Assembly: GCA_041649755.1 (NCBI GenBank)
Contig: JBAZMK010000001.1
Coordinates: forward strand, 66,826 to 130,825
Source: Candidatus Pacearchaeota archaeon
Lineage (GTDB): Archaea > Nanobdellota > Nanobdellia > Pacearchaeales > GW2011-AR1
Length of the DNA: 64,000 nt
Direction: 5' to 3'
How positions within the stretch are numbered: the stretch's first letter is position 1; every line of letters begins with the position of its first letter. Made by a program: the position numbers and the translations under genes. Under the pieces are notes generated by a model that saw only the letters and a program-made list of their open reading frames with translations, did not search any database and was not told the origin of the DNA. Shown here piece after piece: positions 1-64,000 of the stretch.

Positions 1-189
1 CTTAAAAATCAGGGATGGAATTCTGAGAAAGTTAATTATATAATGAAAAAATCTTACGGCAAGAATGTTGGTTTGATTGAGATAATTCCTTTCAGCAAGA
101 TTTCTGCATTTTTGAGAAATAGAGAGGCAAAAAATAATTTAAATAATCCAAATAGAGTAGTTGAGTTTCATCCGAGAAACTTTGGGCAG
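1..189 (+). CDS. 3' end of an upstream gene (partial), hypothetical protein
   Basis: Open frame from position 1 to the TAG at 187-189; no recognisable motif. Confidence 0.3.
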
Positions 190-202
190 TAGGCTAGTAA
201 AC

Positions 203-210
203 TTTATAAA
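203..210 (+). promoter_or_regulatory. TATA box (tttataaa) about 25 nt upstream of the EF-2 ATG; would give a leaderless or short-leader transcript
   Basis: TTTATAAA centred 22-29 nt upstream of ATG 232; archaeal promoter geometry. Confidence 0.35.
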
Positions 211-231
211 GCATTTTTTCAATAATTGTTA

Positions 232-2403
232 ATGGCTGAAGATATGACTGTAAAGGTTAAGAAACTACAAAAAGACCCGACTCACATTCGTAATATTGCT
301 ATTTGCGCCCATATTGACCATGGTAAGACTACTTTTTCTGATAATCTGTTAGCAGGGGCAGGAATGCTTTCTGCCGAACTTGCCGGTAAGCAGTGTGCAT
401 TAGACTTTCATGAAGATGAGGCGGCGAGGGGGATAACAATAGATTCTGCCAGTGTTTCGATGATTCATAAATTTGATAATGAAGACTATTTAATTAACCT
501 AATTGATACTCCTGGTCACGTAGATTTTGGAGGAGATGTTACGAGAGCTATGAGGGCGGTTGATGGTGCGATTGTTCTTTGCTGTGCAAGTGAAGGAATA
601 ATGCCTCAGACAGAAACTGTTTTAAGACAGGCTTTGAAAGAGAGAGTAAAACCAGTTTTATTTATTAACAAAGTGGACAGATTAATTAGAGAAGTAAAAC
701 TAACCCCTGAAGAGATGCAAAAGAGATTTATTGATATAATTAATAATGTTAATAAGCTCATATTAAATATTGCTGAAGAAGAATATGGTTCAAAATGGCG
801 GGTTAGTGTTAATGAGGGGAGCGTGGCTTTTGGTTCGGCGTTTCATAACTGGGCATTGAGTATTCCTTATATGAAAAAGAAAGGAATTAGCTTTAAAGAG
901 ATAATTGATGCTTACGAATCTGGGGGGGAGAATTATAAAGAACTCGCGAAAAAGGCTCCTATTCACGAAGTCGTTTTAAATATGGTTATAAGAAACCACC
1001 CTAATCCTAAAGAAGCACAGGATTATAGAATCCCTAAGATATGGCACGGAGATGCTGATAGTTCTATTGGAAAGGATTTAAGGTCTTGCAATCCTGATGG
1101 AGAGGTTGCTTTTGTCCCTATTAAAATTGTAATTGATCCCCATGCTGGGGAGGTTGCTGCGGGAAGACTATTCTCGGGAAAAATAAAACAAGGAGATGAA
1201 CTCCATATGAACATTGCTAATAGAACTGTTAGGGTCCAGCAAGTTTCGGTTTATAAAGGGGCTCAGAGAGTTCAGCTTGATGAAGTCATAGCAGGAAATA
1301 TTGTAGGAATTGTCGGCTTAAGAGATGTTGTTGTTGGAGAGACTGTCTCTAAAAATCCGATTGAGCCTTTTGATGCGATTACTCATCTTTTTGAGCCAGT
1401 TGTTACAAAATCTATTACTGCAAAGAGGACTGCAGATTTGTCTAAATTAATTGAGGTTTTAAGGCAGGTTGGAAAGGAAGACCCGAGCCTTAGAATAGAA
1501 ATCAACGAGGAAACAGGGGAGTCTCTTATGTCTGGTATGGGGGAACTTCATTTAGAGATTATTGAAAACAGAATAAAAACAGAGAAAGGATTGGAAGTTG
1601 AGATGGGTCCGCCAATTGTTGTGTTTAGGGAGTCTGTTGTTAAGAAAAGCGAGCCTGCAGAAGGAAGATCTCCTAATAAGCATAATACTTTTTACCTTAC
1701 TGTTGAACCTTTGGAAGATAAGATTTCGGAAGCAATTGCTGAGGGGAAGCTTCCTGAAGGGAGAATAAAAAAGAAAGATAAAACCTTAGACGAAACGTTA
1801 GTAAAACTTGGAATTACTAGAGAAGAAGCACAGCAGTATAGGGATATTTTTCACGGGAATGTTTTTTTAGATAAGACGAAGGGAGAGGTTCATATTGGTG
1901 AAGTAATCGAACTTGTTTTGGACTCTTTTGAGGAAGTTATGAAGGCTGGTCCTTTGGCACGGGAACCTTGTTTGAGACTAAAAGTTTCTTTGGTTGACCT
2001 TAAACTTCACGAAGATGCAATACACAGGGGTCCTGCACAGGTTTATCCTGCTATTAGGGAATCTGTTAGAGAGGCTTTCGCTAAAGCGGTCCCAGCAATT
2101 TTTGAGCCTGTTCAGGTTCATCAGATTGAAGCACCAAACAATTTTATGGGGGCTGTTACATCGCTTATTTCTTCAAAGAGAGGAAATTTAATTGATGTAA
2201 ATCAGGATGCGGCAATGGTTACTATAAAAGCAGAGATTCCTGTCCAGGAGATGATTGGCTGGACCAGTGACCTTAGAAGTGCTACTGAGGGGCGAGGGGT
2301 TTCCAGTTTAGTTAGTCAGACTTTCAAGAAACTACCTAATGAACTTCAGACAAAGATAATAAGGCAGGTCAGAGATAGGAAAGGTTTGGCAGAAAATCAG
2401 TAA
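232..2403 (+). CDS. fusA: Translation elongation factor 2 (aEF-2)
   Basis: GTPase G1 motif AHIDHGKTT, DTPGHVDF, NKVD; length and domain order of archaeal/eukaryotic EF-2; true start is probably ATG 232 (MAEDMTVK) rather than the TTG at 226. Confidence 0.95.
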   Translation: MAEDMTVKVKKLQKDPTHIRNIAICAHIDHGKTTFSDNLLAGAGMLSAELAGKQCALDFHEDEAARGITIDSASVSMIHKFDNEDYLINLIDTPGHVDFGGDVTRAMRAVDGAIVLCCASEGIMPQTETVLRQALKERVKPVLFINKVDRLIREVKLTPEEMQKRFIDIINNVNKLILNIAEEEYGSKWRVSVNEGSVAFGSAFHNWALSIPYMKKKGISFKEIIDAYESGGENYKELAKKAPIHEVVLNMVIRNHPNPKEAQDYRIPKIWHGDADSSIGKDLRSCNPDGEVAFVPIKIVIDPHAGEVAAGRLFSGKIKQGDELHMNIANRTVRVQQVSVYKGAQRVQLDEVIAGNIVGIVGLRDVVVGETVSKNPIEPFDAITHLFEPVVTKSITAKRTADLSKLIEVLRQVGKEDPSLRIEINEETGESLMSGMGELHLEIIENRIKTEKGLEVEMGPPIVVFRESVVKKSEPAEGRSPNKHNTFYLTVEPLEDKISEAIAEGKLPEGRIKKKDKTLDETLVKLGITREEAQQYRDIFHGNVFLDKTKGEVHIGEVIELVLDSFEEVMKAGPLAREPCLRLKVSLVDLKLHEDAIHRGPAQVYPAIRESVREAFAKAVPAIFEPVQVHQIEAPNNFMGAVTSLISSKRGNLIDVNQDAAMVTIKAEIPVQEMIGWTSDLRSATEGRGVSSLVSQTFKKLPNELQTKIIRQVRDRKGLAENQ

Positions 2404-3032
2404 CTTAATCCTTTTTTCTTTGCGCAACTTGCACAAATTAAGTGTGTATCTTCTAAAGACATATAATACCTGTTCCCTTCCTCTAAAATATCATTGAATC
2501 TTGCCCAGCCTTCTTCTACGGTTAATTCCCCTTCTACAACTTCTTCAGGTATTTTTTCGGCTTCTTCCAGAATATGTGCCCGTTTTTGCCACATCTTTGC
2601 GTGGTAGAGATTTGGTTTTGCTGAACGGGAAATTTTTGCTCCACAAAGGAAACATTTATTTTGTTTCAGAAGAAGCTCTTGCTCTCTTTCTGTCCAACGA
2701 CGCTGGAAATCTACATCTTGAATTAAGTTTTTGTAATTAGCTACTCCTCCAAATCTAAAGAACTTTAGATTAACATTTCCGTTTGGGGACAGGATTACCT
2801 CACCAATTTTTTTAGTGTATCTCCAAATAATAAATTTTTTCTCTTTTCTTGGGGTTGTTACTGGACGACCTATTCTAAAAGATTTTGAGCCAAGAATGAT
2901 TTTACCTATTTGGACGGGGACTTTCTCCCTATTTTTTTGCTTCTTCTCCCTATTTTTTTGCTTTTCTCTCCTATCTTTTTTAGAGATATAACCTGGTTCA
3001 CCTGGGAGAATATCGGGGGTTTTTATTACCAT
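2397..3032 (-). CDS. Hypothetical protein with lysine-rich repeat N-terminus and C-terminal CxxC...H...H...CxxC zinc-ribbon/HNH-like motif
   Basis: Repeats REKQKNREKKQKNREK encoded by a 21-bp tandem DNA repeat; CFLCGAK...NLYHAK...AH...CASCAKK; convergent, overlaps the fusA stop by 7 nt. Confidence 0.45.
   Translation of the reverse strand: MVIKTPDILPGEPGYISKKDRREKQKNREKKQKNREKVPVQIGKIILGSKSFRIGRPVTTPRKEKKFIIWRYTKKIGEVILSPNGNVNLKFFRFGGVANYKNLIQDVDFQRRWTEREQELLLKQNKCFLCGAKISRSAKPNLYHAKMWQKRAHILEEAEKIPEEVVEGELTVEEGWARFNDILEEGNRYYMSLEDTHLICASCAKKKGLSY
2925..2967. repeat. Two-copy imperfect 21-bp tandem repeat (ctatttttttgcttcttctcc / ctatttttttgcttttctctcc) inside CDS 2397-3032
   Basis: Direct reading of the sequence; it encodes the KNREKKQ peptide repeats on the - strand. 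Confidence 0.5.
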
Positions 3033-3078
3033 AATCTCACTAAGAAAAGACGGTTTAAAAAATTGTTGTTCGGAAAAT

Positions 3079-3086
3079 ATATAAAT
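3079..3086 (+). promoter_or_regulatory. TATA box (atataaat) upstream of lysS
   Basis: AT-rich TATA-like octamer about 24 nt upstream of ATG 3107. Confidence 0.3.
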
Positions 3087-3106
3087 AGGGTTTATCTTGT
3101 TTGATT

Positions 3107-4573
3107 ATGGCAGGAAGAAAAGAGCAGATTGTTGGTGAGAGATTGAGAAAAATTGGTGAGTTAAAAATTTCTGGAACTAATCCTTATCCGCAGAGATTTG
3201 AGAAAAAAAATATGATTAGTGAGTGTTTTAAGATTGATAAGAAAGTTAAAACTGCCGGGAGATTAGTTAGTAAGAGAGATATTGGGAAGATTATTTTTTC
3301 AAAGATTCAGGACGAGTCGGGTTCTATTCAAGTTGTTTTGCAGGAAGGCAAGACTAAACAAGAATTTATTGATTTTTTTAAAAGTTATATAGATTTAGGA
3401 GATATTGTTGGGGTTTCAGGAAAAGTGATTAAGACAAAGACGGGGGAGATTTCAATTCTTTGCGAGAAACTTGAACTTTTGAGTAAGTCAGTTTTACCTT
3501 TGCCTGAAAAGTGGCACGGACTTCAGGAAAAAGAAGACAGATATAGGAAAAGGTATCTGGATATGATTGTTAATCCAGAAGTTTTGGAGGTTTTTAAGAA
3601 GAAAAGTGTGATTATTGATACAATTAGAGGTTATCTGAAAAAAAATAATTTTACAGAGGTTGAGACGCCGAATTTGCAGGCAATTTACGGGGGGGCGAGT
3701 GCAGAACCTTTTAGAACTCATTTGAATGCTCTTGATATGGATTTATTCCTTTCAATTTCTCCAGAACTTTATCTGAAAAGACTTATTGTCGGGGGGTTTG
3801 ATAGGGTTTTTACAATTTCAAAGAACTTTAGGAATGAAGGAATTGATGCTACTCACAATCCTGAGTTTACAATGATGGAATTTTATTGTGCTTATTCAAA
3901 TTATGAAAAACTTATGGTTATGACAGAAGAGATGCTGAAACTTATTTTTAAGAATTTGAAAATAAAGGAAGAAATTAAATCAGGAGAGAAGTTAATTAAA
4001 TTTAAGTTTCCGATAAAAAGGGTCAGGTTTTGGGATTTAATTCTTGAAAAGACGGGAATTGACCTTGAGAAAATGAGCGATTTTGATTCGCTTAAAGAAG
4101 AGATTGAAAGAAAGGGGATAAAGGGGGTTGATATTTCAGGGTGCAAACATTACGGAGCTTTGCTTGATGAACTTTATAAAAGGGTTGTAAGACCGAGCAT
4201 CGTTGAGCCTATTTTCCTTACTCATTACCCTGTTGAGATGATTGCTCTTGCGAAAAGAAATGAAGAAAATCCCAGACTCATTAATACTTTTCAATTAATT
4301 GTTGACGGGGCGGAGCTTGTTAAGGCTTATGACGAGTTGAATGACCCTTTTGACCAAGAGAAGCGTTTAAAGGAGCAGGCCGATTTGCTTTGCGAAGGCG
4401 ACAGGGAAGCAATGCCTATGGACATTGATTTTATTGAAGCTTTGAAAACGGGAATGCCTCCGACAGCAGGTTATGGTATGGGGATTGACAGAATTGCAAT
4501 TTTGCTGACCGAACAAGAGTCTATAAGAGATGTTATTCCTTTCCCTTTTATGAAGCCTGAGGTTGAAGATTGA
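3107..4573 (+). CDS. lysS: Lysyl-tRNA synthetase, class II
   Basis: N-terminal OB anticodon-binding region; class II motif 2 FRNEGIDATHNPEFTMMEFY; motif 3 GMGIDRIAILLT; likely start at ATG 3107 (MAGRKEQ). Confidence 0.9.
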   Translation: MAGRKEQIVGERLRKIGELKISGTNPYPQRFEKKNMISECFKIDKKVKTAGRLVSKRDIGKIIFSKIQDESGSIQVVLQEGKTKQEFIDFFKSYIDLGDIVGVSGKVIKTKTGEISILCEKLELLSKSVLPLPEKWHGLQEKEDRYRKRYLDMIVNPEVLEVFKKKSVIIDTIRGYLKKNNFTEVETPNLQAIYGGASAEPFRTHLNALDMDLFLSISPELYLKRLIVGGFDRVFTISKNFRNEGIDATHNPEFTMMEFYCAYSNYEKLMVMTEEMLKLIFKNLKIKEEIKSGEKLIKFKFPIKRVRFWDLILEKTGIDLEKMSDFDSLKEEIERKGIKGVDISGCKHYGALLDELYKRVVRPSIVEPIFLTHYPVEMIALAKRNEENPRLINTFQLIVDGAELVKAYDELNDPFDQEKRLKEQADLLCEGDREAMPMDIDFIEALKTGMPPTAGYGMGIDRIAILLTEQESIRDVIPFPFMKPEVED

Positions 4574-4576
4574 AAT

Positions 4577-4738
4577 ATGGCGTTGGTGATAAAAAGTAAT
4601 ATTAGAAAGTATGTTGAGGCGAGTGTGTCTGACGAGTTTGAGAGGGAATTTGAGAGGAAAACGGAAGAGATGCTGAAAAAAGCTGAAGAACGGGCGAAGG
4701 CTAACGGGCGAAGGACTCTTTTTGCACGAGATTTATAA
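4577..4738 (+). CDS. Small (53 aa) histone-fold-like / DUF1931-like DNA-binding protein; missed by the ORF track (<60 aa)
   Basis: ATG..TAA frame MALVIKSNIRKYVEASVSDEFEREFERKTEEMLKKAEERAKANGRRTLFARDL; pattern VS.D...E.....EEM...A...A...GRRT..A.D resembles the archaeal histone / DUF1931 helix-strand-helix. Confidence 0.35.
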   Translation: MALVIKSNIRKYVEASVSDEFEREFERKTEEMLKKAEERAKANGRRTLFARDL

Positions 4739-4739
4739 T

Positions 4740-5783
4740 TTAGCAGACAACTTTTCCGTTTAAAATTTGTTCTCTTAAATTATTGATTTCTTCTTCTGTT
4801 TTTTTGGCTCTACCCTTGAGTAATTGTTCTAAATCTTTTGATTCTAATTCTAATATTCTCTTTAAATCTTTGAGTTCTCTTACTATCTGTGAAATCTCTT
4901 TGCTTGTAAGATTTAGATGTGATAGGAATCTGTATCCTTTCGGCATTATGTTCTCTTCAACAGGTTTTTCAAATATGAGACGAGAAATTGATTCTAGGTC
5001 TAAAATTCCTTCAAAAGTAAGATTTTCAAGAAGATTTACAGATTTTTTCAAAGATAATATTGAATAATCTCTAAGAAGTTCACTTTTTGTTTTTTCTATT
5101 CCTCTTAGAAGTTCCCTGTATCTCATCTGCATAACATTGCCTTCTTTTCCGAGTTCTGTAAAACTTTTTTTAATTGATTCTGAGATTTTCATTATCATTT
5201 CTGTTCTTTGGAGGACCTTGCAAACATCACCTACGGAAACGAGTTTTGACATTTCAAGGATGTTGAGGGTTCCTAATTGCTCGTCGAAAATTTCCCTTTG
5301 CTTTTCAAGAATCTGAAGGGTTGAACTAATCTCCCTTATTAATTCTTCTGTTGTTTTAAGATAATACTTTGAGTTTTGGAAATAAAGAGTTGTCTTTCTT
5401 TTTCTTTCTGAGATAGCGATGACAAAAGTTTTTGCCTGTTTTGCTATCCTTTCTGCAGCTTTATGGCGTGTTCCAGTTTCGTTAGTGTGTATGGAGTTGT
5501 CGGGAGTCATTAGTACATTTGCATAGAGAATTCTCTTAAAGTCATCTGAAATTATTATCCCCCCGTCCATTTTGCATAGTTCAAAGAGTTTTTGTGCTGT
5601 AAAACGGCAGTTAATCCTGAATCCTCCCTCAAAAAGCCCTTTTTCGTGAAGTTCGGGAGAATCAAAAACAATTATTGCTCCAAGGTCAGACCTTAAAAGG
5701 TCGTCTATCACATTTCTTAGTGTTGTTCCGGGGGAAACTATCTTTATTAAATCTATGAAGTTTTTCTCTTTTTCTGCAACCAT
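4740..5783 (-). CDS. disA: DisA-type diadenylate cyclase (DNA integrity scanning protein family)
   Basis: DAC domain motifs DGAIIV / DGGIIISDD and RHKAAERIAKQ (bacterial consensus GTRHRAA), helical linker and C-terminal helical region; 347 aa. Confidence 0.8.
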   Translation of the reverse strand: MVAEKEKNFIDLIKIVSPGTTLRNVIDDLLRSDLGAIIVFDSPELHEKGLFEGGFRINCRFTAQKLFELCKMDGGIIISDDFKRILYANVLMTPDNSIHTNETGTRHKAAERIAKQAKTFVIAISERKRKTTLYFQNSKYYLKTTEELIREISSTLQILEKQREIFDEQLGTLNILEMSKLVSVGDVCKVLQRTEMIMKISESIKKSFTELGKEGNVMQMRYRELLRGIEKTKSELLRDYSILSLKKSVNLLENLTFEGILDLESISRLIFEKPVEENIMPKGYRFLSHLNLTSKEISQIVRELKDLKRILELESKDLEQLLKGRAKKTEEEINNLREQILNGKVVC

Positions 5784-5805
5784 GGGGAAAACAAGAACAT
5801 CTACT

Positions 5806-5813
5806 ATTTATAA
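5806..5813 (-). promoter_or_regulatory. TATA box (ttataaat on - strand) about 25 nt upstream of the disA start
   Basis: Reverse complement of 5806-5813 gives GTTATAAATAG; distance to ATG 5783 is about 25 nt. Confidence 0.3.
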
Positions 5814-5909
5814 CTTTATGTATCTCTTCGTATTTACTGGAAAATAAGAAAATGAAATTAAGAAATATAGTATAATAATCTTTAAATAAGTTTTATTTTT
5901 AATTTTTAT

Positions 5910-6272
5910 ATGGGTTTATTCAGTCTATTAGAAAATACTTCCAGCCCTTTTGAAAGACGGAGGATTATTGAAAAGTTTTTAGAAACACAAGATTTATCAA
6001 AAATAATTCCTGCCAAATCAGGACTTTCTAAAGAGGATAGTGTTCCTTCAGAAGATCCTCCTTATCGAGGGGATGTAATAACGGTTCTTCCCTTTGCAAA
6101 AGGTGGCAGATATCGAATAAAAGAACCTATAGTAGAAGATGGTATAGTCTATGTTTTGGGTATTGTTCAGCCCCGTAGTCGGTTACTGGTAGTTGACGAA
6201 AAAGATGACCTTTATGTCTTACATAGGGAGGAGATTTATTTCCCTATCCCCTCTAATCACATTTTTATATAA
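5910..6272 (+). CDS. Hypothetical protein (120 aa)
   Basis: ORF with ATG; no recognisable motifs. Confidence 0.4.
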   Translation: MGLFSLLENTSSPFERRRIIEKFLETQDLSKIIPAKSGLSKEDSVPSEDPPYRGDVITVLPFAKGGRYRIKEPIVEDGIVYVLGIVQPRSRLLVVDEKDDLYVLHREEIYFPIPSNHIFI

Positions 6273-6279
6273 GTAAAAG

Positions 6280-6287
6280 TTATAAAA
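6280..6287 (+). promoter_or_regulatory. TATA box (ttataaaa) upstream of kae1
   Basis: Centred about 24 nt upstream of ATG 6308. Confidence 0.35.
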
Positions 6288-6307
6288 CACCTTTTGCTTT
6301 ATTTTCT

Positions 6308-7303
6308 ATGAAATACATCTTAGGAATTGAGAGCACGGCGCATACTTTTGGAGTTGCTGTTGTGGATTTTGGGGGAAAGATTTTGTCTAATGTAAAAGAT
6401 GTTTACACGACTGAAAAGGGTGGGATGATTCCTATTGAAGTCAGAAAACATCACCAAAAAGTCTCTAAAGAATTGTACGAGCGTGCTTTGAAGGAGGCTA
6501 TGATTAACGAAGCGGATATTGAGGCTGTTGCTTTTTCTAATGCTCCGGGACTTGCACCTTGTTTGCTGGAAGGGATGAAATTTTCTAAAGATACTGCGAA
6601 AAAATTAGGTATACCTGTTGTTTGCGTCAATCATTGCATTGCCCATTTAGAAATTGGGGAGACAACTGGGGCAAAGGACCCTGTTCTGCTTTACGCGAGT
6701 GGAGCAAACACACAAGTAATTGCTTATGAGGCTGGGAAGTATAGAGTTTTTGGCGAGACTCTTGATTTAGGGGTGGGAAATTTCATTGACACTATCGCTA
6801 GATATTTGGGGTTGGGTTTTCCTGGTGGACCAAAGATACAAAAGATGGCGGAAGAATATGAAAACAAAAGTGAAATTATTGATTTGCCTTACTCTGTTAA
6901 AGGAATGGATGTCGCATTTTCGGGTTTGCAGACAAAAATCAAGAATTTAGTTGACAAAAAAGAGGATTTAAGGAAGATAGCTTATTCTATGCAGGAAACT
7001 ATTTTTGCTATGCTTGTTGAAGTTGCTGAAAGGGCTCTGGCACACACTGGGAAAAAAGAACTTCTGCTTGGGGGAGGAGTTGCTTGCAACAGCAGATTGC
7101 AAGAAATGTGCAAGAAAATGTGTGATGATAGGGGTGTGAAGTTTTTCTGTCCAAACAGAAGTTTACTTGTGGATAATGCGGGGATGATAGGGTATCTTGG
7201 ATTAAAAATGTTTAAGGAAGGGTTGTTTGAGGGAGATTTAAACAAAGCAGATATAAAACCTAGAGAAAGGACGGACGATGTTGTGGTTGGGTGGAGAGTT
7301 TAG
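6308..7303 (+). CDS. kae1: tRNA N6-adenosine threonylcarbamoyltransferase Kae1
   Basis: ASKHA fold; metal-binding HCIAHLE motif; YASGANTQ; stand-alone, not fused to Bud32. Confidence 0.9.
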   Translation: MKYILGIESTAHTFGVAVVDFGGKILSNVKDVYTTEKGGMIPIEVRKHHQKVSKELYERALKEAMINEADIEAVAFSNAPGLAPCLLEGMKFSKDTAKKLGIPVVCVNHCIAHLEIGETTGAKDPVLLYASGANTQVIAYEAGKYRVFGETLDLGVGNFIDTIARYLGLGFPGGPKIQKMAEEYENKSEIIDLPYSVKGMDVAFSGLQTKIKNLVDKKEDLRKIAYSMQETIFAMLVEVAERALAHTGKKELLLGGGVACNSRLQEMCKKMCDDRGVKFFCPNRSLLVDNAGMIGYLGLKMFKEGLFEGDLNKADIKPRERTDDVVVGWRV

Positions 7304-7336
7304 ATAAGATTATAAATTGTTATTTTTTGTATTTAC

Positions 7337-7576
7337 ATGGAAGATATAATTGCTTTTAGTAGGGTTATGTTGGAAGAGCATGTAAGGCTAATTGGATTTG
7401 AAGATTTAAAATGGTGTCTTTCTGATTCTTCTTGGTGGGGGGAAGGTATTAGAGATATTCTTTATGGTAAACCTAAAAATTATAGTGGGCCCTATGAGGA
7501 TTATGTTGAACCTATTGTTGTTGAAGAAGTGGATAATAAAAAAAATCATTTGTTGTTTAGATGGATTGAAAAATAA
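7337..7576 (+). CDS. Hypothetical small protein (79 aa)
   Basis: ORF only. Confidence 0.3.
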   Translation: MEDIIAFSRVMLEEHVRLIGFEDLKWCLSDSSWWGEGIRDILYGKPKNYSGPYEDYVEPIVVEEVDNKKNHLLFRWIEK

Positions 7577-7669
7577 TCTTGAATGAATAGTTTTATAAAC
7601 TCAAATTTCTCTTTTCTTTCACCAATGATTAACTTTTGGTTATGAGGACTTTGTTCTCAATTAAATAAA

Positions 7670-7954
7670 ATGGCAGAAACATACGATATTATCGAGAAAG
7701 CGTCTAAGACTGGCAAGGTAGACAAGGGTGTGAATGAAGTTACCAAGGCGGTTGAGAGGGGGGTAGCAAAGCTTGTTGTTGTTGCAAAAGATGTTGAGCC
7801 CAAAGAACTTACTCAGCATTTGCCGATTCTTTGCAAAGAGAAAGGAATTAAATTCGCTGAAGTGGATTCCAAGGAAAAACTAGGAATTTGCGCAGGAATT
7901 AGCAGACCAACAACTGCTGTTGCTGTAATCAAAGAAGGCGACGCAAAACTCTGA
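7670..7954 (+). CDS. rpl7ae: Ribosomal protein L7Ae (K-turn binding)
   Basis: NEVTKAVERGVAKLVVVAKDVEP...LPILCKEKGI matches the L7Ae/L30e fold; first gene of the conserved L7Ae-S28e-L24e cluster. Confidence 0.85.
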   Translation: MAETYDIIEKASKTGKVDKGVNEVTKAVERGVAKLVVVAKDVEPKELTQHLPILCKEKGIKFAEVDSKEKLGICAGISRPTTAVAVIKEGDAKL

Positions 7955-7969
7955 TAATTTACTAAGAGA

Positions 7970-8278
7970 ATGGCTAAAGAAAAAAAGGAAAAAGGAAAGC
8001 CTCAGCAGGAAAAGAAACAAGGGGGCTCGAAAGGTTCTGAAAAACTTACTGAAGAAGGTGCTGTTCCAGCAATTGTAGAAGCAATTTTAGGAAGAAGCGG
8101 AACAAAAGGGGAAATCACACAGGTAAAGTGTAAGATTTTACAGGGAAGAAATAGAGGAAAATCTATAAGAAGAAATGTCAGAGGTCCAGTGAGAAAGAGA
8201 GATATTTTGATGCTTAGAGAAACAGAGATTGAAGCACGAAGAATAATGAAGAAAATAAACAAAGGAGCACAGAGTTAA
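7970..8278 (+). CDS. rps28e: Ribosomal protein S28e
   Basis: [40 protein letters not shown] matches the S28e core; lysine-rich N-terminal extension. Confidence 0.85.
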
Positions 8279-8279
8279 G

Positions 8280-8459
8280 ATGCCTGTTTGTTCATTTTGC
8301 AAAAAAAGTTACGAATTTCCACGAGGAACTACTGTAGTTTTAAAAGATGGGAATGTAAAATATTACTGCTCTTCAAAATGCCGAAAGAACGTCAAAATCG
8401 GAAGAGTCGCTAAGAAAGTCAAGTGGGTAAAGAAAGCTAAAAAAGAAAAAAGTAATTAA
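8280..8459 (+). CDS. rpl24e: Ribosomal protein L24e (59 aa); missed by the ORF track
   Basis: MPVCSFCKKSYEFPRGTTVVLKDGNVKYYCSSKCRKNV is the TRASH-like C4 zinc motif of L24e; directly follows S28e as in the canonical archaeal cluster. Confidence 0.8.
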   Translation: MPVCSFCKKSYEFPRGTTVVLKDGNVKYYCSSKCRKNVKIGRVAKKVKWVKKAKKEKSN

Positions 8460-8635
8460 GAAAATCTCTCTAATCTCCCAATTACTCTCCCCCTAATGTA
8501 TACTCTATCCCCATCCGTTCTATATACCTCATTTGTTCTTGGGTTTGTCAAAGTATCTCCCCCCTTAGGGACCACATAAAAAGGTTTTCCATCTATTACT
8601 TTCCTAGTTTTTTCTGTGGTGTTTATGAGTGGCAT
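8456..8635 (-). CDS. Hypothetical small protein (59 aa)
   Basis: ATG..TAA ORF MPLINTTEKTRKVIDGKPFYVVPKGGDTLTNPRTNEVYRTDGDRVYIRGRVIGRLERFS; no family recognised; convergent with L24e. Confidence 0.25.
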   Translation of the reverse strand: MPLINTTEKTRKVIDGKPFYVVPKGGDTLTNPRTNEVYRTDGDRVYIRGRVIGRLERFS

Positions 8636-8696
8636 TTAATATGAAAAAAAGGGTATTATTTAAATTATTGGTATAATCCTTCCTTAGTTATATCCA

Positions 8697-8906
8697 TTAA
8701 GTTTTGACTATCTTGAAACAAACATCTGGACAGATAGTGTAACAATTCCTACAACCCACACATTGTTCTGGTTCTATTAATTGGGGATAATTATAAGAAT
8801 TTTGATTTGTGTCGTTGCCCATTTCTAGAATATTATTAAGACAGTGAGATACACACAGCCCGCATCCCTTACATCTTTCTACATTAATTTCTAAAGACAC
8901 CCCCAT
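8697..8906 (-). CDS. 2x[4Fe-4S] ferredoxin
   Basis: Two CxxCxxCxxxCP motifs (CKGCGLCVSHC, CVGCRNCYTICP). Confidence 0.8.
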   Translation of the reverse strand: MGVSLEINVERCKGCGLCVSHCLNNILEMGNDTNQNSYNYPQLIEPEQCVGCRNCYTICPDVCFKIVKT

Positions 8907-9472
8907 TATAAACCTTCAAGGCTGACTCTTGTCAAAGGTTCCATTTTCTTGTTTCCCCACTTGTCAAAGTAAACGATATTTTCCAAATCAAGTTTTAATC
9001 TCTCTTTTGTTTTAATTTTTGTTTCTATCCCTACGGGAAAAATTCCTTCAACTGAAAGATTTTCCGGGATGTTTAAGACTTCTTTCACCTGTTCATCGTA
9101 GAAATGTCCTACCCAAGTTGTTACAAGACCCTGCTCGGTTAGTGCTAAAAGAAAGTTTTGAATAGAGGCTCCTGCTTGAAGAGAAGAATAACGGATTCCC
9201 CGCTCTCCGTATAGTTTTATCAGTTTTGAATCATCAGAAACCGCAACCACTATATATTGGGCGTTTCCAACAAATTCCTGCTGTGATGCTTCAGAAAGCT
9301 TTCCAATTTTGTATTTGTCCGAAACTAAGATAAATTTCAAAGAAAATTGATTTCCTGCACTCGGACTAAACCTTGTTAAATCAATTGCTCTTATGATTTT
9401 TCTCCAATTAGGGCTTTTATGAGAAAACCTTCTGACACTTTTTCTCTTTTTTATTGCATCGGCAAGTTGCAT
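8906..9472 (-). CDS. Nitroreductase-family NAD(P)H-flavin oxidoreductase
   Basis: N-terminal RKSVRRF motif and the size of the nitroreductase fold; overlaps the ferredoxin start. Confidence 0.75.
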   Translation of the reverse strand: MQLADAIKKRKSVRRFSHKSPNWRKIIRAIDLTRFSPSAGNQFSLKFILVSDKYKIGKLSEASQQEFVGNAQYIVVAVSDDSKLIKLYGERGIRYSSLQAGASIQNFLLALTEQGLVTTWVGHFYDEQVKEVLNIPENLSVEGIFPVGIETKIKTKERLKLDLENIVYFDKWGNKKMEPLTRVSLEGL

Positions 9473-9521
9473 AAATATATCAAATGAGATAACTATAAAA
9501 ATGTTTTGGGATTAAACTTTT

Positions 9522-10022
9522 ATGGAGAAAAAGGTCTGGAAGTTTACTAATCAGAGAGAATTGAATAAAAAAGAGTTTATTAATTACTTTGAAAGGAAAA
9601 TTTTCAGAACTATCCGAAAATATGGAATGCTCCCAAAAGACAGAATTATTTTACTGAAAAAGTCTGACAATTTAAATTATCTTGTTTTGAAAAGAGTTCT
9701 TGGAGGAAAATTTAAGGTCAAGTTTTCTAATAAACCAAATTTTAGTTCTGAAAATTTAAGCGAATGCGCCGAAAGGATTTTTATAAATATTCTTAAAGGA
9801 AAATTTACTGGACCAAAACCAAAAGATAAAATTTCTCGTCCGCTTTATTTTTTATCTGACAAAGAAATTGAACTTTATGCAAAAATTAAAAATATTTATG
9901 GTGGGAAAAGAAAATCTAATAGAAAGATAGGGAAATTAATTGATAAATTTTCAGAAAAAAATCAGGATATTGAGATTAATATAGTCAATGCAATGGAGAA
10001 AATTTTTAGGAAAGATTTATAA
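9522..10022 (+). CDS. Hypothetical protein (166 aa)
   Basis: ORF only; lysine-rich. Confidence 0.4.
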   Translation: MEKKVWKFTNQRELNKKEFINYFERKIFRTIRKYGMLPKDRIILLKKSDNLNYLVLKRVLGGKFKVKFSNKPNFSSENLSECAERIFINILKGKFTGPKPKDKISRPLYFLSDKEIELYAKIKNIYGGKRKSNRKIGKLIDKFSEKNQDIEINIVNAMEKIFRKDL

Positions 10023-10044
10023 TTAGAATTTTGTAAGTATATGG

Positions 10045-10746
10045 ATGTTGGTGAAGCCTTATATAAAAAAATACGGCGAGTTTTCTGGCTTAGTCGCTTG
10101 GATAGTAGACGGCAATTATATAAGAAATAATTTAGAGATTAATTTCACTAATTTTGGTCAGTACCCTCAATTTAAGTTCATCCCCAAAAATGAAATTTGG
10201 ATTGATAAAGAGAGAAGTCCTGGAGAGGAAAAGTTTTTCATAGATTATATGCTTGCACTACATCGCCTTATTTCCCGAGGGATTAAAAAAAAGGAGGCAG
10301 TTGAACTTGCTGAGAAAATAGAGAAAAAAGAGAGGGCAAAAAAAGAATTAATAAAAAAAGAATTCGGTCTAAGCAAAGATTATCCCCAGTTAATTAAGAA
10401 GATTCATAAAAAGAAAATTATTTCTTACAGCAAAAAGATTAAGGTATGGGTTGTTAACGGAGAAATTGTGCGAAGTTTTTTGTTTATAGATTTTACAGAA
10501 GGAGGTCATGATAAGGTGTATTCTTTTATACCTAAGGGAGAGATATGGATTGATGACGACCTTTCGTTAAAAGAAAGAAAATTCGTTCTTCTCCATGAAA
10601 TTCACGAAAGGAATTTGATGGCTAAGGGTATGGAATACGAATCTGCACATAATGATTCAAGCAAAATAGAGCTTTATTGTAGAACGCATCCGAAGGAAAC
10701 AGACAAGAAAATAAGTGCAGAGATTAAGAAACTAAAGTCCAACTAG
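10045..10746 (+). CDS. Hypothetical protein with an internal ~60-aa duplication; second copy carries an HExxH-like motif (LLHEIHE)
   Basis: Repeat 1 VAWIVDGNYIRNN...FKFIPKNEIWIDKERSPGEEKFFIDYMLALHRLISRG aligns with repeat 2 KVWVVNGEIVRSF...YSFIPKGEIWIDDDLSLKERKFVLLHEIHERNLMAKG. Confidence 0.5.
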   Translation: MLVKPYIKKYGEFSGLVAWIVDGNYIRNNLEINFTNFGQYPQFKFIPKNEIWIDKERSPGEEKFFIDYMLALHRLISRGIKKKEAVELAEKIEKKERAKKELIKKEFGLSKDYPQLIKKIHKKKIISYSKKIKVWVVNGEIVRSFLFIDFTEGGHDKVYSFIPKGEIWIDDDLSLKERKFVLLHEIHERNLMAKGMEYESAHNDSSKIELYCRTHPKETDKKISAEIKKLKSN

Positions 10747-12782
10747 ATGTTTCCTCTTTTTAGCAAATCTTTTAGTTTTGCTTCGTTTGCTTCCCTGTCT
10801 TTTATGTTATAAACCTCATAAACTGGGTTTTCCCCAATTTCTTTTAATTTCCTAACTGATAGATCTCTTATTCCTCTTTTCCTTATGTTTTCTGAGACTA
10901 AAATCTTTCCAGAGTCTGAATCTGATATTCTTTTCGCCAGCGAAATTGTGTTTCCAACCCCTGTATACTCAAGTTTACCTTGATTTTTTGATGCGATGAT
11001 GTCCCCTGAATTTACTCCCATGTTGAATTCTATTTTTTCTTTTGACCTTTTATTATATTCACATAATGCCCCCCACAAGGCAAATGCAACTTTTGAAGCA
11101 AGAACTTCATTGGCGTAAGTTTTTGTAACTACTGGTGAAAAAATGATAAAGATGTAATCGCTCTTCCAATCTACTAAACCCCTCTTTGTATCCAAGTCTC
11201 CGATTAACTTTACCAAAGATTCTTTAGCCTGAGTCCCTAAAGTCCCATAATTCTTTATACTTAATGAAATAATTGCTGATGGATATTTCTCTCCCTTTAA
11301 TACTAGGGCTGATTCTGCACCTGATGTTTTTCCCGAGGTTAAATCCAAGGTTTTTTTATCTGATTTACTTTTTTCATATACAATGTCTTCCACTGATTTT
11401 CGCTTTCCTGAACCTCTGAACTTATCCAAAATTTTACTAAGAAAGTTCTTTTCCTCATGATTGTTTTTCTCATTGAGGTTTGTGGTCTTTTGAGATTTTC
11501 TTAACATAACTATTCCTACTCCACCGAATAAAACTATCAGAAATACCCATAAAACAAGATAGTTTCTAAAACTGCCTTTTTCCAAATCATCGATGGAAAT
11601 TGCTCTTCCTGTAAGCAAAACCTGTTTTGACAGGGAGCTTTCTCCGTCTTCAACTAAAACCTCATATTCTCCTTCAGGTGCTCCCAGATTAAACTTTCTT
11701 TGTTCACCCATTTCCATATTTAGATTTAATTCTTTTGTTTCATTTCCTATCTGGACGCTTATAGTCTTGTTGTAACGGGCATTACCAACATTGGTTACGA
11801 TAAGAACGGAACCTTCAATCTCTAAGTTAACTTTTTGAAGTTCTTTCATTTCTATTTCTCTTTCTTCTCCGAGCTTTTCAAAGAAAACTCTTAATTTCCA
11901 GATTCCTGCAGTAGCGTTTGTAGGAAAATTTACTTTAAAATAATCTTTTGTATTCATTAAGACCTCTCTTTCTTCGCCTGAAGGAGAGATTAATTTTCCC
12001 GAAACTTTTCCACTCATTTCTTTTCCCGATTGGTCAAAGACTTCGGCACTTATTGTAAATTCTCCTCCCGGCGTTGCTACATTATCGGATAATGTTAATA
12101 CGAGTGAAGTAGCTACTTGATTTATGTCAAAAGAAATTCTGGACGAACCAGTGTTTAGCCTTCCCTTGCTTCCTAAATCATAAGCAGTTATGTTAAGATA
12201 ATATGTTCCAGCTTCTAATGTTTCAGAAAGACTAAAAGTGTTCATCATCTGCCCAGATTCAACAGCCTTACTAAAGAAGGATGCTTCAGTAACCTCAATG
12301 AACCCATTAAATAAATCCCCATTTGCTTTTACAGCGTCAACCTTTAAGGTTATTGCTTCTTTTGGATTATAAGATTTTTTATCTAGCGTCGGGGTTATAA
12401 AGATTTTATCTGTGATAGTGAAAACTTTTGTAGAGACTGCATTTTGACCTATATAAGCAATAATCTGACAATTTCCTATAATATCTGTTATGTTTTCTAT
12501 CTCAAGGTCTTCCTCATCTAAAATTTTGAAGGGAAGTTCATATACCGAATCTTTCTCTGTCGGAAAAGACCTTGCAGAAACTTTCGCAAGATTAATTGTT
12601 TTGTTGCTACAAACCAAGTCTATGTTAAAATTCCCACTTTCTTCCCCTCTTACTCCACTTACAGTTACATATAATTTATCTTTTAAATTGTATGTTCCTA
12701 AAGGTTCGGAAATAGACATTTCTGCGAAAACTAATGAAGTTAAAAAAAGCATAATAAGTATTAATCCCAATCTCTTTTTCAT
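10743..12782 (-). CDS. Membrane-anchored protein: signal peptide, large extracellular domain, one TM, cytoplasmic class III nucleotidyl-cyclase-like (CHD) domain
   Basis: Signal MKKRLGLILIMLFLTSLVFA; TM YLVLWVFLIVLFGGVGIVML; C-terminal FNMGVNSGDIIAS...YTGVGNTISLAKRISDSDSGKILVSENI matches the CHD consensus (GxhxGxvvaG...Y.v.G..VN.AsR.e....g.I.vSe). Confidence 0.6.
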   Translation of the reverse strand: MKKRLGLILIMLFLTSLVFAEMSISEPLGTYNLKDKLYVTVSGVRGEESGNFNIDLVCSNKTINLAKVSARSFPTEKDSVYELPFKILDEEDLEIENITDIIGNCQIIAYIGQNAVSTKVFTITDKIFITPTLDKKSYNPKEAITLKVDAVKANGDLFNGFIEVTEASFFSKAVESGQMMNTFSLSETLEAGTYYLNITAYDLGSKGRLNTGSSRISFDINQVATSLVLTLSDNVATPGGEFTISAEVFDQSGKEMSGKVSGKLISPSGEEREVLMNTKDYFKVNFPTNATAGIWKLRVFFEKLGEEREIEMKELQKVNLEIEGSVLIVTNVGNARYNKTISVQIGNETKELNLNMEMGEQRKFNLGAPEGEYEVLVEDGESSLSKQVLLTGRAISIDDLEKGSFRNYLVLWVFLIVLFGGVGIVMLRKSQKTTNLNEKNNHEEKNFLSKILDKFRGSGKRKSVEDIVYEKSKSDKKTLDLTSGKTSGAESALVLKGEKYPSAIISLSIKNYGTLGTQAKESLVKLIGDLDTKRGLVDWKSDYIFIIFSPVVTKTYANEVLASKVAFALWGALCEYNKRSKEKIEFNMGVNSGDIIASKNQGKLEYTGVGNTISLAKRISDSDSGKILVSENIRKRGIRDLSVRKLKEIGENPVYEVYNIKDREANEAKLKDLLKRGNI

Positions 12783-12868
12783 TCTTTAAATATGACAAGA
12801 TACTATTTAAATATTATCGTAAAGCAATCTCATAAACAAATTTATAAATGTCGGGGGGTTAGAGTTTT

Positions 12869-13969
12869 ATGGCAAATAAGGTGACTCCGTGGGAAGTTTC
12901 CGGAGAGGTAGATTATGACAAACTTGTGAAAGAATTTGGGACGATTAAGATTTCTGACAAGATTTATGAGAGAGTAAAAAATTGCCATCCTCTTCTTAGA
13001 AGGAAAATCTACTTTTCACATAGAGATTTTGATAGGTGGCTTAGTGCTTTTGATGAAGGAAAAAAGGTTTCTGTGATAACTGGTAGGGGTCCTTCTGAAA
13101 AAATGCATATTGGACATCTTGTTCCTTTGCTTGTGGCTAAGTCACTTCAGGAGAATTTTGACTGCCCTGTTTTTATACCTATTTCTGATGATGAGAAGTT
13201 TTTTGTAAATGAGAATATAACATTTGAGCAGTCTTTAAAGTTCTCTTATGATAATATTTTAGATATCATAGCCCTTGGTTTTGACCCTGAAAAAACATTT
13301 ATTTTTGAAGATTTCGTTTATACAGACATTTACAAGTATGCGGCAAGGATAGCAAAAAGAATAACTTACTCTACGGCTAAGGCGACGTTTGGGCTTTCTC
13401 CTGAGAAGAATATTGGCTGGTCTTTTTATCCTGCAATGCAGGCTGCACATATTCTGTTCCCCCAGTTCTATTTAAAGGAAAAGCACATTTCGGTGGTTCC
13501 TGTTGGAATTGACCAAGACCCTTTTATAAGGTTGACAAGAGATATTGCTAACCATTCTGATTTTAAACTTGAAAAACCTGCGGCGATTCACGCTAAATTT
13601 ATTCCTTCACTATATGGGGGGATAAAAATGTCATCAAGCGGAGAAGGGGTTATCTTCCTTTCTGATGACCCAAAAACCGTAAAGAAAAAAATAAACAAAT
13701 ATGCTTTTTCCGGCGGTCAGGCAACAATTGAAGAGCACAGAAAGAAAGGGGGAAACGCCGAAATTGATGTTTCCTTTCAATATTTAAAAATGTTTTTTGA
13801 ACCAGATGATAATAAACTTGAAGAAATTAAAAAGAAATATGAGTCGGGAAAGATGCTTTCAGGGGAGTTGAAAGGAATTTTAATTGAGAGAATAAATGAA
13901 TTCTTAAAGGAACACCAAAAGAAGAAGAAAGAAGCTGAAAAAAGAATTGACCAGTTTTTGATTAAATAA
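12869..13969 (+). CDS. trpS: Tryptophanyl-tRNA synthetase (archaeal/eukaryotic type)
   Basis: TGRGPSEKMHIGHLVP (HIGH), KMSSS (KMSKS), N-terminal VTPWEVSGEVDYDKLVKEFG typical of archaeal/eukaryotic TrpRS. Confidence 0.85.
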   Translation: MANKVTPWEVSGEVDYDKLVKEFGTIKISDKIYERVKNCHPLLRRKIYFSHRDFDRWLSAFDEGKKVSVITGRGPSEKMHIGHLVPLLVAKSLQENFDCPVFIPISDDEKFFVNENITFEQSLKFSYDNILDIIALGFDPEKTFIFEDFVYTDIYKYAARIAKRITYSTAKATFGLSPEKNIGWSFYPAMQAAHILFPQFYLKEKHISVVPVGIDQDPFIRLTRDIANHSDFKLEKPAAIHAKFIPSLYGGIKMSSSGEGVIFLSDDPKTVKKKINKYAFSGGQATIEEHRKKGGNAEIDVSFQYLKMFFEPDDNKLEEIKKKYESGKMLSGELKGILIERINEFLKEHQKKKKEAEKRIDQFLIK

Positions 13970-13980
13970 CTCTTAAAAAA

Positions 13981-14862
13981 TTAATATTCCTGAATAGAAG
14001 TTGGTTGCTCTTGCTGAGGGGTTTGTTGAACTATTGGTTTTTGGGGTTGTTGAGAGGGCGCTTGTTGAATAGGTGTTGGGAAGCTGGTTACTTCTTCTGC
14101 ACTTTGCTGGGGTTCTACATCTGTATAATCCCCTTCTATCGCGGGAATTTCCCCAATAACAAGCGAAGGGTCAATAACCTCAATTCCTTTTTGCGTTATT
14201 TTCATTCCAATAGCATTCCTCTCGTGGGAGGTTCGTCTCATTTTGGCTATTCTTAAGGCTCTATCTCCAGCTCCAGCGATTCCTGATTCATAAAAAACCG
14301 TAACAGAGTCTGATAAGAATTTTAGCACGTCTGTTTTTGCTAGTTCGCTATTTCCCCCATTCATTTCACTTTCAAGACTTTCATCGGCATAGATACAAGT
14401 CACTTTTAGTCTTTTCATTAAAGAAGATAATTCAAAAATAGTTTGTCTTACTTTTCCGAGGTCGTCAAGATTCATAGCAAGAACTGAGATTGGGTCAAAG
14501 CAAATTCTCCTTATATCATTTTTAGAAATTATTTTAGTCAGTTCTGATTTTAATTCTTCAATTGATGTCTGTGGAGCGAATCTCATAAATTTTATTTTTC
14601 CCATATTATTTAATTTAGTAAAATCCCAGCCGTAAACCATTCCATCTTTTAATATCTCCACGACGTCGGGTTCAAATGAGCAGTAAAGCCCGTTTTCGTT
14701 AAACCTCGTTGCACCATTCCATAAGAATTCTAAGAGAAAAGTAGTTTTTCCTGAACCTGGACCCCCAACAAGAAGATTATCAGAATTTCTTACAAATCCC
14801 CCTTGACAAAGGCGGTCAAAACCCTTTATACCAGTAGGACACCTCTCTATCAAATCACTCAT
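13981..14862 (-). CDS. KaiC/RadA-like RecA-superfamily ATPase with a C-terminal Gln/Pro-rich low-complexity tail
   Basis: Walker A GGPGSGKTTF, Walker B-like CIYADES; tail PQQSAEEVTSFPTPIQQAPSQQPQKPIVQQTPQQEQPTSIQEY. Confidence 0.75.
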   Translation of the reverse strand: MSDLIERCPTGIKGFDRLCQGGFVRNSDNLLVGGPGSGKTTFLLEFLWNGATRFNENGLYCSFEPDVVEILKDGMVYGWDFTKLNNMGKIKFMRFAPQTSIEELKSELTKIISKNDIRRICFDPISVLAMNLDDLGKVRQTIFELSSLMKRLKVTCIYADESLESEMNGGNSELAKTDVLKFLSDSVTVFYESGIAGAGDRALRIAKMRRTSHERNAIGMKITQKGIEVIDPSLVIGEIPAIEGDYTDVEPQQSAEEVTSFPTPIQQAPSQQPQKPIVQQTPQQEQPTSIQEY

Positions 14863-14932
14863 AAAAATAATTATACTTTCTTATTTATAAACCATTCGGT
14901 TAACTTTAAAAAGAATTCTGATATATAATTGT

Positions 14933-16645
14933 ATGAAAATATTAAGTTTGCATTGTGACTATTTGAAATTTAAGCCTTTGAAAAAAGCGATTAAAAATCC
15001 AGAAGAATTGAAAGGTAAAGAAGAGGTCAATGTTAAAGAACCTTTAGGTGTTTTTGTTGCTGTTGAGAAAATTGATGAATTAAACCCTGACAAAGCTTCT
15101 GATGAGCTCGTTAAAAATGTTTTAGAAATTCTAGAAAAAACTGGAGCGAAAAAAGTCGTCCTTTATCCCTATGCCCATCTCTCCTCAAATTTAGCCGACT
15201 CCGATACAGCTCTTCTCGTCTTAATTGAGTCTGAAACTAAATTGAAAAAAAAGAAGATTGAAGTTTATCGTGCCCCTTTTGGCTATTATAAAGAATTTGA
15301 ATTGAAATGTAAGGGCCATCCTCTGGCGGAATTATCAAGAGAAATTGGCGGAGAAGAAAAGGTGATAGAGATAAGCAACAAAAAAGAAGATTATGATGAA
15401 AAAAAACTCTTAAGGCAGATTGCTAAATCAAAACTTGACACTTCAAAACTTAAAGAAAATGACCACAGAATTTTAGGGCAGAAGCTGGATTTGTTTTCTT
15501 TTAACGAAGTCGCACCCGGAATGGTTTTCTGGCATAATAAAGGATTAATCATTTATAACGAGCTTGCTGAATTTTGGAGAGAAGTCCATAGAAGAAATGG
15601 CTATCAGGAGATAAAAACACCTCAGATAATGGATTCAAAGGTTTGGAAAATTTCGGGTCATTGGGACAAATATAAAGAGAATAATTTTGTTACTAATTAT
15701 GAGAATCGGGATTTTCTTGTGAAACCTATGAGTTGCCCTGGCGGATTGCTTGTTTTCAAAAACTCTCCTAAATCTTACAAAGACCTTCCTTTGAGGGTTG
15801 GAGAGCTTGGAGTTGTCCACAGGTGTGAATTATCAGGAGTTTTGGCAGGGCTTTTTAGAGTTATTCAATTTACACAAGATGATGCTCATGTTTTTTGCAC
15901 AGAGGAGCAAGTGGAAGATGAGGTTTCAAAATTGATGGATTTAGTTGATTTTGTATATAAGAAATTTGGTTTTGAATACAAGGTGGAATTGTCTACCCGT
16001 CCTGAAAAAAGGATTGGTGATGAGAAAATTTGGGACTTGTCAGAAAGTATCTTAAAGAAAGTTCTTGAGAAGAAAAAGATTAAATTTAAGATTAACGAAG
16101 GGGATGGGGCTTTTTATGGTCCAAAAATTGATTTTCATTTAACAGATTCTTTAAAAAGAACATGGCAGTGCGGAACTATTCAGCTTGACTTTTCAATGCC
16201 AGAGAGGTTTGAAATATCTTATATTGATAAAGATAATGAAAAGAAACGTCCAGTTATGCTTCATAATGCTATTTATGGCTCATTAGAGAGGTTTGCAGGG
16301 ATACTATTAGAGCATACTAATGGAGCTCTTCCTCTTTGGCTGTCTCCTGTTCAAGTGCGTGTTTTGAGTTTTACTGACAGAAATATAGAAAAGGCAAAAG
16401 AATTTTTTGATAAATTGAAGGAAGAAGGAATTCGGGCAGATTTTGATTTTGACTCAACAACTGTTAATGACAAAGTAAGAAATGCAGAAATGATGAAAAT
16501 TCCTTATATTATAACTATCGGAGATAAGGAAGAAGAAAAAGAGACTCTTGCTGTTCGTGAAAGGGGAGAAAAGAAACTGAGATTTGACGTTAAATTGGAA
16601 GAATTTGTTAAAGAAGTAAAAGAAAAGGTTTCTAAAAGAATTTAG
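14933..16645 (+). CDS. thrS: Threonyl-tRNA synthetase, archaeal type (N-terminal archaeal editing domain)
   Basis: Class II motif 2 HRCELSGVLAGLFRVIQFTQDDAHVF, motif 3 region, C-terminal anticodon-binding domain; N-terminus MKILSLHCDYLKF resembles the archaeal ThrRS editing domain. Confidence 0.9.
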   Translation: MKILSLHCDYLKFKPLKKAIKNPEELKGKEEVNVKEPLGVFVAVEKIDELNPDKASDELVKNVLEILEKTGAKKVVLYPYAHLSSNLADSDTALLVLIESETKLKKKKIEVYRAPFGYYKEFELKCKGHPLAELSREIGGEEKVIEISNKKEDYDEKKLLRQIAKSKLDTSKLKENDHRILGQKLDLFSFNEVAPGMVFWHNKGLIIYNELAEFWREVHRRNGYQEIKTPQIMDSKVWKISGHWDKYKENNFVTNYENRDFLVKPMSCPGGLLVFKNSPKSYKDLPLRVGELGVVHRCELSGVLAGLFRVIQFTQDDAHVFCTEEQVEDEVSKLMDLVDFVYKKFGFEYKVELSTRPEKRIGDEKIWDLSESILKKVLEKKKIKFKINEGDGAFYGPKIDFHLTDSLKRTWQCGTIQLDFSMPERFEISYIDKDNEKKRPVMLHNAIYGSLERFAGILLEHTNGALPLWLSPVQVRVLSFTDRNIEKAKEFFDKLKEEGIRADFDFDSTTVNDKVRNAEMMKIPYIITIGDKEEEKETLAVRERGEKKLRFDVKLEEFVKEVKEKVSKRI

Positions 16646-16725
16646 TTCTATAAGGGGCGACTTAAAACATTAAAAATAGGGGTTCGCTTTTACGCAAGGA
16701 GAATTTTGAAAGAGTAGAGAAAAAA

Positions 16726-17280
16726 TTAAAACTTAACTTGGGGCATCGCTCTCGATTCTTCAGGAATCTGAAGATAATCTTTTTTACCGAACTTGTAAAG
16801 AGAAGCGAACCATTTTCCAGGAATTGTTGTCTGAAGGATATTGTAACTCATTATTCCGTCGTTAAAGTATTGTCTTGCGTAAGCTATCTTGTTTTCAATT
16901 GCGGAAATTTCCTGCTGGAAATGTAAGAAGTTCTCATTTGCCTTAAGATTTGGATAATTTTCTGCGACTGCAAAAAGTCTTCCTAATGCTCCTTCAAGCT
17001 TGTTGCCAGCTTTTATTTTTGACTGCAAATCTTTTGCTCCAATTAAAGATTTTCTTGCGTTCGTTACTTCCGTTATGACTGCCTTCTCATGTTTCATATA
17101 ACCCTTAACAGATTCTATTAAACTTGGAACGAGGTCTGCTCTTTTCTTTAATTGAACATCAATTTGGGCTAGAGAATTATCTATTTGATTAGATAAGGTG
17201 ACAAAACGATTGTAGTATATAAATAGTATTATGGCCAAAACAAGAACTATCCCGATTAATATCCAAATTATGAAAGCCAT
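16726..17280 (-). CDS. LemA-family membrane protein
   Basis: N-terminal TM plus LemA signature YNRFV...QIDVQLKKRADLVPSL. Confidence 0.8.
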   Translation of the reverse strand: MAFIIWILIGIVLVLAIILFIYYNRFVTLSNQIDNSLAQIDVQLKKRADLVPSLIESVKGYMKHEKAVITEVTNARKSLIGAKDLQSKIKAGNKLEGALGRLFAVAENYPNLKANENFLHFQQEISAIENKIAYARQYFNDGIMSYNILQTTIPGKWFASLYKFGKKDYLQIPEESRAMPQVKF

Positions 17281-17301
17281 AACCTCTTCAAGCGGGTTAA
17301 G

Positions 17302-17309
17302 TTTATAAA
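17302..17309 (+). promoter_or_regulatory. TATA box (tttataaa) about 25 nt upstream of the small pilin-like ORF at 17331
   Basis: Read directly from the sequence. Confidence 0.3.
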
Positions 17310-17330
17310 TCTTGTGGGATTAGAAAAGAG

Positions 17331-17501
17331 ATGGTCAGTAAAAAAAGAGCCGTGGCGATTACGATAGGAATTTTAATTATTCTTTTGCTTTTAGCTGCTG
17401 TTGCTTATTTTTCTGGGGTGACTGGAAATGTGATAACAAGCCCTGCAATTATTTTAACGATTTTAAAGAATAACAAAAAGGAGGTAAAATGCATAAGATA
17501 A
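17331..17501 (+). CDS. Small (56 aa) membrane peptide with a class III (type IV pilin-like) signal-peptide-like N-terminus; missed by the ORF track
   Basis: MVSKKRAVAITIGILIILLLLAAVAYFSG has charged residues followed by a hydrophobic helix, like archaeal prepilins; overlaps the start of the ferredoxin gene. Confidence 0.35.
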   Translation: MVSKKRAVAITIGILIILLLLAAVAYFSGVTGNVITSPAIILTILKNNKKEVKCIR

Positions 17502-17671
17502 GTGTTGATAGAAACAAATGTATCGGGTGTGGAGCTTGTGTTGCAACCTGCCCTAAATCTTTTAAGTTAGACGGGGGGAAAGCAAAACCTAAGAAAGCCG
17601 AAGTAGGGGAAATAACCTGTGAAAAAGAAGCGGAAGAAGGCTGTCCTGTTGGTGCTATAAAAGTTATATAG
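17489..17671 (+). CDS. Small 4Fe-4S ferredoxin
   Basis: CIGCGACVATCP plus CEKEAEEGCPVGAI; strong SD AAGGAGGT 6-13 nt upstream. Confidence 0.7.
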   Translation: MHKISVDRNKCIGCGACVATCPKSFKLDGGKAKPKKAEVGEITCEKEAEEGCPVGAIKVI

Positions 17672-17682
17672 CTTTTTAATAG

Positions 17683-18828
17683 TTAATCTTCCTCAATTTG
17701 CGGATATTCGTGCAAATTACCTTCAAAGTTTTTCATTATAACTTTTTTACTATTTATCTCCTGAATATAGTTTGGAATTGCAGGGACCTTTCCACCTCCT
17801 CCAGGGGCATCTATTACATAAGTAGGGACACATAAACCAGAAGTGTGACCCCGGATTGCTTTGTAGATTTCTTGTCCTTTTTCAACCCTTGTCCTAAAAT
17901 GGTTAGTTCCTCTGACTGGGTCTGCCTGATAGATATAATAAGGTCTGACCCTCATACTGACTAACCCCTGCATTAATTCTTTCATAACATTTGGGTCGTC
18001 ATTTACACCTTTTAATAAAACTGTCTGACATCCAACTGGGATACCTGAATCTGCGAGCATTTCACAAGCTCTTCGACTTTCGGGAGTGATTTCGTTAGGG
18101 TGATTAAAGTGGGTGTTGATATAAATGGGGTGATACTTTTTTAGAATATCGCATAATTGAGGAGTTATTCTTTGGGGGAGAACGCAGGGTATTCTCGTTC
18201 CAATACGAATGATAGAGTTTTTACGTTCTTTTAAGATTTTATAAATGGAACTTATTATTCTCTCTAAAATATTATCACTTAGCATAAACGGGTCTCCTCC
18301 GGAAAGTAAAACGTCGCGAATTTCCAAGTGACTTTTTATATAATTCAGGCCTTCAATTACTTCTTTCCATGTGGGTTGTTTGTTGATATCGCCGACCTTT
18401 CTTTTTCGTGTACAGAAACGGCAATACATTGCACATTTATTAGAAACCCTAAATAAAACTCTGTCTGGATATCTGTGGGTTATAAGTGATGGGACATTTA
18501 CTCTTTTTTGATGCTCAGGTTCTTCGTTAAGCGGGTCCTCACAGCCAAAAGAATCAGAAAGTTCTTCTTTAGATGGAATACATTGCTTGTAAATCGGGTC
18601 ATTTTTTTCTTTAATAAGGGAAAGATAATAGGGATTGATAAGGGCAGGATACTTTTTACAAACTTCTTTTATTTCCTGTTCTGGTAGACCTAAAAGGTAT
18701 GAAATTGAACATGGGCTTGAAAGGCTTTTTGACAAGATGCTTTTCCATTCAGGGATAACTAAAGCAACATTATTGGGATTAGGAGGTTCATCCTCTTCAC
18801 ACCCAGAGAATTCTACTATACTGCCCAT
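17683..18828 (-). CDS. KamA-family radical SAM enzyme (lysine 2,3-aminomutase-like)
   Basis: CAMYCRFCTR (CxxxCxxC), PLP-binding and GG motifs typical of the KamA family. Confidence 0.8.
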   Translation of the reverse strand: MGSIVEFSGCEEDEPPNPNNVALVIPEWKSILSKSLSSPCSISYLLGLPEQEIKEVCKKYPALINPYYLSLIKEKNDPIYKQCIPSKEELSDSFGCEDPLNEEPEHQKRVNVPSLITHRYPDRVLFRVSNKCAMYCRFCTRKRKVGDINKQPTWKEVIEGLNYIKSHLEIRDVLLSGGDPFMLSDNILERIISSIYKILKERKNSIIRIGTRIPCVLPQRITPQLCDILKKYHPIYINTHFNHPNEITPESRRACEMLADSGIPVGCQTVLLKGVNDDPNVMKELMQGLVSMRVRPYYIYQADPVRGTNHFRTRVEKGQEIYKAIRGHTSGLCVPTYVIDAPGGGGKVPAIPNYIQEINSKKVIMKNFEGNLHEYPQIEED

Positions 18829-18881
18829 CTAATGATGATAGATACAAATGAGTAAGTTTATAAATATTTCTCTAAAGAGTT

Positions 18882-19292
18882 TTGGTCGTTCAAAAAATTT
18901 ATAAACCTCAGTTAACTATAGTTAACATGTATCTGCTACCTCAGGAAATAGAAGTTTGGTATATCATACCTGCAGTAAGGAAAGAGTTAGCGATGCTTCT
19001 GATTAGTGAATATAGATTAAGTTACGAAAAGACGGGGGACACTCTCGGGGTCAGTAAAGCAGCAGTTTCTCAGTATGTGTCTAATAAAAGAGCTAATAAA
19101 ATTAAACTAAGTGATGAGGTAAAAAAAGAAATTAAAAAGTCTTCTAAAGTAATTTATGAAAACCCCCGAATGGCTGTTTTAGAAATTCAAAGAATTCTCA
19201 AATTTATGAAAGATACGAGCTGTTCTTGTAACGTCTGCAAAAGGTATAATAAAGAAGTAATTAAATATTGCAATTGTGAGCCGAGGTACTGA
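18882..19292 (+). CDS. HTH-domain protein with a C-terminal Cys cluster; candidate regulator of the downstream iscS-iscU genes
   Basis: HTH TGDTLGVSKAAVSQYV; C-terminus CSCNVCKRYNKEVIKYCNC; stop overlaps the iscS start (TGATG). Confidence 0.5.
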   Translation: MVVQKIYKPQLTIVNMYLLPQEIEVWYIIPAVRKELAMLLISEYRLSYEKTGDTLGVSKAAVSQYVSNKRANKIKLSDEVKKEIKKSSKVIYENPRMAVLEIQRILKFMKDTSCSCNVCKRYNKEVIKYCNCEPRY

Positions 19293-20440
19293 TGGTAAAA
19301 GAAATTTATTTGGATAATGCATCTACTACAAAAGTTTTGCCAGATGTAGCGAAGGGAGTTTTAGATGTTCTGACAAAAAATTACGGAAATGCTTCATCAC
19401 TTCATAAAAAGGGTGAGAAAGCAAGGGATATTACTGAAATGACCCGGGAGAAGGTTGCTAAGTTTATTAAAGCGAAGCCTTCTGAGATTATATTTACTTC
19501 AGGGGGGACAGAAAGTAATAACCTTGCGATAAGGGGCCTTGCAAAAGCCAATCCTAAGAAGAAGCATATTATTACTTCTGTAATTGAACATCCTTCAGTT
19601 TTAGAGACTTGCAAAGACCTTGAAGAAGAAGGTTACAATGTTGATTATGTAAAAGTAGACAAAGAAGGAATTGTTGATTTGAAAGACCTGAAAGATAAAA
19701 TTAATGACGACACATTGGTTGTTTCTGTTATGCATGTAAATAATGAAATCGGAACTATCCAACCGATTGAAGAAATTGGTCAAATTTGCAGAGAGAGAAA
19801 AGTTTATTTTCATACAGACGCCGTTCAATCATTTAAAAAATTGGAGATTGACGTTTCTGGAATGAATGTGGATTTGATGTCAGTTTCAGGACATAAGTTT
19901 GGTGCTCCAAAAGGAATTGGTTTTTTATATGTAAAGCAAGGAACGAACATCAAAGGGATTTTAACTGGTGGAGGACAGGAAAAAGGTTTAAGAAGCGGGA
20001 CTGAAAATACTTCTGGAATTGTGGGTTTAGCTGTTGCTTTAGATTTTGATTTTAATAGAGCAGAAATAAGAAAATTAAGAGATAAAATGATTGAGGAAAT
20101 TTTAAAAATTGGGGGAGTGAGAATTAATGGCTCTGTTGAAAAAAGGGTTCACAATAATATTAATGTTTCATTTTTTGGAATAGAGGGTGAGAGTCTTATG
20201 TTATTGCTTAATGAAAAGGGGATATTTGTTTCAACGGGTTCCGCTTGTGCATCCAGTAAACTACGGGAAAGTTATGTTCTGAAGGCTATAGGTGTTGATG
20301 AGATGTATATTAATGGGAGCATTCGGATTACACTGGGGGAGATTACTGAAAAAGACGCCGAAGATGTGGTCAAATGTATAAAAGAGAGTGTAGAAAGATT
20401 AAAAAAAATTAGTCCATTTAAATTTAAGGAGGAAATATGA
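19292..20440 (+). CDS. iscS: Cysteine desulfurase (IscS/NifS class V aminotransferase)
   Basis: PLP lysine motif SGHKFGAPKGIGFLYV; catalytic Cys loop SGSACASS. Confidence 0.9.
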   Translation: MVKEIYLDNASTTKVLPDVAKGVLDVLTKNYGNASSLHKKGEKARDITEMTREKVAKFIKAKPSEIIFTSGGTESNNLAIRGLAKANPKKKHIITSVIEHPSVLETCKDLEEEGYNVDYVKVDKEGIVDLKDLKDKINDDTLVVSVMHVNNEIGTIQPIEEIGQICRERKVYFHTDAVQSFKKLEIDVSGMNVDLMSVSGHKFGAPKGIGFLYVKQGTNIKGILTGGGQEKGLRSGTENTSGIVGLAVALDFDFNRAEIRKLRDKMIEEILKIGGVRINGSVEKRVHNNINVSFFGIEGESLMLLLNEKGIFVSTGSACASSKLRESYVLKAIGVDEMYINGSIRITLGEITEKDAEDVVKCIKESVERLKKISPFKFKEEI

Positions 20441-20631
20441 AGAAGATAACTAAAGAAATGACTTTTGCCGAATTAATTGAAATCAACCCCAAGGCAGCAC
20501 AAGAACTTGCGAGGCGCGGTTTATTTTGTGGAGGCTGTCCAATGGCTCAGTTTGAAACGATTGAAGAAGGAGCGACAATGCATGGGGTTGACGTTGAAAA
20601 ATTAATTAAAGAGCTGAATAAGGGGAAATGA
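20437..20631 (+). CDS. DUF1858-like small redox-disulfide domain protein
   Basis: FAELIEINPKAAQELARRGLFCGGCPMAQFETIEEGATMHGVD matches the hybrid-cluster-protein-associated DUF1858 pattern. Confidence 0.55.
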   Translation: MKKITKEMTFAELIEINPKAAQELARRGLFCGGCPMAQFETIEEGATMHGVDVEKLIKELNKGK

Positions 20632-21278
20632 AAATAACTTCAAATCCTAAGAGAAAAAATATCTTAGACACAATACATTTTGCGGGTAAAGAGATCTTAA
20701 TAAGGAATTTAAGAGGGAAGAAAGATGTCTTCAATCAAATTAAGAAAATTCACCTAGACAATAAAGATAGGCTAAAGGAAACAAAATCTAAATGTGAAGG
20801 AATCTTAAAAGAAAAAGAGAAAAAATTTCTTAATGAACTAAAAACGATTTTTGAAGTTGATTTAAATAATGATAAAATAGTTAATATCAATGCTTTTTTT
20901 GATTACAATATAGCAAATGTAATTGATGGTAAAAATATTTTTATAAATATATGGAGTAAAGATTGGCTGAACTATTTTTTATTTCATGAACTTGTGCATC
21001 TATATTATATTGATGCCTTAGAGAATCTAAAATTTAAAGAGATTAATGAGGCTGTAAAATCTCCTTTAATGGAGGGGATTGATCATTTAATTTTATTTAA
21101 AACCCCGATAAAAAAATTGTTTTTGACCCCAAACTATGAAGATGTTGGCTTTGTCGTAAAAAACAAAAAATTTATGGATGAGTTAGAAGAAAAATGGATT
21201 AATGGACATAGTTTTAACTCTTTCTTGAAAAAAGCCGTTAAAATTCAAAGAAAAACAAAAGGAGTTATAATTTGTTAG
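20628..21278 (+). CDS. Hypothetical protein with an HExxH motif (FHELVHLYY)
   Basis: ORF inside the isc cluster; possible zincin-like motif. Confidence 0.4.
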   Translation: MKITSNPKRKNILDTIHFAGKEILIRNLRGKKDVFNQIKKIHLDNKDRLKETKSKCEGILKEKEKKFLNELKTIFEVDLNNDKIVNINAFFDYNIANVIDGKNIFINIWSKDWLNYFLFHELVHLYYIDALENLKFKEINEAVKSPLMEGIDHLILFKTPIKKLFLTPNYEDVGFVVKNKKFMDELEEKWINGHSFNSFLKKAVKIQRKTKGVIIC

Positions 21279-21279
21279 T

Positions 21280-21657
21280 ATGAAAAACAATGTTTCTTAT
21301 AACGAAAAAGTTCTTGACTATTTCAAAAATCCAAGAAATATGGGTGAGATGAAAGACGCTGATGCAGAGGGGATAGTTGGAAACCCAACCTGTGGCGATG
21401 TGATGAAAATTATGATAAAAATAGAGGGAGATAAAATTAAAGACATTACTTTCCAAACTTTTGGTTGCGCGGCAGCGATTGCGTCTTCTTCTGCTTTGAC
21501 AGAAATTGTTAAGGGTAAGAGTTTAAAGGAAGCGAAGAAGATAACTAACGAAGACGTTGCAAAATATTTAGGACAACTCCCGCCGATAAAAATCCATTGC
21601 TCAAATCTTGCAGCTGACGCGTTAAGGAAAGCAATTGAGAATTGGGAGAAGAAATAA
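21280..21657 (+). CDS. iscU: Fe-S cluster assembly scaffold IscU/NifU-like
   Basis: Three conserved Cys in GNPTCGDVMK, GCAAAIASS, HCSNLAADAL. Confidence 0.9.
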   Translation: MKNNVSYNEKVLDYFKNPRNMGEMKDADAEGIVGNPTCGDVMKIMIKIEGDKIKDITFQTFGCAAAIASSSALTEIVKGKSLKEAKKITNEDVAKYLGQLPPIKIHCSNLAADALRKAIENWEKK

Positions 21658-21728
21658 ATTTTAAAAAAGTAATGAACCTTTCCTCCCTTTTGAAAGGTTC
21701 ATTGAGTATGATTAAATTAATAAATTAT

Positions 21729-21884
21729 TTATCTTTTTTTCTTTTTAGTGGTTTTCTTAGCGGACTTTTTCTTCTTCCTTCCACCTCGAGCCATCACAGC
21801 TTCACAAACATTGCCTGCCCCATCAACGTAGTAAAGGTGTCCAGGCTTTCTTGTGATAACCTTTTTAACAACAATTTTTCCCAT
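21729..21884 (-). CDS. Small (51 aa) basic protein with a strong SD (GGAGGT); missed by the ORF track
   Basis: MGKIVVKKVITRKPGHLYYVDGAGNVCEAVMARGGRKKKKSAKKTTKKKKR; GGAGGTTAAAATG upstream; more plausible than the antisense + ORF at 21642-21920. Confidence 0.4.
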   Translation of the reverse strand: MGKIVVKKVITRKPGHLYYVDGAGNVCEAVMARGGRKKKKSAKKTTKKKKR

Positions 21885-21968
21885 TTTAACCTCCTTTTTC
21901 AATCAATAATGATTAATTAAGTCTCAATTTATATTTAAATGTTTCTATTGTCGTCGTCCTTTTCTCGT

Positions 21969-22262
21969 TCAATGCAAGATCTCCAATAAATATTTCCCTT
22001 TTCCGGAGATATTTAATTTCCAGTTCTTAACGTCAACAAACTTTGTCGCAACAAAATTATCGTCAAGCCAGACTGCCTTGAAAGGTTTGCAGAAAAAAGA
22101 GTGAATAGAAATTTTCTTTTCTCGGTTAAATACAAATAATAGTGGCGGACTTCTACGACGGAACATCAATCCAAGAAATTTTTGAGGAATTGTTTTTAAG
22201 ACTTTCGCGTTTACCGAATGTTTCTTTCCTTTAAACCTATAATTGATATTCTTTAAAACCAT
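21969..22262 (-). CDS. DUF192 (COG1430) family protein
   Basis: GLMFRRRSPPLLFVFNREKKISIHSFFCKPFKAVWLDDN matches DUF192 (GLMxR...FW..N...PLD). Confidence 0.5.
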   Translation of the reverse strand: MVLKNINYRFKGKKHSVNAKVLKTIPQKFLGLMFRRRSPPLLFVFNREKKISIHSFFCKPFKAVWLDDNFVATKFVDVKNWKLNISGKGKYLLEILH

Positions 22263-22648
22263 CCCTTTTCCTCTTTTTTCCTTATAAATTTTTGATAGAC
22301 GTTTTCAACGGAACTTTCGTGAACTTTATCGTGATGAATAAAACCCCCACCGAAAGATTTTGGAATGTGCATTAATTCATGAATCACTACTTTTACTTTT
22401 TCATTATAGGGGAGTTTGTCAAATCTCTCTGAGATTACTTCAATAAGGTAAAATCCTTTTTTTCTTCCCATCCCAATTTGCATCGCTTTTCCAAGGGCAT
22501 GACATCTTGCGATTGTCCTCCTTGCTGAAGAGCCACGACTCCTAAGAAAAGCTACGTGCTCAAGAAAAATGTGGTCCCAATCTAAGTTGTAGATAATTTC
22601 CTCTGCGATTTTTTTTATGTCAGGTGCTTGTTCGTATTTAATTGGCAT
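22253..22648 (-). CDS. Zincin-like putative metallopeptidase (HExxH)
   Basis: VVIHELMHIPKSFGGGFIHHD. Confidence 0.5.
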   Translation of the reverse strand: MPIKYEQAPDIKKIAEEIIYNLDWDHIFLEHVAFLRSRGSSARRTIARCHALGKAMQIGMGRKKGFYLIEVISERFDKLPYNEKVKVVIHELMHIPKSFGGGFIHHDKVHESSVENVYQKFIRKKEEKGWF

Positions 22649-22856
22649 TTTTTACTTCTATGAGTTTATTCTTGGAATTCCGACCTTTCAATAATTTTAT
22701 TTCTGAATTAAAATATTTTTTTAAAAGCCTTAAGAGCTCAATGTTTGCTTTATTGTCTTCTGCTGGTTTTTTTAAAAACACTTTATATTCACTCTCTGAA
22801 ATTTTATGGATTTCTTGTTTTTTTGAATTTGGTCTCACCTTTATTTCAATTTTCAT
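22638..22856 (-). CDS. DUF167 (YggU-like, UPF0235) protein
   Basis: IKVRPNSKKQEI...EYKVFLKKPAEDNKANIELLRLLKKYF matches DUF167. Confidence 0.55.
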   Translation of the reverse strand: MKIEIKVRPNSKKQEIHKISESEYKVFLKKPAEDNKANIELLRLLKKYFNSEIKLLKGRNSKNKLIEVKNAN

Positions 22857-22857
22857 C

Positions 22858-24039
22858 TTATCTAGTGATTATTTCTATTCCATCACGATGTTTTAATGGG
22901 TGGTCTTTGCCTACTGGTTGTTTTGTTCTAACGTCAATCGCTTTGACGAATTTGTCTCCGATATCTGTGTGGAGTTTGTACGCGAAATCTAAAGCGGTTG
23001 AGCCTTTTGGAAGTAAAAAGCAATCTGGTAAAATATTACCTTTACTATCTGCGAGTTTTGCTCCCGCAGGAAAAACCGCAATGTAATTTAGTAATTCAAA
23101 AACTGATTTATCTAAAATCTCTTGAACGCCTGTTGAACCATAAATATCTAAAACATTTTTTTTAATCATCTTCAAGGCTTCTTTCTGTTTTTCATTTACT
23201 CTTTCTTCATTAATTTTAAACGATGAATCGCCTTGAGTATATTCTATCACCCCAGCTTTTGAAGCCTGACGCAATGAGAGTTCAGAGTCCGCTGAACAGG
23301 GGATTATCAATGCAGAAGGAAATTTTGTTTTTAATTCTTGAAGATTTTCTTTCGCATTTTCCTTATCTACTTTATTCGCTGCTATTATCATCGGCTTTGT
23401 CATTTGCCTTATTGTCTTTGTAAAGTTCATTAAGTCCTCTTCTTCCCAGCTTTCTGGATTTTCCCCATTTAATTTTAATTTTATTAAAACTGCTTTTATG
23501 TCGTCTTCTGAAACTTTTAATCCGGAAAATTGTTTTGCAACTACTTTTGCGAAATTTTGTTTGGTTGATTGAATTGAACGAGAAAGCCTATCCCAAACTT
23601 TTTGGAATATTCCCATATACCATTTGTCCAGTTCGCTTTCAAGCATTAAGACATCTTCTATCGGGTCGCCCGTCCCTTCCTTTCCTTCCTTGTCTGTCGT
23701 TCCTGAGATGTCTACTATATGGATAAACGCGTCTGCCTGTCGCAAGTCATCTAAAAATTGGTTTCCAAGACCTTTGCCTTCACTTGCACCTTCCACTAAA
23801 CCTGCAACATCCATTAATTCAACAGGAACAAAGCGGGTTTCGCCGTTGCAAAATCCAGTTCTTGGGTTACATCTTACACCTAGCTCTTTACAAAGTGCCT
23901 TAACTCTAACATAACCAATTCCGTGATTTGGTTTTATAGTTGCGAAAGGGTATGACGCAATAAGAACATCTGCTAGAGTCGTCGCTTTAAAAAAAGTTGA
24001 CTTTCCACATGAAGGTTTTCCAACAAGACCGATTAACAT
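22858..24039 (-). CDS. Obg-like GTPase/ATPase (YchF/Ygr210 family) with a C-terminal TGS-like domain
   Basis: G1 GLVGKPSCGKSTFF, NYPFATIKPNHG, NKVD motif. Confidence 0.85.
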   Translation of the reverse strand: MLIGLVGKPSCGKSTFFKATTLADVLIASYPFATIKPNHGIGYVRVKALCKELGVRCNPRTGFCNGETRFVPVELMDVAGLVEGASEGKGLGNQFLDDLRQADAFIHIVDISGTTDKEGKEGTGDPIEDVLMLESELDKWYMGIFQKVWDRLSRSIQSTKQNFAKVVAKQFSGLKVSEDDIKAVLIKLKLNGENPESWEEEDLMNFTKTIRQMTKPMIIAANKVDKENAKENLQELKTKFPSALIIPCSADSELSLRQASKAGVIEYTQGDSSFKINEERVNEKQKEALKMIKKNVLDIYGSTGVQEILDKSVFELLNYIAVFPAGAKLADSKGNILPDCFLLPKGSTALDFAYKLHTDIGDKFVKAIDVRTKQPVGKDHPLKHRDGIEIITR

Positions 24040-24076
24040 AAATTAGAAAGAAATAACAAGGTTAAAAAGATTTGTG

Positions 24077-24605
24077 TTAAAGTTCAAGTTCTTTGAAGAT
24101 TAGACCTTTTGTAAACTTAAATTTCCCTGTAACTAATTCATTTACTATCTTTTCTTTAAGGGGCTTAAATCCCAGTTTATTATAAATTTCGTTTGCTCTT
24201 TTTTCGTTTGGATCTTTAGAAGTATACAACCTAAGCCATTTTTTATTATCCATCTTAGATAGATTAATAATAAATCCTAATAAATCTCTACCAATTCCCT
24301 CCCCCCTAAAAGAAGGATTAACGCAATACCAACCCAGCCAATAAGCTTCTTTTTCATCATATTTTAAACTATAAAGACCTGTGACTCCAATAACTTTTCC
24401 TTTAGAATCAATGCCGTCCAATATTTAGTAATCACTAAATCAAACCGAGCATATAAAGACTTGTACTTTTCTGGATGTAAACTTGCTTTTAACCACTTCG
24501 GAGGGTAATCCTCATCGGAGGATTTAACACTAAAAACATTAACTAATAATTTCGATGCATCTCTTAAATTTTTTCGGATAAAGGAATAATTCTTATATTT
24601 TCCAT
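24077..24605 (-). pseudogene. GNAT N-acetyltransferase disrupted by two frameshifts (N-terminal segments lie in two other frames)
   Basis: Intact ORF 24077-24421 holds only GNAT motif A/B (RGEGIGRDLL) and starts right after a stop; upstream pieces MENIRIIPLSEKI* and ...DEDYPPKWLKASLHPEKYKSLYARFDLVITKY sit in the other two - strand frames. Confidence 0.5.
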
Positions 24606-24639
24606 CACTTTATAATTAGTAAAAGGTTTTTAGGGTTTA

Positions 24640-24963
24640 CTATATCGCTAAATAAAGAAACTTGGGACCTCCCCAAGTGTGAGGGGAATCCTGTGACCTT
24701 TTAACTGAAGTCAAAACTTTTTTACCTTTTACCATCGCGTCTATTATCCGAATTACCTCCCCTGACAAGCCATTATCTCCTAAAGAACCAATTATATGAT
24801 TATATAAGGCATAATAGGAAACCCAGTTATGTCCATCAAACCCTGCACGCCCAAGAGAAGGGTCAGGAGAATGTATATCATTAAAATCAGGTCTTTCTAA
24901 ATAGTCAATAACCACTTTTTCAATATCAGAATCACTTACAGTTCTACTTCCTGAAGGCTCCAT
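24640..24963 (-). CDS. Hypothetical protein (107 aa)
   Basis: ORF only. Confidence 0.35.
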   Translation of the reverse strand: MEPSGSRTVSDSDIEKVVIDYLERPDFNDIHSPDPSLGRAGFDGHNWVSYYALYNHIIGSLGDNGLSGEVIRIIDAMVKGKKVLTSVKRSQDSPHTWGGPKFLYLAI

Positions 24964-25013
24964 ATAGTTAGATAGTTAGGATATTTTTAAGTATTTGTGT
25001 GCTTAATAAGTAA

Positions 25014-25021
25014 TTTTATAA
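25014..25021 (+). promoter_or_regulatory. TATA box (ttttataa) centred about 26 nt upstream of the tRNA 5' end
   Basis: Canonical archaeal TATA-to-TSS spacing. Confidence 0.4.
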
Positions 25022-25042
25022 ACAATAATTTTGTAGGGTTTA

Positions 25043-25159
25043 GGTGAGCCCGTAGCTCAGCCAGGTAGAGCACTGCTCTTATATGACTGCGATTCAATGA
25101 ATTGTAGATTTTCTTCAGTCGAAGGAAGGCAGGGGTCCTGGGTTCAAATCCCAGCGGGC
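25043..25159 (+). tRNA. tRNA with a 43-nt intron at the canonical 37/38 position; anticodon reads TAT, so tRNA-Ile(UAU)
   Basis: Hand-folded cloverleaf: acceptor GAGCCCG/CGGGCTC, D stem GCTC/GAGC with GG in the loop, anticodon stem CTGCT/GGCAG, T stem CTGGG/CCCAG with TTCAAAT loop, discriminator A, no encoded CCA; exon 1 25043-25080, intron 25081-25123, exon 2 25124-25159. Confidence 0.75.
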
Positions 25160-25162
25160 TCA

Positions 25163-25190
25163 TTCAGTCCTCCTGCCTGGCAGGAGTCCA
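25163..25190 (+). terminator. GC-rich inverted repeat (agtcctcctgcc / ggcaggagtcc) immediately 3' of the tRNA
   Basis: Near-perfect palindrome that is GC-rich against AT-rich flanks; function (terminator or processing signal) inferred. Confidence 0.3.
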
Positions 25191-25328
25191 GCTCACAATC
25201 ATGTCTTGCTTAAAATAGTTTAAATACAAGAGAACGCAAGACCAAATTGTTCTACTCACAATCATGCCTCAAGAGGGCTCGTCTTTCTTAACCCCAATAT
25301 TTAAAAACCAATTTTCAATGATTATTTG

Positions 25329-25895
25329 ATGGGGACTACAAAGTACTTAAGAGAAGCTTGGAAAAAACCAGATGTAAAAGTCCTTAGAGAAAGGATGATT
25401 GAATGGAGAAAAGGCGAATCAGTTGTAAGAGTAGAAAAACCTCTAAGACTTGACAGAGCAAGAAATCTTGGTTACAAGGCAAAAAAAGGAGTAGTTATCG
25501 TTAGGATTAGGATTAAAAGAGGGGGGCACAAGAGAACTAGACCTTACAAAGCGAGAAGGACAAAAAGACTTCATATCAGAAAGAACCTTACTATGAATTA
25601 TAAAGAAATCGCAGAACAAAGAGTTGCGAGAAAATTCACAAATATGGAAGTTTTAAACTCCTATGTGGTTGGAAGAGATGGGATAAATTATTTTTACGAA
25701 GTGATTTTAGTTGACAGAAATGCTCCTGAAATAAAAACAGACAAGGAATTATCAAGATTTGTAAAATCACCAAAGAGAAGGGCTTTAAGAGGTCTTACAA
25801 GTGCAGGTAAAAAAGCAAGAGGGTTAAGAAACTCCCTAATTAAGTCACCAAAAGTTAGACCAAGTCTTAGAGCAAACAGAAGGCAAGGCAATTAG
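25329..25895 (+). CDS. rpl15e: Ribosomal protein L15e
   Basis: N-terminus GTTKYLREAWKKPDV and basic composition of L15e; start likely ATG 25329. Confidence 0.9.
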   Translation: MGTTKYLREAWKKPDVKVLRERMIEWRKGESVVRVEKPLRLDRARNLGYKAKKGVVIVRIRIKRGGHKRTRPYKARRTKRLHIRKNLTMNYKEIAEQRVARKFTNMEVLNSYVVGRDGINYFYEVILVDRNAPEIKTDKELSRFVKSPKRRALRGLTSAGKKARGLRNSLIKSPKVRPSLRANRRQGN

Positions 25896-27745
25896 GAAGA
25901 AATTAATTTTTTCATGTCTTCATTAATAAAATAAGTCGGTTTTTTTCCTGAATAAGTCAAGTGCAGGCAATCTCTTGCTCGTGAAATTGCCACGTAAAAA
26001 AGTCTTTTTTCTTCTTCTTCGCGGTCATAATCGTTTGATTTTATTAATTCAATTGCAGGATTGTCGTTAGCCTTACAAGGAAAATTCTGGTCGTTGCAAC
26101 CCACTACAAAAACTTTTTTTGCTTGGAGACCTTTTATTGAATGAATTGTCGCGAGAAGAACACCTTCTAATGAAAATTCATTTGGTTCTTTCAATTCATC
26201 AGTCTTTATCGTATGAGGAATCTTTTTTTCAACCATAATTTTTGATAGTTCTATAACCTGTCTGTTTGTTCTTGCCAACACAAAAATATCAGTAGGAAGA
26301 AGATTAGAGTTTAATATTTCTTTTATAACATAATTCTTTTCTTCTTCTTCACTATCAAAACCTAAGAGAGTTATCTTCGGGCTTCCTTGTCTATGATTTT
26401 GTAAATCCGGAAGCCCCAAATCTTTTATAGAGTGATTCATAAATTCTACGATTTCTTTTAAGCTCCGGTAATTTTTTGAAAGGTGGATAACTTCTGAACG
26501 ACCAAAATCATCCTCAAAGTTTAAAATGTATTTTATGTCCGAACCGCGCCAGCCAAAAATTGCCTGACGAGGGTCCCCAACTGAAAAAAGATTTTCTGGA
26601 TTTAAAAGTTTAAGAAGTTTGACTTGCATAGCATTTACGTCCTGATATTCATCTACTAAAATATGCTCAAATTTTGGTATGAAAATTTTATTTTTCTCAA
26701 GGAAATTAATCGCATCGATTAATTGGTCTGTAAAATCTCTAAGCCCTTGTGTATCCATATAATCTTTTAAAAGTCTGCTTATTTGATAAACCATTTTAGC
26801 ATTTTGTTTATCTTTTTGTTCAGCTCCCTTAGAAAAATCATAATTCTCACCAGTTACTTTAAAGTATTCAATTACCGAAAAGCAATCATTCATAAAACTA
26901 CTTATAAGTTGATTTGGTGTTTTGAATTCTTTTTGTTTTTTTGAAAAATACTCGTTGACCGCTTCTTCCATATCAATACCAAGAGCTGATAAAGAAATAT
27001 TCATAGCCAAAATTTTGTCGGCATAAGTTATAACTCTTACAGGTTTTCCGTAAACATTATGTCCATATTTCCTTAGGATTTCTTCGCAAAATGAATTAAA
27101 TGTGTGAACATTTATTCCTTCAATGTTTATATTTTTTAATCTCTTCTCCATTTCTTTTTTTGCCTTTCTTGTAAAAGTTATAGCGAGGATTTTATTTGGG
27201 CTTATATTTTTATGTTTGACTAAAAACTCTATTCTTTTAATTAATACAGAAGTCTTCCCAGAACCCGCCCCGGCTACACAAAGAACCCTTTTAGATTGAG
27301 ATACTATTGCCTTTCTTTGTTCGTCGTTATATTTTTTTAGAAAACTACCAAAGCTTTTGAAATAATCTCTTTCTTCTTCGGTTACAAGGCTCTTACTAAA
27401 ATTTAGCTTATATTTCAATTTTTTATTTGTCAGAGTCTGGTGAACTATCTCGTTTTGACCTTTAATTGTTATTCTTAAAACTTTAACGAAACGATTATAG
27501 TCGCTGATTCTTTGTTCAATCATTCCATTTGCGATTAAATTATTTATCTCATTATGAACTTTTTCTTTTTCCCAGTTTAATGAGCCAAAATTTTGAAGTT
27601 CATCAAGACGATTTTTTGTGATAGAGGCATTCTTGTAATTCCCTACTAAGAAATCAACCAATAGATTTTTACCCACTGAAAAAGGAATCTCTATTAAGGC
27701 TTTTAAAATTTTTAGATATCCTAATGAATCCGTCTTTTTTTCCAT
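25892..27745 (-). CDS. UvrD/Rep-family (SF1) DNA helicase with an extra ~150-aa N-terminal domain
   Basis: Walker A AGAGSGKTSVL; motifs II/III (VDEYQD, GDPRQAIFGWRGSD); C-terminal VAISRARD. Confidence 0.8.
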   Translation of the reverse strand: MEKKTDSLGYLKILKALIEIPFSVGKNLLVDFLVGNYKNASITKNRLDELQNFGSLNWEKEKVHNEINNLIANGMIEQRISDYNRFVKVLRITIKGQNEIVHQTLTNKKLKYKLNFSKSLVTEEERDYFKSFGSFLKKYNDEQRKAIVSQSKRVLCVAGAGSGKTSVLIKRIEFLVKHKNISPNKILAITFTRKAKKEMEKRLKNINIEGINVHTFNSFCEEILRKYGHNVYGKPVRVITYADKILAMNISLSALGIDMEEAVNEYFSKKQKEFKTPNQLISSFMNDCFSVIEYFKVTGENYDFSKGAEQKDKQNAKMVYQISRLLKDYMDTQGLRDFTDQLIDAINFLEKNKIFIPKFEHILVDEYQDVNAMQVKLLKLLNPENLFSVGDPRQAIFGWRGSDIKYILNFEDDFGRSEVIHLSKNYRSLKEIVEFMNHSIKDLGLPDLQNHRQGSPKITLLGFDSEEEEKNYVIKEILNSNLLPTDIFVLARTNRQVIELSKIMVEKKIPHTIKTDELKEPNEFSLEGVLLATIHSIKGLQAKKVFVVGCNDQNFPCKANDNPAIELIKSNDYDREEEEKRLFYVAISRARDCLHLTYSGKKPTYFINEDMKKLISS

Positions 27746-27768
27746 TATAATAAATTTTCAGAAGGTTT

Positions 27769-28386
27769 TTAACTTTTGTGCAAGTCTTTTTGTATAATTA
27801 GGTTAATGTTTCTTTCTTCCCAAGATTTTAAAATTTTGAAGCCAATATTTTCTACAATCTCCTCCAGCTCTTTTTTATCATAAATATAAGTATACCTATT
27901 TATTTTGGTTTTTTCTTTAACTGTCCATGGAACAAAACATTCTTTCTCTTTTGACCTTAATCTCGGAGAGTTTTTACCCCAAACAGAAATCAAAGCCTGA
28001 CTTTTTGGTTTTAAAACACGATAAATTTCTTTGATTGTTTCTTCTCTTTTTTTGTCTGAGTCTACACAATGAAGAACGGCATAACAAAGAACATAATTAA
28101 AATAATTATCTTCGTAAGGTATTTTAACGGAGTCTGATTTTTTTAGTTCAATATTTATCCCCTTATTTTTTGCTGAGATTTTCGCGTAATCTAACATTTT
28201 TTTAGAAAAATCTATTCCAAACCATTTTAATCCCTTTATCTTAATAAAATTTCTGCCACTACCACACCCAATATCTAAAACCCTTCCTTTCTTTTCTCTG
28301 AGAAATTTTTCTACGGTGGGCGAAATTTTTGTTCTAAATTCTTTCCAATGCACAGCTATCTCGTTCCAGATTTCTTCTTGATTCAT
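27769..28386 (-). CDS. Class I SAM-dependent methyltransferase
   Basis: Motif I VLDIGCGSG. Confidence 0.75.
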   Translation of the reverse strand: MNQEEIWNEIAVHWKEFRTKISPTVEKFLREKKGRVLDIGCGSGRNFIKIKGLKWFGIDFSKKMLDYAKISAKNKGINIELKKSDSVKIPYEDNYFNYVLCYAVLHCVDSDKKREETIKEIYRVLKPKSQALISVWGKNSPRLRSKEKECFVPWTVKEKTKINRYTYIYDKKELEEIVENIGFKILKSWEERNINLIIQKDLHKS

Positions 28387-28393
28387 AATTATT

Positions 28394-28543
28394 TTAACTT
28401 AAATAACTAGGAATTATCTGTAAAACGCCGTAAATCAATAACCAGATACCAATTGCATAGTTGATTATCTTTGGAAAAATAAGGATAATTAACCCTGCAA
28501 CTATTGCGGTCAATGCACTTAGCGTTAAGATTAGTTCTACCAT
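28394..28543 (-). CDS. Small (49 aa) two-helix membrane protein with an SD (GGAGGT); missed by the ORF track
   Basis: MVELILTLSALTAIVAGLIILIFPKIINYAIGIWLLIYGVLQIIPSYLS; GGAGGTTAAATG upstream. Confidence 0.3.
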   Translation of the reverse strand: MVELILTLSALTAIVAGLIILIFPKIINYAIGIWLLIYGVLQIIPSYLS

Positions 28544-28623
28544 TTAACCTCCGTATTAAACTAAACAGAAGGTTATAAATAATTATCTATAGAATTATAA
28601 ATTGATTTGGAATAAAAAGATAT

Positions 28624-29973
28624 ATGATTAAACCAACGAAAACCATTTCAGGGGTTGCGCCTGTTGCTGTAATGCTCCCACCTAGAAAGTGTCCTCATGG
28701 GGCTTGCCTTTATTGTCCAACGCTTAATGCCCCCCAATCATATACTCCTGAAAGTCCTGCCGTTCTTAGGGCAAAATCCTGCGATTATGACCCGTATAAT
28801 CAGGTTAGGGCAAGAATAAAAATGCTGAAAGAGATGGGACATTCCGTGGGGAAGATAGAACTTATAATTATGGGGGGGACTTTTCTCGCTTATCCGAGAG
28901 ATTTTCAGATTGATTTTATAAAAAGTTGTTATGATGCCTTAAATGAAAAGAAATCTAAGTCGCTTGAAAAAGCGAAGAAATTTAATGAAACAGCAAAATA
29001 CCGATGTACTGCGCTTTGTATTGAAACTCGTCCAGATTTTTGTACTGAGGTGCATATAAAAGATATGCTTATGTTTGGAGCTACAAGGGTTGAATTGGGA
29101 GTTCAGGCAATAGATGATGAAATTTATGTTAAAGTTAACAGGGGACACAGAGTTTCAGATGTTATTGGGGCAACAAGAAGGTTGAAAAAAGCAGGATTTA
29201 AGATAGGATACCACTTAATGCCCGGAATCCCGGGGAGTAATGTTAAAAAGGATTTGAAGATGTTTAAGAGAATATTTTCTTCAAAAGACTTCAGACCAGA
29301 CCAAATTAAAATTTATCCCTGTCAGGTTTTGAAAGGGTCTGGATTAGAGAATCTTTATTATAATAAAGAATATGTTCCCTATACAAAAGAAGATACAAAG
29401 AGGCTTTTAATAAAAATGATGAAGTTAACTCCGAGATACTGCAGGATAATGAGAATAATGCGTGAGATTCCTCCGTTTTATTTAGTCTCTGGGATAAAAA
29501 ATATTGATTTAAGAAAGGAAGTTGAAGAAGAAATAAGAAAGAAAAAATTTAAAATAAAAGAGATTCGGTTTCGGGAAATTGGTTTTGCTTTAAGAGATAA
29601 GAGAGTTATTAAAGGAAATTTAGGAATAAGAGTTAAAAAATATTCTGCTTCCGATGGAAAGGAGTACTTTATAGAGGCTGTGAATGGCGATGACCTCCTT
29701 TTTGGGCTTCTTCGTTTAAGAATTGAAAAAAAAAGAAAACTTCCTGCAATGATTAGAGAGTTGCATGTTTATGGACCTACATTAGACGTAGGCAAGAAAG
29801 CAACAGAAGAATATCAGCACAGAGGCCTTGGAAGAGAATTATTAAAGAAGGCGGAGTCAATAGTTAAAAGAGGAAGTGTAAAGATAATCGCAGGAGTTGG
29901 TGTTAGAGAGTACTATAAGAATTTTGGATATAATTTAGATAAAGAAGGAATTTATATGGAAAAATTACTCTGA
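28624..29973 (+). CDS. elp3: Elp3 homologue (radical SAM + GNAT; tRNA wobble uridine modification)
   Basis: Radical SAM cluster CPHGACLYCP, TRPD motif, C-terminal GNAT domain (HRGLGRELL). Confidence 0.9.
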   Translation: MIKPTKTISGVAPVAVMLPPRKCPHGACLYCPTLNAPQSYTPESPAVLRAKSCDYDPYNQVRARIKMLKEMGHSVGKIELIIMGGTFLAYPRDFQIDFIKSCYDALNEKKSKSLEKAKKFNETAKYRCTALCIETRPDFCTEVHIKDMLMFGATRVELGVQAIDDEIYVKVNRGHRVSDVIGATRRLKKAGFKIGYHLMPGIPGSNVKKDLKMFKRIFSSKDFRPDQIKIYPCQVLKGSGLENLYYNKEYVPYTKEDTKRLLIKMMKLTPRYCRIMRIMREIPPFYLVSGIKNIDLRKEVEEEIRKKKFKIKEIRFREIGFALRDKRVIKGNLGIRVKKYSASDGKEYFIEAVNGDDLLFGLLRLRIEKKRKLPAMIRELHVYGPTLDVGKKATEEYQHRGLGRELLKKAESIVKRGSVKIIAGVGVREYYKNFGYNLDKEGIYMEKLL

Positions 29974-30126
29974 AGGTTTTCTATAGTCTATAGGGTCTGC
30001 TTCTGATACTTCAAATATTCTTACTTTGTAAGGAGCGTAGTTTGGGCAAAATCTATTCCCCTCGTCTGGGATGCAATGTGGACAAGTCCCCTTTAGGTAA
30101 CCTAAACAATGTTCAATCGTTTTCAT
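29965..30126 (-). CDS. Small (53 aa) Cys4 zinc-ribbon protein; missed by the ORF track
   Basis: MKTIEHCLGYLKGTCPHCIPDEGNRFCPNYAPYK...; convergent with and overlapping the elp3 stop. Confidence 0.35.
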   Translation of the reverse strand: MKTIEHCLGYLKGTCPHCIPDEGNRFCPNYAPYKVRIFEVSEADPIDYRKPSE

Positions 30127-30143
30127 ATTAGATTCTAATTTAT

Positions 30144-30662
30144 TTATCTTCCTTCAATTTGTAAGAATGCCTTTATTTCATTTACAAGAGTTTTTGTTTT
30201 GCTTTCAAGTCGGTCTTCATATTCTTCAATTGTTGTTCTAATAATATACTTCTCATAAATCCCCCTCATAAATTTCCACAAGGGTTTTTTCTCCCAGCTA
30301 TCTTCATAGTCCCTTACAATATTCGCCTTTATAGTAATCTTAACCTCTCCTTTGTTTGTGCTTTCTTTTTTGCCTTCCCTTTCTATCTCCGCATCTTTCA
30401 TCCCGATTATATGCCAACTTACTTCAACAAGATTCTTAAAATAATCCGTAACCTTCTTAGAAGCTTCCCATTTAAGGATTATTTCTTTTCCTGCACTAGA
30501 AACTTTCTCTGTATACTCTTTTTCTTTGATGTTATATCCTTCGTCTTCAAACCAATTAAAACAGAAATTATAAAGTTCTGTATAATTCCAGTAGCCTTTT
30601 TGTTTAATACTCTGGTTATATACCTCACTCTTTTCTGCCATTGTCAATATAAATACATTCAA
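30144..30662 (-). CDS. Hypothetical protein (172 aa)
   Basis: ORF only. Confidence 0.4.
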   Translation of the reverse strand: MNVFILTMAEKSEVYNQSIKQKGYWNYTELYNFCFNWFEDEGYNIKEKEYTEKVSSAGKEIILKWEASKKVTDYFKNLVEVSWHIIGMKDAEIEREGKKESTNKGEVKITIKANIVRDYEDSWEKKPLWKFMRGIYEKYIIRTTIEEYEDRLESKTKTLVNEIKAFLQIEGR

Positions 30663-30682
30663 TATATAAATGTTTTGAGTTC

Positions 30683-33199
30683 TTAATTTTTACAGGATAA
30701 AGCCCCAACTGCGACGCCTGGTTTCCCGTTAACACTTCCATCGCAGGCGGAACTCGACATCATCGGATGATACGCACTAGTCAGATTAATCCTATGAGGG
30801 CTTCCGTAATCTCCTGATGCTCCAGTAGAAGGATACTGGAAACTATAAGTGTCAAATAAATCCCCTCCAATAAAAAATTCTTCTGAATTTTCAAAATAAT
30901 CTGGGTCACTTGTAGCACCATTAGTGTCTGTGAGAATTTTGGAATTACTATTTAAGTCACTTTCTCCAAGCCAGCCTCCTGCAGACGAGCCTGCCCACAC
31001 ACTATAGATTATATTTCTATCTTCGTTTATACTTGCAAGATCTCCTGAGATCATCCCTGCAACAATATTATCGTAAAAATAAATTGAATTTTTATCGGAA
31101 TTCGTTGCAAAATAGAGATTAACTCCCCCAGAATATCTCCAACTATTTGTTTGAGGAGGATTTTCTCTCCATCTCCCTATTATAGTATTATTCCTAAATG
31201 TAAAATTATGACCCATGTCTGAAAGCCAAACTGTATTTATGTTTACACTATCATAAATCAAGTTACCCTCAACAATCATATTCGAATAACCAATCTCTTC
31301 ATAAGTTCTGTCATAGAACATTAGTGCGGAGGACCTACCAAAACCATGAAATATGTTGTTCCTAATAACAAACGGCTGCCCCCTAACTTCAATAGAAGAA
31401 CCATGAAAGTCTCCCCCAATAGTCTGATAATAAACCTCATTTCCTTCAATCAACACAACATCATCTTTTATTCCTTCAATAGCCATACCTGATTCTGCAA
31501 TGTGGTGAAAGTAATTATTTCGAATAATGATTCCTTTTTTATAACCCCCATCTATACCTACCCCTCTTATAACCCCTGTAATTTCACAATTTTCTACAAC
31601 TATCTCTTCTCTATCATTATTGTCAGAAATATCTCTTCTTGTTATAATCCCACTATAATCCCAAGAACTCCTAGGAAAATTGTCCTCGCCATTTCCCTCT
31701 AAATACATATTCTTAAAATGAAGATTATCAGAATCTCTAATTAAAATCAAGTGGCTTGCAGTTGTTCCTCCATGAACGACGTGCAGACCATCAAACTCAG
31801 CGTATCTATGAATATCTCTACTGAAACCTATACCTGTAAAAACAGGAGGATTGCTGGAAGACTCCGCCTTATAAACAACTTTTCTATCCCAGCCAAGTCT
31901 ATTAATATTACTACTAAATCCTACACCACCATAATTTCCTCCCTTTAATAAGAAAGTAATCATCTCATTAAGGTGAGAATCTGCATAACTTATTGCTTCG
32001 CTCATACTAAATTCATTACCTACCGTTCCTGTATGGCTTCCAGCCCCAGTTAGGGAGACATAAAAAATATCCCCACTCCCCTGAACAACACACTGTCCAT
32101 TAACACAAATTTCTCCTGAAGAGCAAGTTTGTCCGTTTGTTCTGTCCAGACACCCATCACTCCCTAGAATGCAAGTGTACGGCGTATTGCCTTCGCAGAA
32201 ACTTCCTGCAGAAGAACATCCTGCGTCATTAGTACACTCAAGGATTACACATTGTCCGTTAGAATCGCATTCTTCACTGACTCCGCATCCTGGAGGACAA
32301 GTTCCCCCGCAACCATCATCACCACACTCTTTACCCGAACAAGAAGGAACACAAGTTTCGTCTGTCACAACCAGATTTCCTGAAACAACTTCTTCACTCC
32401 CTTGATTGCTTAACTCGGCTTCAAAATGATAAGTCCCTGTTTGAATGACTCCGTCCTGCCTTTGACCAGCAACCCAGTTCATTGAAGTGCTTGAAATACC
32501 GACGAACACAATCTGATTAAACCAGTTGAAAGGATTCCAGCTTAATTCTCCTTGTTTTATAATCACATAATTAATTAACTCATTCTGACAATTACTTCCT
32601 TCTACGATTAGTCTAACAAAACTTTCCTTGGTAGCCGAAGAAGTGTTCCAGTAAGTAGTTGTTAAATCACATTCTCCCGTTCCTCCAGAACTTCCGCCTG
32701 AACCGGACGTAGAAGGTGAGATGTATCCTCCTGAAGGATTTTTCGTCGACAAATCTTTCTTAGGAATCTTCTCTATTACAAGTTCGCTTAAGACTCCACT
32801 TTCACTTCCACCCTCATAAACTGCAATAAGCTTAACAACTAAAAGTTCGCCATAAGAAGAATAATTTGTGAAGTTAAAATTGTAGACTTTCTTTTCATTT
32901 AGGCTGATAATTTCTTCTGATCGATAATAGAGGTTATCGTTTTCCATTTCAAATATCAGCCTAAATCCTGCAATTTTAGCTTCGTCGACTCCCCGTTTTA
33001 TCTGGATTTCAGCCAGCCGATTTTCTGAGTCCCACGCCGTATAACCACTACTCACTATTTCAAGACTGACCATTGCTTCAAATGAAGACAAATCTTTTAG
33101 CATCGGCAGAACAACGAGCCAAAGTATACTTATCGCCGCAATCGTGATAAGAATTATAAGAACTGTAGCAATAACTTGTGACACTGCCCTCTTTTTCAT
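30683..33199 (-). CDS. Large secreted protein with an archaeal type IV pilin-like (class III) signal peptide, a Cys-rich module and parallel beta-helix (PbH1) repeats
   Basis: N-terminus MKKRAVSQVIATVLIILITIAAIS (prepilin-like); Cys-rich CVPSCSGKECGDDGCGGTCPPGCGVSEECDSNGQCV...; beta-helix repeats NNYFHHIAESGMAIEG, IEGNEVYY, IRNNIFHG, VEGNLIYD. Confidence 0.65.
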   Translation of the reverse strand: MKKRAVSQVIATVLIILITIAAISILWLVVLPMLKDLSSFEAMVSLEIVSSGYTAWDSENRLAEIQIKRGVDEAKIAGFRLIFEMENDNLYYRSEEIISLNEKKVYNFNFTNYSSYGELLVVKLIAVYEGGSESGVLSELVIEKIPKKDLSTKNPSGGYISPSTSGSGGSSGGTGECDLTTTYWNTSSATKESFVRLIVEGSNCQNELINYVIIKQGELSWNPFNWFNQIVFVGISSTSMNWVAGQRQDGVIQTGTYHFEAELSNQGSEEVVSGNLVVTDETCVPSCSGKECGDDGCGGTCPPGCGVSEECDSNGQCVILECTNDAGCSSAGSFCEGNTPYTCILGSDGCLDRTNGQTCSSGEICVNGQCVVQGSGDIFYVSLTGAGSHTGTVGNEFSMSEAISYADSHLNEMITFLLKGGNYGGVGFSSNINRLGWDRKVVYKAESSSNPPVFTGIGFSRDIHRYAEFDGLHVVHGGTTASHLILIRDSDNLHFKNMYLEGNGEDNFPRSSWDYSGIITRRDISDNNDREEIVVENCEITGVIRGVGIDGGYKKGIIIRNNYFHHIAESGMAIEGIKDDVVLIEGNEVYYQTIGGDFHGSSIEVRGQPFVIRNNIFHGFGRSSALMFYDRTYEEIGYSNMIVEGNLIYDSVNINTVWLSDMGHNFTFRNNTIIGRWRENPPQTNSWRYSGGVNLYFATNSDKNSIYFYDNIVAGMISGDLASINEDRNIIYSVWAGSSAGGWLGESDLNSNSKILTDTNGATSDPDYFENSEEFFIGGDLFDTYSFQYPSTGASGDYGSPHRINLTSAYHPMMSSSACDGSVNGKPGVAVGALSCKN

Positions 33200-33273
33200 T
33201 TTATTTTTTAGGACAAGGAGTTTAAATAACTAACGGTAGGTAAGTTTAAATTCGTTCATGCCTTGAGAGTTTT

Positions 33274-34053
33274 ATGGTAAATATAAAACTCGGCCCCGCA
33301 GGATTGGGTCCTGTAAGTGAAGCTTTTTCTAATCTTGAGGAGATTTATAATAAGGGGCTGCAAGCTTGTGAGACTGAGTTTGTCAGACAAATTTATATAA
33401 AAAAAGAAGACGCGATAGAAATAGGGAAAAAAGCAAAAGAATTGGGAATAGTATTGTCTATTCATGCACCTTATTATGTCAATCTTAATTCAAAGGAAAT
33501 TGAAAAAGTAAATGCAAGTAAAGAGAGAATATTAAAATGCTGTGAAATCGGTCAGTATTTGGGTGCTAAACAGGTTGTTTTTCATCCAGGTTATTATGGA
33601 GACCTTTCAAAGGAAGAAACTTTCAAGAACATAAAAGAAAGGATAACTGAGATGATGGAAGTGATTAAGAAGAATAAATGGGATGTAGAGATTTGTCCAG
33701 AGACTATGGGAAAAGTAAATGTTTTTGGTTCAATCGAAGACATTTCTAATCTTGCTAAGGAAACAGGTTGCAGTTTTTGTATTGATTTCGCACATATTTT
33801 AGCAAGATACAAAGAAAACAAATTTGATGAAATTGAAAAATTTTTCCCACAAAAAAGATGGCATTGTCATTTTTCAGGAATTGAATACGGAGAAAAAGGT
33901 GAGAAAAAACATCTTGTGACCAGCGAAGAAAATTGGAAAGGGCTCTTTAACTTTTTGAAGAATCTTGACAAAGAGATTGTAATAATTAACGAAAGCCCCC
34001 GAAGTTTAGAAGACAGTGTTAATGGTTTAAAAATCCTGAATAAGATGGATTAA
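33274..34053 (+). CDS. nfo: AP endonuclease, endonuclease IV family (xylose isomerase-like TIM barrel)
   Basis: IHAPYYVNLNS, HPGYYG and metal-ligand His/Glu/Asp pattern of Endo IV. Confidence 0.75.
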   Translation: MVNIKLGPAGLGPVSEAFSNLEEIYNKGLQACETEFVRQIYIKKEDAIEIGKKAKELGIVLSIHAPYYVNLNSKEIEKVNASKERILKCCEIGQYLGAKQVVFHPGYYGDLSKEETFKNIKERITEMMEVIKKNKWDVEICPETMGKVNVFGSIEDISNLAKETGCSFCIDFAHILARYKENKFDEIEKFFPQKRWHCHFSGIEYGEKGEKKHLVTSEENWKGLFNFLKNLDKEIVIINESPRSLEDSVNGLKILNKMD

Positions 34054-34290
34054 ACTTATGGAGTTAGCAGAACTGACGAAGTCTCTTGCAACCTGAGTTA
34101 AGTACTTTTCATCTTCTTCTGAAATTGGACTTTCCCTACAATGCAAAACTTCTTCAGCAAATTGTTTCACACTAAGTTCTCTTCCGCATTCTGGACATTT
34201 ATGATGCCCTGTTGGTAATCTTATTAGAGGATTCCCCTCGTTAGGACATAAATATCTTTTTTCATTAATATGTTCATCTACAGGACTCAT
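34027..34290 (-). CDS. Small zinc-ribbon protein
   Basis: CPNEGNPLIRLPTGHHKCPECGRE. Confidence 0.4.
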   Translation of the reverse strand: MSPVDEHINEKRYLCPNEGNPLIRLPTGHHKCPECGRELSVKQFAEEVLHCRESPISEEDEKYLTQVARDFVSSANSISLIHLIQDF

Positions 34291-34583
34291 TTTATTCCGT
34301 TCTCTTTTTTTAAATCTTCTTTTTGGTCTTTCTCTTCCTGAATCATTCTCTCACGAAGTTCACTTATTCTTTCAAGAGTCCTTCTGGCTTTTTCTGGGTC
34401 ATCTCTTGCAACATTTAATACATAGAGAATTTTTCTAAGAATGTCATCGTATGATTCTCGTTTGTGCTCTCTCAACTTTTCAATACGATTTTTTGTTTCT
34501 TCAAGTAACTTTATCGTTGTTATCTTGTTATCCTCATTGGACAATTTTTTATTACTCATTTTTACAATATTTAGTATACGCAA
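34287..34583 (-). CDS. Small coiled-coil protein, possibly RHH-like
   Basis: ORF; TIKLLEETKNRIEKLRE pattern; charged. Confidence 0.3.
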   Translation of the reverse strand: MRILNIVKMSNKKLSNEDNKITTIKLLEETKNRIEKLREHKRESYDDILRKILYVLNVARDDPEKARRTLERISELRERMIQEEKDQKEDLKKENGIK

Positions 34584-34677
34584 GTATACTTTTTAAACTT
34601 TTTCGTCCTTTAAAAATTACAACAATGCCAAGGTTTAAATACTTATTTTCTTAATTATAAGTAACTAAATTGGTAAA

Positions 34678-35868
34678 ATGAAAATGAAAAGAAATTTGCT
34701 TTTTGTTCCTTTTGTTGCAGTTTTAACTCTTTTAATGGTAAGTGTTTCATCTGCATCTGAGCTTGCTTCTGACTTAGAAACAAGCTTTAATGGAGTAGAT
34801 CTGGACTCTTATACTGTAATGTCCGGTATGACTGGCAATACAGTTCCTGTAAAAGTTACATTTACTGCATTAGAAGATATGAGTGAAGTAAGAGTTCATA
34901 TCAGAATGGAAGGACATCGTGAAGAAGTTTCCACTTCAACAGCAAGATTTGATATTGTTGATGGAGTTACATATACAAAACTTCTAAACTTAAGGCTTCC
35001 TAGTGATGAAAAAGATTTGACAAGAGAGTATACTCTTTATGTTGAAATCTCTTCAGCAAAAGACAGAACAGAAGAAGAATACACAATTCAAATGCAAAGA
35101 GAATCCTATCAGCTTGATATCCTTGCTATTGATTGCAATTCACTGGTTTCCGCGGGCGAAGTTGTTCCGGTAACAGTTGTTGTAAAAAATACAGGTTATA
35201 ATGATGCTGATGATGTCTTCATTACAGCTTCAATTCCTTCACTGGATCTTTCAGCAAGGACTTATGTCGGTGAATTAGTTTCCACTGATGAAGATGATGA
35301 AGATGATGAGGTTTCCGTTTCCAAGACTTTGTATATCAAAGTTCCTGAAAACGCTCAAGGCACTTATGAACTTGAAGTTTCGGTATATAACCTAGACTCA
35401 AAAACAAGTGCAAAGAAATTGATTAGTGTTTCTGAATCTGGTGCGGTTAGTGTTTTAACTGCAGTTAAGAACAAGGATCTAAAGGCCGGAGAAACAGTCA
35501 CATACGAGTTGATTTTAATCAATTCTGGTGAAAATGTAAAAGCTTTCAACATAAAGGAAGTTTCCGGAAGCGATTTAACTGTATCCGTTCCTTCAATAGT
35601 TGTTGTTGGACCGCATTCAAGTGAAACCGTTTCTATTGTTGTAACAGCTTCTGACTCTGCTTCTATTGGAACATATACATTCACAATAGAAGTTGAAGGA
35701 AAACAAACTGTCTTCGGTGCAAATGTAATCGGGACATCTGTATCCAATTCTGTTGTCGCTTTGACTGTGATATTGGTTATAGTTTTTATCGTTCTGCTTG
35801 CAGTTTTGATAATCCTCTTAACTAGAAAGGAAAAACCAATCGAAGAAGTAGAAACAAGCTACTATTAA
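34678..35868 (+). CDS. Secreted surface protein with repeated Ig/CARDB-like beta-sandwich segments and a C-terminal TM anchor
   Basis: Signal MKMKRNLLFVPFVAVLTLLMVSVSSASE; acidic DEDDEDDE stretch; C-terminal TM VVALTVILVIVFIVLLAVLIILLTRKEK. Confidence 0.55.
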   Translation: MKMKRNLLFVPFVAVLTLLMVSVSSASELASDLETSFNGVDLDSYTVMSGMTGNTVPVKVTFTALEDMSEVRVHIRMEGHREEVSTSTARFDIVDGVTYTKLLNLRLPSDEKDLTREYTLYVEISSAKDRTEEEYTIQMQRESYQLDILAIDCNSLVSAGEVVPVTVVVKNTGYNDADDVFITASIPSLDLSARTYVGELVSTDEDDEDDEVSVSKTLYIKVPENAQGTYELEVSVYNLDSKTSAKKLISVSESGAVSVLTAVKNKDLKAGETVTYELILINSGENVKAFNIKEVSGSDLTVSVPSIVVVGPHSSETVSIVVTASDSASIGTYTFTIEVEGKQTVFGANVIGTSVSNSVVALTVILVIVFIVLLAVLIILLTRKEKPIEEVETSYY

Positions 35869-36037
35869 ATTATTTTTTAATTTCCTCTTTATTTTTTATG
35901 AGGATTTTTCTTTTTAAAAAAGTTTAAATTTAAAAAAATTGAGATTATATGAATATTTTTTTACTTGACAAAAACCCTGAAAAGTGTGCGAAATACCATT
36001 GTGACAAACATGTCGTGAAAATGATACTTGAAAGTGT

Positions 36038-36259
36038 GTGATTGAATATAATATTTTTAAAAAAGTTGGGTATTGTTACTTTTTTATAGATAATTGGATT
36101 TTAATGAATCAATTGCTGAGACAAGTTAAGGAAGGAATTGAATATAAAGTAAGTACCCCTGAGGGATTGAGAGATTTCGAGAGAAGGTATCAAATGGCTG
36201 TTGCAGAAATTGATGCGGTTACGGCAAGGTATGTTGCAAGAGTTGAATTTGGGAGATAG
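36038..36259 (+). CDS. Hypothetical small protein (73 aa), low confidence
   Basis: ORF in a convergent intergenic gap. Confidence 0.2.
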   Translation: MIEYNIFKKVGYCYFFIDNWILMNQLLRQVKEGIEYKVSTPEGLRDFERRYQMAVAEIDAVTARYVARVEFGR

Positions 36260-36265
36260 TTTAGT

Positions 36266-39124
36266 TTAAACTTTTAGACTGATAATTTTAGATATGTTTT
36301 CCTGCATTGAAACTCCATAAAGACTCGTTGCCTCAGATATTAGCGTGTCATTGTGGGTGATAATTATATACTGACCACTTTTAAGATATTTTTTTATCAT
36401 AGCTGCAAGAAGTTCTGAATTGTGTTTATCAAGAGCAGCATCAATTTCGTCAAAAATGTAAAACGAATAGGGGCGGTATTCCTGTATAGCAAAAATCAAT
36501 GAAAGGGCAACGAGAGTTTTTTCTCCGCCTGAAAGGCTGGTTATATCAAAATATTTACCTCTTGAAACTTTAATGAGAATATTTATTCCTGCGTCAAAGG
36601 GATTCTTTTTATCTTCAAGTTCAAGGAATATTTCTCCTTTTTTAGAAAGTTGTTTAAAATTTCTTGTAAAGAGTTCATTAACTGAATTAAGTGTTCCAAG
36701 AAAAGCCTTTTTCTTTTTCTTATCTATTTCACTGATAATTTTTTGAATTTTCTCTTTTTCATTCTCTATTGTTTCAACTTTTTGTTTTATAGATTCGCAC
36801 TGCTCGGCGACTTTATCAAAGATTTCCAACGCCCTCATATTAACATTCCCTAACTGAGATATTCTAAATTGAGCTTTTCCAAGCCGTTCTCTAACCTGTT
36901 CAACAGGAATCTGTAAAATTTCAATGTCTCCGAATTCAACTAATTCATTCTTTAACGAATCAATTTGTGCTGAAAACTGGGCTTTTAAAATTTTATTGTT
37001 ATTTACCTTTTCTTCAAGGTTCCTGACAGTATGTTGCAAACCTATAACATCTGTTTCTATTACTTTCTGCTGGTCCTGTACTTCGTTTCTTTGCGAGAAA
37101 AATTTCTGAAATTTCTCGTATAATTCCTGCTCTTCTTTTTCTTTTTTCTCAAGAATCTTCTCTTTATCGGAAAGTATAACCTCAATCTTTTTTAACTCTA
37201 TTGAAGAATCTTCTATATCTCTTTCTATCCTCTTTAATTCTACATTAATTCTATTTATTTCACGCTGTTTCAAAGAAACCTCTGTGTCAAAATCAGTATC
37301 TTTAAAAGACAATTCCTGTATTTTCAACCTGACCTCATCATAATTTTCCTCAACATCTTTAATCTTTTCAAATTCTTCTTTTAGTGAATGAATTTTCTCT
37401 TTTTTTCCTTTAATAATTTCTTTCGAATCTTCAATTTCTTTTCTTATTAATTTAGCCTGATTTTGTTTTTCCGTGACGTTCTTGATTTTTATTCTATCAA
37501 TATCTAATTCGTTAATTTGTTTGCTTAATTTAAAAATTTCCTCTCGGAGACTATTTATCTCTATTTGGTATTTTTCTTTAAGAATTTCATTTTCTTTTAA
37601 TTCTTTTTCTGCTTTGTCTATTTTTTCCTTCGATTCAACCGAAATTTTATGTTTGTGGTCTGAACTAACTTCTTGTTTGCAAATAGGGCAATTTTCCAAA
37701 TTTATAATATCTCTTCTTAATTTTTCTTCTTTTGATATTCCTTCTTCAAGTATAGCATTCTTTTTTTCAATAGTTAATATTTCTTTCTCTATTTTAGAAA
37801 AAGTCATTTCTTTTTCTTTTATTTCTGTAGTCTTTTTTTCTTTTAATTTATCAACGGCATCAAGGGATTTTTCATATTTTATTTCTTGGTTTAACTCGTT
37901 AATATTTTTTTCTATGAGCTTTATTTCCTGCTCAGATTCTTTTATGAATTTCTCCTTTTCTTCTTTTATACTCTCCTGAGTTGAAATGTCTGCCTTAAGA
38001 ATATAAAACTTTCTTCTTTGTTGTTCAAGCTTGTCAAATTTTTCCTGAAGAGTCTTTGATATCTCCTGCTGTTTTTTTATCTCAGGGGAATTTTTCTGAA
38101 GGTTTGAAATCTCCTCGTTAAGTTTCTCAATTTTTTCTTTATAATATAATAATCTCTCGTTGCCTTGATTTTTCCTATTTTCATGATTTTCATACTTAAC
38201 TCTAAGTCCTGCGAGTTCTGCTTTAAGGTCGGAGATTTCTCTATGAATTTCGTCCTGCTCACTACTTGACTGAATCTTTTTATTGATAATCTGTATTTTT
38301 CCCTGAAGTTCTTCAACTTTTTGATTCTTTATTTCAATATCTTTTTTAATTTTTTCTACGTCCTTTTCTATGTTTTCTATAGCCCTATCAACACCCCATA
38401 TTTCTTTTTCTTTTTCTTTGAGATTTTTAAAAAGAAGAGTCGCTTTACATTTTTTAATCATTTCTTCAAGTTTTTGATGAGAAATCGCTTCTTGTCTTTC
38501 TTTCTCAAGATTTTTAAGAAAATTGCTCCTCTCTTTAAGAACTGCTGAAACTTCTTTCAATCTTTCCTCAGTTTTTTCAAGTTCTCTTAGGCTTTTGTGC
38601 TTTCTAGTTTCATAAATTGAAATTCCTGCTACCTCTTCTATTATCTGTCTTCTTTCTTCTGAAGTTGATTTAACAAGTGACTGGATTTCTCCCTGTAAAA
38701 CAATGTTAAAGCCATTTGGGTCAATTCCCCCTTGAGCAAGGAGCTCAATTAATTCCTGTCTTGATTTAGTTTCTCCGTTTATTTTATAGATTGACTGACC
38801 ATTTTTTCTTACAATTCTCTTAATCGTAACCTCCTTAGAGTCTATTCCAAAGGTTTTATCTTCATTGTCAAAAATCAACTCTACAAAAGCCTCGTTTGAA
38901 CCCTTGTAAATTTTGTTCCCAGAAAAAAGAAGATTCGCTGCTCTTGCCGCACGAATTGACTTTATAGAGAGTCTTCCTAAAACAAAACAAAGTGCATCTG
39001 TAATATTTGATTTTCCAGAACCATTTGGACCGACAATAACATTCATAGCGTTTTCAAAAGGAATCTCGGTTTTTCTTGCAAAACTTTTAAAGCCCTGCAT
39101 CACCATTTTTTTTATGTAAGTCAT
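36266..39124 (-). CDS. SMC-like coiled-coil ATPase with a Rad50-type CxxC zinc hook at the coiled-coil midpoint instead of a hinge
   Basis: SMC-type N-terminus FKSF...GPNGSGKSN..DALCFVLG; signature LSGGEKTLVALSLIFAIQ; D-loop DEIDAALD; ENCPICKQ near aa 478 of 952; no hinge-like Gly-rich domain. Confidence 0.8.
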   Translation of the reverse strand: MTYIKKMVMQGFKSFARKTEIPFENAMNVIVGPNGSGKSNITDALCFVLGRLSIKSIRAARAANLLFSGNKIYKGSNEAFVELIFDNEDKTFGIDSKEVTIKRIVRKNGQSIYKINGETKSRQELIELLAQGGIDPNGFNIVLQGEIQSLVKSTSEERRQIIEEVAGISIYETRKHKSLRELEKTEERLKEVSAVLKERSNFLKNLEKERQEAISHQKLEEMIKKCKATLLFKNLKEKEKEIWGVDRAIENIEKDVEKIKKDIEIKNQKVEELQGKIQIINKKIQSSSEQDEIHREISDLKAELAGLRVKYENHENRKNQGNERLLYYKEKIEKLNEEISNLQKNSPEIKKQQEISKTLQEKFDKLEQQRRKFYILKADISTQESIKEEKEKFIKESEQEIKLIEKNINELNQEIKYEKSLDAVDKLKEKKTTEIKEKEMTFSKIEKEILTIEKKNAILEEGISKEEKLRRDIINLENCPICKQEVSSDHKHKISVESKEKIDKAEKELKENEILKEKYQIEINSLREEIFKLSKQINELDIDRIKIKNVTEKQNQAKLIRKEIEDSKEIIKGKKEKIHSLKEEFEKIKDVEENYDEVRLKIQELSFKDTDFDTEVSLKQREINRINVELKRIERDIEDSSIELKKIEVILSDKEKILEKKEKEEQELYEKFQKFFSQRNEVQDQQKVIETDVIGLQHTVRNLEEKVNNNKILKAQFSAQIDSLKNELVEFGDIEILQIPVEQVRERLGKAQFRISQLGNVNMRALEIFDKVAEQCESIKQKVETIENEKEKIQKIISEIDKKKKKAFLGTLNSVNELFTRNFKQLSKKGEIFLELEDKKNPFDAGINILIKVSRGKYFDITSLSGGEKTLVALSLIFAIQEYRPYSFYIFDEIDAALDKHNSELLAAMIKKYLKSGQYIIITHNDTLISEATSLYGVSMQENISKIISLKV

Positions 39125-39148
39125 AGATTTTACAAGAATAAAGAGTTT

Positions 39149-39811
39149 TTAAGGATTATCAAATAATTTACTCTGTCTATCTTTCTTTACTATTCTAATG
39201 ATTGTTTCCCATGAAAACCTAATTGTGTGACTGTATTTTGAATTATTATGGTTTCCTCTGATGAACTCTTTTGTTTTGGGGTCAGAAGGGTAACCGCTTC
39301 CAAAATCCACTTCAAGTTCTTTTTTCAACCTAGCGATTTCTTCTTCGCGTTTTTCTTTAGCTATAATCGATGCGGCTGAGACAACTAGGTGGTTTACATC
39401 TGCTTTGTGTTCGCAATACATCTTTATAATTTCGGGCTTTTTTAGGAGTTTTGAAACATCTCTCCCCCAAGAAGAAAGATTAACGGAAGGACAGTCAACA
39501 ATAACATCAATAGGTTCTGAAATACTTTCTGTAAGTTTATTTATTATTTTTGCAGCTTTTATAGCCTCTAAATAATTTAGATTATCGGATTCGTCTATCT
39601 CTTTAGGATATGTTACTTCTATGTGGCTCTTAAACTTTTTCTTTATTTTGTCTCCAATTTCTTTTCTTTTTTTTGGAGTAAGGAGTTTGGAATCTTTGGC
39701 TCCCCATTCTTTCAAAATTTTTTTATCTTTTTCTTCTATAAGAACTCCTGCAAGAATCATTGGTCCAATCACTGGACCCCTCCCAGCATCATCAATACCT
39801 ATAATCTTCAT
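39149..39811 (-). CDS. rnhB: Ribonuclease HII
   Basis: GIDDAGRGPVIGPM catalytic motif. Confidence 0.9.
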   Translation of the reverse strand: MKIIGIDDAGRGPVIGPMILAGVLIEEKDKKILKEWGAKDSKLLTPKKRKEIGDKIKKKFKSHIEVTYPKEIDESDNLNYLEAIKAAKIINKLTESISEPIDVIVDCPSVNLSSWGRDVSKLLKKPEIIKMYCEHKADVNHLVVSAASIIAKEKREEEIARLKKELEVDFGSGYPSDPKTKEFIRGNHNNSKYSHTIRFSWETIIRIVKKDRQSKLFDNP

Positions 39812-39862
39812 AAAATAAAAAGAAAGGAAGAGTTTATATTGTTTCTCATATTTTAATAAATT

Positions 39863-40642
39863 TTAAACAGATAATTTAAAAAACAAATTCTTCAAAAACA
39901 ATAAAATTCCTAAGGTGATTATTGTAAATCCAACTAGTTTATTTAATGTTTTTTCGTCTAATAAATTAGCAAATTTTGATGCAAAAATTGCCCCAATTAT
40001 TCCACCCCCTGCTCCGATAAATAAATAAGGAATTGAAAAAGGCATATTTACATAATGAGCAATTCCCCCGAATAATGCAATAAATATCATTAGAAAAACA
40101 GAAGTCCCGATTGCTTCGTGAGTTTTATAATCTAAAATAATCACAAGGGCTAATAAAATCATTATTCCACCCCCTGCCCCAAAAAATCCTGCGATTGTTC
40201 CGATAAGCAAACCTACTAAAATTAAAGAAAGGGTTTTATATTTTTCAAAAAAAGGAATATGTTTTTTAGTAGAAATATTTTTCTTCTTCTTTATCATAAT
40301 GGATAAACCAGCTAAAATGATTCCTATCCCTATGGCTAAACCTAAATTGTCAGAAGTAATGTTCTTAGAGAAATAACTTCCAATTAAAACAGCAACCAAA
40401 GAAGAAATTAACAAAATTAAACTTGGTTTTATTTTTATTCTTCCGTTTTTATGATAAATCAATGTTGCAAATAGAGAGGCAAAAACATCAATTGACAATG
40501 CGATTCCAATTGCTAAATAAGCGGGATAATCTAGGAATACAATAAGTAATGGTGCGGCGACCATTGCAGCACTAGCACCAACTAAACCCGTTACAATTCC
40601 TGCTCCAATTCCTGCGAGTAAAAGAATAATTATTTCTAACAT
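39863..40642 (-). CDS. TSUP (TauE/SafE) family membrane transporter
   Basis: Two homologous halves with the GxGGG motif, about 8 TM segments. Confidence 0.75.
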   Translation of the reverse strand: MLEIIILLLAGIGAGIVTGLVGASAAMVAAPLLIVFLDYPAYLAIGIALSIDVFASLFATLIYHKNGRIKIKPSLILLISSLVAVLIGSYFSKNITSDNLGLAIGIGIILAGLSIMIKKKKNISTKKHIPFFEKYKTLSLILVGLLIGTIAGFFGAGGGIMILLALVIILDYKTHEAIGTSVFLMIFIALFGGIAHYVNMPFSIPYLFIGAGGGIIGAIFASKFANLLDEKTLNKLVGFTIITLGILLFLKNLFFKLSV

Positions 40643-40707
40643 TTTTCCTTATTAAAAAACAACCTGAAGATCAAATAAGTTTGTTTTTCTGAATTACCAT
40701 TCTCAGA

Positions 40708-41409
40708 TTAATATTTTTCAATTTCTTTTCCACTTAACTTGACAATTTTTCCTTTTTCAAGAATACCTGCATCAAACCTCTCAATAGAATAATCATCGCC
40801 CTGAATCTCCTTAAATATTTTAAAGATTATTTTGATTGCCTCTTTTATTGTTAGGTTAGATTTATATTCCTCTCTTAATCTTGCTTTTATCTTGTCGTCG
40901 TTTTCGCCTATTGCGTTTGCTTTGTATTTTAAGTAATTTCCCGTAACATCTGTAGTGAACAAAACTGGTTTGTCTTCAATACCTGCAAACATCATTGAAA
41001 CCCCAAAAGGTCTCGCTCCACCATACTGAGTAAATTGCTGTTTAATATCTGCTATGTCCTGAACTATAGATTCTGTGCTTGCTGGGGAGTCATAGGTTAC
41101 CCGATGTTGCTGTGCTAAAACTCTCGCCTTTTCAATTAAAACTCTGGCGTCCGACATAACCCCTGCTGAAACCGCAATTATATGTTTATCAATTTCATTA
41201 ATCTTGTTAGCCGATTCTTCAACGATTAATTTATCTTTTTGCCTTCGGTCAGAGATAATCACTACTCCTTCCTTGCAGACTATCCCAACTGATGAAGAAC
41301 CTAGACGGATTGTTTTTTCAGCATATTCAACTTGAAGTATACGTCCGTCTGGAGCGAACATCGTCGCGGCTCGGTCATAGCCCATTTGTTGGTGTTGTAT
41401 GTCTTCCAT
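40708..41409 (-). CDS. psmA: Proteasome alpha subunit
   Basis: YDRAATMFAPDGRILQVEYA alpha-subunit N-terminal signature. Confidence 0.9.
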   Translation of the reverse strand: MEDIQHQQMGYDRAATMFAPDGRILQVEYAEKTIRLGSSSVGIVCKEGVVIISDRRQKDKLIVEESANKINEIDKHIIAVSAGVMSDARVLIEKARVLAQQHRVTYDSPASTESIVQDIADIKQQFTQYGGARPFGVSMMFAGIEDKPVLFTTDVTGNYLKYKANAIGENDDKIKARLREEYKSNLTIKEAIKIIFKIFKEIQGDDYSIERFDAGILEKGKIVKLSGKEIEKY

Positions 41410-41446
41410 ATTAAAGAATATTATAATTAATTATAAGACAACCTTT

Positions 41447-41749
41447 TTAAGATTTTCTATGTTTTTTGGACAGCCCTTTTATAGTTCCACTGACTTTTTC
41501 AATAGAAATCCCTGCAAGGGCAAGTCCTGCTCGGACATCTTCCAGAGATTCTCTAAGACAACTTCCTATAATCTTACCCCGAAAATCTTTTAATCTAATC
41601 TCTGTATAACCTGACTTAGCAAAACCAAGAATGCCAAGATAGTCAAGAAGTGCCTTTCTTACTATGGTTGACTCAAGAGTATCTAAGACTAAATATCTTC
41701 TTTTATCTCTTTGAGAGGGTTTTAGCTTTAACTTTTTTACTTTTTCCAT
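41447..41749 (-). CDS. pop5: RNase P protein component Pop5 (Rpp14 family)
   Basis: RDKRRYLVLDT and KVSGTIKGLSKKH match archaeal Pop5. Confidence 0.75.
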   Translation of the reverse strand: MEKVKKLKLKPSQRDKRRYLVLDTLESTIVRKALLDYLGILGFAKSGYTEIRLKDFRGKIIGSCLRESLEDVRAGLALAGISIEKVSGTIKGLSKKHRKS

Positions 41750-44324
41750 AGGAATATGTAGTCTCTTTTCTTTTAATTCTTTTCCATCTAAAGAAAAAAA
41801 GCAAGATTATCAAAAGAATAATAAACAGAAAATAGAGTGATTCACTCATGGGTTCTTCTTTGGGGATATTTTGTATTTCTTCTTTTTTTGTTTTAGGTTC
41901 TACTCTAATCTTCTCATATATCCTTTCTAAAACTACAACCGCTTTTTCTAACTCAATCTTTTCTAACGCTACTTTTAAATCATAATATTCTATGGAACTT
42001 AGATTAACTTTCCTTTCTTCGCCGATGTTTAAAGTTAGATTAATTGGGGAGCTTTGAATTAAGATTCTCGCCTGATTCTCGCCGATTTCAAGAACTCGGA
42101 TGCTATGAGAATTATTATTGAGACTAAAAGAGAACGTTTCTCCTGTTTTTAGGCTTTTTTTTGTAATCTCTCCTTGCTTAATTTCTATTACAGGGGGTGC
42201 TCCTGAAGTTGTCCCGGTGCTTCTGCTTGAGCCTCCAGAACCAATATATGTTGAAGCGAGTGTTGTAAAACTTCCAGAATCATTTACACAATTTTCTGCC
42301 CTGTCACAAGAAGTAATAATATAATTATAGGTTGTTGAAGAAGAAAGACCAGTCAATGCAAATGAATGTGTAGTGTTATACTCTGAAAAACTGCCTCCGA
42401 TATCCACAGAAGAATTCGCGGGCTCACTTGTTCCCCAAGTTATTACAGCCGAAGAGGAAGTTATACTCTCTTCATTCAGAGAACTTATTTGTGGGGAAGT
42501 TGCATCAAAGATAATCGTATGGTTAGAAGTTGCAAAAGAGTAATTTCCTCCTTCGTTATAAGCTAAACAGTTCCAAGAATAATTGCCTTCTTCAGTAAAA
42601 TTTGAGGTGAATATAGTTTGATTATCTGTACCAGAAATATTTTCAAAAGAAGATTTTATTTCATTACTCTCGTTATTCCAAAGATAAAATGTGACATTCG
42701 TGAGATTATAATTTTCATAGGAGAATAATTGGCACGTGAAGTTAGTTTCATTATTTTTTGTGTATGTGTTATTTAATGGTGAAGATAAATTTACTAAGAT
42801 GCCTTTAGAGGTGAAAGTAAAGTTTGAAGAAGAAAAACCTAAGTTGTCCTTTTCATCGTAGACAAAACAATTCCATTCGTAATCCCCTAAGGGGATATTG
42901 ATTATATCAAAAGAAGTTTCATTCTGGGTTCCTGTCAAATTTTTTGTTTCATTGTAATAAAAACTGCTTTCATTCCATATTTTGAGAGTGATATTTTTTA
43001 ACTGCCAGTCTGTTGCGTTGCAGGTAAAGGTTTTATTTCCAGATAAGTTTACTTCATTGTTTTCCGGGGAAACAAGGTATACCTCTGGCTGAATGTTATC
43101 TAAAAATAGTATTGCGGAGTATACGTCAATTCTTGATAGATTATTTGTTATAAAATTTATTGAGTATCCGGTTAAATTAAGGGCTTCTAATATCTCGTTC
43201 TGTGTTTTTTCTGGTAGCAGACTTTTTATTAAACCTATTGAACCTGCAACTAGGGGGGTGGACATTGAAGTTCCGTCGGCAGAAGCATATCCATTATTTA
43301 GATAGGAGGAAGTTATATTTGAACCTGGGGCAGCGATATCCACCCAGCTTCCATAATTAGAGAAGTTACTCTTTAAGTCAGAAGCATTAGTTGCTCCGAC
43401 AGAGAGTACATTATCATACGCTGCAGGATAAGTTAAGGTGTTGGTATTTTCATTTCCTGCCGCTGCAACCAAAATTATCCCTGCATCGTAAGCGTCCTGT
43501 AATACTTCTTCTATTCCTGAAGAAGAGGATGTTGCTCCAAAACTCATAGAGATTATATCTGCTCCATTGTCTATTGAATAGTTAATTGCTTGGATAATAG
43601 ATGGGGTTTGCAACGACCCCCTCCCTAAGATATCTCTGTACCCTGCTCTTAATACCATAATTTTACAATTCGGACAAATCCCAGATATCCCTATAGAATT
43701 ATTTGTTTTTGCTGCTGCAATCCCTGCACAATGAGTCCCGTGACCATACAAATCAATTGGATTACTATCTGTTTCATTGCAATCTTCGTTTAAAGAAGAA
43801 CACTCAGATTCGTCCTGAACGTCTACAAAATCGTAACCTATTATGTCATCTATATATCCATTTCCATCATCATCATAGCCGTTAATAGTTTCGTCAGTGT
43901 TATTCCAAATGTTATCCTCTAAATCCGAATGGTTCCATTCAACTCCTGTATCAATAATTGCTATAACAACCGACTCATTTCCTTTTGTTAGGTTCCAACT
44001 CTCTTCGGAAGAGATTTTTTTAAGATGCCATTGAAGAGAATAATATTCATCATTAGGTGTCCAGAAAGTATGGTAAATATAATTGGGCTCTGCATAGAGT
44101 ACATCTTCTCTTTTAGAGTATTCTTCTGCCTTTTCTTTTATATCTAAAACTTCCAAGTTTTTTATTTTACTCTCGGTTTTAATTGATGGGGCATCAAGTT
44201 TACGCACTTCTAAAGAGCCGTTTTTGTATTTGACGAATATTTCATTAGGAACATACTCCCCACTTCCATAAACAAAGCTACAAAATAAAATCCCAAAAAA
44301 GAAAATAATCAAAACTTTATTCAT
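41703..44324 (-). CDS. Secreted subtilisin-like (S8) serine peptidase with Ig/Fn3-like repeats, heavy NxS/T sequon load and a C-terminal TM anchor
   Basis: Catalytic triad motifs AIIDTGV (Asp), HGTHCAGIAAA (His), GTSMSTPLVAG (Ser); likely start at MNKVLIIFFFG (44324); C-terminal TM plus KR tail. Confidence 0.85.
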   Translation of the reverse strand: MNKVLIIFFFGILFCSFVYGSGEYVPNEIFVKYKNGSLEVRKLDAPSIKTESKIKNLEVLDIKEKAEEYSKREDVLYAEPNYIYHTFWTPNDEYYSLQWHLKKISSEESWNLTKGNESVVIAIIDTGVEWNHSDLEDNIWNNTDETINGYDDDGNGYIDDIIGYDFVDVQDESECSSLNEDCNETDSNPIDLYGHGTHCAGIAAAKTNNSIGISGICPNCKIMVLRAGYRDILGRGSLQTPSIIQAINYSIDNGADIISMSFGATSSSSGIEEVLQDAYDAGIILVAAAGNENTNTLTYPAAYDNVLSVGATNASDLKSNFSNYGSWVDIAAPGSNITSSYLNNGYASADGTSMSTPLVAGSIGLIKSLLPEKTQNEILEALNLTGYSINFITNNLSRIDVYSAILFLDNIQPEVYLVSPENNEVNLSGNKTFTCNATDWQLKNITLKIWNESSFYYNETKNLTGTQNETSFDIINIPLGDYEWNCFVYDEKDNLGFSSSNFTFTSKGILVNLSSPLNNTYTKNNETNFTCQLFSYENYNLTNVTFYLWNNESNEIKSSFENISGTDNQTIFTSNFTEEGNYSWNCLAYNEGGNYSFATSNHTIIFDATSPQISSLNEESITSSSAVITWGTSEPANSSVDIGGSFSEYNTTHSFALTGLSSSTTYNYIITSCDRAENCVNDSGSFTTLASTYIGSGGSSRSTGTTSGAPPVIEIKQGEITKKSLKTGETFSFSLNNNSHSIRVLEIGENQARILIQSSPINLTLNIGEERKVNLSSIEYYDLKVALEKIELEKAVVVLERIYEKIRVEPKTKKEEIQNIPKEEPMSESLYFLFIILLIILLFFFRWKRIKRKETTYSYGKSKKVKAKTLSKR

Positions 44325-44745
44325 TCCAGACAACCCCACATTTTCCGTCGATGAAATCGCAGTAGCCAGCCCCACAATCCATTGTTCCGGCGCGACATTC
44401 CATTGTACAGAAAATATCTGAGCAGTTTGGAGCTAAATCTTTTTGAACACAGGAAGTTGCGTGACAGCACTGTGCAGGTACACATTCTATTTCGCTATCA
44501 AGTTCGCATTCCCTTTTAAAAAAAGCCCACTCTTCACATTCTTCTCCTGACGAAGAGACACAATAACCAACCTGTCCTTCTTCTTTTTCACGAATTTCTA
44601 ATTCATGCCCTCGAGATATACAATATTCTGACGCAGGGTTAGCTATTTGATTAGCCGAGTTTTTTAAATCAAAAATAAATAAACTAATTCCTGTTAAAAT
44701 TAGCGCCCCTAATGCTATTGCTAAAACCAATATCTTTTTGTTCAT
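44317..44745 (-). CDS. Small secreted Cys-rich protein (12 Cys) immediately upstream of, and overlapping, the S8 protease gene
   Basis: Signal/TM MNKKILVLAIALGALILTGISLFIF; 12 Cys in about 110 mature residues. Confidence 0.5.
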   Translation of the reverse strand: MNKKILVLAIALGALILTGISLFIFDLKNSANQIANPASEYCISRGHELEIREKEEGQVGYCVSSSGEECEEWAFFKRECELDSEIECVPAQCCHATSCVQKDLAPNCSDIFCTMECRAGTMDCGAGYCDFIDGKCGVVWNE

Positions 44746-44793
44746 TGAAGGTTAACATATTTAAAGGTTAAAAATATTGCTATTTAAAGAGAC

Positions 44794-46125
44794 ATGGTAA
44801 AAATTCACACGGTCGGCGGTTTCTCGGAAGTTGGAAAAAATATGGTAGTCGTTGAACTAGAAGAAGACGCTTTTATTTTTGACGAGGGGTTTTTTCTGCC
44901 CGCGATAGTCTCTGTGCAGGAAAGAGACAAGATAATGACTGAAAAAAGGCTTCGTTCGGTTAGTGCAATTCCTAATGATTCTTCAATCAACAAGATTCGC
45001 CATAAGATACGGGCTCAATTTATTGGTCACGCACACCTTGACCATGTTGGAGCAGTTCCATTTATGTCAGACAAGTATGATGCGCCAATATTTGCTACAC
45101 CATTTACGGCTCAGGTGCTTGGGTCTTTATTAGCAGACAGCGATATAGTTCTAAGGAATAAGATTTATGAAATAAAACCTAATACTGCTTTTTATATTCA
45201 GGGAAAGAACAGAAAATATAGGGTGGATTTTATAAATATAACCCACTCTACTCTTCAGACGGCAATGATTGCGATACAGACTCCTAAAGGGAGTATCCTT
45301 TATGCTAATGACTTTAAACTTGACGAGACACCTATTTTAGGGTTAAAACCTAATTATAAAAGACTCAGAGAAATTGCCAATGAAGGAGTTTTGGCTTTCA
45401 TTGTTGACTCTCTTTATTCTGGTTCTGAGAGAAAAACACCTTCTGAAAAAATCGCCCGAGCCCTTTTGCAGGAAGTACTAACGCCCTTAAAAAATAAAAA
45501 AGATGGAATAATTGTGACTACATTTTCTTCTCACATCGCCCGTTTAAAAAGTATTATAGATTTTGGAAAACAATTAGACAGGCAGGTTGTTTTTTTAGGA
45601 AGAAGTCTGGATAAATATTCTAATGCCGCAAAAAATGCCGGGCTTGCACCTTTTTTAAATGATGTTAAAATTTCCAAGTACAGAAGGCAAGTTGAAAAGA
45701 CTTTAAAAGATGTTGAAAGGAGAAGAAAAGATTTTCTTGTTGTATGCACAGGACATCAGGGTGAGCCTGGTTCTATTCTTGAAAGGCTCTCAAGAAATCA
45801 GCTTCCTTTCAGGATTGGAAGAAATGACAATATTGTTTTTTCTTCAAGTGTTATCCCGACAGAAGTTAACCGAGAGCAGTTTGCTAAGATGGAAGCAAAA
45901 ATTAAAAAAAGCAAACCGAGAATTTTCAGGGACGCTCATGTTTCAGGACACGCCGGAAGAGAAGACCTTAGAGATATTATGCAATTAATTTCACCTCAAA
46001 ATGTAATTCCTTCACACGGAGGTCTTGACAAAACTAAACCCATGGCTAACCTTGTAAAAGAACTCGGATATCACTTAGGTAAGCAGTGTCACTTAATGCA
46101 GGATGGAGGTGTGCTAAAGTTATGA
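44794..46125 (+). CDS. Beta-CASP metallo-beta-lactamase-fold ribonuclease (archaeal RNase J-like)
   Basis: HxHxDH motif GHAHLDHVGAVP plus downstream beta-CASP His/Asp motifs. Confidence 0.75.
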   Translation: MVKIHTVGGFSEVGKNMVVVELEEDAFIFDEGFFLPAIVSVQERDKIMTEKRLRSVSAIPNDSSINKIRHKIRAQFIGHAHLDHVGAVPFMSDKYDAPIFATPFTAQVLGSLLADSDIVLRNKIYEIKPNTAFYIQGKNRKYRVDFINITHSTLQTAMIAIQTPKGSILYANDFKLDETPILGLKPNYKRLREIANEGVLAFIVDSLYSGSERKTPSEKIARALLQEVLTPLKNKKDGIIVTTFSSHIARLKSIIDFGKQLDRQVVFLGRSLDKYSNAAKNAGLAPFLNDVKISKYRRQVEKTLKDVERRRKDFLVVCTGHQGEPGSILERLSRNQLPFRIGRNDNIVFSSSVIPTEVNREQFAKMEAKIKKSKPRIFRDAHVSGHAGREDLRDIMQLISPQNVIPSHGGLDKTKPMANLVKELGYHLGKQCHLMQDGGVLKL

Positions 46126-46487
46126 TGGAAGAAGTAGATTTTAGCGGAGCTATAAAGAATGGTCTGGAAAGAGGGGGGTCTTTGGAGGAGATAAAGGATT
46201 CTTTAATTAATTCGGGTTATGAACGTGAACAGGTGAATCGTGCTATTCAAGGAATAAACCTTAATTCTTTGGGATACATTAAAAAGTCTCCTTCTAATGA
46301 AGATTCAGGATTTGATTATCCTCCGCAAAAATTTCCTCCTCTTACAGGAAATATTCTTGTCAAACCTAAAAAAGCTCCTAAACGGAGTAAAATTGCAATA
46401 ATTATTCTGATTTTACTGATTATCGGGGGGGTTTTAGCATTCGTATTTAAAGATTTTTTATTGGACTTTATAAATGATTTGTTATAG
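46122..46487 (+). CDS. Hypothetical protein with a C-terminal TM segment
   Basis: ORF; start probably the ATG overlapping the RNase J stop (ATGATGG); TM IAIIILILLIIGGVLAFVF. Confidence 0.4.
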   Translation: MMEEVDFSGAIKNGLERGGSLEEIKDSLINSGYEREQVNRAIQGINLNSLGYIKKSPSNEDSGFDYPPQKFPPLTGNILVKPKKAPKRSKIAIIILILLIIGGVLAFVFKDFLLDFINDLL

Positions 46488-47037
46488 TATGGCAGAAATT
46501 TATTCTCCTTCAGAAGACTCTTACTTCTTTTCTGAATTTCTTAAAGATTGGTTAAAAAAATATAAAAATAAAAGTTTTAGTTATCTTGATATGGGGACTG
46601 GGAGTGGGATTTTGTCTGAAGTTGTTTCAAAGTTTACCGAAAAGAAGAATATTTTGGCGGTTGATATTAATCCTTCGGCTGTGAAATTTGTCAGAAATAA
46701 AGGGTTTAATTCTATTAAGTCTAATCTTTTTGAGAAAGTTGGGGGAAAATTTGATTTAGTTACATTTAACGCACCTTATTTGCCAGAAGATTATAGAGAA
46801 CCTAAAAGTTCTCGTGTTGCTACAACAGGAGGTAAAAAAGGCGACGAAATATCTTTAGAATTTTTAAAACAGGTTAAAAATCACCTTAATAAAAATGGAA
46901 GAGCTTTTTTGCTCATTTCATCACTCACCCCAATGAATAGAATAAAAAAATTCAACGGGAAAATTGTTGCAAGGAAAAAATTATTTATGGAGGGCCTGTT
47001 GCTCATTGAGTTTTCTATTCCTTATTCTTTTAAATAA
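46474..47037 (+). CDS. HemK/Mtq2-like N5-glutamine (or N6-adenine) methyltransferase
   Basis: DMGTGSGIL motif I and NAPY (NPPY-type) motif IV. Confidence 0.7.
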   Translation: MICYSMAEIYSPSEDSYFFSEFLKDWLKKYKNKSFSYLDMGTGSGILSEVVSKFTEKKNILAVDINPSAVKFVRNKGFNSIKSNLFEKVGGKFDLVTFNAPYLPEDYREPKSSRVATTGGKKGDEISLEFLKQVKNHLNKNGRAFLLISSLTPMNRIKKFNGKIVARKKLFMEGLLLIEFSIPYSFK

Positions 47038-48414
47038 TTTAAGATTCTGACCAAAAATTTCATCCCAAGTCATTGTTTTTCCTTTTTCCCGGGCGTTATC
47101 CCTATGAAGCTGGAGAGTTTCAGGGTCTTGGACGTATTTTACCATACAATTAGCTAATTGTTCTATTGTCTGAGAACCCTTGTCACAATCTACAAGCAAT
47201 CCTCTCGCATTTGGGTCTTTCATTCCGATAATTTCTCCTTCTGAGGGCATTTTTAAATTTAAAATGTCTTCAATTGAACCTGAGTTCCCCGGAGAAAGCA
47301 CTTCACAGGCGTGCCAAAATTTAGAAGAGATAGGCGCTCTGCCATGACCTATTGCTTCAACGATTTGACCACTAGAGATTTGTTCGACGCCCTTATACGC
47401 AAAGACAGGAACGTCTCCTCCTGCAAAGGTTCCTGAATACTCTTCTTCACTTAATGGTCTATAAGCAAACATAATCCCATGGGAATTTTCTCTTGTTTTT
47501 CTTCCTATATTTCTTAAGAAAGAGATTTCATTAAAGGGGTCTTCTGGGTTTAATAATAATCTTGAATTCAATAAGGCTCCTCTACTTTGTTCAACAAATT
47601 CCTCAAAGGAGGGGTTTCTTTCAAAGTCAGGGTGACTTTTACCTCGGATAATTAGCCTTGTTCTCGCTTTGGAGCCTTGTTGAGTTAATTCATCGACCAT
47701 CTTACGATAAGCAGGAACAGTATAATCAAAGATTCCTTTCCCCGAGGAAATCAGACCAGGTAGAACAAAAGTGAAAACATCTTTATCAATAGACCAGCTC
47801 TCTTTTATTTCTGCACATTCTTCAGTGGTGTAGGAATCCATCCTAACCCCATGTTCAATATGTTCTATGAGGTTTTCATCAATATCCAGAGAGTATACAT
47901 CTGAAGAGAGTATTCTTTTTCCGAGAGAGGAAAGAACTATTGTTGCGTCACTTTTCTCAACGAGACCTCTTGTAACTTCTTTTAAATGAGGGGTTGGATT
48001 AGATAAAATTGTGTGAAGGGTTGTCACAATATATAATAAACCTTTTTTAAATGCAGGAGTTTCTCTTAAAGTGTCTAAAAAAGGACCATAATTATTCTCT
48101 GTTGCCCAATTTCTTCCTCCCAATCCAAATTCATGATTTATATCTACAACTGTAGGAATCCTGCCTCGGCTATTCTTTTCTAAAGCTCTCTGACCTATAT
48201 CCTTTGCTGCAGTTATCCAAGAGTTTTTATCTTCCTGACGAATAACAAGGTCTACTAAAGAGTCATAAGAGTGATGCCCATCAATCGCCGCAACATTTAT
48301 AGAACCAATTTCTGAGGTATACCTTTGTGTACCTTTAAGTTTATTCTCTGCATATGTTCCAATCCCACATAATCTTGGGGGAAAACTGCTAACAACCCTA
48401 ACATTATATTTCAT
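46981..48414 (-). CDS. Hypothetical protein with a GT4-glycosyltransferase-like N-terminus
   Basis: N-terminal VVSSFPPRLCGIGTYAENKL resembles the GT4 N-terminal motif; remainder unassigned. Confidence 0.35.
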   Translation of the reverse strand: MKYNVRVVSSFPPRLCGIGTYAENKLKGTQRYTSEIGSINVAAIDGHHSYDSLVDLVIRQEDKNSWITAAKDIGQRALEKNSRGRIPTVVDINHEFGLGGRNWATENNYGPFLDTLRETPAFKKGLLYIVTTLHTILSNPTPHLKEVTRGLVEKSDATIVLSSLGKRILSSDVYSLDIDENLIEHIEHGVRMDSYTTEECAEIKESWSIDKDVFTFVLPGLISSGKGIFDYTVPAYRKMVDELTQQGSKARTRLIIRGKSHPDFERNPSFEEFVEQSRGALLNSRLLLNPEDPFNEISFLRNIGRKTRENSHGIMFAYRPLSEEEYSGTFAGGDVPVFAYKGVEQISSGQIVEAIGHGRAPISSKFWHACEVLSPGNSGSIEDILNLKMPSEGEIIGMKDPNARGLLVDCDKGSQTIEQLANCMVKYVQDPETLQLHRDNAREKGKTMTWDEIFGQNLKLFKRIRNRKLNEQQALHK

Positions 48415-48416
48415 TT

Positions 48417-49511
48417 TTAAGGTGACAAACAGACACTTTTAAACTTTTCTACAGGTATACAGCTTAATGCGAGACCATAAGAAAGCAAAGATTCTGCCCC
48501 ACAATTTTTATTTACCGAATCTGGACCGGTTATAGCATCGTATACCGCACCACTTTCTTTTATCATTCTCATTTTAGCAGAGTTTTTACCTAAAAACCAA
48601 TTAAAAGCATAATTCATATAGTTAAGATATCTTTTATCTCCAGTGTTTAAATAAGCATCTCTACACGCTTCAACCATGACTCCCGCTTCAATTGTTTGTT
48701 CGTCGTAAACCGCCCTTTCAAAACCTTTTCTAAACCATTGCGTTTCAGTAGGATTTGTCGCAGGATTCCCATTTCCAACTGCGTGGAATACGCCTTCAAA
48801 GTCAAAAAGATTCTGAATGAGAAAATCTAATGACAGAAGCCCCATTTTTTTATATTCTTCTAAACCCAACTTTTTTCCCAGAAGGATCATTGACTGAGGA
48901 ATTCTTGCTACACAGTAAGTATACTCGTTACCAAATCCTTTCCAATCCTCTGTTGAGTTATCCATAAATCTTCTTTCAAGTTCTTTTCCTACCCTGTTAG
49001 CAAGAAGTCTAATCTTGGACTGCCCTTTTTCAGAGGTATACTTTGAGAGTGCAATCCCTAGTAAAGCAAGACCCATAGGATGGTCAACCGCTTCGGTATT
49101 TTGAAGAGAGTTTAAAAAAAAGTTTCTTGCAGAATCTCTGTCAGAATAAGTTGAATGAGAATACTCTGTTAAAGCCCACAATACCCTGCCGTAACAATCC
49201 TGCAAAGAAGAGGGATTATCTCTTACGCCCCTCTTTCCAAACTCTCCATTCAACATACGATAGTTTTCAAACCATCCATCAGCTCTCTTTGATTCGTACA
49301 GATTCCTGATAAAAATGTCTGAAAGGACTGGCACCTTAGTTCTGTTTGAGACTCTGGACAAGAATATTTCTGCTCTTGCGGTGTCATCAATGCTGAATGG
49401 AACAGAAAAATCCTTTTTTTCTCCCTTAGAATGCTGAGCTACCCCATATTTTGAAGTTGTTTCTTTCAGCCGTTTGATTACTTTTTCTATTGTCATTATG
49501 AAAGGGGTCAC
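48417..49511 (-). CDS. Hypothetical protein, possibly (alpha/alpha)6-barrel glycoside-hydrolase-like
   Basis: Weak resemblance only (QDCYGRVLWAL, VGNGNP); adjacent and co-directional with 46981-48414. Confidence 0.3.
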   Translation of the reverse strand: MTPFIMTIEKVIKRLKETTSKYGVAQHSKGEKKDFSVPFSIDDTARAEIFLSRVSNRTKVPVLSDIFIRNLYESKRADGWFENYRMLNGEFGKRGVRDNPSSLQDCYGRVLWALTEYSHSTYSDRDSARNFFLNSLQNTEAVDHPMGLALLGIALSKYTSEKGQSKIRLLANRVGKELERRFMDNSTEDWKGFGNEYTYCVARIPQSMILLGKKLGLEEYKKMGLLSLDFLIQNLFDFEGVFHAVGNGNPATNPTETQWFRKGFERAVYDEQTIEAGVMVEACRDAYLNTGDKRYLNYMNYAFNWFLGKNSAKMRMIKESGAVYDAITGPDSVNKNCGAESLLSYGLALSCIPVEKFKSVCLSP

Positions 49512-49606
49512 CTCTCACAATAGAGATTATAAACAAAGGGTGCTTTTAAATCTATTCAAAACTCTACCATAATTATCTTTATATATGATTACTAAATTTA
49601 AGGGTT

Positions 49607-50797
49607 ATGGTAAAATTTGCTCATTTAGCGGACTGCCATCTTGGGGGGTGGAGACAAGAGGAACTTATGACTCTGAATTTCAGGTCTTTCCAAAAGATAA
49701 TGGAAATTTGTATTGAAGAAAAGGTAGATTTTATACTTATTTCGGGGGATTTGTTTGATTCGGCGTACCCTTCAATAGAAATTTTAAAGGAAACTTTTGC
49801 GGAGTTTAAAAAAATTAGAGACGCGGGAATTCCAGTCTATCTAATTGCAGGCAGTCATGACTTTTCTGCTTCTGGAAAGACCTTTCTTGATGTTTTAGAA
49901 AAAGCGGGTTTTTGTAAAAATGTAGAGAAATTTGAGGTTCAAGAAGACGGGAAGATAAAACTCTTGCCTTCTTTTTATGAAGATATTGCGATTTATGGTT
50001 ATTCGGGAAGAAAATCTGGGCTTGAAGTAGATTTTTTAAAAAAGGTTTTTCTTGATTCTATTCATCCTTTTACTATTTTTATGATTCACACAACAATTCA
50101 CGATATTGTCGGAAATCTTCCTGTGGACTATGTTGAGAGAAGAGACCTTCCCCTAGCGGACTACTATGCTATGGGTCATATCCATCAGGTTTTTGAGATT
50201 AGAGAGAAAAATTCTGTGTTTGTTTATCCTGGACCTGCATTTCCCAATAACTTTCAGGAATTGGCAGACTTAAAATGCGGAAGTTTTCAAATTGTTGAGG
50301 TTAATGGAAAAGTAAAAACGAGAAGCATAAAGATCCCCCTTAAAGAAGTGGCTTATCTTGAAATAGAAATTCAAAACGGGCTGACCGCAACAGAGAAAAT
50401 TATTGCTGAGATTGATAAATTAAACCTCCGAGATAAAATATTTTTATTAAAAATCTATGGAACTCTTAGTGAAGGAAAGACGGGCGACATACATTTTAAT
50501 GAGATAGAGGAATTTGTTAAGAAGAAGGAAGCGTACTCTTTTTTAAGGAATATATCTTCTATAAAAATAAAAGAAGCCGATTTTGAAATATCCCCTGAAC
50601 ATGAAAATGTTGAGGATTTAGAGAAAAAGATTGTTAGGGAATATTCTTCTAAAAATCCCGGGGATTTTAATAAATATTTACCCCGCTTGTTAGAGGCTCT
50701 GGCTATTGAAAAAAAAGAAGACGAGAAATCTGTAATTTTTGAGGAAAGATTATACTCTGAATTAAAAGACGTCCTCGACCTCGCAAAAGTTCTATGA
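49607..50797 (+). CDS. mre11: DNA double-strand-break repair nuclease Mre11
   Basis: Phosphoesterase motif I FAHLADCHLG, GDLFD, GSHD, MIHT, GHIH. Confidence 0.9.
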   Translation: MVKFAHLADCHLGGWRQEELMTLNFRSFQKIMEICIEEKVDFILISGDLFDSAYPSIEILKETFAEFKKIRDAGIPVYLIAGSHDFSASGKTFLDVLEKAGFCKNVEKFEVQEDGKIKLLPSFYEDIAIYGYSGRKSGLEVDFLKKVFLDSIHPFTIFMIHTTIHDIVGNLPVDYVERRDLPLADYYAMGHIHQVFEIREKNSVFVYPGPAFPNNFQELADLKCGSFQIVEVNGKVKTRSIKIPLKEVAYLEIEIQNGLTATEKIIAEIDKLNLRDKIFLLKIYGTLSEGKTGDIHFNEIEEFVKKKEAYSFLRNISSIKIKEADFEISPEHENVEDLEKKIVREYSSKNPGDFNKYLPRLLEALAIEKKEDEKSVIFEERLYSELKDVLDLAKVL

Positions 50798-52851
50798 TAA
50801 TAAAAAAATTGCATCTGGAGAATATAAGAAGCTACGAAGAAGTTACAATTGAATTCCCGAAAGGTTCACTCCTGTTATCAGGAGATATTGGTTCAGGAAA
50901 GACATCAATCCTCTTAGGACTGCAGTTTGCGTTATTTGGTCTTCAGCCTGGTCAAAAAAGCACCTCTCTTTTAAGACAAGGAAAAGACGTGGCTTATGTT
51001 TCATTAGAAATTGAGATTGATGGAAAAGAAATAACACTTGAGAGAACTATGAAGAGAAGTAAAAACGGAGGGATAACGCAAGAGGCAAATATCATAACAA
51101 TAGACTCTTCCAGAGAAGAACTTTCAACTTCAGAAATGAAAGACAGAGTAATGAAACTTCTTAACTATCCTAAAGAATTTGTTAAAAAGTCCAACCTTCT
51201 TTATAAGTTCACGGTTTACACCCCCCAGGAAGAAATGAAGTCAATAATTCAAGAAAGAGCCGAAATAAGGCTTGATATTTTAAGACACATTTTTGGTATT
51301 GACCGATATAAGAGAATAAAAGAAAATACACAGATTTTTTTGCAAAAGATAAAAGAGGTCACAAGAATAAAAGAGATTCTTGCTTCTGAACTCAATTTAA
51401 TAAAGGAAAAGCTTAACATAGAAAGTGAGAAAAAAATTCTTCTTGCAAGAGAAGTAAATAACCTCAATATTGAGTACCAAAAATTGATGGAAAAGAAAGA
51501 TGAAACAAAGATGAAACTTGAGTTTTATCAGAAAAGTCTAGAAGAAAAAAGAGAACTTGACTCAAAGATTTCAAATCTTGAAACGTTAATCCTCGGAAAA
51601 AAAGATTTAGAGAATAAGATAAAAAAGGAAATTTTGATTATGCAGAAACAAATTGAGGAAGAGGTAGATTTCTCTGAAGAGAGATTAAGGGCAACAATGG
51701 CTTTGTTAGATAAACACAAGTTTCTTCTTGAAGAAAAAAATGTTTCTTTTTTAAAAATAAACTCCCAGATTTCTGTCCTTAAAGCGAAAAAAGAAGAATT
51801 ACTTGGTCTGAAAGAAAAAGTTGAATCTTTAGAGAATTGTCCTACTTGCTTTCAGGTTGTAAGTTTAGAACACAAAACAAAAATTTCCAAGAGGACCCAA
51901 TTTGATATAGAGGATATTGATAGAGAGCTGGACTGCAAATTAAAAGAGAGAGAGTCTCTGATTAAAGAAACAGAAAATGAGAAAAGGCTTATACAAGAGT
52001 ATGAAGAAGATGTAAATTTAATGCAACGGAATAAGATTAAATTTGAACATCAAAATGAGATTAAAATAAGATTAAAAAGCGAGGCATTTATCCTTGATAG
52101 AACCTACAATGAAATTGAAGGATTAAAAGGACAAATTGAAGTATTAAAATCAAGACTTGTTGATTATTTAAAGTCTTATGAATTATTTGAGGGAGTAAAA
52201 AAAGAATTCGAAAATGGAGAAAGAATTGTCAGAAATTTTGAAATAAATCTCGCTGAAAAAAATAAAGAACTTGAGATTTTAAAGAGTCGGCTTGAAGAAC
52301 TTCAGAAGGATATTGAAGACAAAAGCAAGTTCAGGGAACAGGCACAATATCTGAAAGGTCTGCAAGACTGGATTGAAGAGAAATTTCTCTCGCTTATTGT
52401 TTTAACTGAAAAAAATGTTATGGTTAAACTACGGGAGGAGTTCTCTTATATATTCGGTGAGTGGTTTTCTGTTCTTGCCCCTAATTCTATTTCTGTCAGA
52501 CTTGATGAAGATTTTACTCCAATTATCACAAATCAGGATTACGAAATTGATTATGACTTTCTTTCTGGCGGGGAGAGAACCGCTGTAGCTTTGGCTTATC
52601 GTCTTGCACTTAATCAGGTTTTGAATTCCATCCTTTCCAGAATTAAAACCAAAGATTTGTTAATTTTAGATGAACCAACAGAGGGTTTTGCGTCAGAACA
52701 GCTTGACAAAATGAGAGATATTTTTGAACAATTAAATATGGAACAAATAATTTTAGTGAGCCACGAACAGAAAATTGAGGGTTTTGTTGACCATGTGATT
52801 AGGATAAGAAAAGACGGAACCAGCCAAATAGACCAACCAAAATCCTTTTAA
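50794..52851 (+). CDS. rad50: DNA repair ATPase Rad50 (short, 685 aa) with a CPTC zinc hook
   Basis: Walker A GDIGSGKTS; zinc hook LENCPTCFQ at the midpoint; signature LSGGERTAVALAYRLAL; D-loop LILDEPTEGF; start overlaps the mre11 stop. Confidence 0.9.
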   Translation: MIIKKLHLENIRSYEEVTIEFPKGSLLLSGDIGSGKTSILLGLQFALFGLQPGQKSTSLLRQGKDVAYVSLEIEIDGKEITLERTMKRSKNGGITQEANIITIDSSREELSTSEMKDRVMKLLNYPKEFVKKSNLLYKFTVYTPQEEMKSIIQERAEIRLDILRHIFGIDRYKRIKENTQIFLQKIKEVTRIKEILASELNLIKEKLNIESEKKILLAREVNNLNIEYQKLMEKKDETKMKLEFYQKSLEEKRELDSKISNLETLILGKKDLENKIKKEILIMQKQIEEEVDFSEERLRATMALLDKHKFLLEEKNVSFLKINSQISVLKAKKEELLGLKEKVESLENCPTCFQVVSLEHKTKISKRTQFDIEDIDRELDCKLKERESLIKETENEKRLIQEYEEDVNLMQRNKIKFEHQNEIKIRLKSEAFILDRTYNEIEGLKGQIEVLKSRLVDYLKSYELFEGVKKEFENGERIVRNFEINLAEKNKELEILKSRLEELQKDIEDKSKFREQAQYLKGLQDWIEEKFLSLIVLTEKNVMVKLREEFSYIFGEWFSVLAPNSISVRLDEDFTPIITNQDYEIDYDFLSGGERTAVALAYRLALNQVLNSILSRIKTKDLLILDEPTEGFASEQLDKMRDIFEQLNMEQIILVSHEQKIEGFVDHVIRIRKDGTSQIDQPKSF

Positions 52852-52873
52852 ACCAATTTTCTTAAGTATATCT

Positions 52874-53128
52874 ATGGAAGTTAAAATAATTAAAGATGAA
52901 AAGAATGAACTTGATATAGAGTTGGATAACCTTACAGTTGCAGAGCTTTTGAGAGTTTATCTAAATAAAAATGATGTTAAGATGGTTGCTTGGAAAAGAG
53001 ACCATCCTACAAAAAACCCTGTTTTACATATAGAAGCAGACAATCCGAAAAAGGCTTTAAAGAATTCAATAGCCCAGATAGAAAAAGAGATAGAATCTGC
53101 ATTAAAGGAATTTAAAAAATTAAAGTGA
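52874..53128 (+). CDS. rpoL: DNA-directed RNA polymerase subunit L (Rpo11)
   Basis: Size and pattern NELDIELDNLTVAELLR...HP...P.LHIEAD of Rpo11/RpoL. Confidence 0.65.
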   Translation: MEVKIIKDEKNELDIELDNLTVAELLRVYLNKNDVKMVAWKRDHPTKNPVLHIEADNPKKALKNSIAQIEKEIESALKEFKKLK

Positions 53129-54133
53129 ATTTTTTCTTTTGTTCTTTTTTGCTTCTTTTTTGCTTCTCACTAAAAAGTATATTATTATTATGTCAAGAAC
53201 TATTAAAGAAGTCAGGGTTACTATTGCTCCTCTGAATTTTTTCTCGCTTCCTTCAAGAACAAAGAAAGAGTATGAACCCGTCGCTATGTTTTCTCCATAA
53301 GAGGCTTTTAGATAGAGAACATATTGACCTGGAGGGAGGTCTCTGGGGATGCTTAAACCCCTTACTAATTCAAGTTTATCTTCTATTGCGATGCTTTCCT
53401 CTTTAAATGTCAAAATGTTACCATCAAAATCTTTTATAGCATAATAAAAGAAAACATCTATGCCTTTTAAGTGCCCCATATTTGTAAGGTTAAAACTCAC
53501 TTCAACTTTTTGACCAGAATAAACATAATCCTCTGTCAACTCCCCACTGACATCAAATAAGGGGGACCTTTCTTTAATATTAATTAAAACATTTATATAT
53601 TTAGTTAGGTTCCCTGATTTTACATTTATTTTTCCAGTATAAACTTCGGGTATTTCTTTATCTTCTGCAAAAACCGTAACGCCTATGTTTTTGATTTCCT
53701 GAGGGCTTAGACTAAATTTTTCTTCACTTAAAAACAAAAATTTTTCAAGGTTATGTGAAAGAGTTATGCTTTGCGAGTTATTTCCGGTGTTTTTCACTTT
53801 AATAGACCCGTTTGCTGTTTCTCCCTGCTTAATAGAATAATATAGGAAGTTCTTGTCTAATTCAAAATTGGAGATGCTCAATGGGGGTCCTACGCTAATC
53901 CCTCCGCTAGGACCTCCCCCTTCAGGAATATCGGGTGCTGGGGGGGCAGGACATTCACCACAATCTTCTTGACAAGAAGTACAATTCTCGTTCCACTCAC
54001 AAACACCATTCCCACAAACTCCGGGAATTGAGACTCTTGAAGGGGTCTGAACAGCATATCCGACATATCTTATTGTAAATACGGAAAGAAGACCTAATAA
54101 TAAAAAAACAACCAACCAAGATTTATTTTCCAT
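53120..54133 (-). CDS. Secreted surface protein: Cys-rich N-terminal module, Pro-rich linker, CARDB-like beta-sandwich, C-terminal TM plus Lys-rich tail
   Basis: Signal MENKSWLVVFLLLGLLSVF; CGNGVCEWNENCTSCQEDCGECPAPPAP; TM IVTLTSLIVLDIIIIYFLV + KKEAKKNKRKNSL. Confidence 0.55.
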   Translation of the reverse strand: MENKSWLVVFLLLGLLSVFTIRYVGYAVQTPSRVSIPGVCGNGVCEWNENCTSCQEDCGECPAPPAPDIPEGGGPSGGISVGPPLSISNFELDKNFLYYSIKQGETANGSIKVKNTGNNSQSITLSHNLEKFLFLSEEKFSLSPQEIKNIGVTVFAEDKEIPEVYTGKINVKSGNLTKYINVLINIKERSPLFDVSGELTEDYVYSGQKVEVSFNLTNMGHLKGIDVFFYYAIKDFDGNILTFKEESIAIEDKLELVRGLSIPRDLPPGQYVLYLKASYGENIATGSYSFFVLEGSEKKFRGAIVTLTSLIVLDIIIIYFLVRSKKEAKKNKRKNSL

Positions 54134-54153
54134 AGAAAATTGTAAGTAAAATA

Positions 54154-54816
54154 CTATTTATTTCTTTTCAATTTTTTCTTTCTGACAATTTTCCTTTTAA
54201 TCTTTCTTTTTGGCATTGATTGCGTGATAGAAGTCGGGGATTTATTATAATTTTTACGAACAAGGAATATTATTATAATAAGAGAGACTACAGCAATCAG
54301 GATATAAAGGGCGGTAAGGTCTCTTCCAGATGAATTACAAATTACTTTGATTCTTAAGGGGGCAGAAACTACCATCTGAGTGGCTGAACCTCCAGAATTA
54401 TCTATTTCAGAGGGATTTGCTACTGATTTAACCATTACTTCGCCAGAGAAGATTTTTTGTTCCTCAGAACATTCTTGTTTACATAATGTCCCTAAAAAAC
54501 AATCTTTTTCGTATACCTGGGGAACTTCAAAGCAAAATTCTATAGGTATCGCACTACCACTCGGGGTATTTGCAGGGATTAATTTTGTTTCAGTTTCCTG
54601 AAAAATCAAGACCTCTTTCAATTCTTCTGATAACTCAATCACTACATAGCTTTCTGTGGGCCAGGGATTATAAACTCCATAGCTTACACAGGCTTTACCA
54701 CCCTCCTCTAAGACAATTGACTCTTTTTCCCACTTAATTCCAACACCTGCTAACGAAAGTGGAACTAAAGATAAAATCCCTAAAATTAACCCTGCTAATA
54801 TCACCTCTTTTTTCAT
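54154..54816 (-). CDS. Secreted surface protein with C-terminal TM plus Lys-rich tail
   Basis: Signal MKKEVILAGLILGILSLVPLSLA; TM ALYILIAVVSLIIIIFLV + RKKKLKRNK. Confidence 0.5.
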   Translation of the reverse strand: MKKEVILAGLILGILSLVPLSLAGVGIKWEKESIVLEEGGKACVSYGVYNPWPTESYVVIELSEELKEVLIFQETETKLIPANTPSGSAIPIEFCFEVPQVYEKDCFLGTLCKQECSEEQKIFSGEVMVKSVANPSEIDNSGGSATQMVVSAPLRIKVICNSSGRDLTALYILIAVVSLIIIIFLVRKNYNKSPTSITQSMPKRKIKRKIVRKKKLKRNK

Positions 54817-54817
54817 T

Positions 54818-55402
54818 TTATTCGCAATTTCCTCCTGTAATTACTCCCTTAAAATAGACTGTATTATTATATGTTCCTACTGGTTGTGCTGCAGGGATAT
54901 CCAACCAAAATCGGTAATAGAAATTACTTCCTTTCTCTATATCCACTCCTGACTTAACATAACTCTTTGTAAGTGAAACTTCACTCGCTACGGCAGGCGT
55001 ACCTGCATCTGTTGTTGTGGAATTTGCGTATGTTTGATTACCCACTCCAATAATCTCCAGTTCCTGACTCATCAGGTCTTCATTTGCTTTAATGCACAAA
55101 TCCACATTAGAATTACTATCGTTTGAAACTTCAATATACATTGTACTTCCACTGCTCCCCCCATCATGATTATGGGTTGCGTTCACATTTGTTCCAGGTA
55201 ATTCATTTATTGTTCCAAATAAGATTCCTTCGCCTAAGTTGCTTGACATCTGGATTGCCAAATAAGAAGTGATTGTAACATTTGAAACTGCAGAGCCCTC
55301 TGTAACGTATCCTGTCATTCCGATACTTTGCAAGAGAATCATTGAAATGGATAAAACTAATAGAATTCCGAAGAAAACAATAAAGAAATTATCTCTTTTC
55401 AT
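54818..55402 (-). CDS. Secreted protein whose C-terminal ~100 aa is homologous to the C-terminus of the giant protein 55439-61207
   Basis: VDLCIKANEDLMSQELEIIGVGNQT...YYRFWLDIPAAQPVGTYNNTVYFKGV aligns with VDVYLKANSDLMTADLDTLGIGNET...IYLKFFLSAPPAQPAGVYNNSLLFKAV. Confidence 0.5.
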   Translation of the reverse strand: MKRDNFFIVFFGILLVLSISMILLQSIGMTGYVTEGSAVSNVTITSYLAIQMSSNLGEGILFGTINELPGTNVNATHNHDGGSSGSTMYIEVSNDSNSNVDLCIKANEDLMSQELEIIGVGNQTYANSTTTDAGTPAVASEVSLTKSYVKSGVDIEKGSNFYYRFWLDIPAAQPVGTYNNTVYFKGVITGGNCE

Positions 55403-55438
55403 AGTACTTATTGAATCTTTTTATTTATAAATCTTTTG

Positions 55439-58400
55439 TCAAGGAGTCTGGCCGTGAGGAACTGCTTTGAATAAAAGAGAGTTGTTGTAAACTCCTGCCG
55501 GCTGAGCGGGGGGTGCACTCAAGAAAAATTTCAAATAGATGACGCTTCCATCGCCAAGATTGTCTCCTATCTTATTATCATAATCTGTTGTAAGACTATA
55601 TTTAGTTTCACTTGGAACGCTCTGATTATCATAACTATACGAAAAAGTTTCGTTTCCGATTCCAAGAGTATCTAAATCAGCGGTCATTAAATCTGAGTTT
55701 GCTTTTAAGTAAACATCTACGCCAGAACTTAAAGTAGAGATATTTATGTAATAATCTGTTGAGCCTTCGCCATTATTCCCTTCTGCCGACTGATTGAATA
55801 TGGGTAAGGAAGAGATTGTCCAATTTATCTTATCATTTAGCTTATCAGAGAAATAAATCGCTATTCCTTCTTCTGCAGATTGTATTGTTAAATTCCATTC
55901 TCCCGTCGCATTAGAGATATCTAGATTAGAAGTTAAATTAGCAAACGCATAAAAACTATGTGTATTACTCGCCTCTCCTGTTGCGTTTACCCAGAAAGTT
56001 ATCGTCTCACTCTGTCCTTCGGTCAATGAAGAAGTTGTCAAAGGATTTGAACTTGCATTTGTGTAGAAAGGCGTTCCAGAATTAATAGGAATTAAACCTG
56101 AGGAGTATAAGCTTGTGTTGATTGTTTCACAATTCCCTTCAAGACAGGTCACATTTAAGGTTACATTAAAAAATTCGTTTTGTGTTATATTAATATTCTC
56201 TGTCGGATATAAAACCTCTAACCCTATTAAAGGAGTTGAATTAACAAAGAAAACAACGGATTCCGTATCGTTTAAATTTCCTGCAGTATCATTACAATAA
56301 GCATAAATTGTGTAAGTATTGTTTGATGATATAGAATAAGTTGAATTGAACACTAAATTATCTGTGGTGTCCATTGAAAAGTTTGAGGTTCCGTTTCCGA
56401 ACCAGCAAGTTCCTTCTTCGTTGATTGTAAAATTCACCACGATAGAAGTTGTTGAATAAGAGTATGTTTGATTTAGTGGAGAGTTTATTGTTACAGAAGG
56501 TGGAGTTGCATCCATTCCACTAATTGTTACCGTTCTCATTTCAGTTTCATTCACATTCCCAGCCATATCTTGTGTGTATGCTTTGAATGTGTGTGTTCCT
56601 TCTGCTAAACTTGTGAAGTTATGGTAGGAGTTTCCGCTCCAGACAGTTAAGTTTCCTCTTTTTACTAGTATAATATGGTTTGGAACAGTTACATCGTAGA
56701 TTCTTCCATTGTAATTCTCTTTTGTTATGTTTTTTATTTTTATTTCTCTGCCTTTTTCATCTAAAAATACCAAATTATCTGTATTTTTATTGCCTTTTTC
56801 AATTTCAGAGTATAATTCAGAGATTTTTATTAGGTTGAAATTGTTTAGTTCTTCCCTACCAAAAGGTTTAAATACTTTATTTGTATGCAAATAAGATAAA
56901 TAATTACTTTGTAAATCCAAGATGGGAACAATCACTCTATCTGTGCCTGATGAATTGAAGTCTGAAATGGATAGTACTGATTTTATTAATTGGTCTTCAG
57001 TAGCAAGAAGGGCATTTTTGGAGGTACTCAAGGATGTTAAAAAATTAGAATTATTAAAGAAACTTAGAGAAATTTCTGAAATATCTGATGATGACAGAAG
57101 AGAGATTAAAGATTCTCTTGTCAAAGAAGTAGTGGATTCTGTTGAAAAGGTTTCTAAAGACTTAAAGTCCGGCAAGATCAAGCCGAAAAGCTTAAAAGAA
57201 TTCAATGCATTCTGTGAGTCATGAATATTGATACTACCCTTATTGATGATACTCTCATCAAGCTTAGAAAAAAAGATTTGACTCTTTTTAGGGCTCTTCA
57301 AAAGAAAATCTGCCAAATTGCCCAACTCGATTGGGATTCCCTTCAGCATTTCAAAAATTTGAGGGGGAGCCTTAAAGACTATAAGCGAGTCCATGTTGGA
57401 AGTTACGTCCTTATTTTCAAGGTAGAAAGAGAGGTTATTATCTTCGCCAAATTTGTCCATCATGACGAGGCTTACTGAGCCGCGCTTTTCTTTTTTATTA
57501 GAATAAGCAACATAAACTTTATGCTCAGGTGAAACGAGCAGGCTTCCTTTTTCTTCATCATAATTTTCAGTTTCAATTCTGTACATTTCTTCATTTTCAT
57601 GTGCAAAATCCTGTTTTTCAGTTGGTTTTTGCCATTCAGTTTCTCCTGAATTTGAATTAAGAGTGAGGATTTCATCCTCTAAACTTACATTTGAAAAATG
57701 TTTCCAGCCAGAATCAGTCATAACTTCTGTTTCATTATCAAAACAGTATTTTGTACTCTGGTTTGCGTATAATGCCTGAATTTCTTCAGCAGATAAACTT
57801 CTATTAAATATCATTACATCGTCGATGGAACCGTTGAAACTTTGACTATTATCTGATTTAGAACCTATATTAGCAGTATTCAAGTTTATTGGACGTCCAC
57901 TAAAAGCATAATAGCTACCTCCATATTGCCCATTTAAATACAGAAATATGCCACTTTCATTATTGATTACTACAAGATTATTCCAAGTATCTTCTGTAAT
58001 AACTGGACCATTAATATTAATATTAGGTCCATCAGAATCCCATCTAACCCGCACAATATCATCGTCTGACCACCTAATAAAAGCACTAGGATAGCCAGTT
58101 CCTGCAAGATTAAATAAGTAATTATCAGTTCCATCATTTATTGCTTTAAACCAAAGCGAAATGGTAGAATAAGTATATGAAACACTAGGTCCAGCAACAT
58201 CAACATAATCCCCATCTCCATCAAACTCAAACCCCTTCCCTAGTTTTCCAGCAGTTGTTTGTTTTGCATCCCCTTGTTTTGTTCCATTGTTGCTTCCAGT
58301 ATAATCTACCACTGTTGTTCCATTAAAGTCATCCATCCTCCACCATCCTACTAATGAATTATCAAAGTCAATGAATGTGCTTATGTTGCTATTTCCTCTT

Positions 58401-61207
58401 CCAATATCACTTGCCGAAACATTCACAAAAATAAAGTCATCACTTGTAACATTCCCTTCTTCAAGCGTCGGGGGAACAAATTCTATTAGAGGTTTCATAT
58501 CTTCTTCAAATTCCCACCCCAATCTAGGGTAATCATTTCCATCATCAATAAACCAAGTTTCATTTACATAATCGCCTTTTTCTGCAATGTTCCAACTTGC
58601 TGTTGTAAAAGTAGATATGTTTTGCATTTGTGCTGTTGTTTTTCCTATTGCGTCTCCTCCTCCTGTTGATTGTCCAGATGATTCAGTGTCCCAAAAAGAA
58701 TTTGTATCTATCCCTTGGTCTAACCCAACAAAACCTTTATCTGTTGGGTCATCTGTTCCTTCATAATGAACTGAACCTGTTGAATAAGATTTATTAATCC
58801 TGCCCACATAATTCCTTCCAGCAAAACCCCCATTAGCTGTTGAAGTTCCTGAAATACGGGTAACACTTCCAGTAGAGTAGGAATTTGAAATATTTGATCC
58901 ATCACTCATCCCAACAAATCCCCCTATGTAATAAGTCCCCGAGGAATTTCCTTTTGCGTAACAGGAATCAACCATTATATTAATACTATGACCTATAAAC
59001 CCCCCGTTTGTCTCTACACTTCCAGAAACATTTCCACTTGACCAGCAATTAGTAATATAAACAGAGGCATAATTTGAATTAGCATACCCTACAAGACCCC
59101 CTAAGTACGAAGTCCCAGAAATATTACCTATGAAATAACTATTTGTAACATTGCCTGAACGAAGATAACCAATTAAACCCCCTACCCATTGTCCTGTACT
59201 AGATACTAAGCAAGAGGAATTAGAGGAGGTTATAGAACTAATATAAGAAGGATAAAAAGAACCCACTAATCCCCCTGCAGTTCCTCCTGTAGATGTAATA
59301 GCCCCGCTTGACCAGCAGTTTGCAATAGAGACATTATTATACCCATTACCTAATATTGCCCCAACATCAGCCTTTCCCGTAACATCACAATCAATAACCC
59401 CTAAATTACTGACAGAGCCTCCATTAATCCTCCCAAACAAGCCCTGATAATCCGTTCCGCTTCTATTAGTATATAGATTACTGATTGTATGATTTTGTCC
59501 GTCAAAAGTTCCTGTAAATGTAGCAATAGGCAACCAACCAGCACCTGTTGTAAACGCTTCCATATTGTCACAATTTTCATAGGAATCGCAATCGCTAAAA
59601 TTTAAATCTCTTAAAAGAATATAAGAAGCAGATAAATTATTTCTTGTTTCGTTTAAGTCTTCAACTGAGTTAATTTCTATTGGTGGGTCAATAACATAAT
59701 CATATTCTATATCCCCAAAACTTCTCAAGTCAAAAGTATCCTGTTCTCCTTCAAGTTCAGTAAGATAAATTTTATACTCTCCTCCCTCATAGATATTATC
59801 AAAAACTGCTAGTGTTTCGTTATTATCTTTTTCGTAAACTTTTACATTTCCAGAATCGTTACTTCTTGCATAAATTGTAATATCTTTTTCATTTGTCAAA
59901 TTCTCTTCAAAAGTCACTCTCAAATATTCTCCATTGGGAATCAAAACATAACTGCCGTCTAATCCTTTCACACTTTCGTAAACATCTTCTAAGAATGTGT
60001 AATTTTCATCTAAATGTTCTGCTTTGGTTATTTCAATTATCTCAAATGTCGGGTCAAGTTCAATAATCTGTCCAATTTCGGTTTCCTCTGAACTAAAATC
60101 TCTTTCTATATAGACGGTTACTATATTTTCATAGAATAATTCTTCTTTAGGACCTTTTACTTCTTCAACAACCCGCGAAGTGACGCCAGAGATAAACTTT
60201 ATTACCGAGCCTGTTATGTCGCCTTCGTTAGAGACCTCTTCTCCCCCGTTAGATTCTTCTGTAAAATTTTCTTCTAAATCCTCAGAAGTATTATCTTCTT
60301 CTAAACTATTTTCTTCGGTTTCTTCATCAGGCAAGAGTTCTTCAACCGAATCTAAAGAAAGATTTTCCATATTCCCCTCTTCGGTTATGTTTGAAGGTTC
60401 TTCTGCAGATAAATTCTCTGTTAGTTCTGTTAAGTTTTCTTCTTCGGTTAGGTTCTCTAAAAAGCCTATACCTGTTTCGTTAGCAGTTACATTCTCTTTT
60501 TCTTCTGTGAAGTTATAATCTTCTTCTAATTCAGATGAATTATCTGTTAATTCTGTTAGGTTTTCTTCTTTAGTTATGTTCAGCTCTTCCGGTATAAATT
60601 CTATTTCAGGAAGACCAATTTTGACATTATAACCCTGCCCTTCTAAATCGCTAAAAGAGATTATAGACCTCCCGATTTGAAGCGTGCTATCATTAATAAT
60701 TTTAATAGTGAGACTGGAGGTTACGTCAATTTTAGCTGAAAAATTTAACTCATTTAACTGGATATAATAACCCCACTTGTACTTTTGTTCTTCTTTCGTG
60801 TCCTCTTCAACTTTTATATCAAAATCTTCAGCCGGAGCCACTGATGAATCCGCAATCTCTTTTAATTTTTCTGAGAGATTCTCAGGATTTTCATTTAAAA
60901 CCCCTTTATTTTTATTAATCTCCTCAACAAAATCGCTGTGATTCAGCAAATCAAAGTAAATTCTTATCATTCCTTCTTCAAGTTCAAAGTCCATTCTTTT
61001 ATTTTTATTAAAGCTTCTAACTTCTCCCATAAATTTTGAAGGTTCTTTAATTTCCAGTTTTGAAGAGTCTTTTTCTATTCTTGTTTCAACAACCTCATCA
61101 GAAATTACATATCCTACGATAGAATTGTTAGAAATTAAAATAAGAAGAAAAAGTAAAAGGAAAAATCCTATAATAATTTTATACCTCTTACCGCCATTAA
61201 TTCTCAT
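55439..61207 (-). CDS. Giant (1922 aa) cell-surface protein: signal/TM, acidic sequon-rich region, GLUG-type Gly-rich repeats, LamG (ConA-like) domain, Hint/intein-like domain, Ig-like domains, shared C-terminal module
   Basis: N-terminal KRYKIIIGFFLLLFLLILI; dozens of NxT/S sequons; repeats GG[LF][VI]G every ~20 aa (GLUG-like); LamG motif LWFKA...IDDVMIFNRSLSAEEIQALY; Hint blocks CFDNETEVMT, GSLLVSPEHKVYV, RIYDVTVPNHIILV...GNS. Confidence 0.8.
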   Translation of the reverse strand: MRINGGKRYKIIIGFFLLLFLLILISNNSIVGYVISDEVVETRIEKDSSKLEIKEPSKFMGEVRSFNKNKRMDFELEEGMIRIYFDLLNHSDFVEEINKNKGVLNENPENLSEKLKEIADSSVAPAEDFDIKVEEDTKEEQKYKWGYYIQLNELNFSAKIDVTSSLTIKIINDSTLQIGRSIISFSDLEGQGYNVKIGLPEIEFIPEELNITKEENLTELTDNSSELEEDYNFTEEKENVTANETGIGFLENLTEEENLTELTENLSAEEPSNITEEGNMENLSLDSVEELLPDEETEENSLEEDNTSEDLEENFTEESNGGEEVSNEGDITGSVIKFISGVTSRVVEEVKGPKEELFYENIVTVYIERDFSSEETEIGQIIELDPTFEIIEITKAEHLDENYTFLEDVYESVKGLDGSYVLIPNGEYLRVTFEENLTNEKDITIYARSNDSGNVKVYEKDNNETLAVFDNIYEGGEYKIYLTELEGEQDTFDLRSFGDIEYDYVIDPPIEINSVEDLNETRNNLSASYILLRDLNFSDCDSYENCDNMEAFTTGAGWLPIATFTGTFDGQNHTISNLYTNRSGTDYQGLFGRINGGSVSNLGVIDCDVTGKADVGAILGNGYNNVSIANCWSSGAITSTGGTAGGLVGSFYPSYISSITSSNSSCLVSSTGQWVGGLIGYLRSGNVTNSYFIGNISGTSYLGGLVGYANSNYASVYITNCWSSGNVSGSVETNGGFIGHSINIMVDSCYAKGNSSGTYYIGGFVGMSDGSNISNSYSTGSVTRISGTSTANGGFAGRNYVGRINKSYSTGSVHYEGTDDPTDKGFVGLDQGIDTNSFWDTESSGQSTGGGDAIGKTTAQMQNISTFTTASWNIAEKGDYVNETWFIDDGNDYPRLGWEFEEDMKPLIEFVPPTLEEGNVTSDDFIFVNVSASDIGRGNSNISTFIDFDNSLVGWWRMDDFNGTTVVDYTGSNNGTKQGDAKQTTAGKLGKGFEFDGDGDYVDVAGPSVSYTYSTISLWFKAINDGTDNYLFNLAGTGYPSAFIRWSDDDIVRVRWDSDGPNININGPVITEDTWNNLVVINNESGIFLYLNGQYGGSYYAFSGRPINLNTANIGSKSDNSQSFNGSIDDVMIFNRSLSAEEIQALYANQSTKYCFDNETEVMTDSGWKHFSNVSLEDEILTLNSNSGETEWQKPTEKQDFAHENEEMYRIETENYDEEKGSLLVSPEHKVYVAYSNKKEKRGSVSLVMMDKFGEDNNLSFYLENKDVTSNMDSLIVFKAPPQIFEMLKGIPIELGNLADFLLKSPKKSQIFFSKLDESIINKGSINIHDSQNALNSFKLFGLILPDFKSLETFSTESTTSLTRESLISLLSSSDISEISLSFFNNSNFLTSLSTSKNALLATEDQLIKSVLSISDFNSSGTDRVIVPILDLQSNYLSYLHTNKVFKPFGREELNNFNLIKISELYSEIEKGNKNTDNLVFLDEKGREIKIKNITKENYNGRIYDVTVPNHIILVKRGNLTVWSGNSYHNFTSLAEGTHTFKAYTQDMAGNVNETEMRTVTISGMDATPPSVTINSPLNQTYSYSTTSIVVNFTINEEGTCWFGNGTSNFSMDTTDNLVFNSTYSISSNNTYTIYAYCNDTAGNLNDTESVVFFVNSTPLIGLEVLYPTENINITQNEFFNVTLNVTCLEGNCETINTSLYSSGLIPINSGTPFYTNASSNPLTTSSLTEGQSETITFWVNATGEASNTHSFYAFANLTSNLDISNATGEWNLTIQSAEEGIAIYFSDKLNDKINWTISSLPIFNQSAEGNNGEGSTDYYINISTLSSGVDVYLKANSDLMTADLDTLGIGNETFSYSYDNQSVPSETKYSLTTDYDNKIGDNLGDGSVIYLKFFLSAPPAQPAGVYNNSLLFKAVPHGQTP
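56922..57224 (+). CDS. Ribbon-helix-helix (CopG-like) antitoxin
   Basis: N-terminal beta-strand/helix TITLSVPDELKSEMD..INWSSVARRAFLEVL; acidic C-terminal half; stop overlaps the toxin start (ATGA); lies on the strand opposite the giant gene. Confidence 0.6.
   Translation: MGTITLSVPDELKSEMDSTDFINWSSVARRAFLEVLKDVKKLELLKKLREISEISDDDRREIKDSLVKEVVDSVEKVSKDLKSGKIKPKSLKEFNAFCES
57221..57478 (+). CDS. RelE/ParE-family toxin (85 aa)
   Basis: C-terminal GSLKDYKRVHVGSYVLIFKVEREVIIFAKFVHHDEAY matches the RelE/ParE consensus (G.l.g.yRlRvGdYRiiY.v.d...v.il.i.hRkd.Y). Confidence 0.7.
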   Translation: MNIDTTLIDDTLIKLRKKDLTLFRALQKKICQIAQLDWDSLQHFKNLRGSLKDYKRVHVGSYVLIFKVEREVIIFAKFVHHDEAY

Positions 61208-61247
61208 TATAATAAAGAGAAATTATATTATTTAAAAGTTCTCAAAA

Positions 61248-61538
61248 CTATTTTTCAAACTTGCTTATTCTTTTAAGGTTAGTGAAAGGGAAAGGTCTTT
61301 CATTGGTTGTAAAAGTTATATACCTGTAAAACCTATAAGACTCCGAACTCCAGTATTCACAGAATTCTGCTAAATCTTTACTTCTTTTTCCCGAGAACAA
61401 AACTATGAAAAGGTGGACTATTGCTAAGATTCCGATAAGATAAGCCCAAGCCCATAGAATTATCCCTGTGACTATTAAAACTAAAATTCTCCATAGGATT
61501 TCCATTCTTTCTAAATCTTCTTTTTTATTTTTTACCAT
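61248..61538 (-). CDS. Small two-TM membrane protein (96 aa)
   Basis: ORF with two hydrophobic helices. Confidence 0.4.
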   Translation of the reverse strand: MVKNKKEDLERMEILWRILVLIVTGIILWAWAYLIGILAIVHLFIVLFSGKRSKDLAEFCEYWSSESYRFYRYITFTTNERPFPFTNLKRISKFEK

Positions 61539-61607
61539 TAAAGCCTTAATTAAAGGTTATTTAAATAATTAACTAAACATATAAATTGTTAAAAACTTTA
61601 GATATTT

Positions 61608-62354
61608 TTGATAAAGATGAAAGAAACCAGAATTTCGTCGGGCTCTTATGATTTGAATAAGTTTCTTTATGGCGGTTTTGAAACAGATATTATTACGACT
61701 TTTTATGGACCGGGGGGTTCTGGGAAGTCTAACTTTTGTGCGATTGTTGCAGTTTCACAGGCAAAGAAAGGAAATAAAATCATTCTAATTGACAGCGAAG
61801 GCGGTTTTTCAATTGACAGATTTAAACAAATTCACGGGGGGACTAAAGAAGAGGTTGAAAAAGCTTTGGGGAATATCTTGTTGCTGAAACCAACTTCATT
61901 TGAAGAACAAGAGAAATCGTTTGAAACGCTTTTAATTCACACTAAGAAAGGAGATGTTTCTCTGATAATTGTAGATAGCATCGCTATGCTTTATCGGCTG
62001 GAGCTTGGAGGAGCGATAAGTTCAGGAGACAATAAAAAAATTTCAGAAGTTAACAGAAAGCTTGCGCGACAATTAAGGGTACTAAACGAAATATCCAGAA
62101 AGCAAAATATTCCTGTCATAGTCACCAATCAGGTATATGCTTCATTTACTCAAAATGAGGAAGACAAGACAATTGAAAGGCAAGTTTCAATGGTCGGTGG
62201 GGATTTGTTAAAATATTGGAGTAAGTGCTTGATTGAGCTTCAAAACTTCCGCGGACGGAGAAAGCTGATTTTAAAAAAACACCGCTCACTTCCTGAGAAA
62301 GAGCTTTTTTTTGAGATAGTTAATTCAGGTATAAGGAAAAAAGGGCTATTTTAA
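61608..62354 (+). CDS. radB: RadB-like RecA-superfamily recombinase paralogue
   Basis: Walker A GPGGSGKSNFC, Walker B IIVDS, about 240 aa. Confidence 0.75.
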   Translation: MIKMKETRISSGSYDLNKFLYGGFETDIITTFYGPGGSGKSNFCAIVAVSQAKKGNKIILIDSEGGFSIDRFKQIHGGTKEEVEKALGNILLLKPTSFEEQEKSFETLLIHTKKGDVSLIIVDSIAMLYRLELGGAISSGDNKKISEVNRKLARQLRVLNEISRKQNIPVIVTNQVYASFTQNEEDKTIERQVSMVGGDLLKYWSKCLIELQNFRGRRKLILKKHRSLPEKELFFEIVNSGIRKKGLF

Positions 62355-62393
62355 TACAATAATCTTTAAATAAAACAACTATCTTTATATTTT

Positions 62394-62768
62394 ATGGAAG
62401 AGGTTAGAAATCGGCTTATAGAAGACCTTGAGAAAAGAGGGCTTATGCCTGTTTTGGGTTTACATATATTTGAATTGCCTAAAGATGTAAAAGCTAAATG
62501 GGTACAAAATCATAGAAGGGGTATGGGTAGTTATTACTCAAATGAAGGACGGATTATTCTTGAATGTAACTTCGGACTAGAAGAGGGTTTAAGAAGAGCA
62601 ATGAGGTATATTCATGATTATGGAACGATGACAGATGAACAGATTATAGATTTATATATCAGAGAAATGAATATAAGTGGACAAGAATTAAGAGAGGAAT
62701 CGAAATTTTTAGCGGGTTGCGAAGAGGAATCAATGAAAAGAACAGGAGATAGAGTCATTATTACATAA
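62394..62768 (+). CDS. Hypothetical protein (124 aa)
   Basis: ORF only. Confidence 0.4.
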   Translation: MEEVRNRLIEDLEKRGLMPVLGLHIFELPKDVKAKWVQNHRRGMGSYYSNEGRIILECNFGLEEGLRRAMRYIHDYGTMTDEQIIDLYIREMNISGQELREESKFLAGCEEESMKRTGDRVIIT

Positions 62769-62782
62769 TTAGATAGATTAAT

Positions 62783-63094
62783 TTATGTCCTATATCTCTC
62801 AGAAAACCTCACTGCACCATCCACGACATCTCTTGTAAATTCTAATTGTGTATCTAAAAGATAATGAGAATCTCCTTTTCTATGTAGATACTTTAAGTCT
62901 CCATTTTCAAAATCTACATGTATTGGAAAACCACTTTCTTCGTCAACTGTTCCTTCAAGAGTTGTAAGCCCTTCTCGTTTTCCCGAAATTAACTGCCCGT
63001 CTTCCATTAGAATGAAGTCGCCCAAATAGGGGCGTCCATTTTCTTCAGAAGAATTTTCCAAGGTCAAATGAACATTGCAAACTGCCGATTCCAT
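62783..63094 (-). CDS. Hypothetical protein (103 aa)
   Basis: ORF only. Confidence 0.4.
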   Translation of the reverse strand: MESAVCNVHLTLENSSEENGRPYLGDFILMEDGQLISGKREGLTTLEGTVDEESGFPIHVDFENGDLKYLHRKGDSHYLLDTQLEFTRDVVDGAVRFSERYRT

Positions 63095-63196
63095 AAAAGT
63101 ATCTGCTCTGATTTTATTTAAACTTTTTTATAGTCATCAATCTGTTATTCTTTTTAGTCAGTGAAAATATAAAAACCCTTCTTTAATGGTATTGCT

Positions 63197-64000
63197 ATGG
63201 TTAAAGGCAAGACTACCTTGATTATTACAGAAAAACCTCAGGCAGCGGCAAAAATAGCTCACGCTTTAAGTGACGGAAAAGATGAAAAAATAAACTCAAA
63301 AGAGAAGGTTTCTTATTATGAGTTTTATAAAAACAACAGAAGATATGTTGTCGGGTGTGCTGTCGGACATCTTTACGGCATTACTCAAACCGCCCCTAGA
63401 GGGACTTTTCCAAATTTTGAAGTTGAGTGGCGACCTACATTTACAAATAAAGGTAGTGCATTTACAAAGAAGTATTTTGACTTACTGAAGAAACTTGCGA
63501 GAGAATCTGATGAGTTTATTGTTGCAACAGACTTTGATGTTGAAGGGGAAGTTATCGGCTGGAATGTTGTCCGTTTTATATGTGGAAAAAAAGACGCAAA
63601 AAGAATGAAGTTTTCATCGTTGACTAATGAGGCATTGACAGAAAGTTTTGAATCAATTCTGCCTACGATTAACTGGGGTGCTGCTGTTGCCGGGGAAACA
63701 AGACACTTAATTGACTGGTTTTACGGAATAAATCTTTCAAGAGGGTTGATGAAAGCTCTTTCAAAAACGGGCGCATTCAGAATTCTTTCAATCGGAAGAG
63801 TCCAGGGTCCTTCTTTAAAAATTGTTTATGACAGGGAAATGGAGATTGAAGCTTTTAAGTCTGAACCTTTTTGGCAGATTTTCCTTCAAGTTAAAGACAT
63901 AAAAAATCAGAAAGTTGAGGTTAAGTTTCCTAAAGATATATTCAAGGAATCTGAATTGTTAAAGTTTAGGCATCTTAAAGGAAAGAAAGGGGTCGCATCA
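63197..64000 (+). CDS. DNA topoisomerase type IA (Toprim N-terminus), 5' partial; continues beyond the window
   Basis: MVKGKTTLIITEKPQAAAKIAHAL (Toprim EKP motif), Toprim acidic pocket FDVEGEVIGW; open to the window end, so not in the ORF track. Confidence 0.75.
   Translation, partial: MVKGKTTLIITEKPQAAAKIAHALSDGKDEKINSKEKVSYYEFYKNNRRYVVGCAVGHLYGITQTAPRGTFPNFEVEWRPTFTNKGSAFTKKYFDLLKKLARESDEFIVATDFDVEGEVIGWNVVRFICGKKDAKRMKFSSLTNEALTESFESILPTINWGAAVAGETRHLIDWFYGINLSRGLMKALSKTGAFRILSIGRVQGPSLKIVYDREMEIEAFKSEPFWQIFLQVKDIKNQKVEVKFPKDIFKESELLKFRHLKGKKGVAS

Follow-up and report, generated by a model that had tools for sequence, protein, structure and literature searches.

An intein in a Pacearchaeota surface-protein gene carries a predicted toxin-antitoxin operon, antisense, in its endonuclease slot

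We analyzed a 64,000-nucleotide stretch of Candidatus Pacearchaeota contig JBAZMK010000001.1 (the window). One of its genes encodes a large secreted or surface protein whose N-terminus contains a signal-like segment, followed by GLUG repeats (28 bits with Pfam), a Laminin_G_3 domain (71 bits) and Big_13/OmpL47-like Ig domains. The entry P0011 of our representative protein library is identical to this 1922-residue protein. The gene is interrupted by an intein, which in turn holds two genes on the opposite strand (Table 1). A secreted protein is an unusual home for an intein, and we count this against the explanation preferred below. ARAGORN found no tRNA in the window, whereas Rfam identified one, which contains an intron.

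Table 1. Features of the host gene, the intein and its cargo, in window positions.
Feature	Position	Strand	Description
Host gene	55439..61207	-	1922-aa secreted/surface protein, interrupted by the intein; single ORF
Intein	57745..56630	-	372 aa (aa 1155-1526); Cys1 at 57745-57743, terminal Asn at 56632-56630
N-terminal splicing domain	57500..57745	-	blocks A-B, ends in LLVSPEHKVYVAYS; from phmmer and pairing; pLDDT 79-93
C-terminal splicing domain	56630..56845	-	blocks F-G, NNFNLIKISELY ... IYDVTVPNHIILVKRGNLTVWSGN; from phmmer and pairing; pLDDT 73-90
Cargo segment	56846..57499	both	homing-endonuclease slot; Ser/Leu/Phe/Asn-rich linker on the - strand, intein residues ~83-300
Putative TA promoter	56860..56874	+	BRE-like caaaagg at 56860-56866, TATA box TTTAAATA at 56867-56874
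Antitoxin gene	56922..57224	+	100 aa, RHH-type N-terminus TITLSVPDELK...NWSSVARRAF
Toxin gene	57221..57478	+	85 aa, RelE/ParE superfamily, YafQ-like; codon-aligned with the intein frame
T-run	57486..57496	+	ttttctttttt, 8 nt past the toxin stop; Lys/Glu codons in the intein frame

The intein starts with CFDNETEV, carries the block B S-x-x-H motif as SPEH and ends in WSGN, which is followed by the +1 Ser (codon 56629-56627). The residues required for splicing are invariant family-wide, with Cys1 found in 39 of 39 sequences and the terminal Asn and +1 Ser each in 38 of 38; the block B motif is conserved as well. Block G lacks its penultimate His, which is replaced by Gly both here and in 36 of 38 relatives. 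Since active inteins vary at this residue, we do not regard its absence as disqualifying. The window intein falls below the family thresholds of the profile libraries (TIGR01445 intein_Nterm, E of 4.4e-4, score of 21.2 against a cutoff of 24.5; Pfam Intein_splicing, 17 against 35.8; Hint_2, 14 against 28.4). These low scores and the missing His are points against the explanation preferred below. Its relative L059 exceeds the Intein_splicing threshold, with 42 against 35.8, and the intein of PDB entry 6zgq matches the window intein with an E of 4e-4. The AF2 model of the intein has pLDDT values of 73-93 for residues 1-81 and 302-372, and its top Foldseek matches in the PDB are inteins, hedgehog Hint domains and bacterial intein-like (BIL2) domains, all with a probability of 1.00. 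The two segments, which form a splicing core of ~155 residues (82 + 73), are thus modeled as a Hint, or horseshoe, β-fold. An in-frame insertion can be seen by comparison with the related locus L001, where the intein lies between EDESSGH and SNNGTCSS, while the matching stretch of the window's own protein runs uninterrupted (DYTG-SNNGTKQG). Among the fetched loci, none has the insertion site of the window intein itself (STKY/SYHNFT) in an empty state. Taken together, sequence and model indicate a true intein of class-1 type with a Hint fold, which is predicted to splice.

The genes on the plus strand are two in number, and both are located between block B and block F. The sequence-only reading had outlined them with the same lengths and boundaries, sharing a 4-nt ATGA overlap, and had recognized in them an RHH-like antitoxin and a RelE/ParE toxin; both assignments are borne out. 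The toxin matches Pfam ParE_toxin with 23.2 bits (gathering threshold 23), TIGR00053 (YafQ) with an E of 7.6e-13, which is below the trusted cutoff, and TIGR02385 (RelE_StbE) with an E of 2.8e-5. Its AF2 model has a pLDDT of 92.9. The top 50 Foldseek matches in the PDB are RelE/ParE-superfamily toxins (YafQ, HP0894, YoeB, RelE, ParE, HigB and others) or Cami1, which contains a RelE fold, with TM values of up to 0.79 across the matches. Eight residues (K45, L47, R56, V57, H58, H80, D82 and Y85) are invariant across 40 homologues, and K45, R56, H58, H80, D82 and Y85 align, at the level of the motif region, with YafQ/RelE3. Exact-sequence look-ups with the window toxin and with P0002 returned no match. 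Both fold and family profile place the protein in the RelE/ParE superfamily; it appears to be a RelE/YafQ-fold, mRNA-interferase-like protein, and is predicted to be toxic. The antitoxin matches the VapB-type antitoxin profile NF050799 with an E of 1e-6, below its cutoff, and a local Pfam profile search with it gave no match; homologues of 101 residues carry a precomputed match to PF26688 (RHH_12). Its cluster comprises 46 distinct homologues within intein cargo. The small, putatively DNA-binding antitoxin is encoded immediately upstream of the toxin, and the overlap indicates translational coupling of the two, as in a type II toxin-antitoxin (TA) operon.

The cargo segment is organized, on the plus strand, as promoter, antitoxin, toxin and T-run. 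A TATA box preceded by a purine-rich BRE is located 55 nt upstream of the antitoxin ATG, in a stretch that the intein frame translates as KVFKPF. Of 45 upstream regions of the family, 21 contain a perfect TTTAWATA, compared to 1.2 expected in shuffled sequences, and its density is 6.7 per kb upstream versus 0.19 per kb within the cassettes. We consider this element the putative promoter of the TA operon. A TATA-like element had been proposed around 56890-56905; the conserved box is located upstream of that position instead, and a further element at 56890-56905 is possible. The T-run following the toxin is a possible archaeal terminator. Because just 5 of 46 family members have a run of at least 5 T, it was dropped as a family-wide feature. 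The cargo is not bordered by inverted repeats, and the sole direct repeat in the region is a weak 26-nt match; there is, therefore, no sign of a transposon- or MITE-like border. On the minus strand, a search of the window's intein for LAGLIDADG and HNH motifs gave no match, and the AF2 pLDDT is below 50, and near 30, over residues 82-301. In line with the low complexity and lack of endonuclease motifs noted in the sequence-only reading, the intein-frame reading of the cargo is predicted to be a disordered linker rather than a domain, forming a loop between blocks B and F.

The intein frame contains no stop codon across the two genes (56922-57478), compared to 20 and 17 stops in the other two frames of the same strand. 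The toxin, which is codon-aligned with this frame, uses TTA or CTA for none of its 11 leucines and TCA for none of its 3 serines, and synonymous resampling of the toxin part alone yields an open frame with P = 0.0009. The wobble position of the antitoxin coincides with that of the intein frame, a phase in which only Tyr, His or Gln codons can give rise to antisense stops. The antitoxin has none of these three residues. The background stop density in this phase is 0.039 per codon and, therefore, ~3.9 stops would be expected per 100 codons.

To place the locus in its family, scans seeded with the intein C-terminal domain were used, which yielded 88 loci, mostly from DPANN archaea; since the loci were found through the intein, relatives that lack TA cargo and have a divergent C-domain may be underrepresented. 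The representative library contains 2694 relatives. The intein frame is free of stops in 52 of 56 distinct cargo-bearing inteins. Their 52 cargo middles contain no stop in 14,909 codons, compared to 1071 and 1665 stops in the two remaining frames of the strand, and in every case the frame that is open runs on into both splicing domains. When 50 cassettes were resampled synonymously with their proteins held fixed, 169 stops were expected and none is observed. The recoding is phase-specific, and it avoids exactly those codons and contexts that would create stops in the intein frame. In wobble-aligned cargo genes, T or C precedes none of 117 Tyr codons, and T precedes none of 321 His or Gln codons; in codon-aligned genes, TTA or CTA encodes none of 170 leucines and TCA none of 67 serines. 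Free-standing RelE homologues served as controls (six distinct homologues from nine or ten loci, of which L025 and L057 are nearly identical). Their best or corresponding antisense frame contains 1-6 stops, and TTA, CTA or TCA account for 8/17, 1/11, 5/11, 3/11 and 1/11 of their Leu and Ser codons, with little such usage in the last. The frame is broken in 4 loci, and L002 is a truncated remnant; some copies of the intein thus decay. We conclude that the open intein frame is kept by selection and that chance is excluded, in agreement with the expectation of the sequence-only reading.

The antisense cargo is of several types, namely RHH+RelE, RHH+PIN_2, DUF433+DUF5615, VapC-like PIN, DUF2283 and aspartic protease, with at least five kinds of TA cargo across ~50 related inteins. 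In relatives, these exceed the Pfam gathering thresholds (ParE_toxin 28.1, PIN_2 64.3, DUF433 62.8, DUF5615 44.9, PIN 34.7, DUF2283 36.9 and Asp_protease_2 40.6 bits), and some inteins of the family carry double cassettes. Substitution rates at the three codon positions are.35/.27/.56 (p1/p2/p3) for the toxin homologues and.39/.25/.51 for those of the antitoxin. The pattern p2<p1<p3 holds in the TA frame of all five cargo families and is inverted in the intein frame, and 206 of 210 TA ORFs are intact and retain the conserved catalytic motifs. The cargo genes are, therefore, under purifying selection, with a pattern inverse to that expected from selection on the intein frame.

The closest relative of the window intein by its splicing domains is L004, with 79% identity. 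Its slot holds DUF433+DUF5615, which is unrelated to the RelE cargo of the window, and DNA homology between the two loci breaks sharply after HKVYV and restarts at NFNLIKIS. Inteins that are closely related thus hold unrelated TA families in one and the same slot, and cargo appears, on the basis of such boundaries, to have been exchanged as a module between intein copies. In the mini-inteins L074 and L083, the C domain directly adjoins the N domain, without an insert. More distant relatives (L048, L054, L058, L059 and L090) encode LAGLIDADG_3 on the sense strand in the same slot. Antisense cargo is also found in a second, canonical intein family, with three inteins in tandem, the first of which scores 68.7 bits with Intein_splicing.

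Several other explanations were considered. The plus-strand ORFs could be spurious or decaying relics, with the intein middle forming an unrecognized domain in the intein frame, as might be suggested by the 49-58% identity of the cargo translation in this frame between the window and L001/P0002. However, this identity follows from the conservation of the TA frame, where the substitution pattern and the intact ORFs indicate that selection acts. In addition, the toxin is modeled confidently as a RelE fold, compared to a pLDDT near 30 for the intein-frame middle, and unrelated cargos substitute for each other between close intein relatives. We find this explanation hardly credible. Alternatively, the open antisense frame could result from chance or base composition, the large ORF being untranslated across the cassette and representing a pseudogene or two genes. 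The wobble-aligned phase does have the lowest stop density of the three, and ordinary genes of the window can be open in antisense over as many as 172 codons. This account would, nevertheless, have to explain the lack of any of the 169 stops expected for given protein sequences, the codon avoidance specific to each phase, the stops in free-standing homologues and the unbroken continuity of the frame with both splicing domains, and we give it almost no weight. It has also been considered that the element is a non-splicing Hint domain, a BIL-like autoprocessing module that cleaves the surface protein and merely has a TA cassette in one of its loops. The host is indeed a secreted, repetitive and variable surface protein, as in bacterial intein-like domains, such domains are among the fold matches, and the penultimate His is lacking. 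BIL domains lack a strict junction of Asn and +1 nucleophile, however, whereas the Asn-Ser junction is invariant here along with Cys1, as needed for full splicing. Furthermore, in silico removal of the L001 intein produces a sequence colinear with the uninterrupted protein of the window, some relatives contain LAGLIDADG like canonical inteins, and L059 passes the Intein_splicing threshold. A BIL-like module is, thus, very improbable.

It is also conceivable that the slot is no more than a safe harbor, in which TA, abortive-infection and defense cassettes collect in the endonuclease loop because few other sites of a compact genome tolerate an insertion without a phenotype. The TA modules would then serve themselves or host defense, and the intein would gain nothing. 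This explanation is compatible with all the structural evidence to an equal degree, and agrees with the presence of many unrelated cargo types in one slot and of double cassettes. Close homologues of the window cassette are also found free-standing, between housekeeping genes, as well as in a repeat-separated cassette array beside AbiEii. On the other hand, our sample contains ~56 distinct loaded inteins, compared to ~6 mini-inteins and ~8 with a sense-strand middle, which suggests preferential persistence of the loaded form, although sampling bias is possible. A safe harbor also gives no account of inteins that lack an endonuclease and yet are found at several different extein sites. We consider this explanation unlikely as the whole answer. 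A role of the toxin as a surrogate homing nuclease was rejected as unlikely, because the cargo toxins belong to diverse RNase-type families (RelE, PIN and DUF5615).

We consider it probable that the locus is a composite selfish element, in which a class-1-type intein carries an antisense type II TA operon in its endonuclease slot; the function that we favor, as a hypothesis, is mutual benefit between the two selfish elements. The host gene is one open frame running through the cassette, and ~220 codons antisense to the TA genes are predicted to encode a disordered linker within a loop of the Hint fold. The host precursor would be translated through the cassette, and protein splicing would excise the linker, leaving the surface protein intact, while a BRE/TATA promoter within the cargo would drive convergent transcription of the TA operon. 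Only the antisense orientation would accommodate a two-gene operon with its own stops within a continuous ORF, because these stops become Leu or Ser codons on the opposite strand. Within a gene-dense genome, the intein could provide a site where TA cassettes land without phenotypic effect, and its conserved flanks would permit cassettes to be swapped among intein copies. In return, the TA module may act as an addiction system, since an intein-free allele or a precise deletion would lose the antitoxin gene and be penalized, which would allow inteins without an endonuclease to persist. The data fit such addiction and pure hitch-hiking of the TA cassettes equally well. A broader proposal, that TA-inteins are a hitherto unrecognized class of composite selfish elements, widespread in DPANN and other archaea, with antisense TA or defense cassettes in place of the endonuclease, addiction replacing homing and modular exchange of cassettes, could just as easily prove wrong as right. 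Under this proposal they would include, to our knowledge, the longest selection-maintained antisense dual-coding stretches in prokaryotes, with a maximum of ~630 codons in L078, where four genes are embedded.

According to standard theory, inteins survive by cycles of endonuclease-driven homing, decay and loss. If our explanation is correct, an addiction module may take the place of homing, which would add a new mode of intein persistence, and inteins could be carriers of TA and defense genes in very small, gene-dense archaeal genomes. The ~50 independent antisense overlaps, which are maintained by selection over 200-630 codons and follow a clear recoding rule, provide a large natural dataset that is relevant to the long-standing debate on whether prokaryotes have long antisense overlapping genes, as well as to designing synthetic ones. 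Such loci are also of concern for annotation, as gene callers either annotate the TA genes at the cost of splitting the giant ORF, or keep the ORF and overlook the TA genes. The apparent tolerance of the Hint domain for hundreds of unselected, disordered insert residues is relevant for intein engineering. Full-text literature searching on inteins in connection with TA modules, antisense coding or DPANN archaea identified no published description of the arrangement, consistent with the initial impression that it had not been described. A Thiomargarita paper that matched in this search is unrelated.

Compared to canonical endonuclease inteins (PI-SceI, PI-PfuI and VMA inteins with LAGLIDADG), the element described here has the same Hint fold, insertion point and in-frame placement. 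In contrast, its cargo is an independent antisense two-gene operon with a putative promoter of its own, the intein frame contributes a linker predicted to be disordered, and persistence would depend on addiction or hitch-hiking instead of homing. Mini-inteins resemble the insert-free members of the family (L074 and L083), and BIL domains are, as here, hosted by large repetitive surface proteins. Neither contains embedded genes, however, and the invariant terminal Asn and +1 Ser found here are intein-like. Type II TA modules of plasmids, prophages, integrons and genomic islands (RelBE/YafQ-DinJ, VapBC and ParDE) have the same antitoxin-toxin order and, commonly, a 4-nt overlap, and modules of the RelBE/YafQ-DinJ type share the RelE/YafQ fold with the window toxin, whose family has conserved His/Arg/Tyr motifs. 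They ride on mobile elements whose loss could be penalized, as may be the case here. The window module differs in being entirely antisense inside a coding frame that must stay open, and it is carried not by a replicon or island but by an intein, whose removal takes place at the protein level. In nuclear group I introns, some homing-endonuclease genes are encoded on the antisense strand, so that there, too, a self-splicing element has cargo opposite to the strand of its host gene. These introns carry an endonuclease instead of a TA module, and since they are removed at the RNA level, no frame needs to stay open across the cargo. A further analogy may be drawn with ShiLan, where an in-frame insertion in a phage DNA methylase hides an HNH endonuclease that is encoded out of frame (PMC11855218). 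In both cases, a mobile insertion is read through without internal stops while the real gene lies in another frame. The hidden gene of ShiLan is a same-strand endonuclease, and no splicing domain was found there, whereas here TA operons are hidden on the antisense strand, and a complete Hint splicing domain flanks the insertion.

The window is a segment of archaeal chromosome with a G+C content of 34.5%, encoding aEF-2, ThrRS, class II LysRS, SMC, Rad50 and Elp3. An intron-containing tRNA, at a place where ARAGORN gave none, is consistent with an archaeal origin. The ORF coordinates confirm the sequence-only reading, in which an RHH-like ORF and a second ORF, overlapping by ATGA, lie antisense within an intein; the host ORF encodes a giant secreted protein. 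The intein frame is open across this toxin-antitoxin (TA) cassette, as that reading had also held, with no stops, compared to 20 and 17 in the remaining two reverse-strand frames. Three small secreted proteins are encoded downstream of the giant gene. The end of one of them resembles the C-terminus of the giant protein (…PPAQPAGVYNNSLLFKAVPHGQTP) and the end of the gene upstream of L002 (L numbers denote contigs gathered as intein or cassette relatives). The small proteins and the giant protein seem to share a C-terminal module.

Coordinates of features in the window and in related loci
Feature	Locus	Position	Strand	Description
Intron-containing tRNA	window	25046-25162	+	117 nt; Rfam RF00005, 56.7 bits
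Three small secreted proteins	window	53120-55402 and 55439-55520	-	downstream of giant gene
Small secreted protein	window	54818-55402		ends …AAQPVGTYNNTVYFKGVITGGNCE
Host ORF	window	55439..61207	-	1922 aa; signal-like N-terminus, GLUG repeats, Laminin_G_3 domain, Ig-like domains
Intein	window	57745..56630	-	host residues 1155-1526; start CFDNETEV, internal LLVSPEHKVYV, end ...IYDVTVPNHIILVKRGNLTVWSGN, then Ser
Putative TATA box of cassette	window	56867-56874		sequence motif
Antitoxin ORF	window	56922..57224	+	100 aa; wholly within intein residues 1155-1526
Toxin ORF	window	57221..57478	+	85 aa; wholly within intein residues 1155-1526; ATGA overlap with antitoxin ORF
Extra insert in intein	L001	~1310-1510		~200 nt, higher G+C, with -1 frameshift
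Truncated intein remnant	L002	144-1007		starts at block B
Intein with double cassette	L071	4465-6234
Three tandem inteins	L092 (ENA ERZ4903185 k141_1971933)	560-5388		different, canonical family
Cassette array	L093 (GCA_016783795.1, JADHVW010000019.1)	5229-8996		four ~110-nt direct repeats as separators
Free-standing cassette	L097	3699-4258		as in L097-L100

The intein scores slightly below curated HMM thresholds, and matches the solved AceL NrdHF intein (E 4e-4). In its AF2 model, residues 1-81 and 302-372 have pLDDT values of 73-93, compared to values near 30 for residues 82-301, and fold matches of the confident part are exclusively inteins, hedgehog Hint domains and bacterial intein-like domains. 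Scanning contigs from metagenomes and GTDB genomes with the C-terminal domain gave 88 loci, in which inteins were defined by pairing N-domain with C-domain matches. The splicing residues are conserved across the paired inteins: Cys1 in 39/39, the terminal Asn and the +1 Ser each in 38/38, a block B of S/T-x-x-H, and a penultimate Gly in 36/38. Several different extein sites host these relatives. The L001 intein lies between …EDESSGH and SNNGT…, and the equivalent site in the window's protein is uninterrupted (…DYTG SNNGT…), which is the hallmark of a mobile element that inserted precisely and in frame. Apart from an extra insert and a frameshift between block F (…VLVRR) and block G (…AVWSGN, then S), this TA-loaded L001 intein is intact; the two changes may stem from a sequencing error, from decay or from a further small insertion. 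Mini-inteins, in which an 82-aa N domain directly abuts a 73-aa C domain (L074, L083 and others), lack an insert, and distant relatives (L048, L054, L058, L059 and L090) hold a sense-strand LAGLIDADG_3 domain at the same place. The cargo slot is therefore the classical endonuclease slot, as had been proposed, and the dual-coded segment lies in the Hint-domain loop that an endonuclease normally occupies.

The toxin assignment proposed earlier is upheld by Pfam ParE_toxin (23.2, against a gathering threshold of 23), TIGR00053 YafQ (E 7.6e-13) and RelE_StbE (E 2.8e-5). It has 40 homologues at 40-87% identity (37 at ≥58%), several of them annotated at source as YafQ/RelE toxins of Nanoarchaeota, Woesearchaeota and Diapherotrites, with K45, L47, R56, V57, H58, H80, D82 and Y85 invariant. 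An AF2 model built on their alignment has a pLDDT of 92.9, and its top 50 PDB matches all belong to the RelE/ParE superfamily (YafQ, HP0894, YoeB, RelE, ParE, HigB and others). Family models, homologues and predicted fold thus agree in supporting a RelE/ParE-type toxin. The identification of the 100-aa protein as an antitoxin is weaker: its own match, to a Sulfolobus VapB-type antitoxin model (E 1e-6), is below cutoff, and the proposed RHH assignment is supported through 101-aa homologues with a precomputed match to PF26688 RHH_12. Type II TA operons have the same gene order and 4-nt overlap.

The antisense arrangement is a trait of the intein family. Among 79 N-C pairs, 56 distinct ones have a middle of 138-630 aa bearing antisense ORFs, which are recognizable TA-type cassettes in ~50. 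The cargo comprises RHH/VapB-like antitoxins (46 distinct sequences), PIN_2 (31 sequences, 57-64 bits), RelE/ParE (12), DUF433 (10; 62.8 bits), DUF5615 (9; 44.9 bits), VapC-type PIN with a small partner, DUF2283 and a clan-AA aspartic protease. The intein frame is stop-free in 52 of the 56; its 44 stops in 14,909 codons all fall within four frameshifted loci, compared to 1071 and 1665 stops in the other same-strand frames. Four inteins (L067, L071, L072 and L078) contain two tandem cassettes with four to six antisense ORFs and middles of 460-630 aa, the frame being open over up to 630 codons. A search of all loci with TA profiles gave 210 distinct TA ORFs, and opposite 206 of them a frame is free of stops. 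In a representative protein library, 2694 proteins are related to the window intein at E≤1e-3, and 378 at E≤1e-10; many are giant, with as many as eight stretches matched. The L002 remnant directly follows the end of another gene, and its frame is still open opposite a retropepsin-like (clan-AA) aspartic protease, with no classical TA pair. In L015, L051, L063, L077, L078 and L081, a gap of 217-313 nt separates cassette and C domain, and a frame with a conserved end, …(F/L)xxL…RGE(I/L)-stop, lies upstream of the called antitoxin start, which suggests an extra short RHH-like ORF or a split antitoxin.

Antisense cargo is not limited to one intein lineage, since the L092 inteins (block B TAEHPYL; C-terminus VAHN, then T; 68.7 bits on Pfam Intein_splicing for the first) carry DUF5615, RelE+RHH and PIN_2+RHH, respectively. 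The L093 array reads RelE+RHH, AbiEi/AbiEii, RelE+RHH and a further gene, with AbiEii adjoining. Opposite its RelE+RHH cassettes, which are not in an intact intein, frames of 328 and 291 aa are free of stops; one cassette opens with an intein-like fragment (GWIKVKELKEGDEIAVPR). L093 may be an integron-like array supplied by intein-derived cassettes.

That selection keeps the intein frame open had been suggested from the window; it now rests on the family as well. When synonymous codons of the TA genes were resampled with local codon usage, 169 intein-frame stops were expected over 50 cassettes and none was observed; for the window toxin by itself, the probability of an open frame was 0.0009. 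Stop avoidance is also phase-specific and reciprocal between cargo genes. RHH, PIN_2 and DUF5615 genes, in the phase where both wobble positions coincide, use TTA, CTA and TCA freely, with T or C before Tyr codons in 0/117 cases and T before His/Gln in 0/321. In RelE and DUF433 genes, whose codons align with those of the intein frame, T often precedes Tyr/His/Gln, and TTA/CTA encode 0/170 Leu and TCA 0/67 Ser. Both rules are visible within the window's single operon: the antitoxin has five TTA codons and no Tyr, His or Gln, and the toxin lacks TTA, CTA and TCA. Finally, stops do occur in free-standing homologues, in whichever antisense frame is the best or corresponding one, so that an open frame is peculiar to embedded copies. 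L025/L057 have 4-6 stops in the best opposite frame (TTA/CTA/TCA at 8/17 Leu+Ser codons) and L082 has one (1/11); close relatives of the window cassette, with toxins 59-74% identical, have five (L094/95), three (L096) and two (L097-100). The two stops of L097-L100 are in the intein-equivalent antisense frame, and the toxin there, ~74% identical to the window's, has TTA, CTA or TCA at 1/11 Leu+Ser codons; this cassette may be a fading trace of past embedding, or a pre-adapted source. The cargo itself is under purifying selection, since substitutions per site in the TA frame follow p2<p1<p3 in 5/5 cargo families, the inverse of the pattern from selection on intein-frame amino acids. Catalytic motifs are kept.

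A promoter motif is conserved as well. In 21 of 45 distinct cassettes, the first cargo gene has a perfect archaeal TATA box (TTTAWATA) 30-58 nt upstream, in most cases with a purine-rich BRE ahead of it; shuffles give 1.2. The density of the motif is 6.7 per kb upstream and 0.19 per kb within cassettes. The conserved intein-frame peptide FKPF is just this putative promoter read backwards. Cargo exchange is modular. The splicing domains of L004 are 79% identical to the window's, and the cargo is instead DUF433+DUF5615; DNA identity is ~80% up to the HKVYV codons, falls to random within the cargo and returns at NFNLIKIS. Cargo also differs between two inteins of one protein in L027 (80% identical), and in the pairs L032/L033 and L062/L063. 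Such comparisons indicate that cargo is swapped between inteins as a unit.

We propose that translation of the precursor continues across the cassette and yields a disordered linker there, to be excised by protein splicing, while the TA operon would have its own promoter and be transcribed convergently. Antisense orientation would be forced because a sense two-gene operon would end the host ORF. The benefit could be reciprocal: the cassette would gain a silent landing site and a vehicle, and the endonuclease-less intein addiction-based retention. The main rival keeps the intein as a safe harbour only, in which TA cassettes purely hitch-hike. We regard the structural part of our proposal as very likely, and the whole, with reciprocal benefit as the favoured function, as probable.

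Inteins and type II TA modules are each familiar as components; the architecture and the persistence strategy it implies are not. Full-text literature searches turned up no account of an intein that contains a TA or other operon. The nearest precedent is a phage methylase, in which an out-of-frame HNH gene is hidden in the in-frame ShiLan insertion (PMC11855218). There, in contrast to the TA-loaded inteins, the hidden gene is on the same strand and encodes an endonuclease, and the insertion is without a splicing domain.
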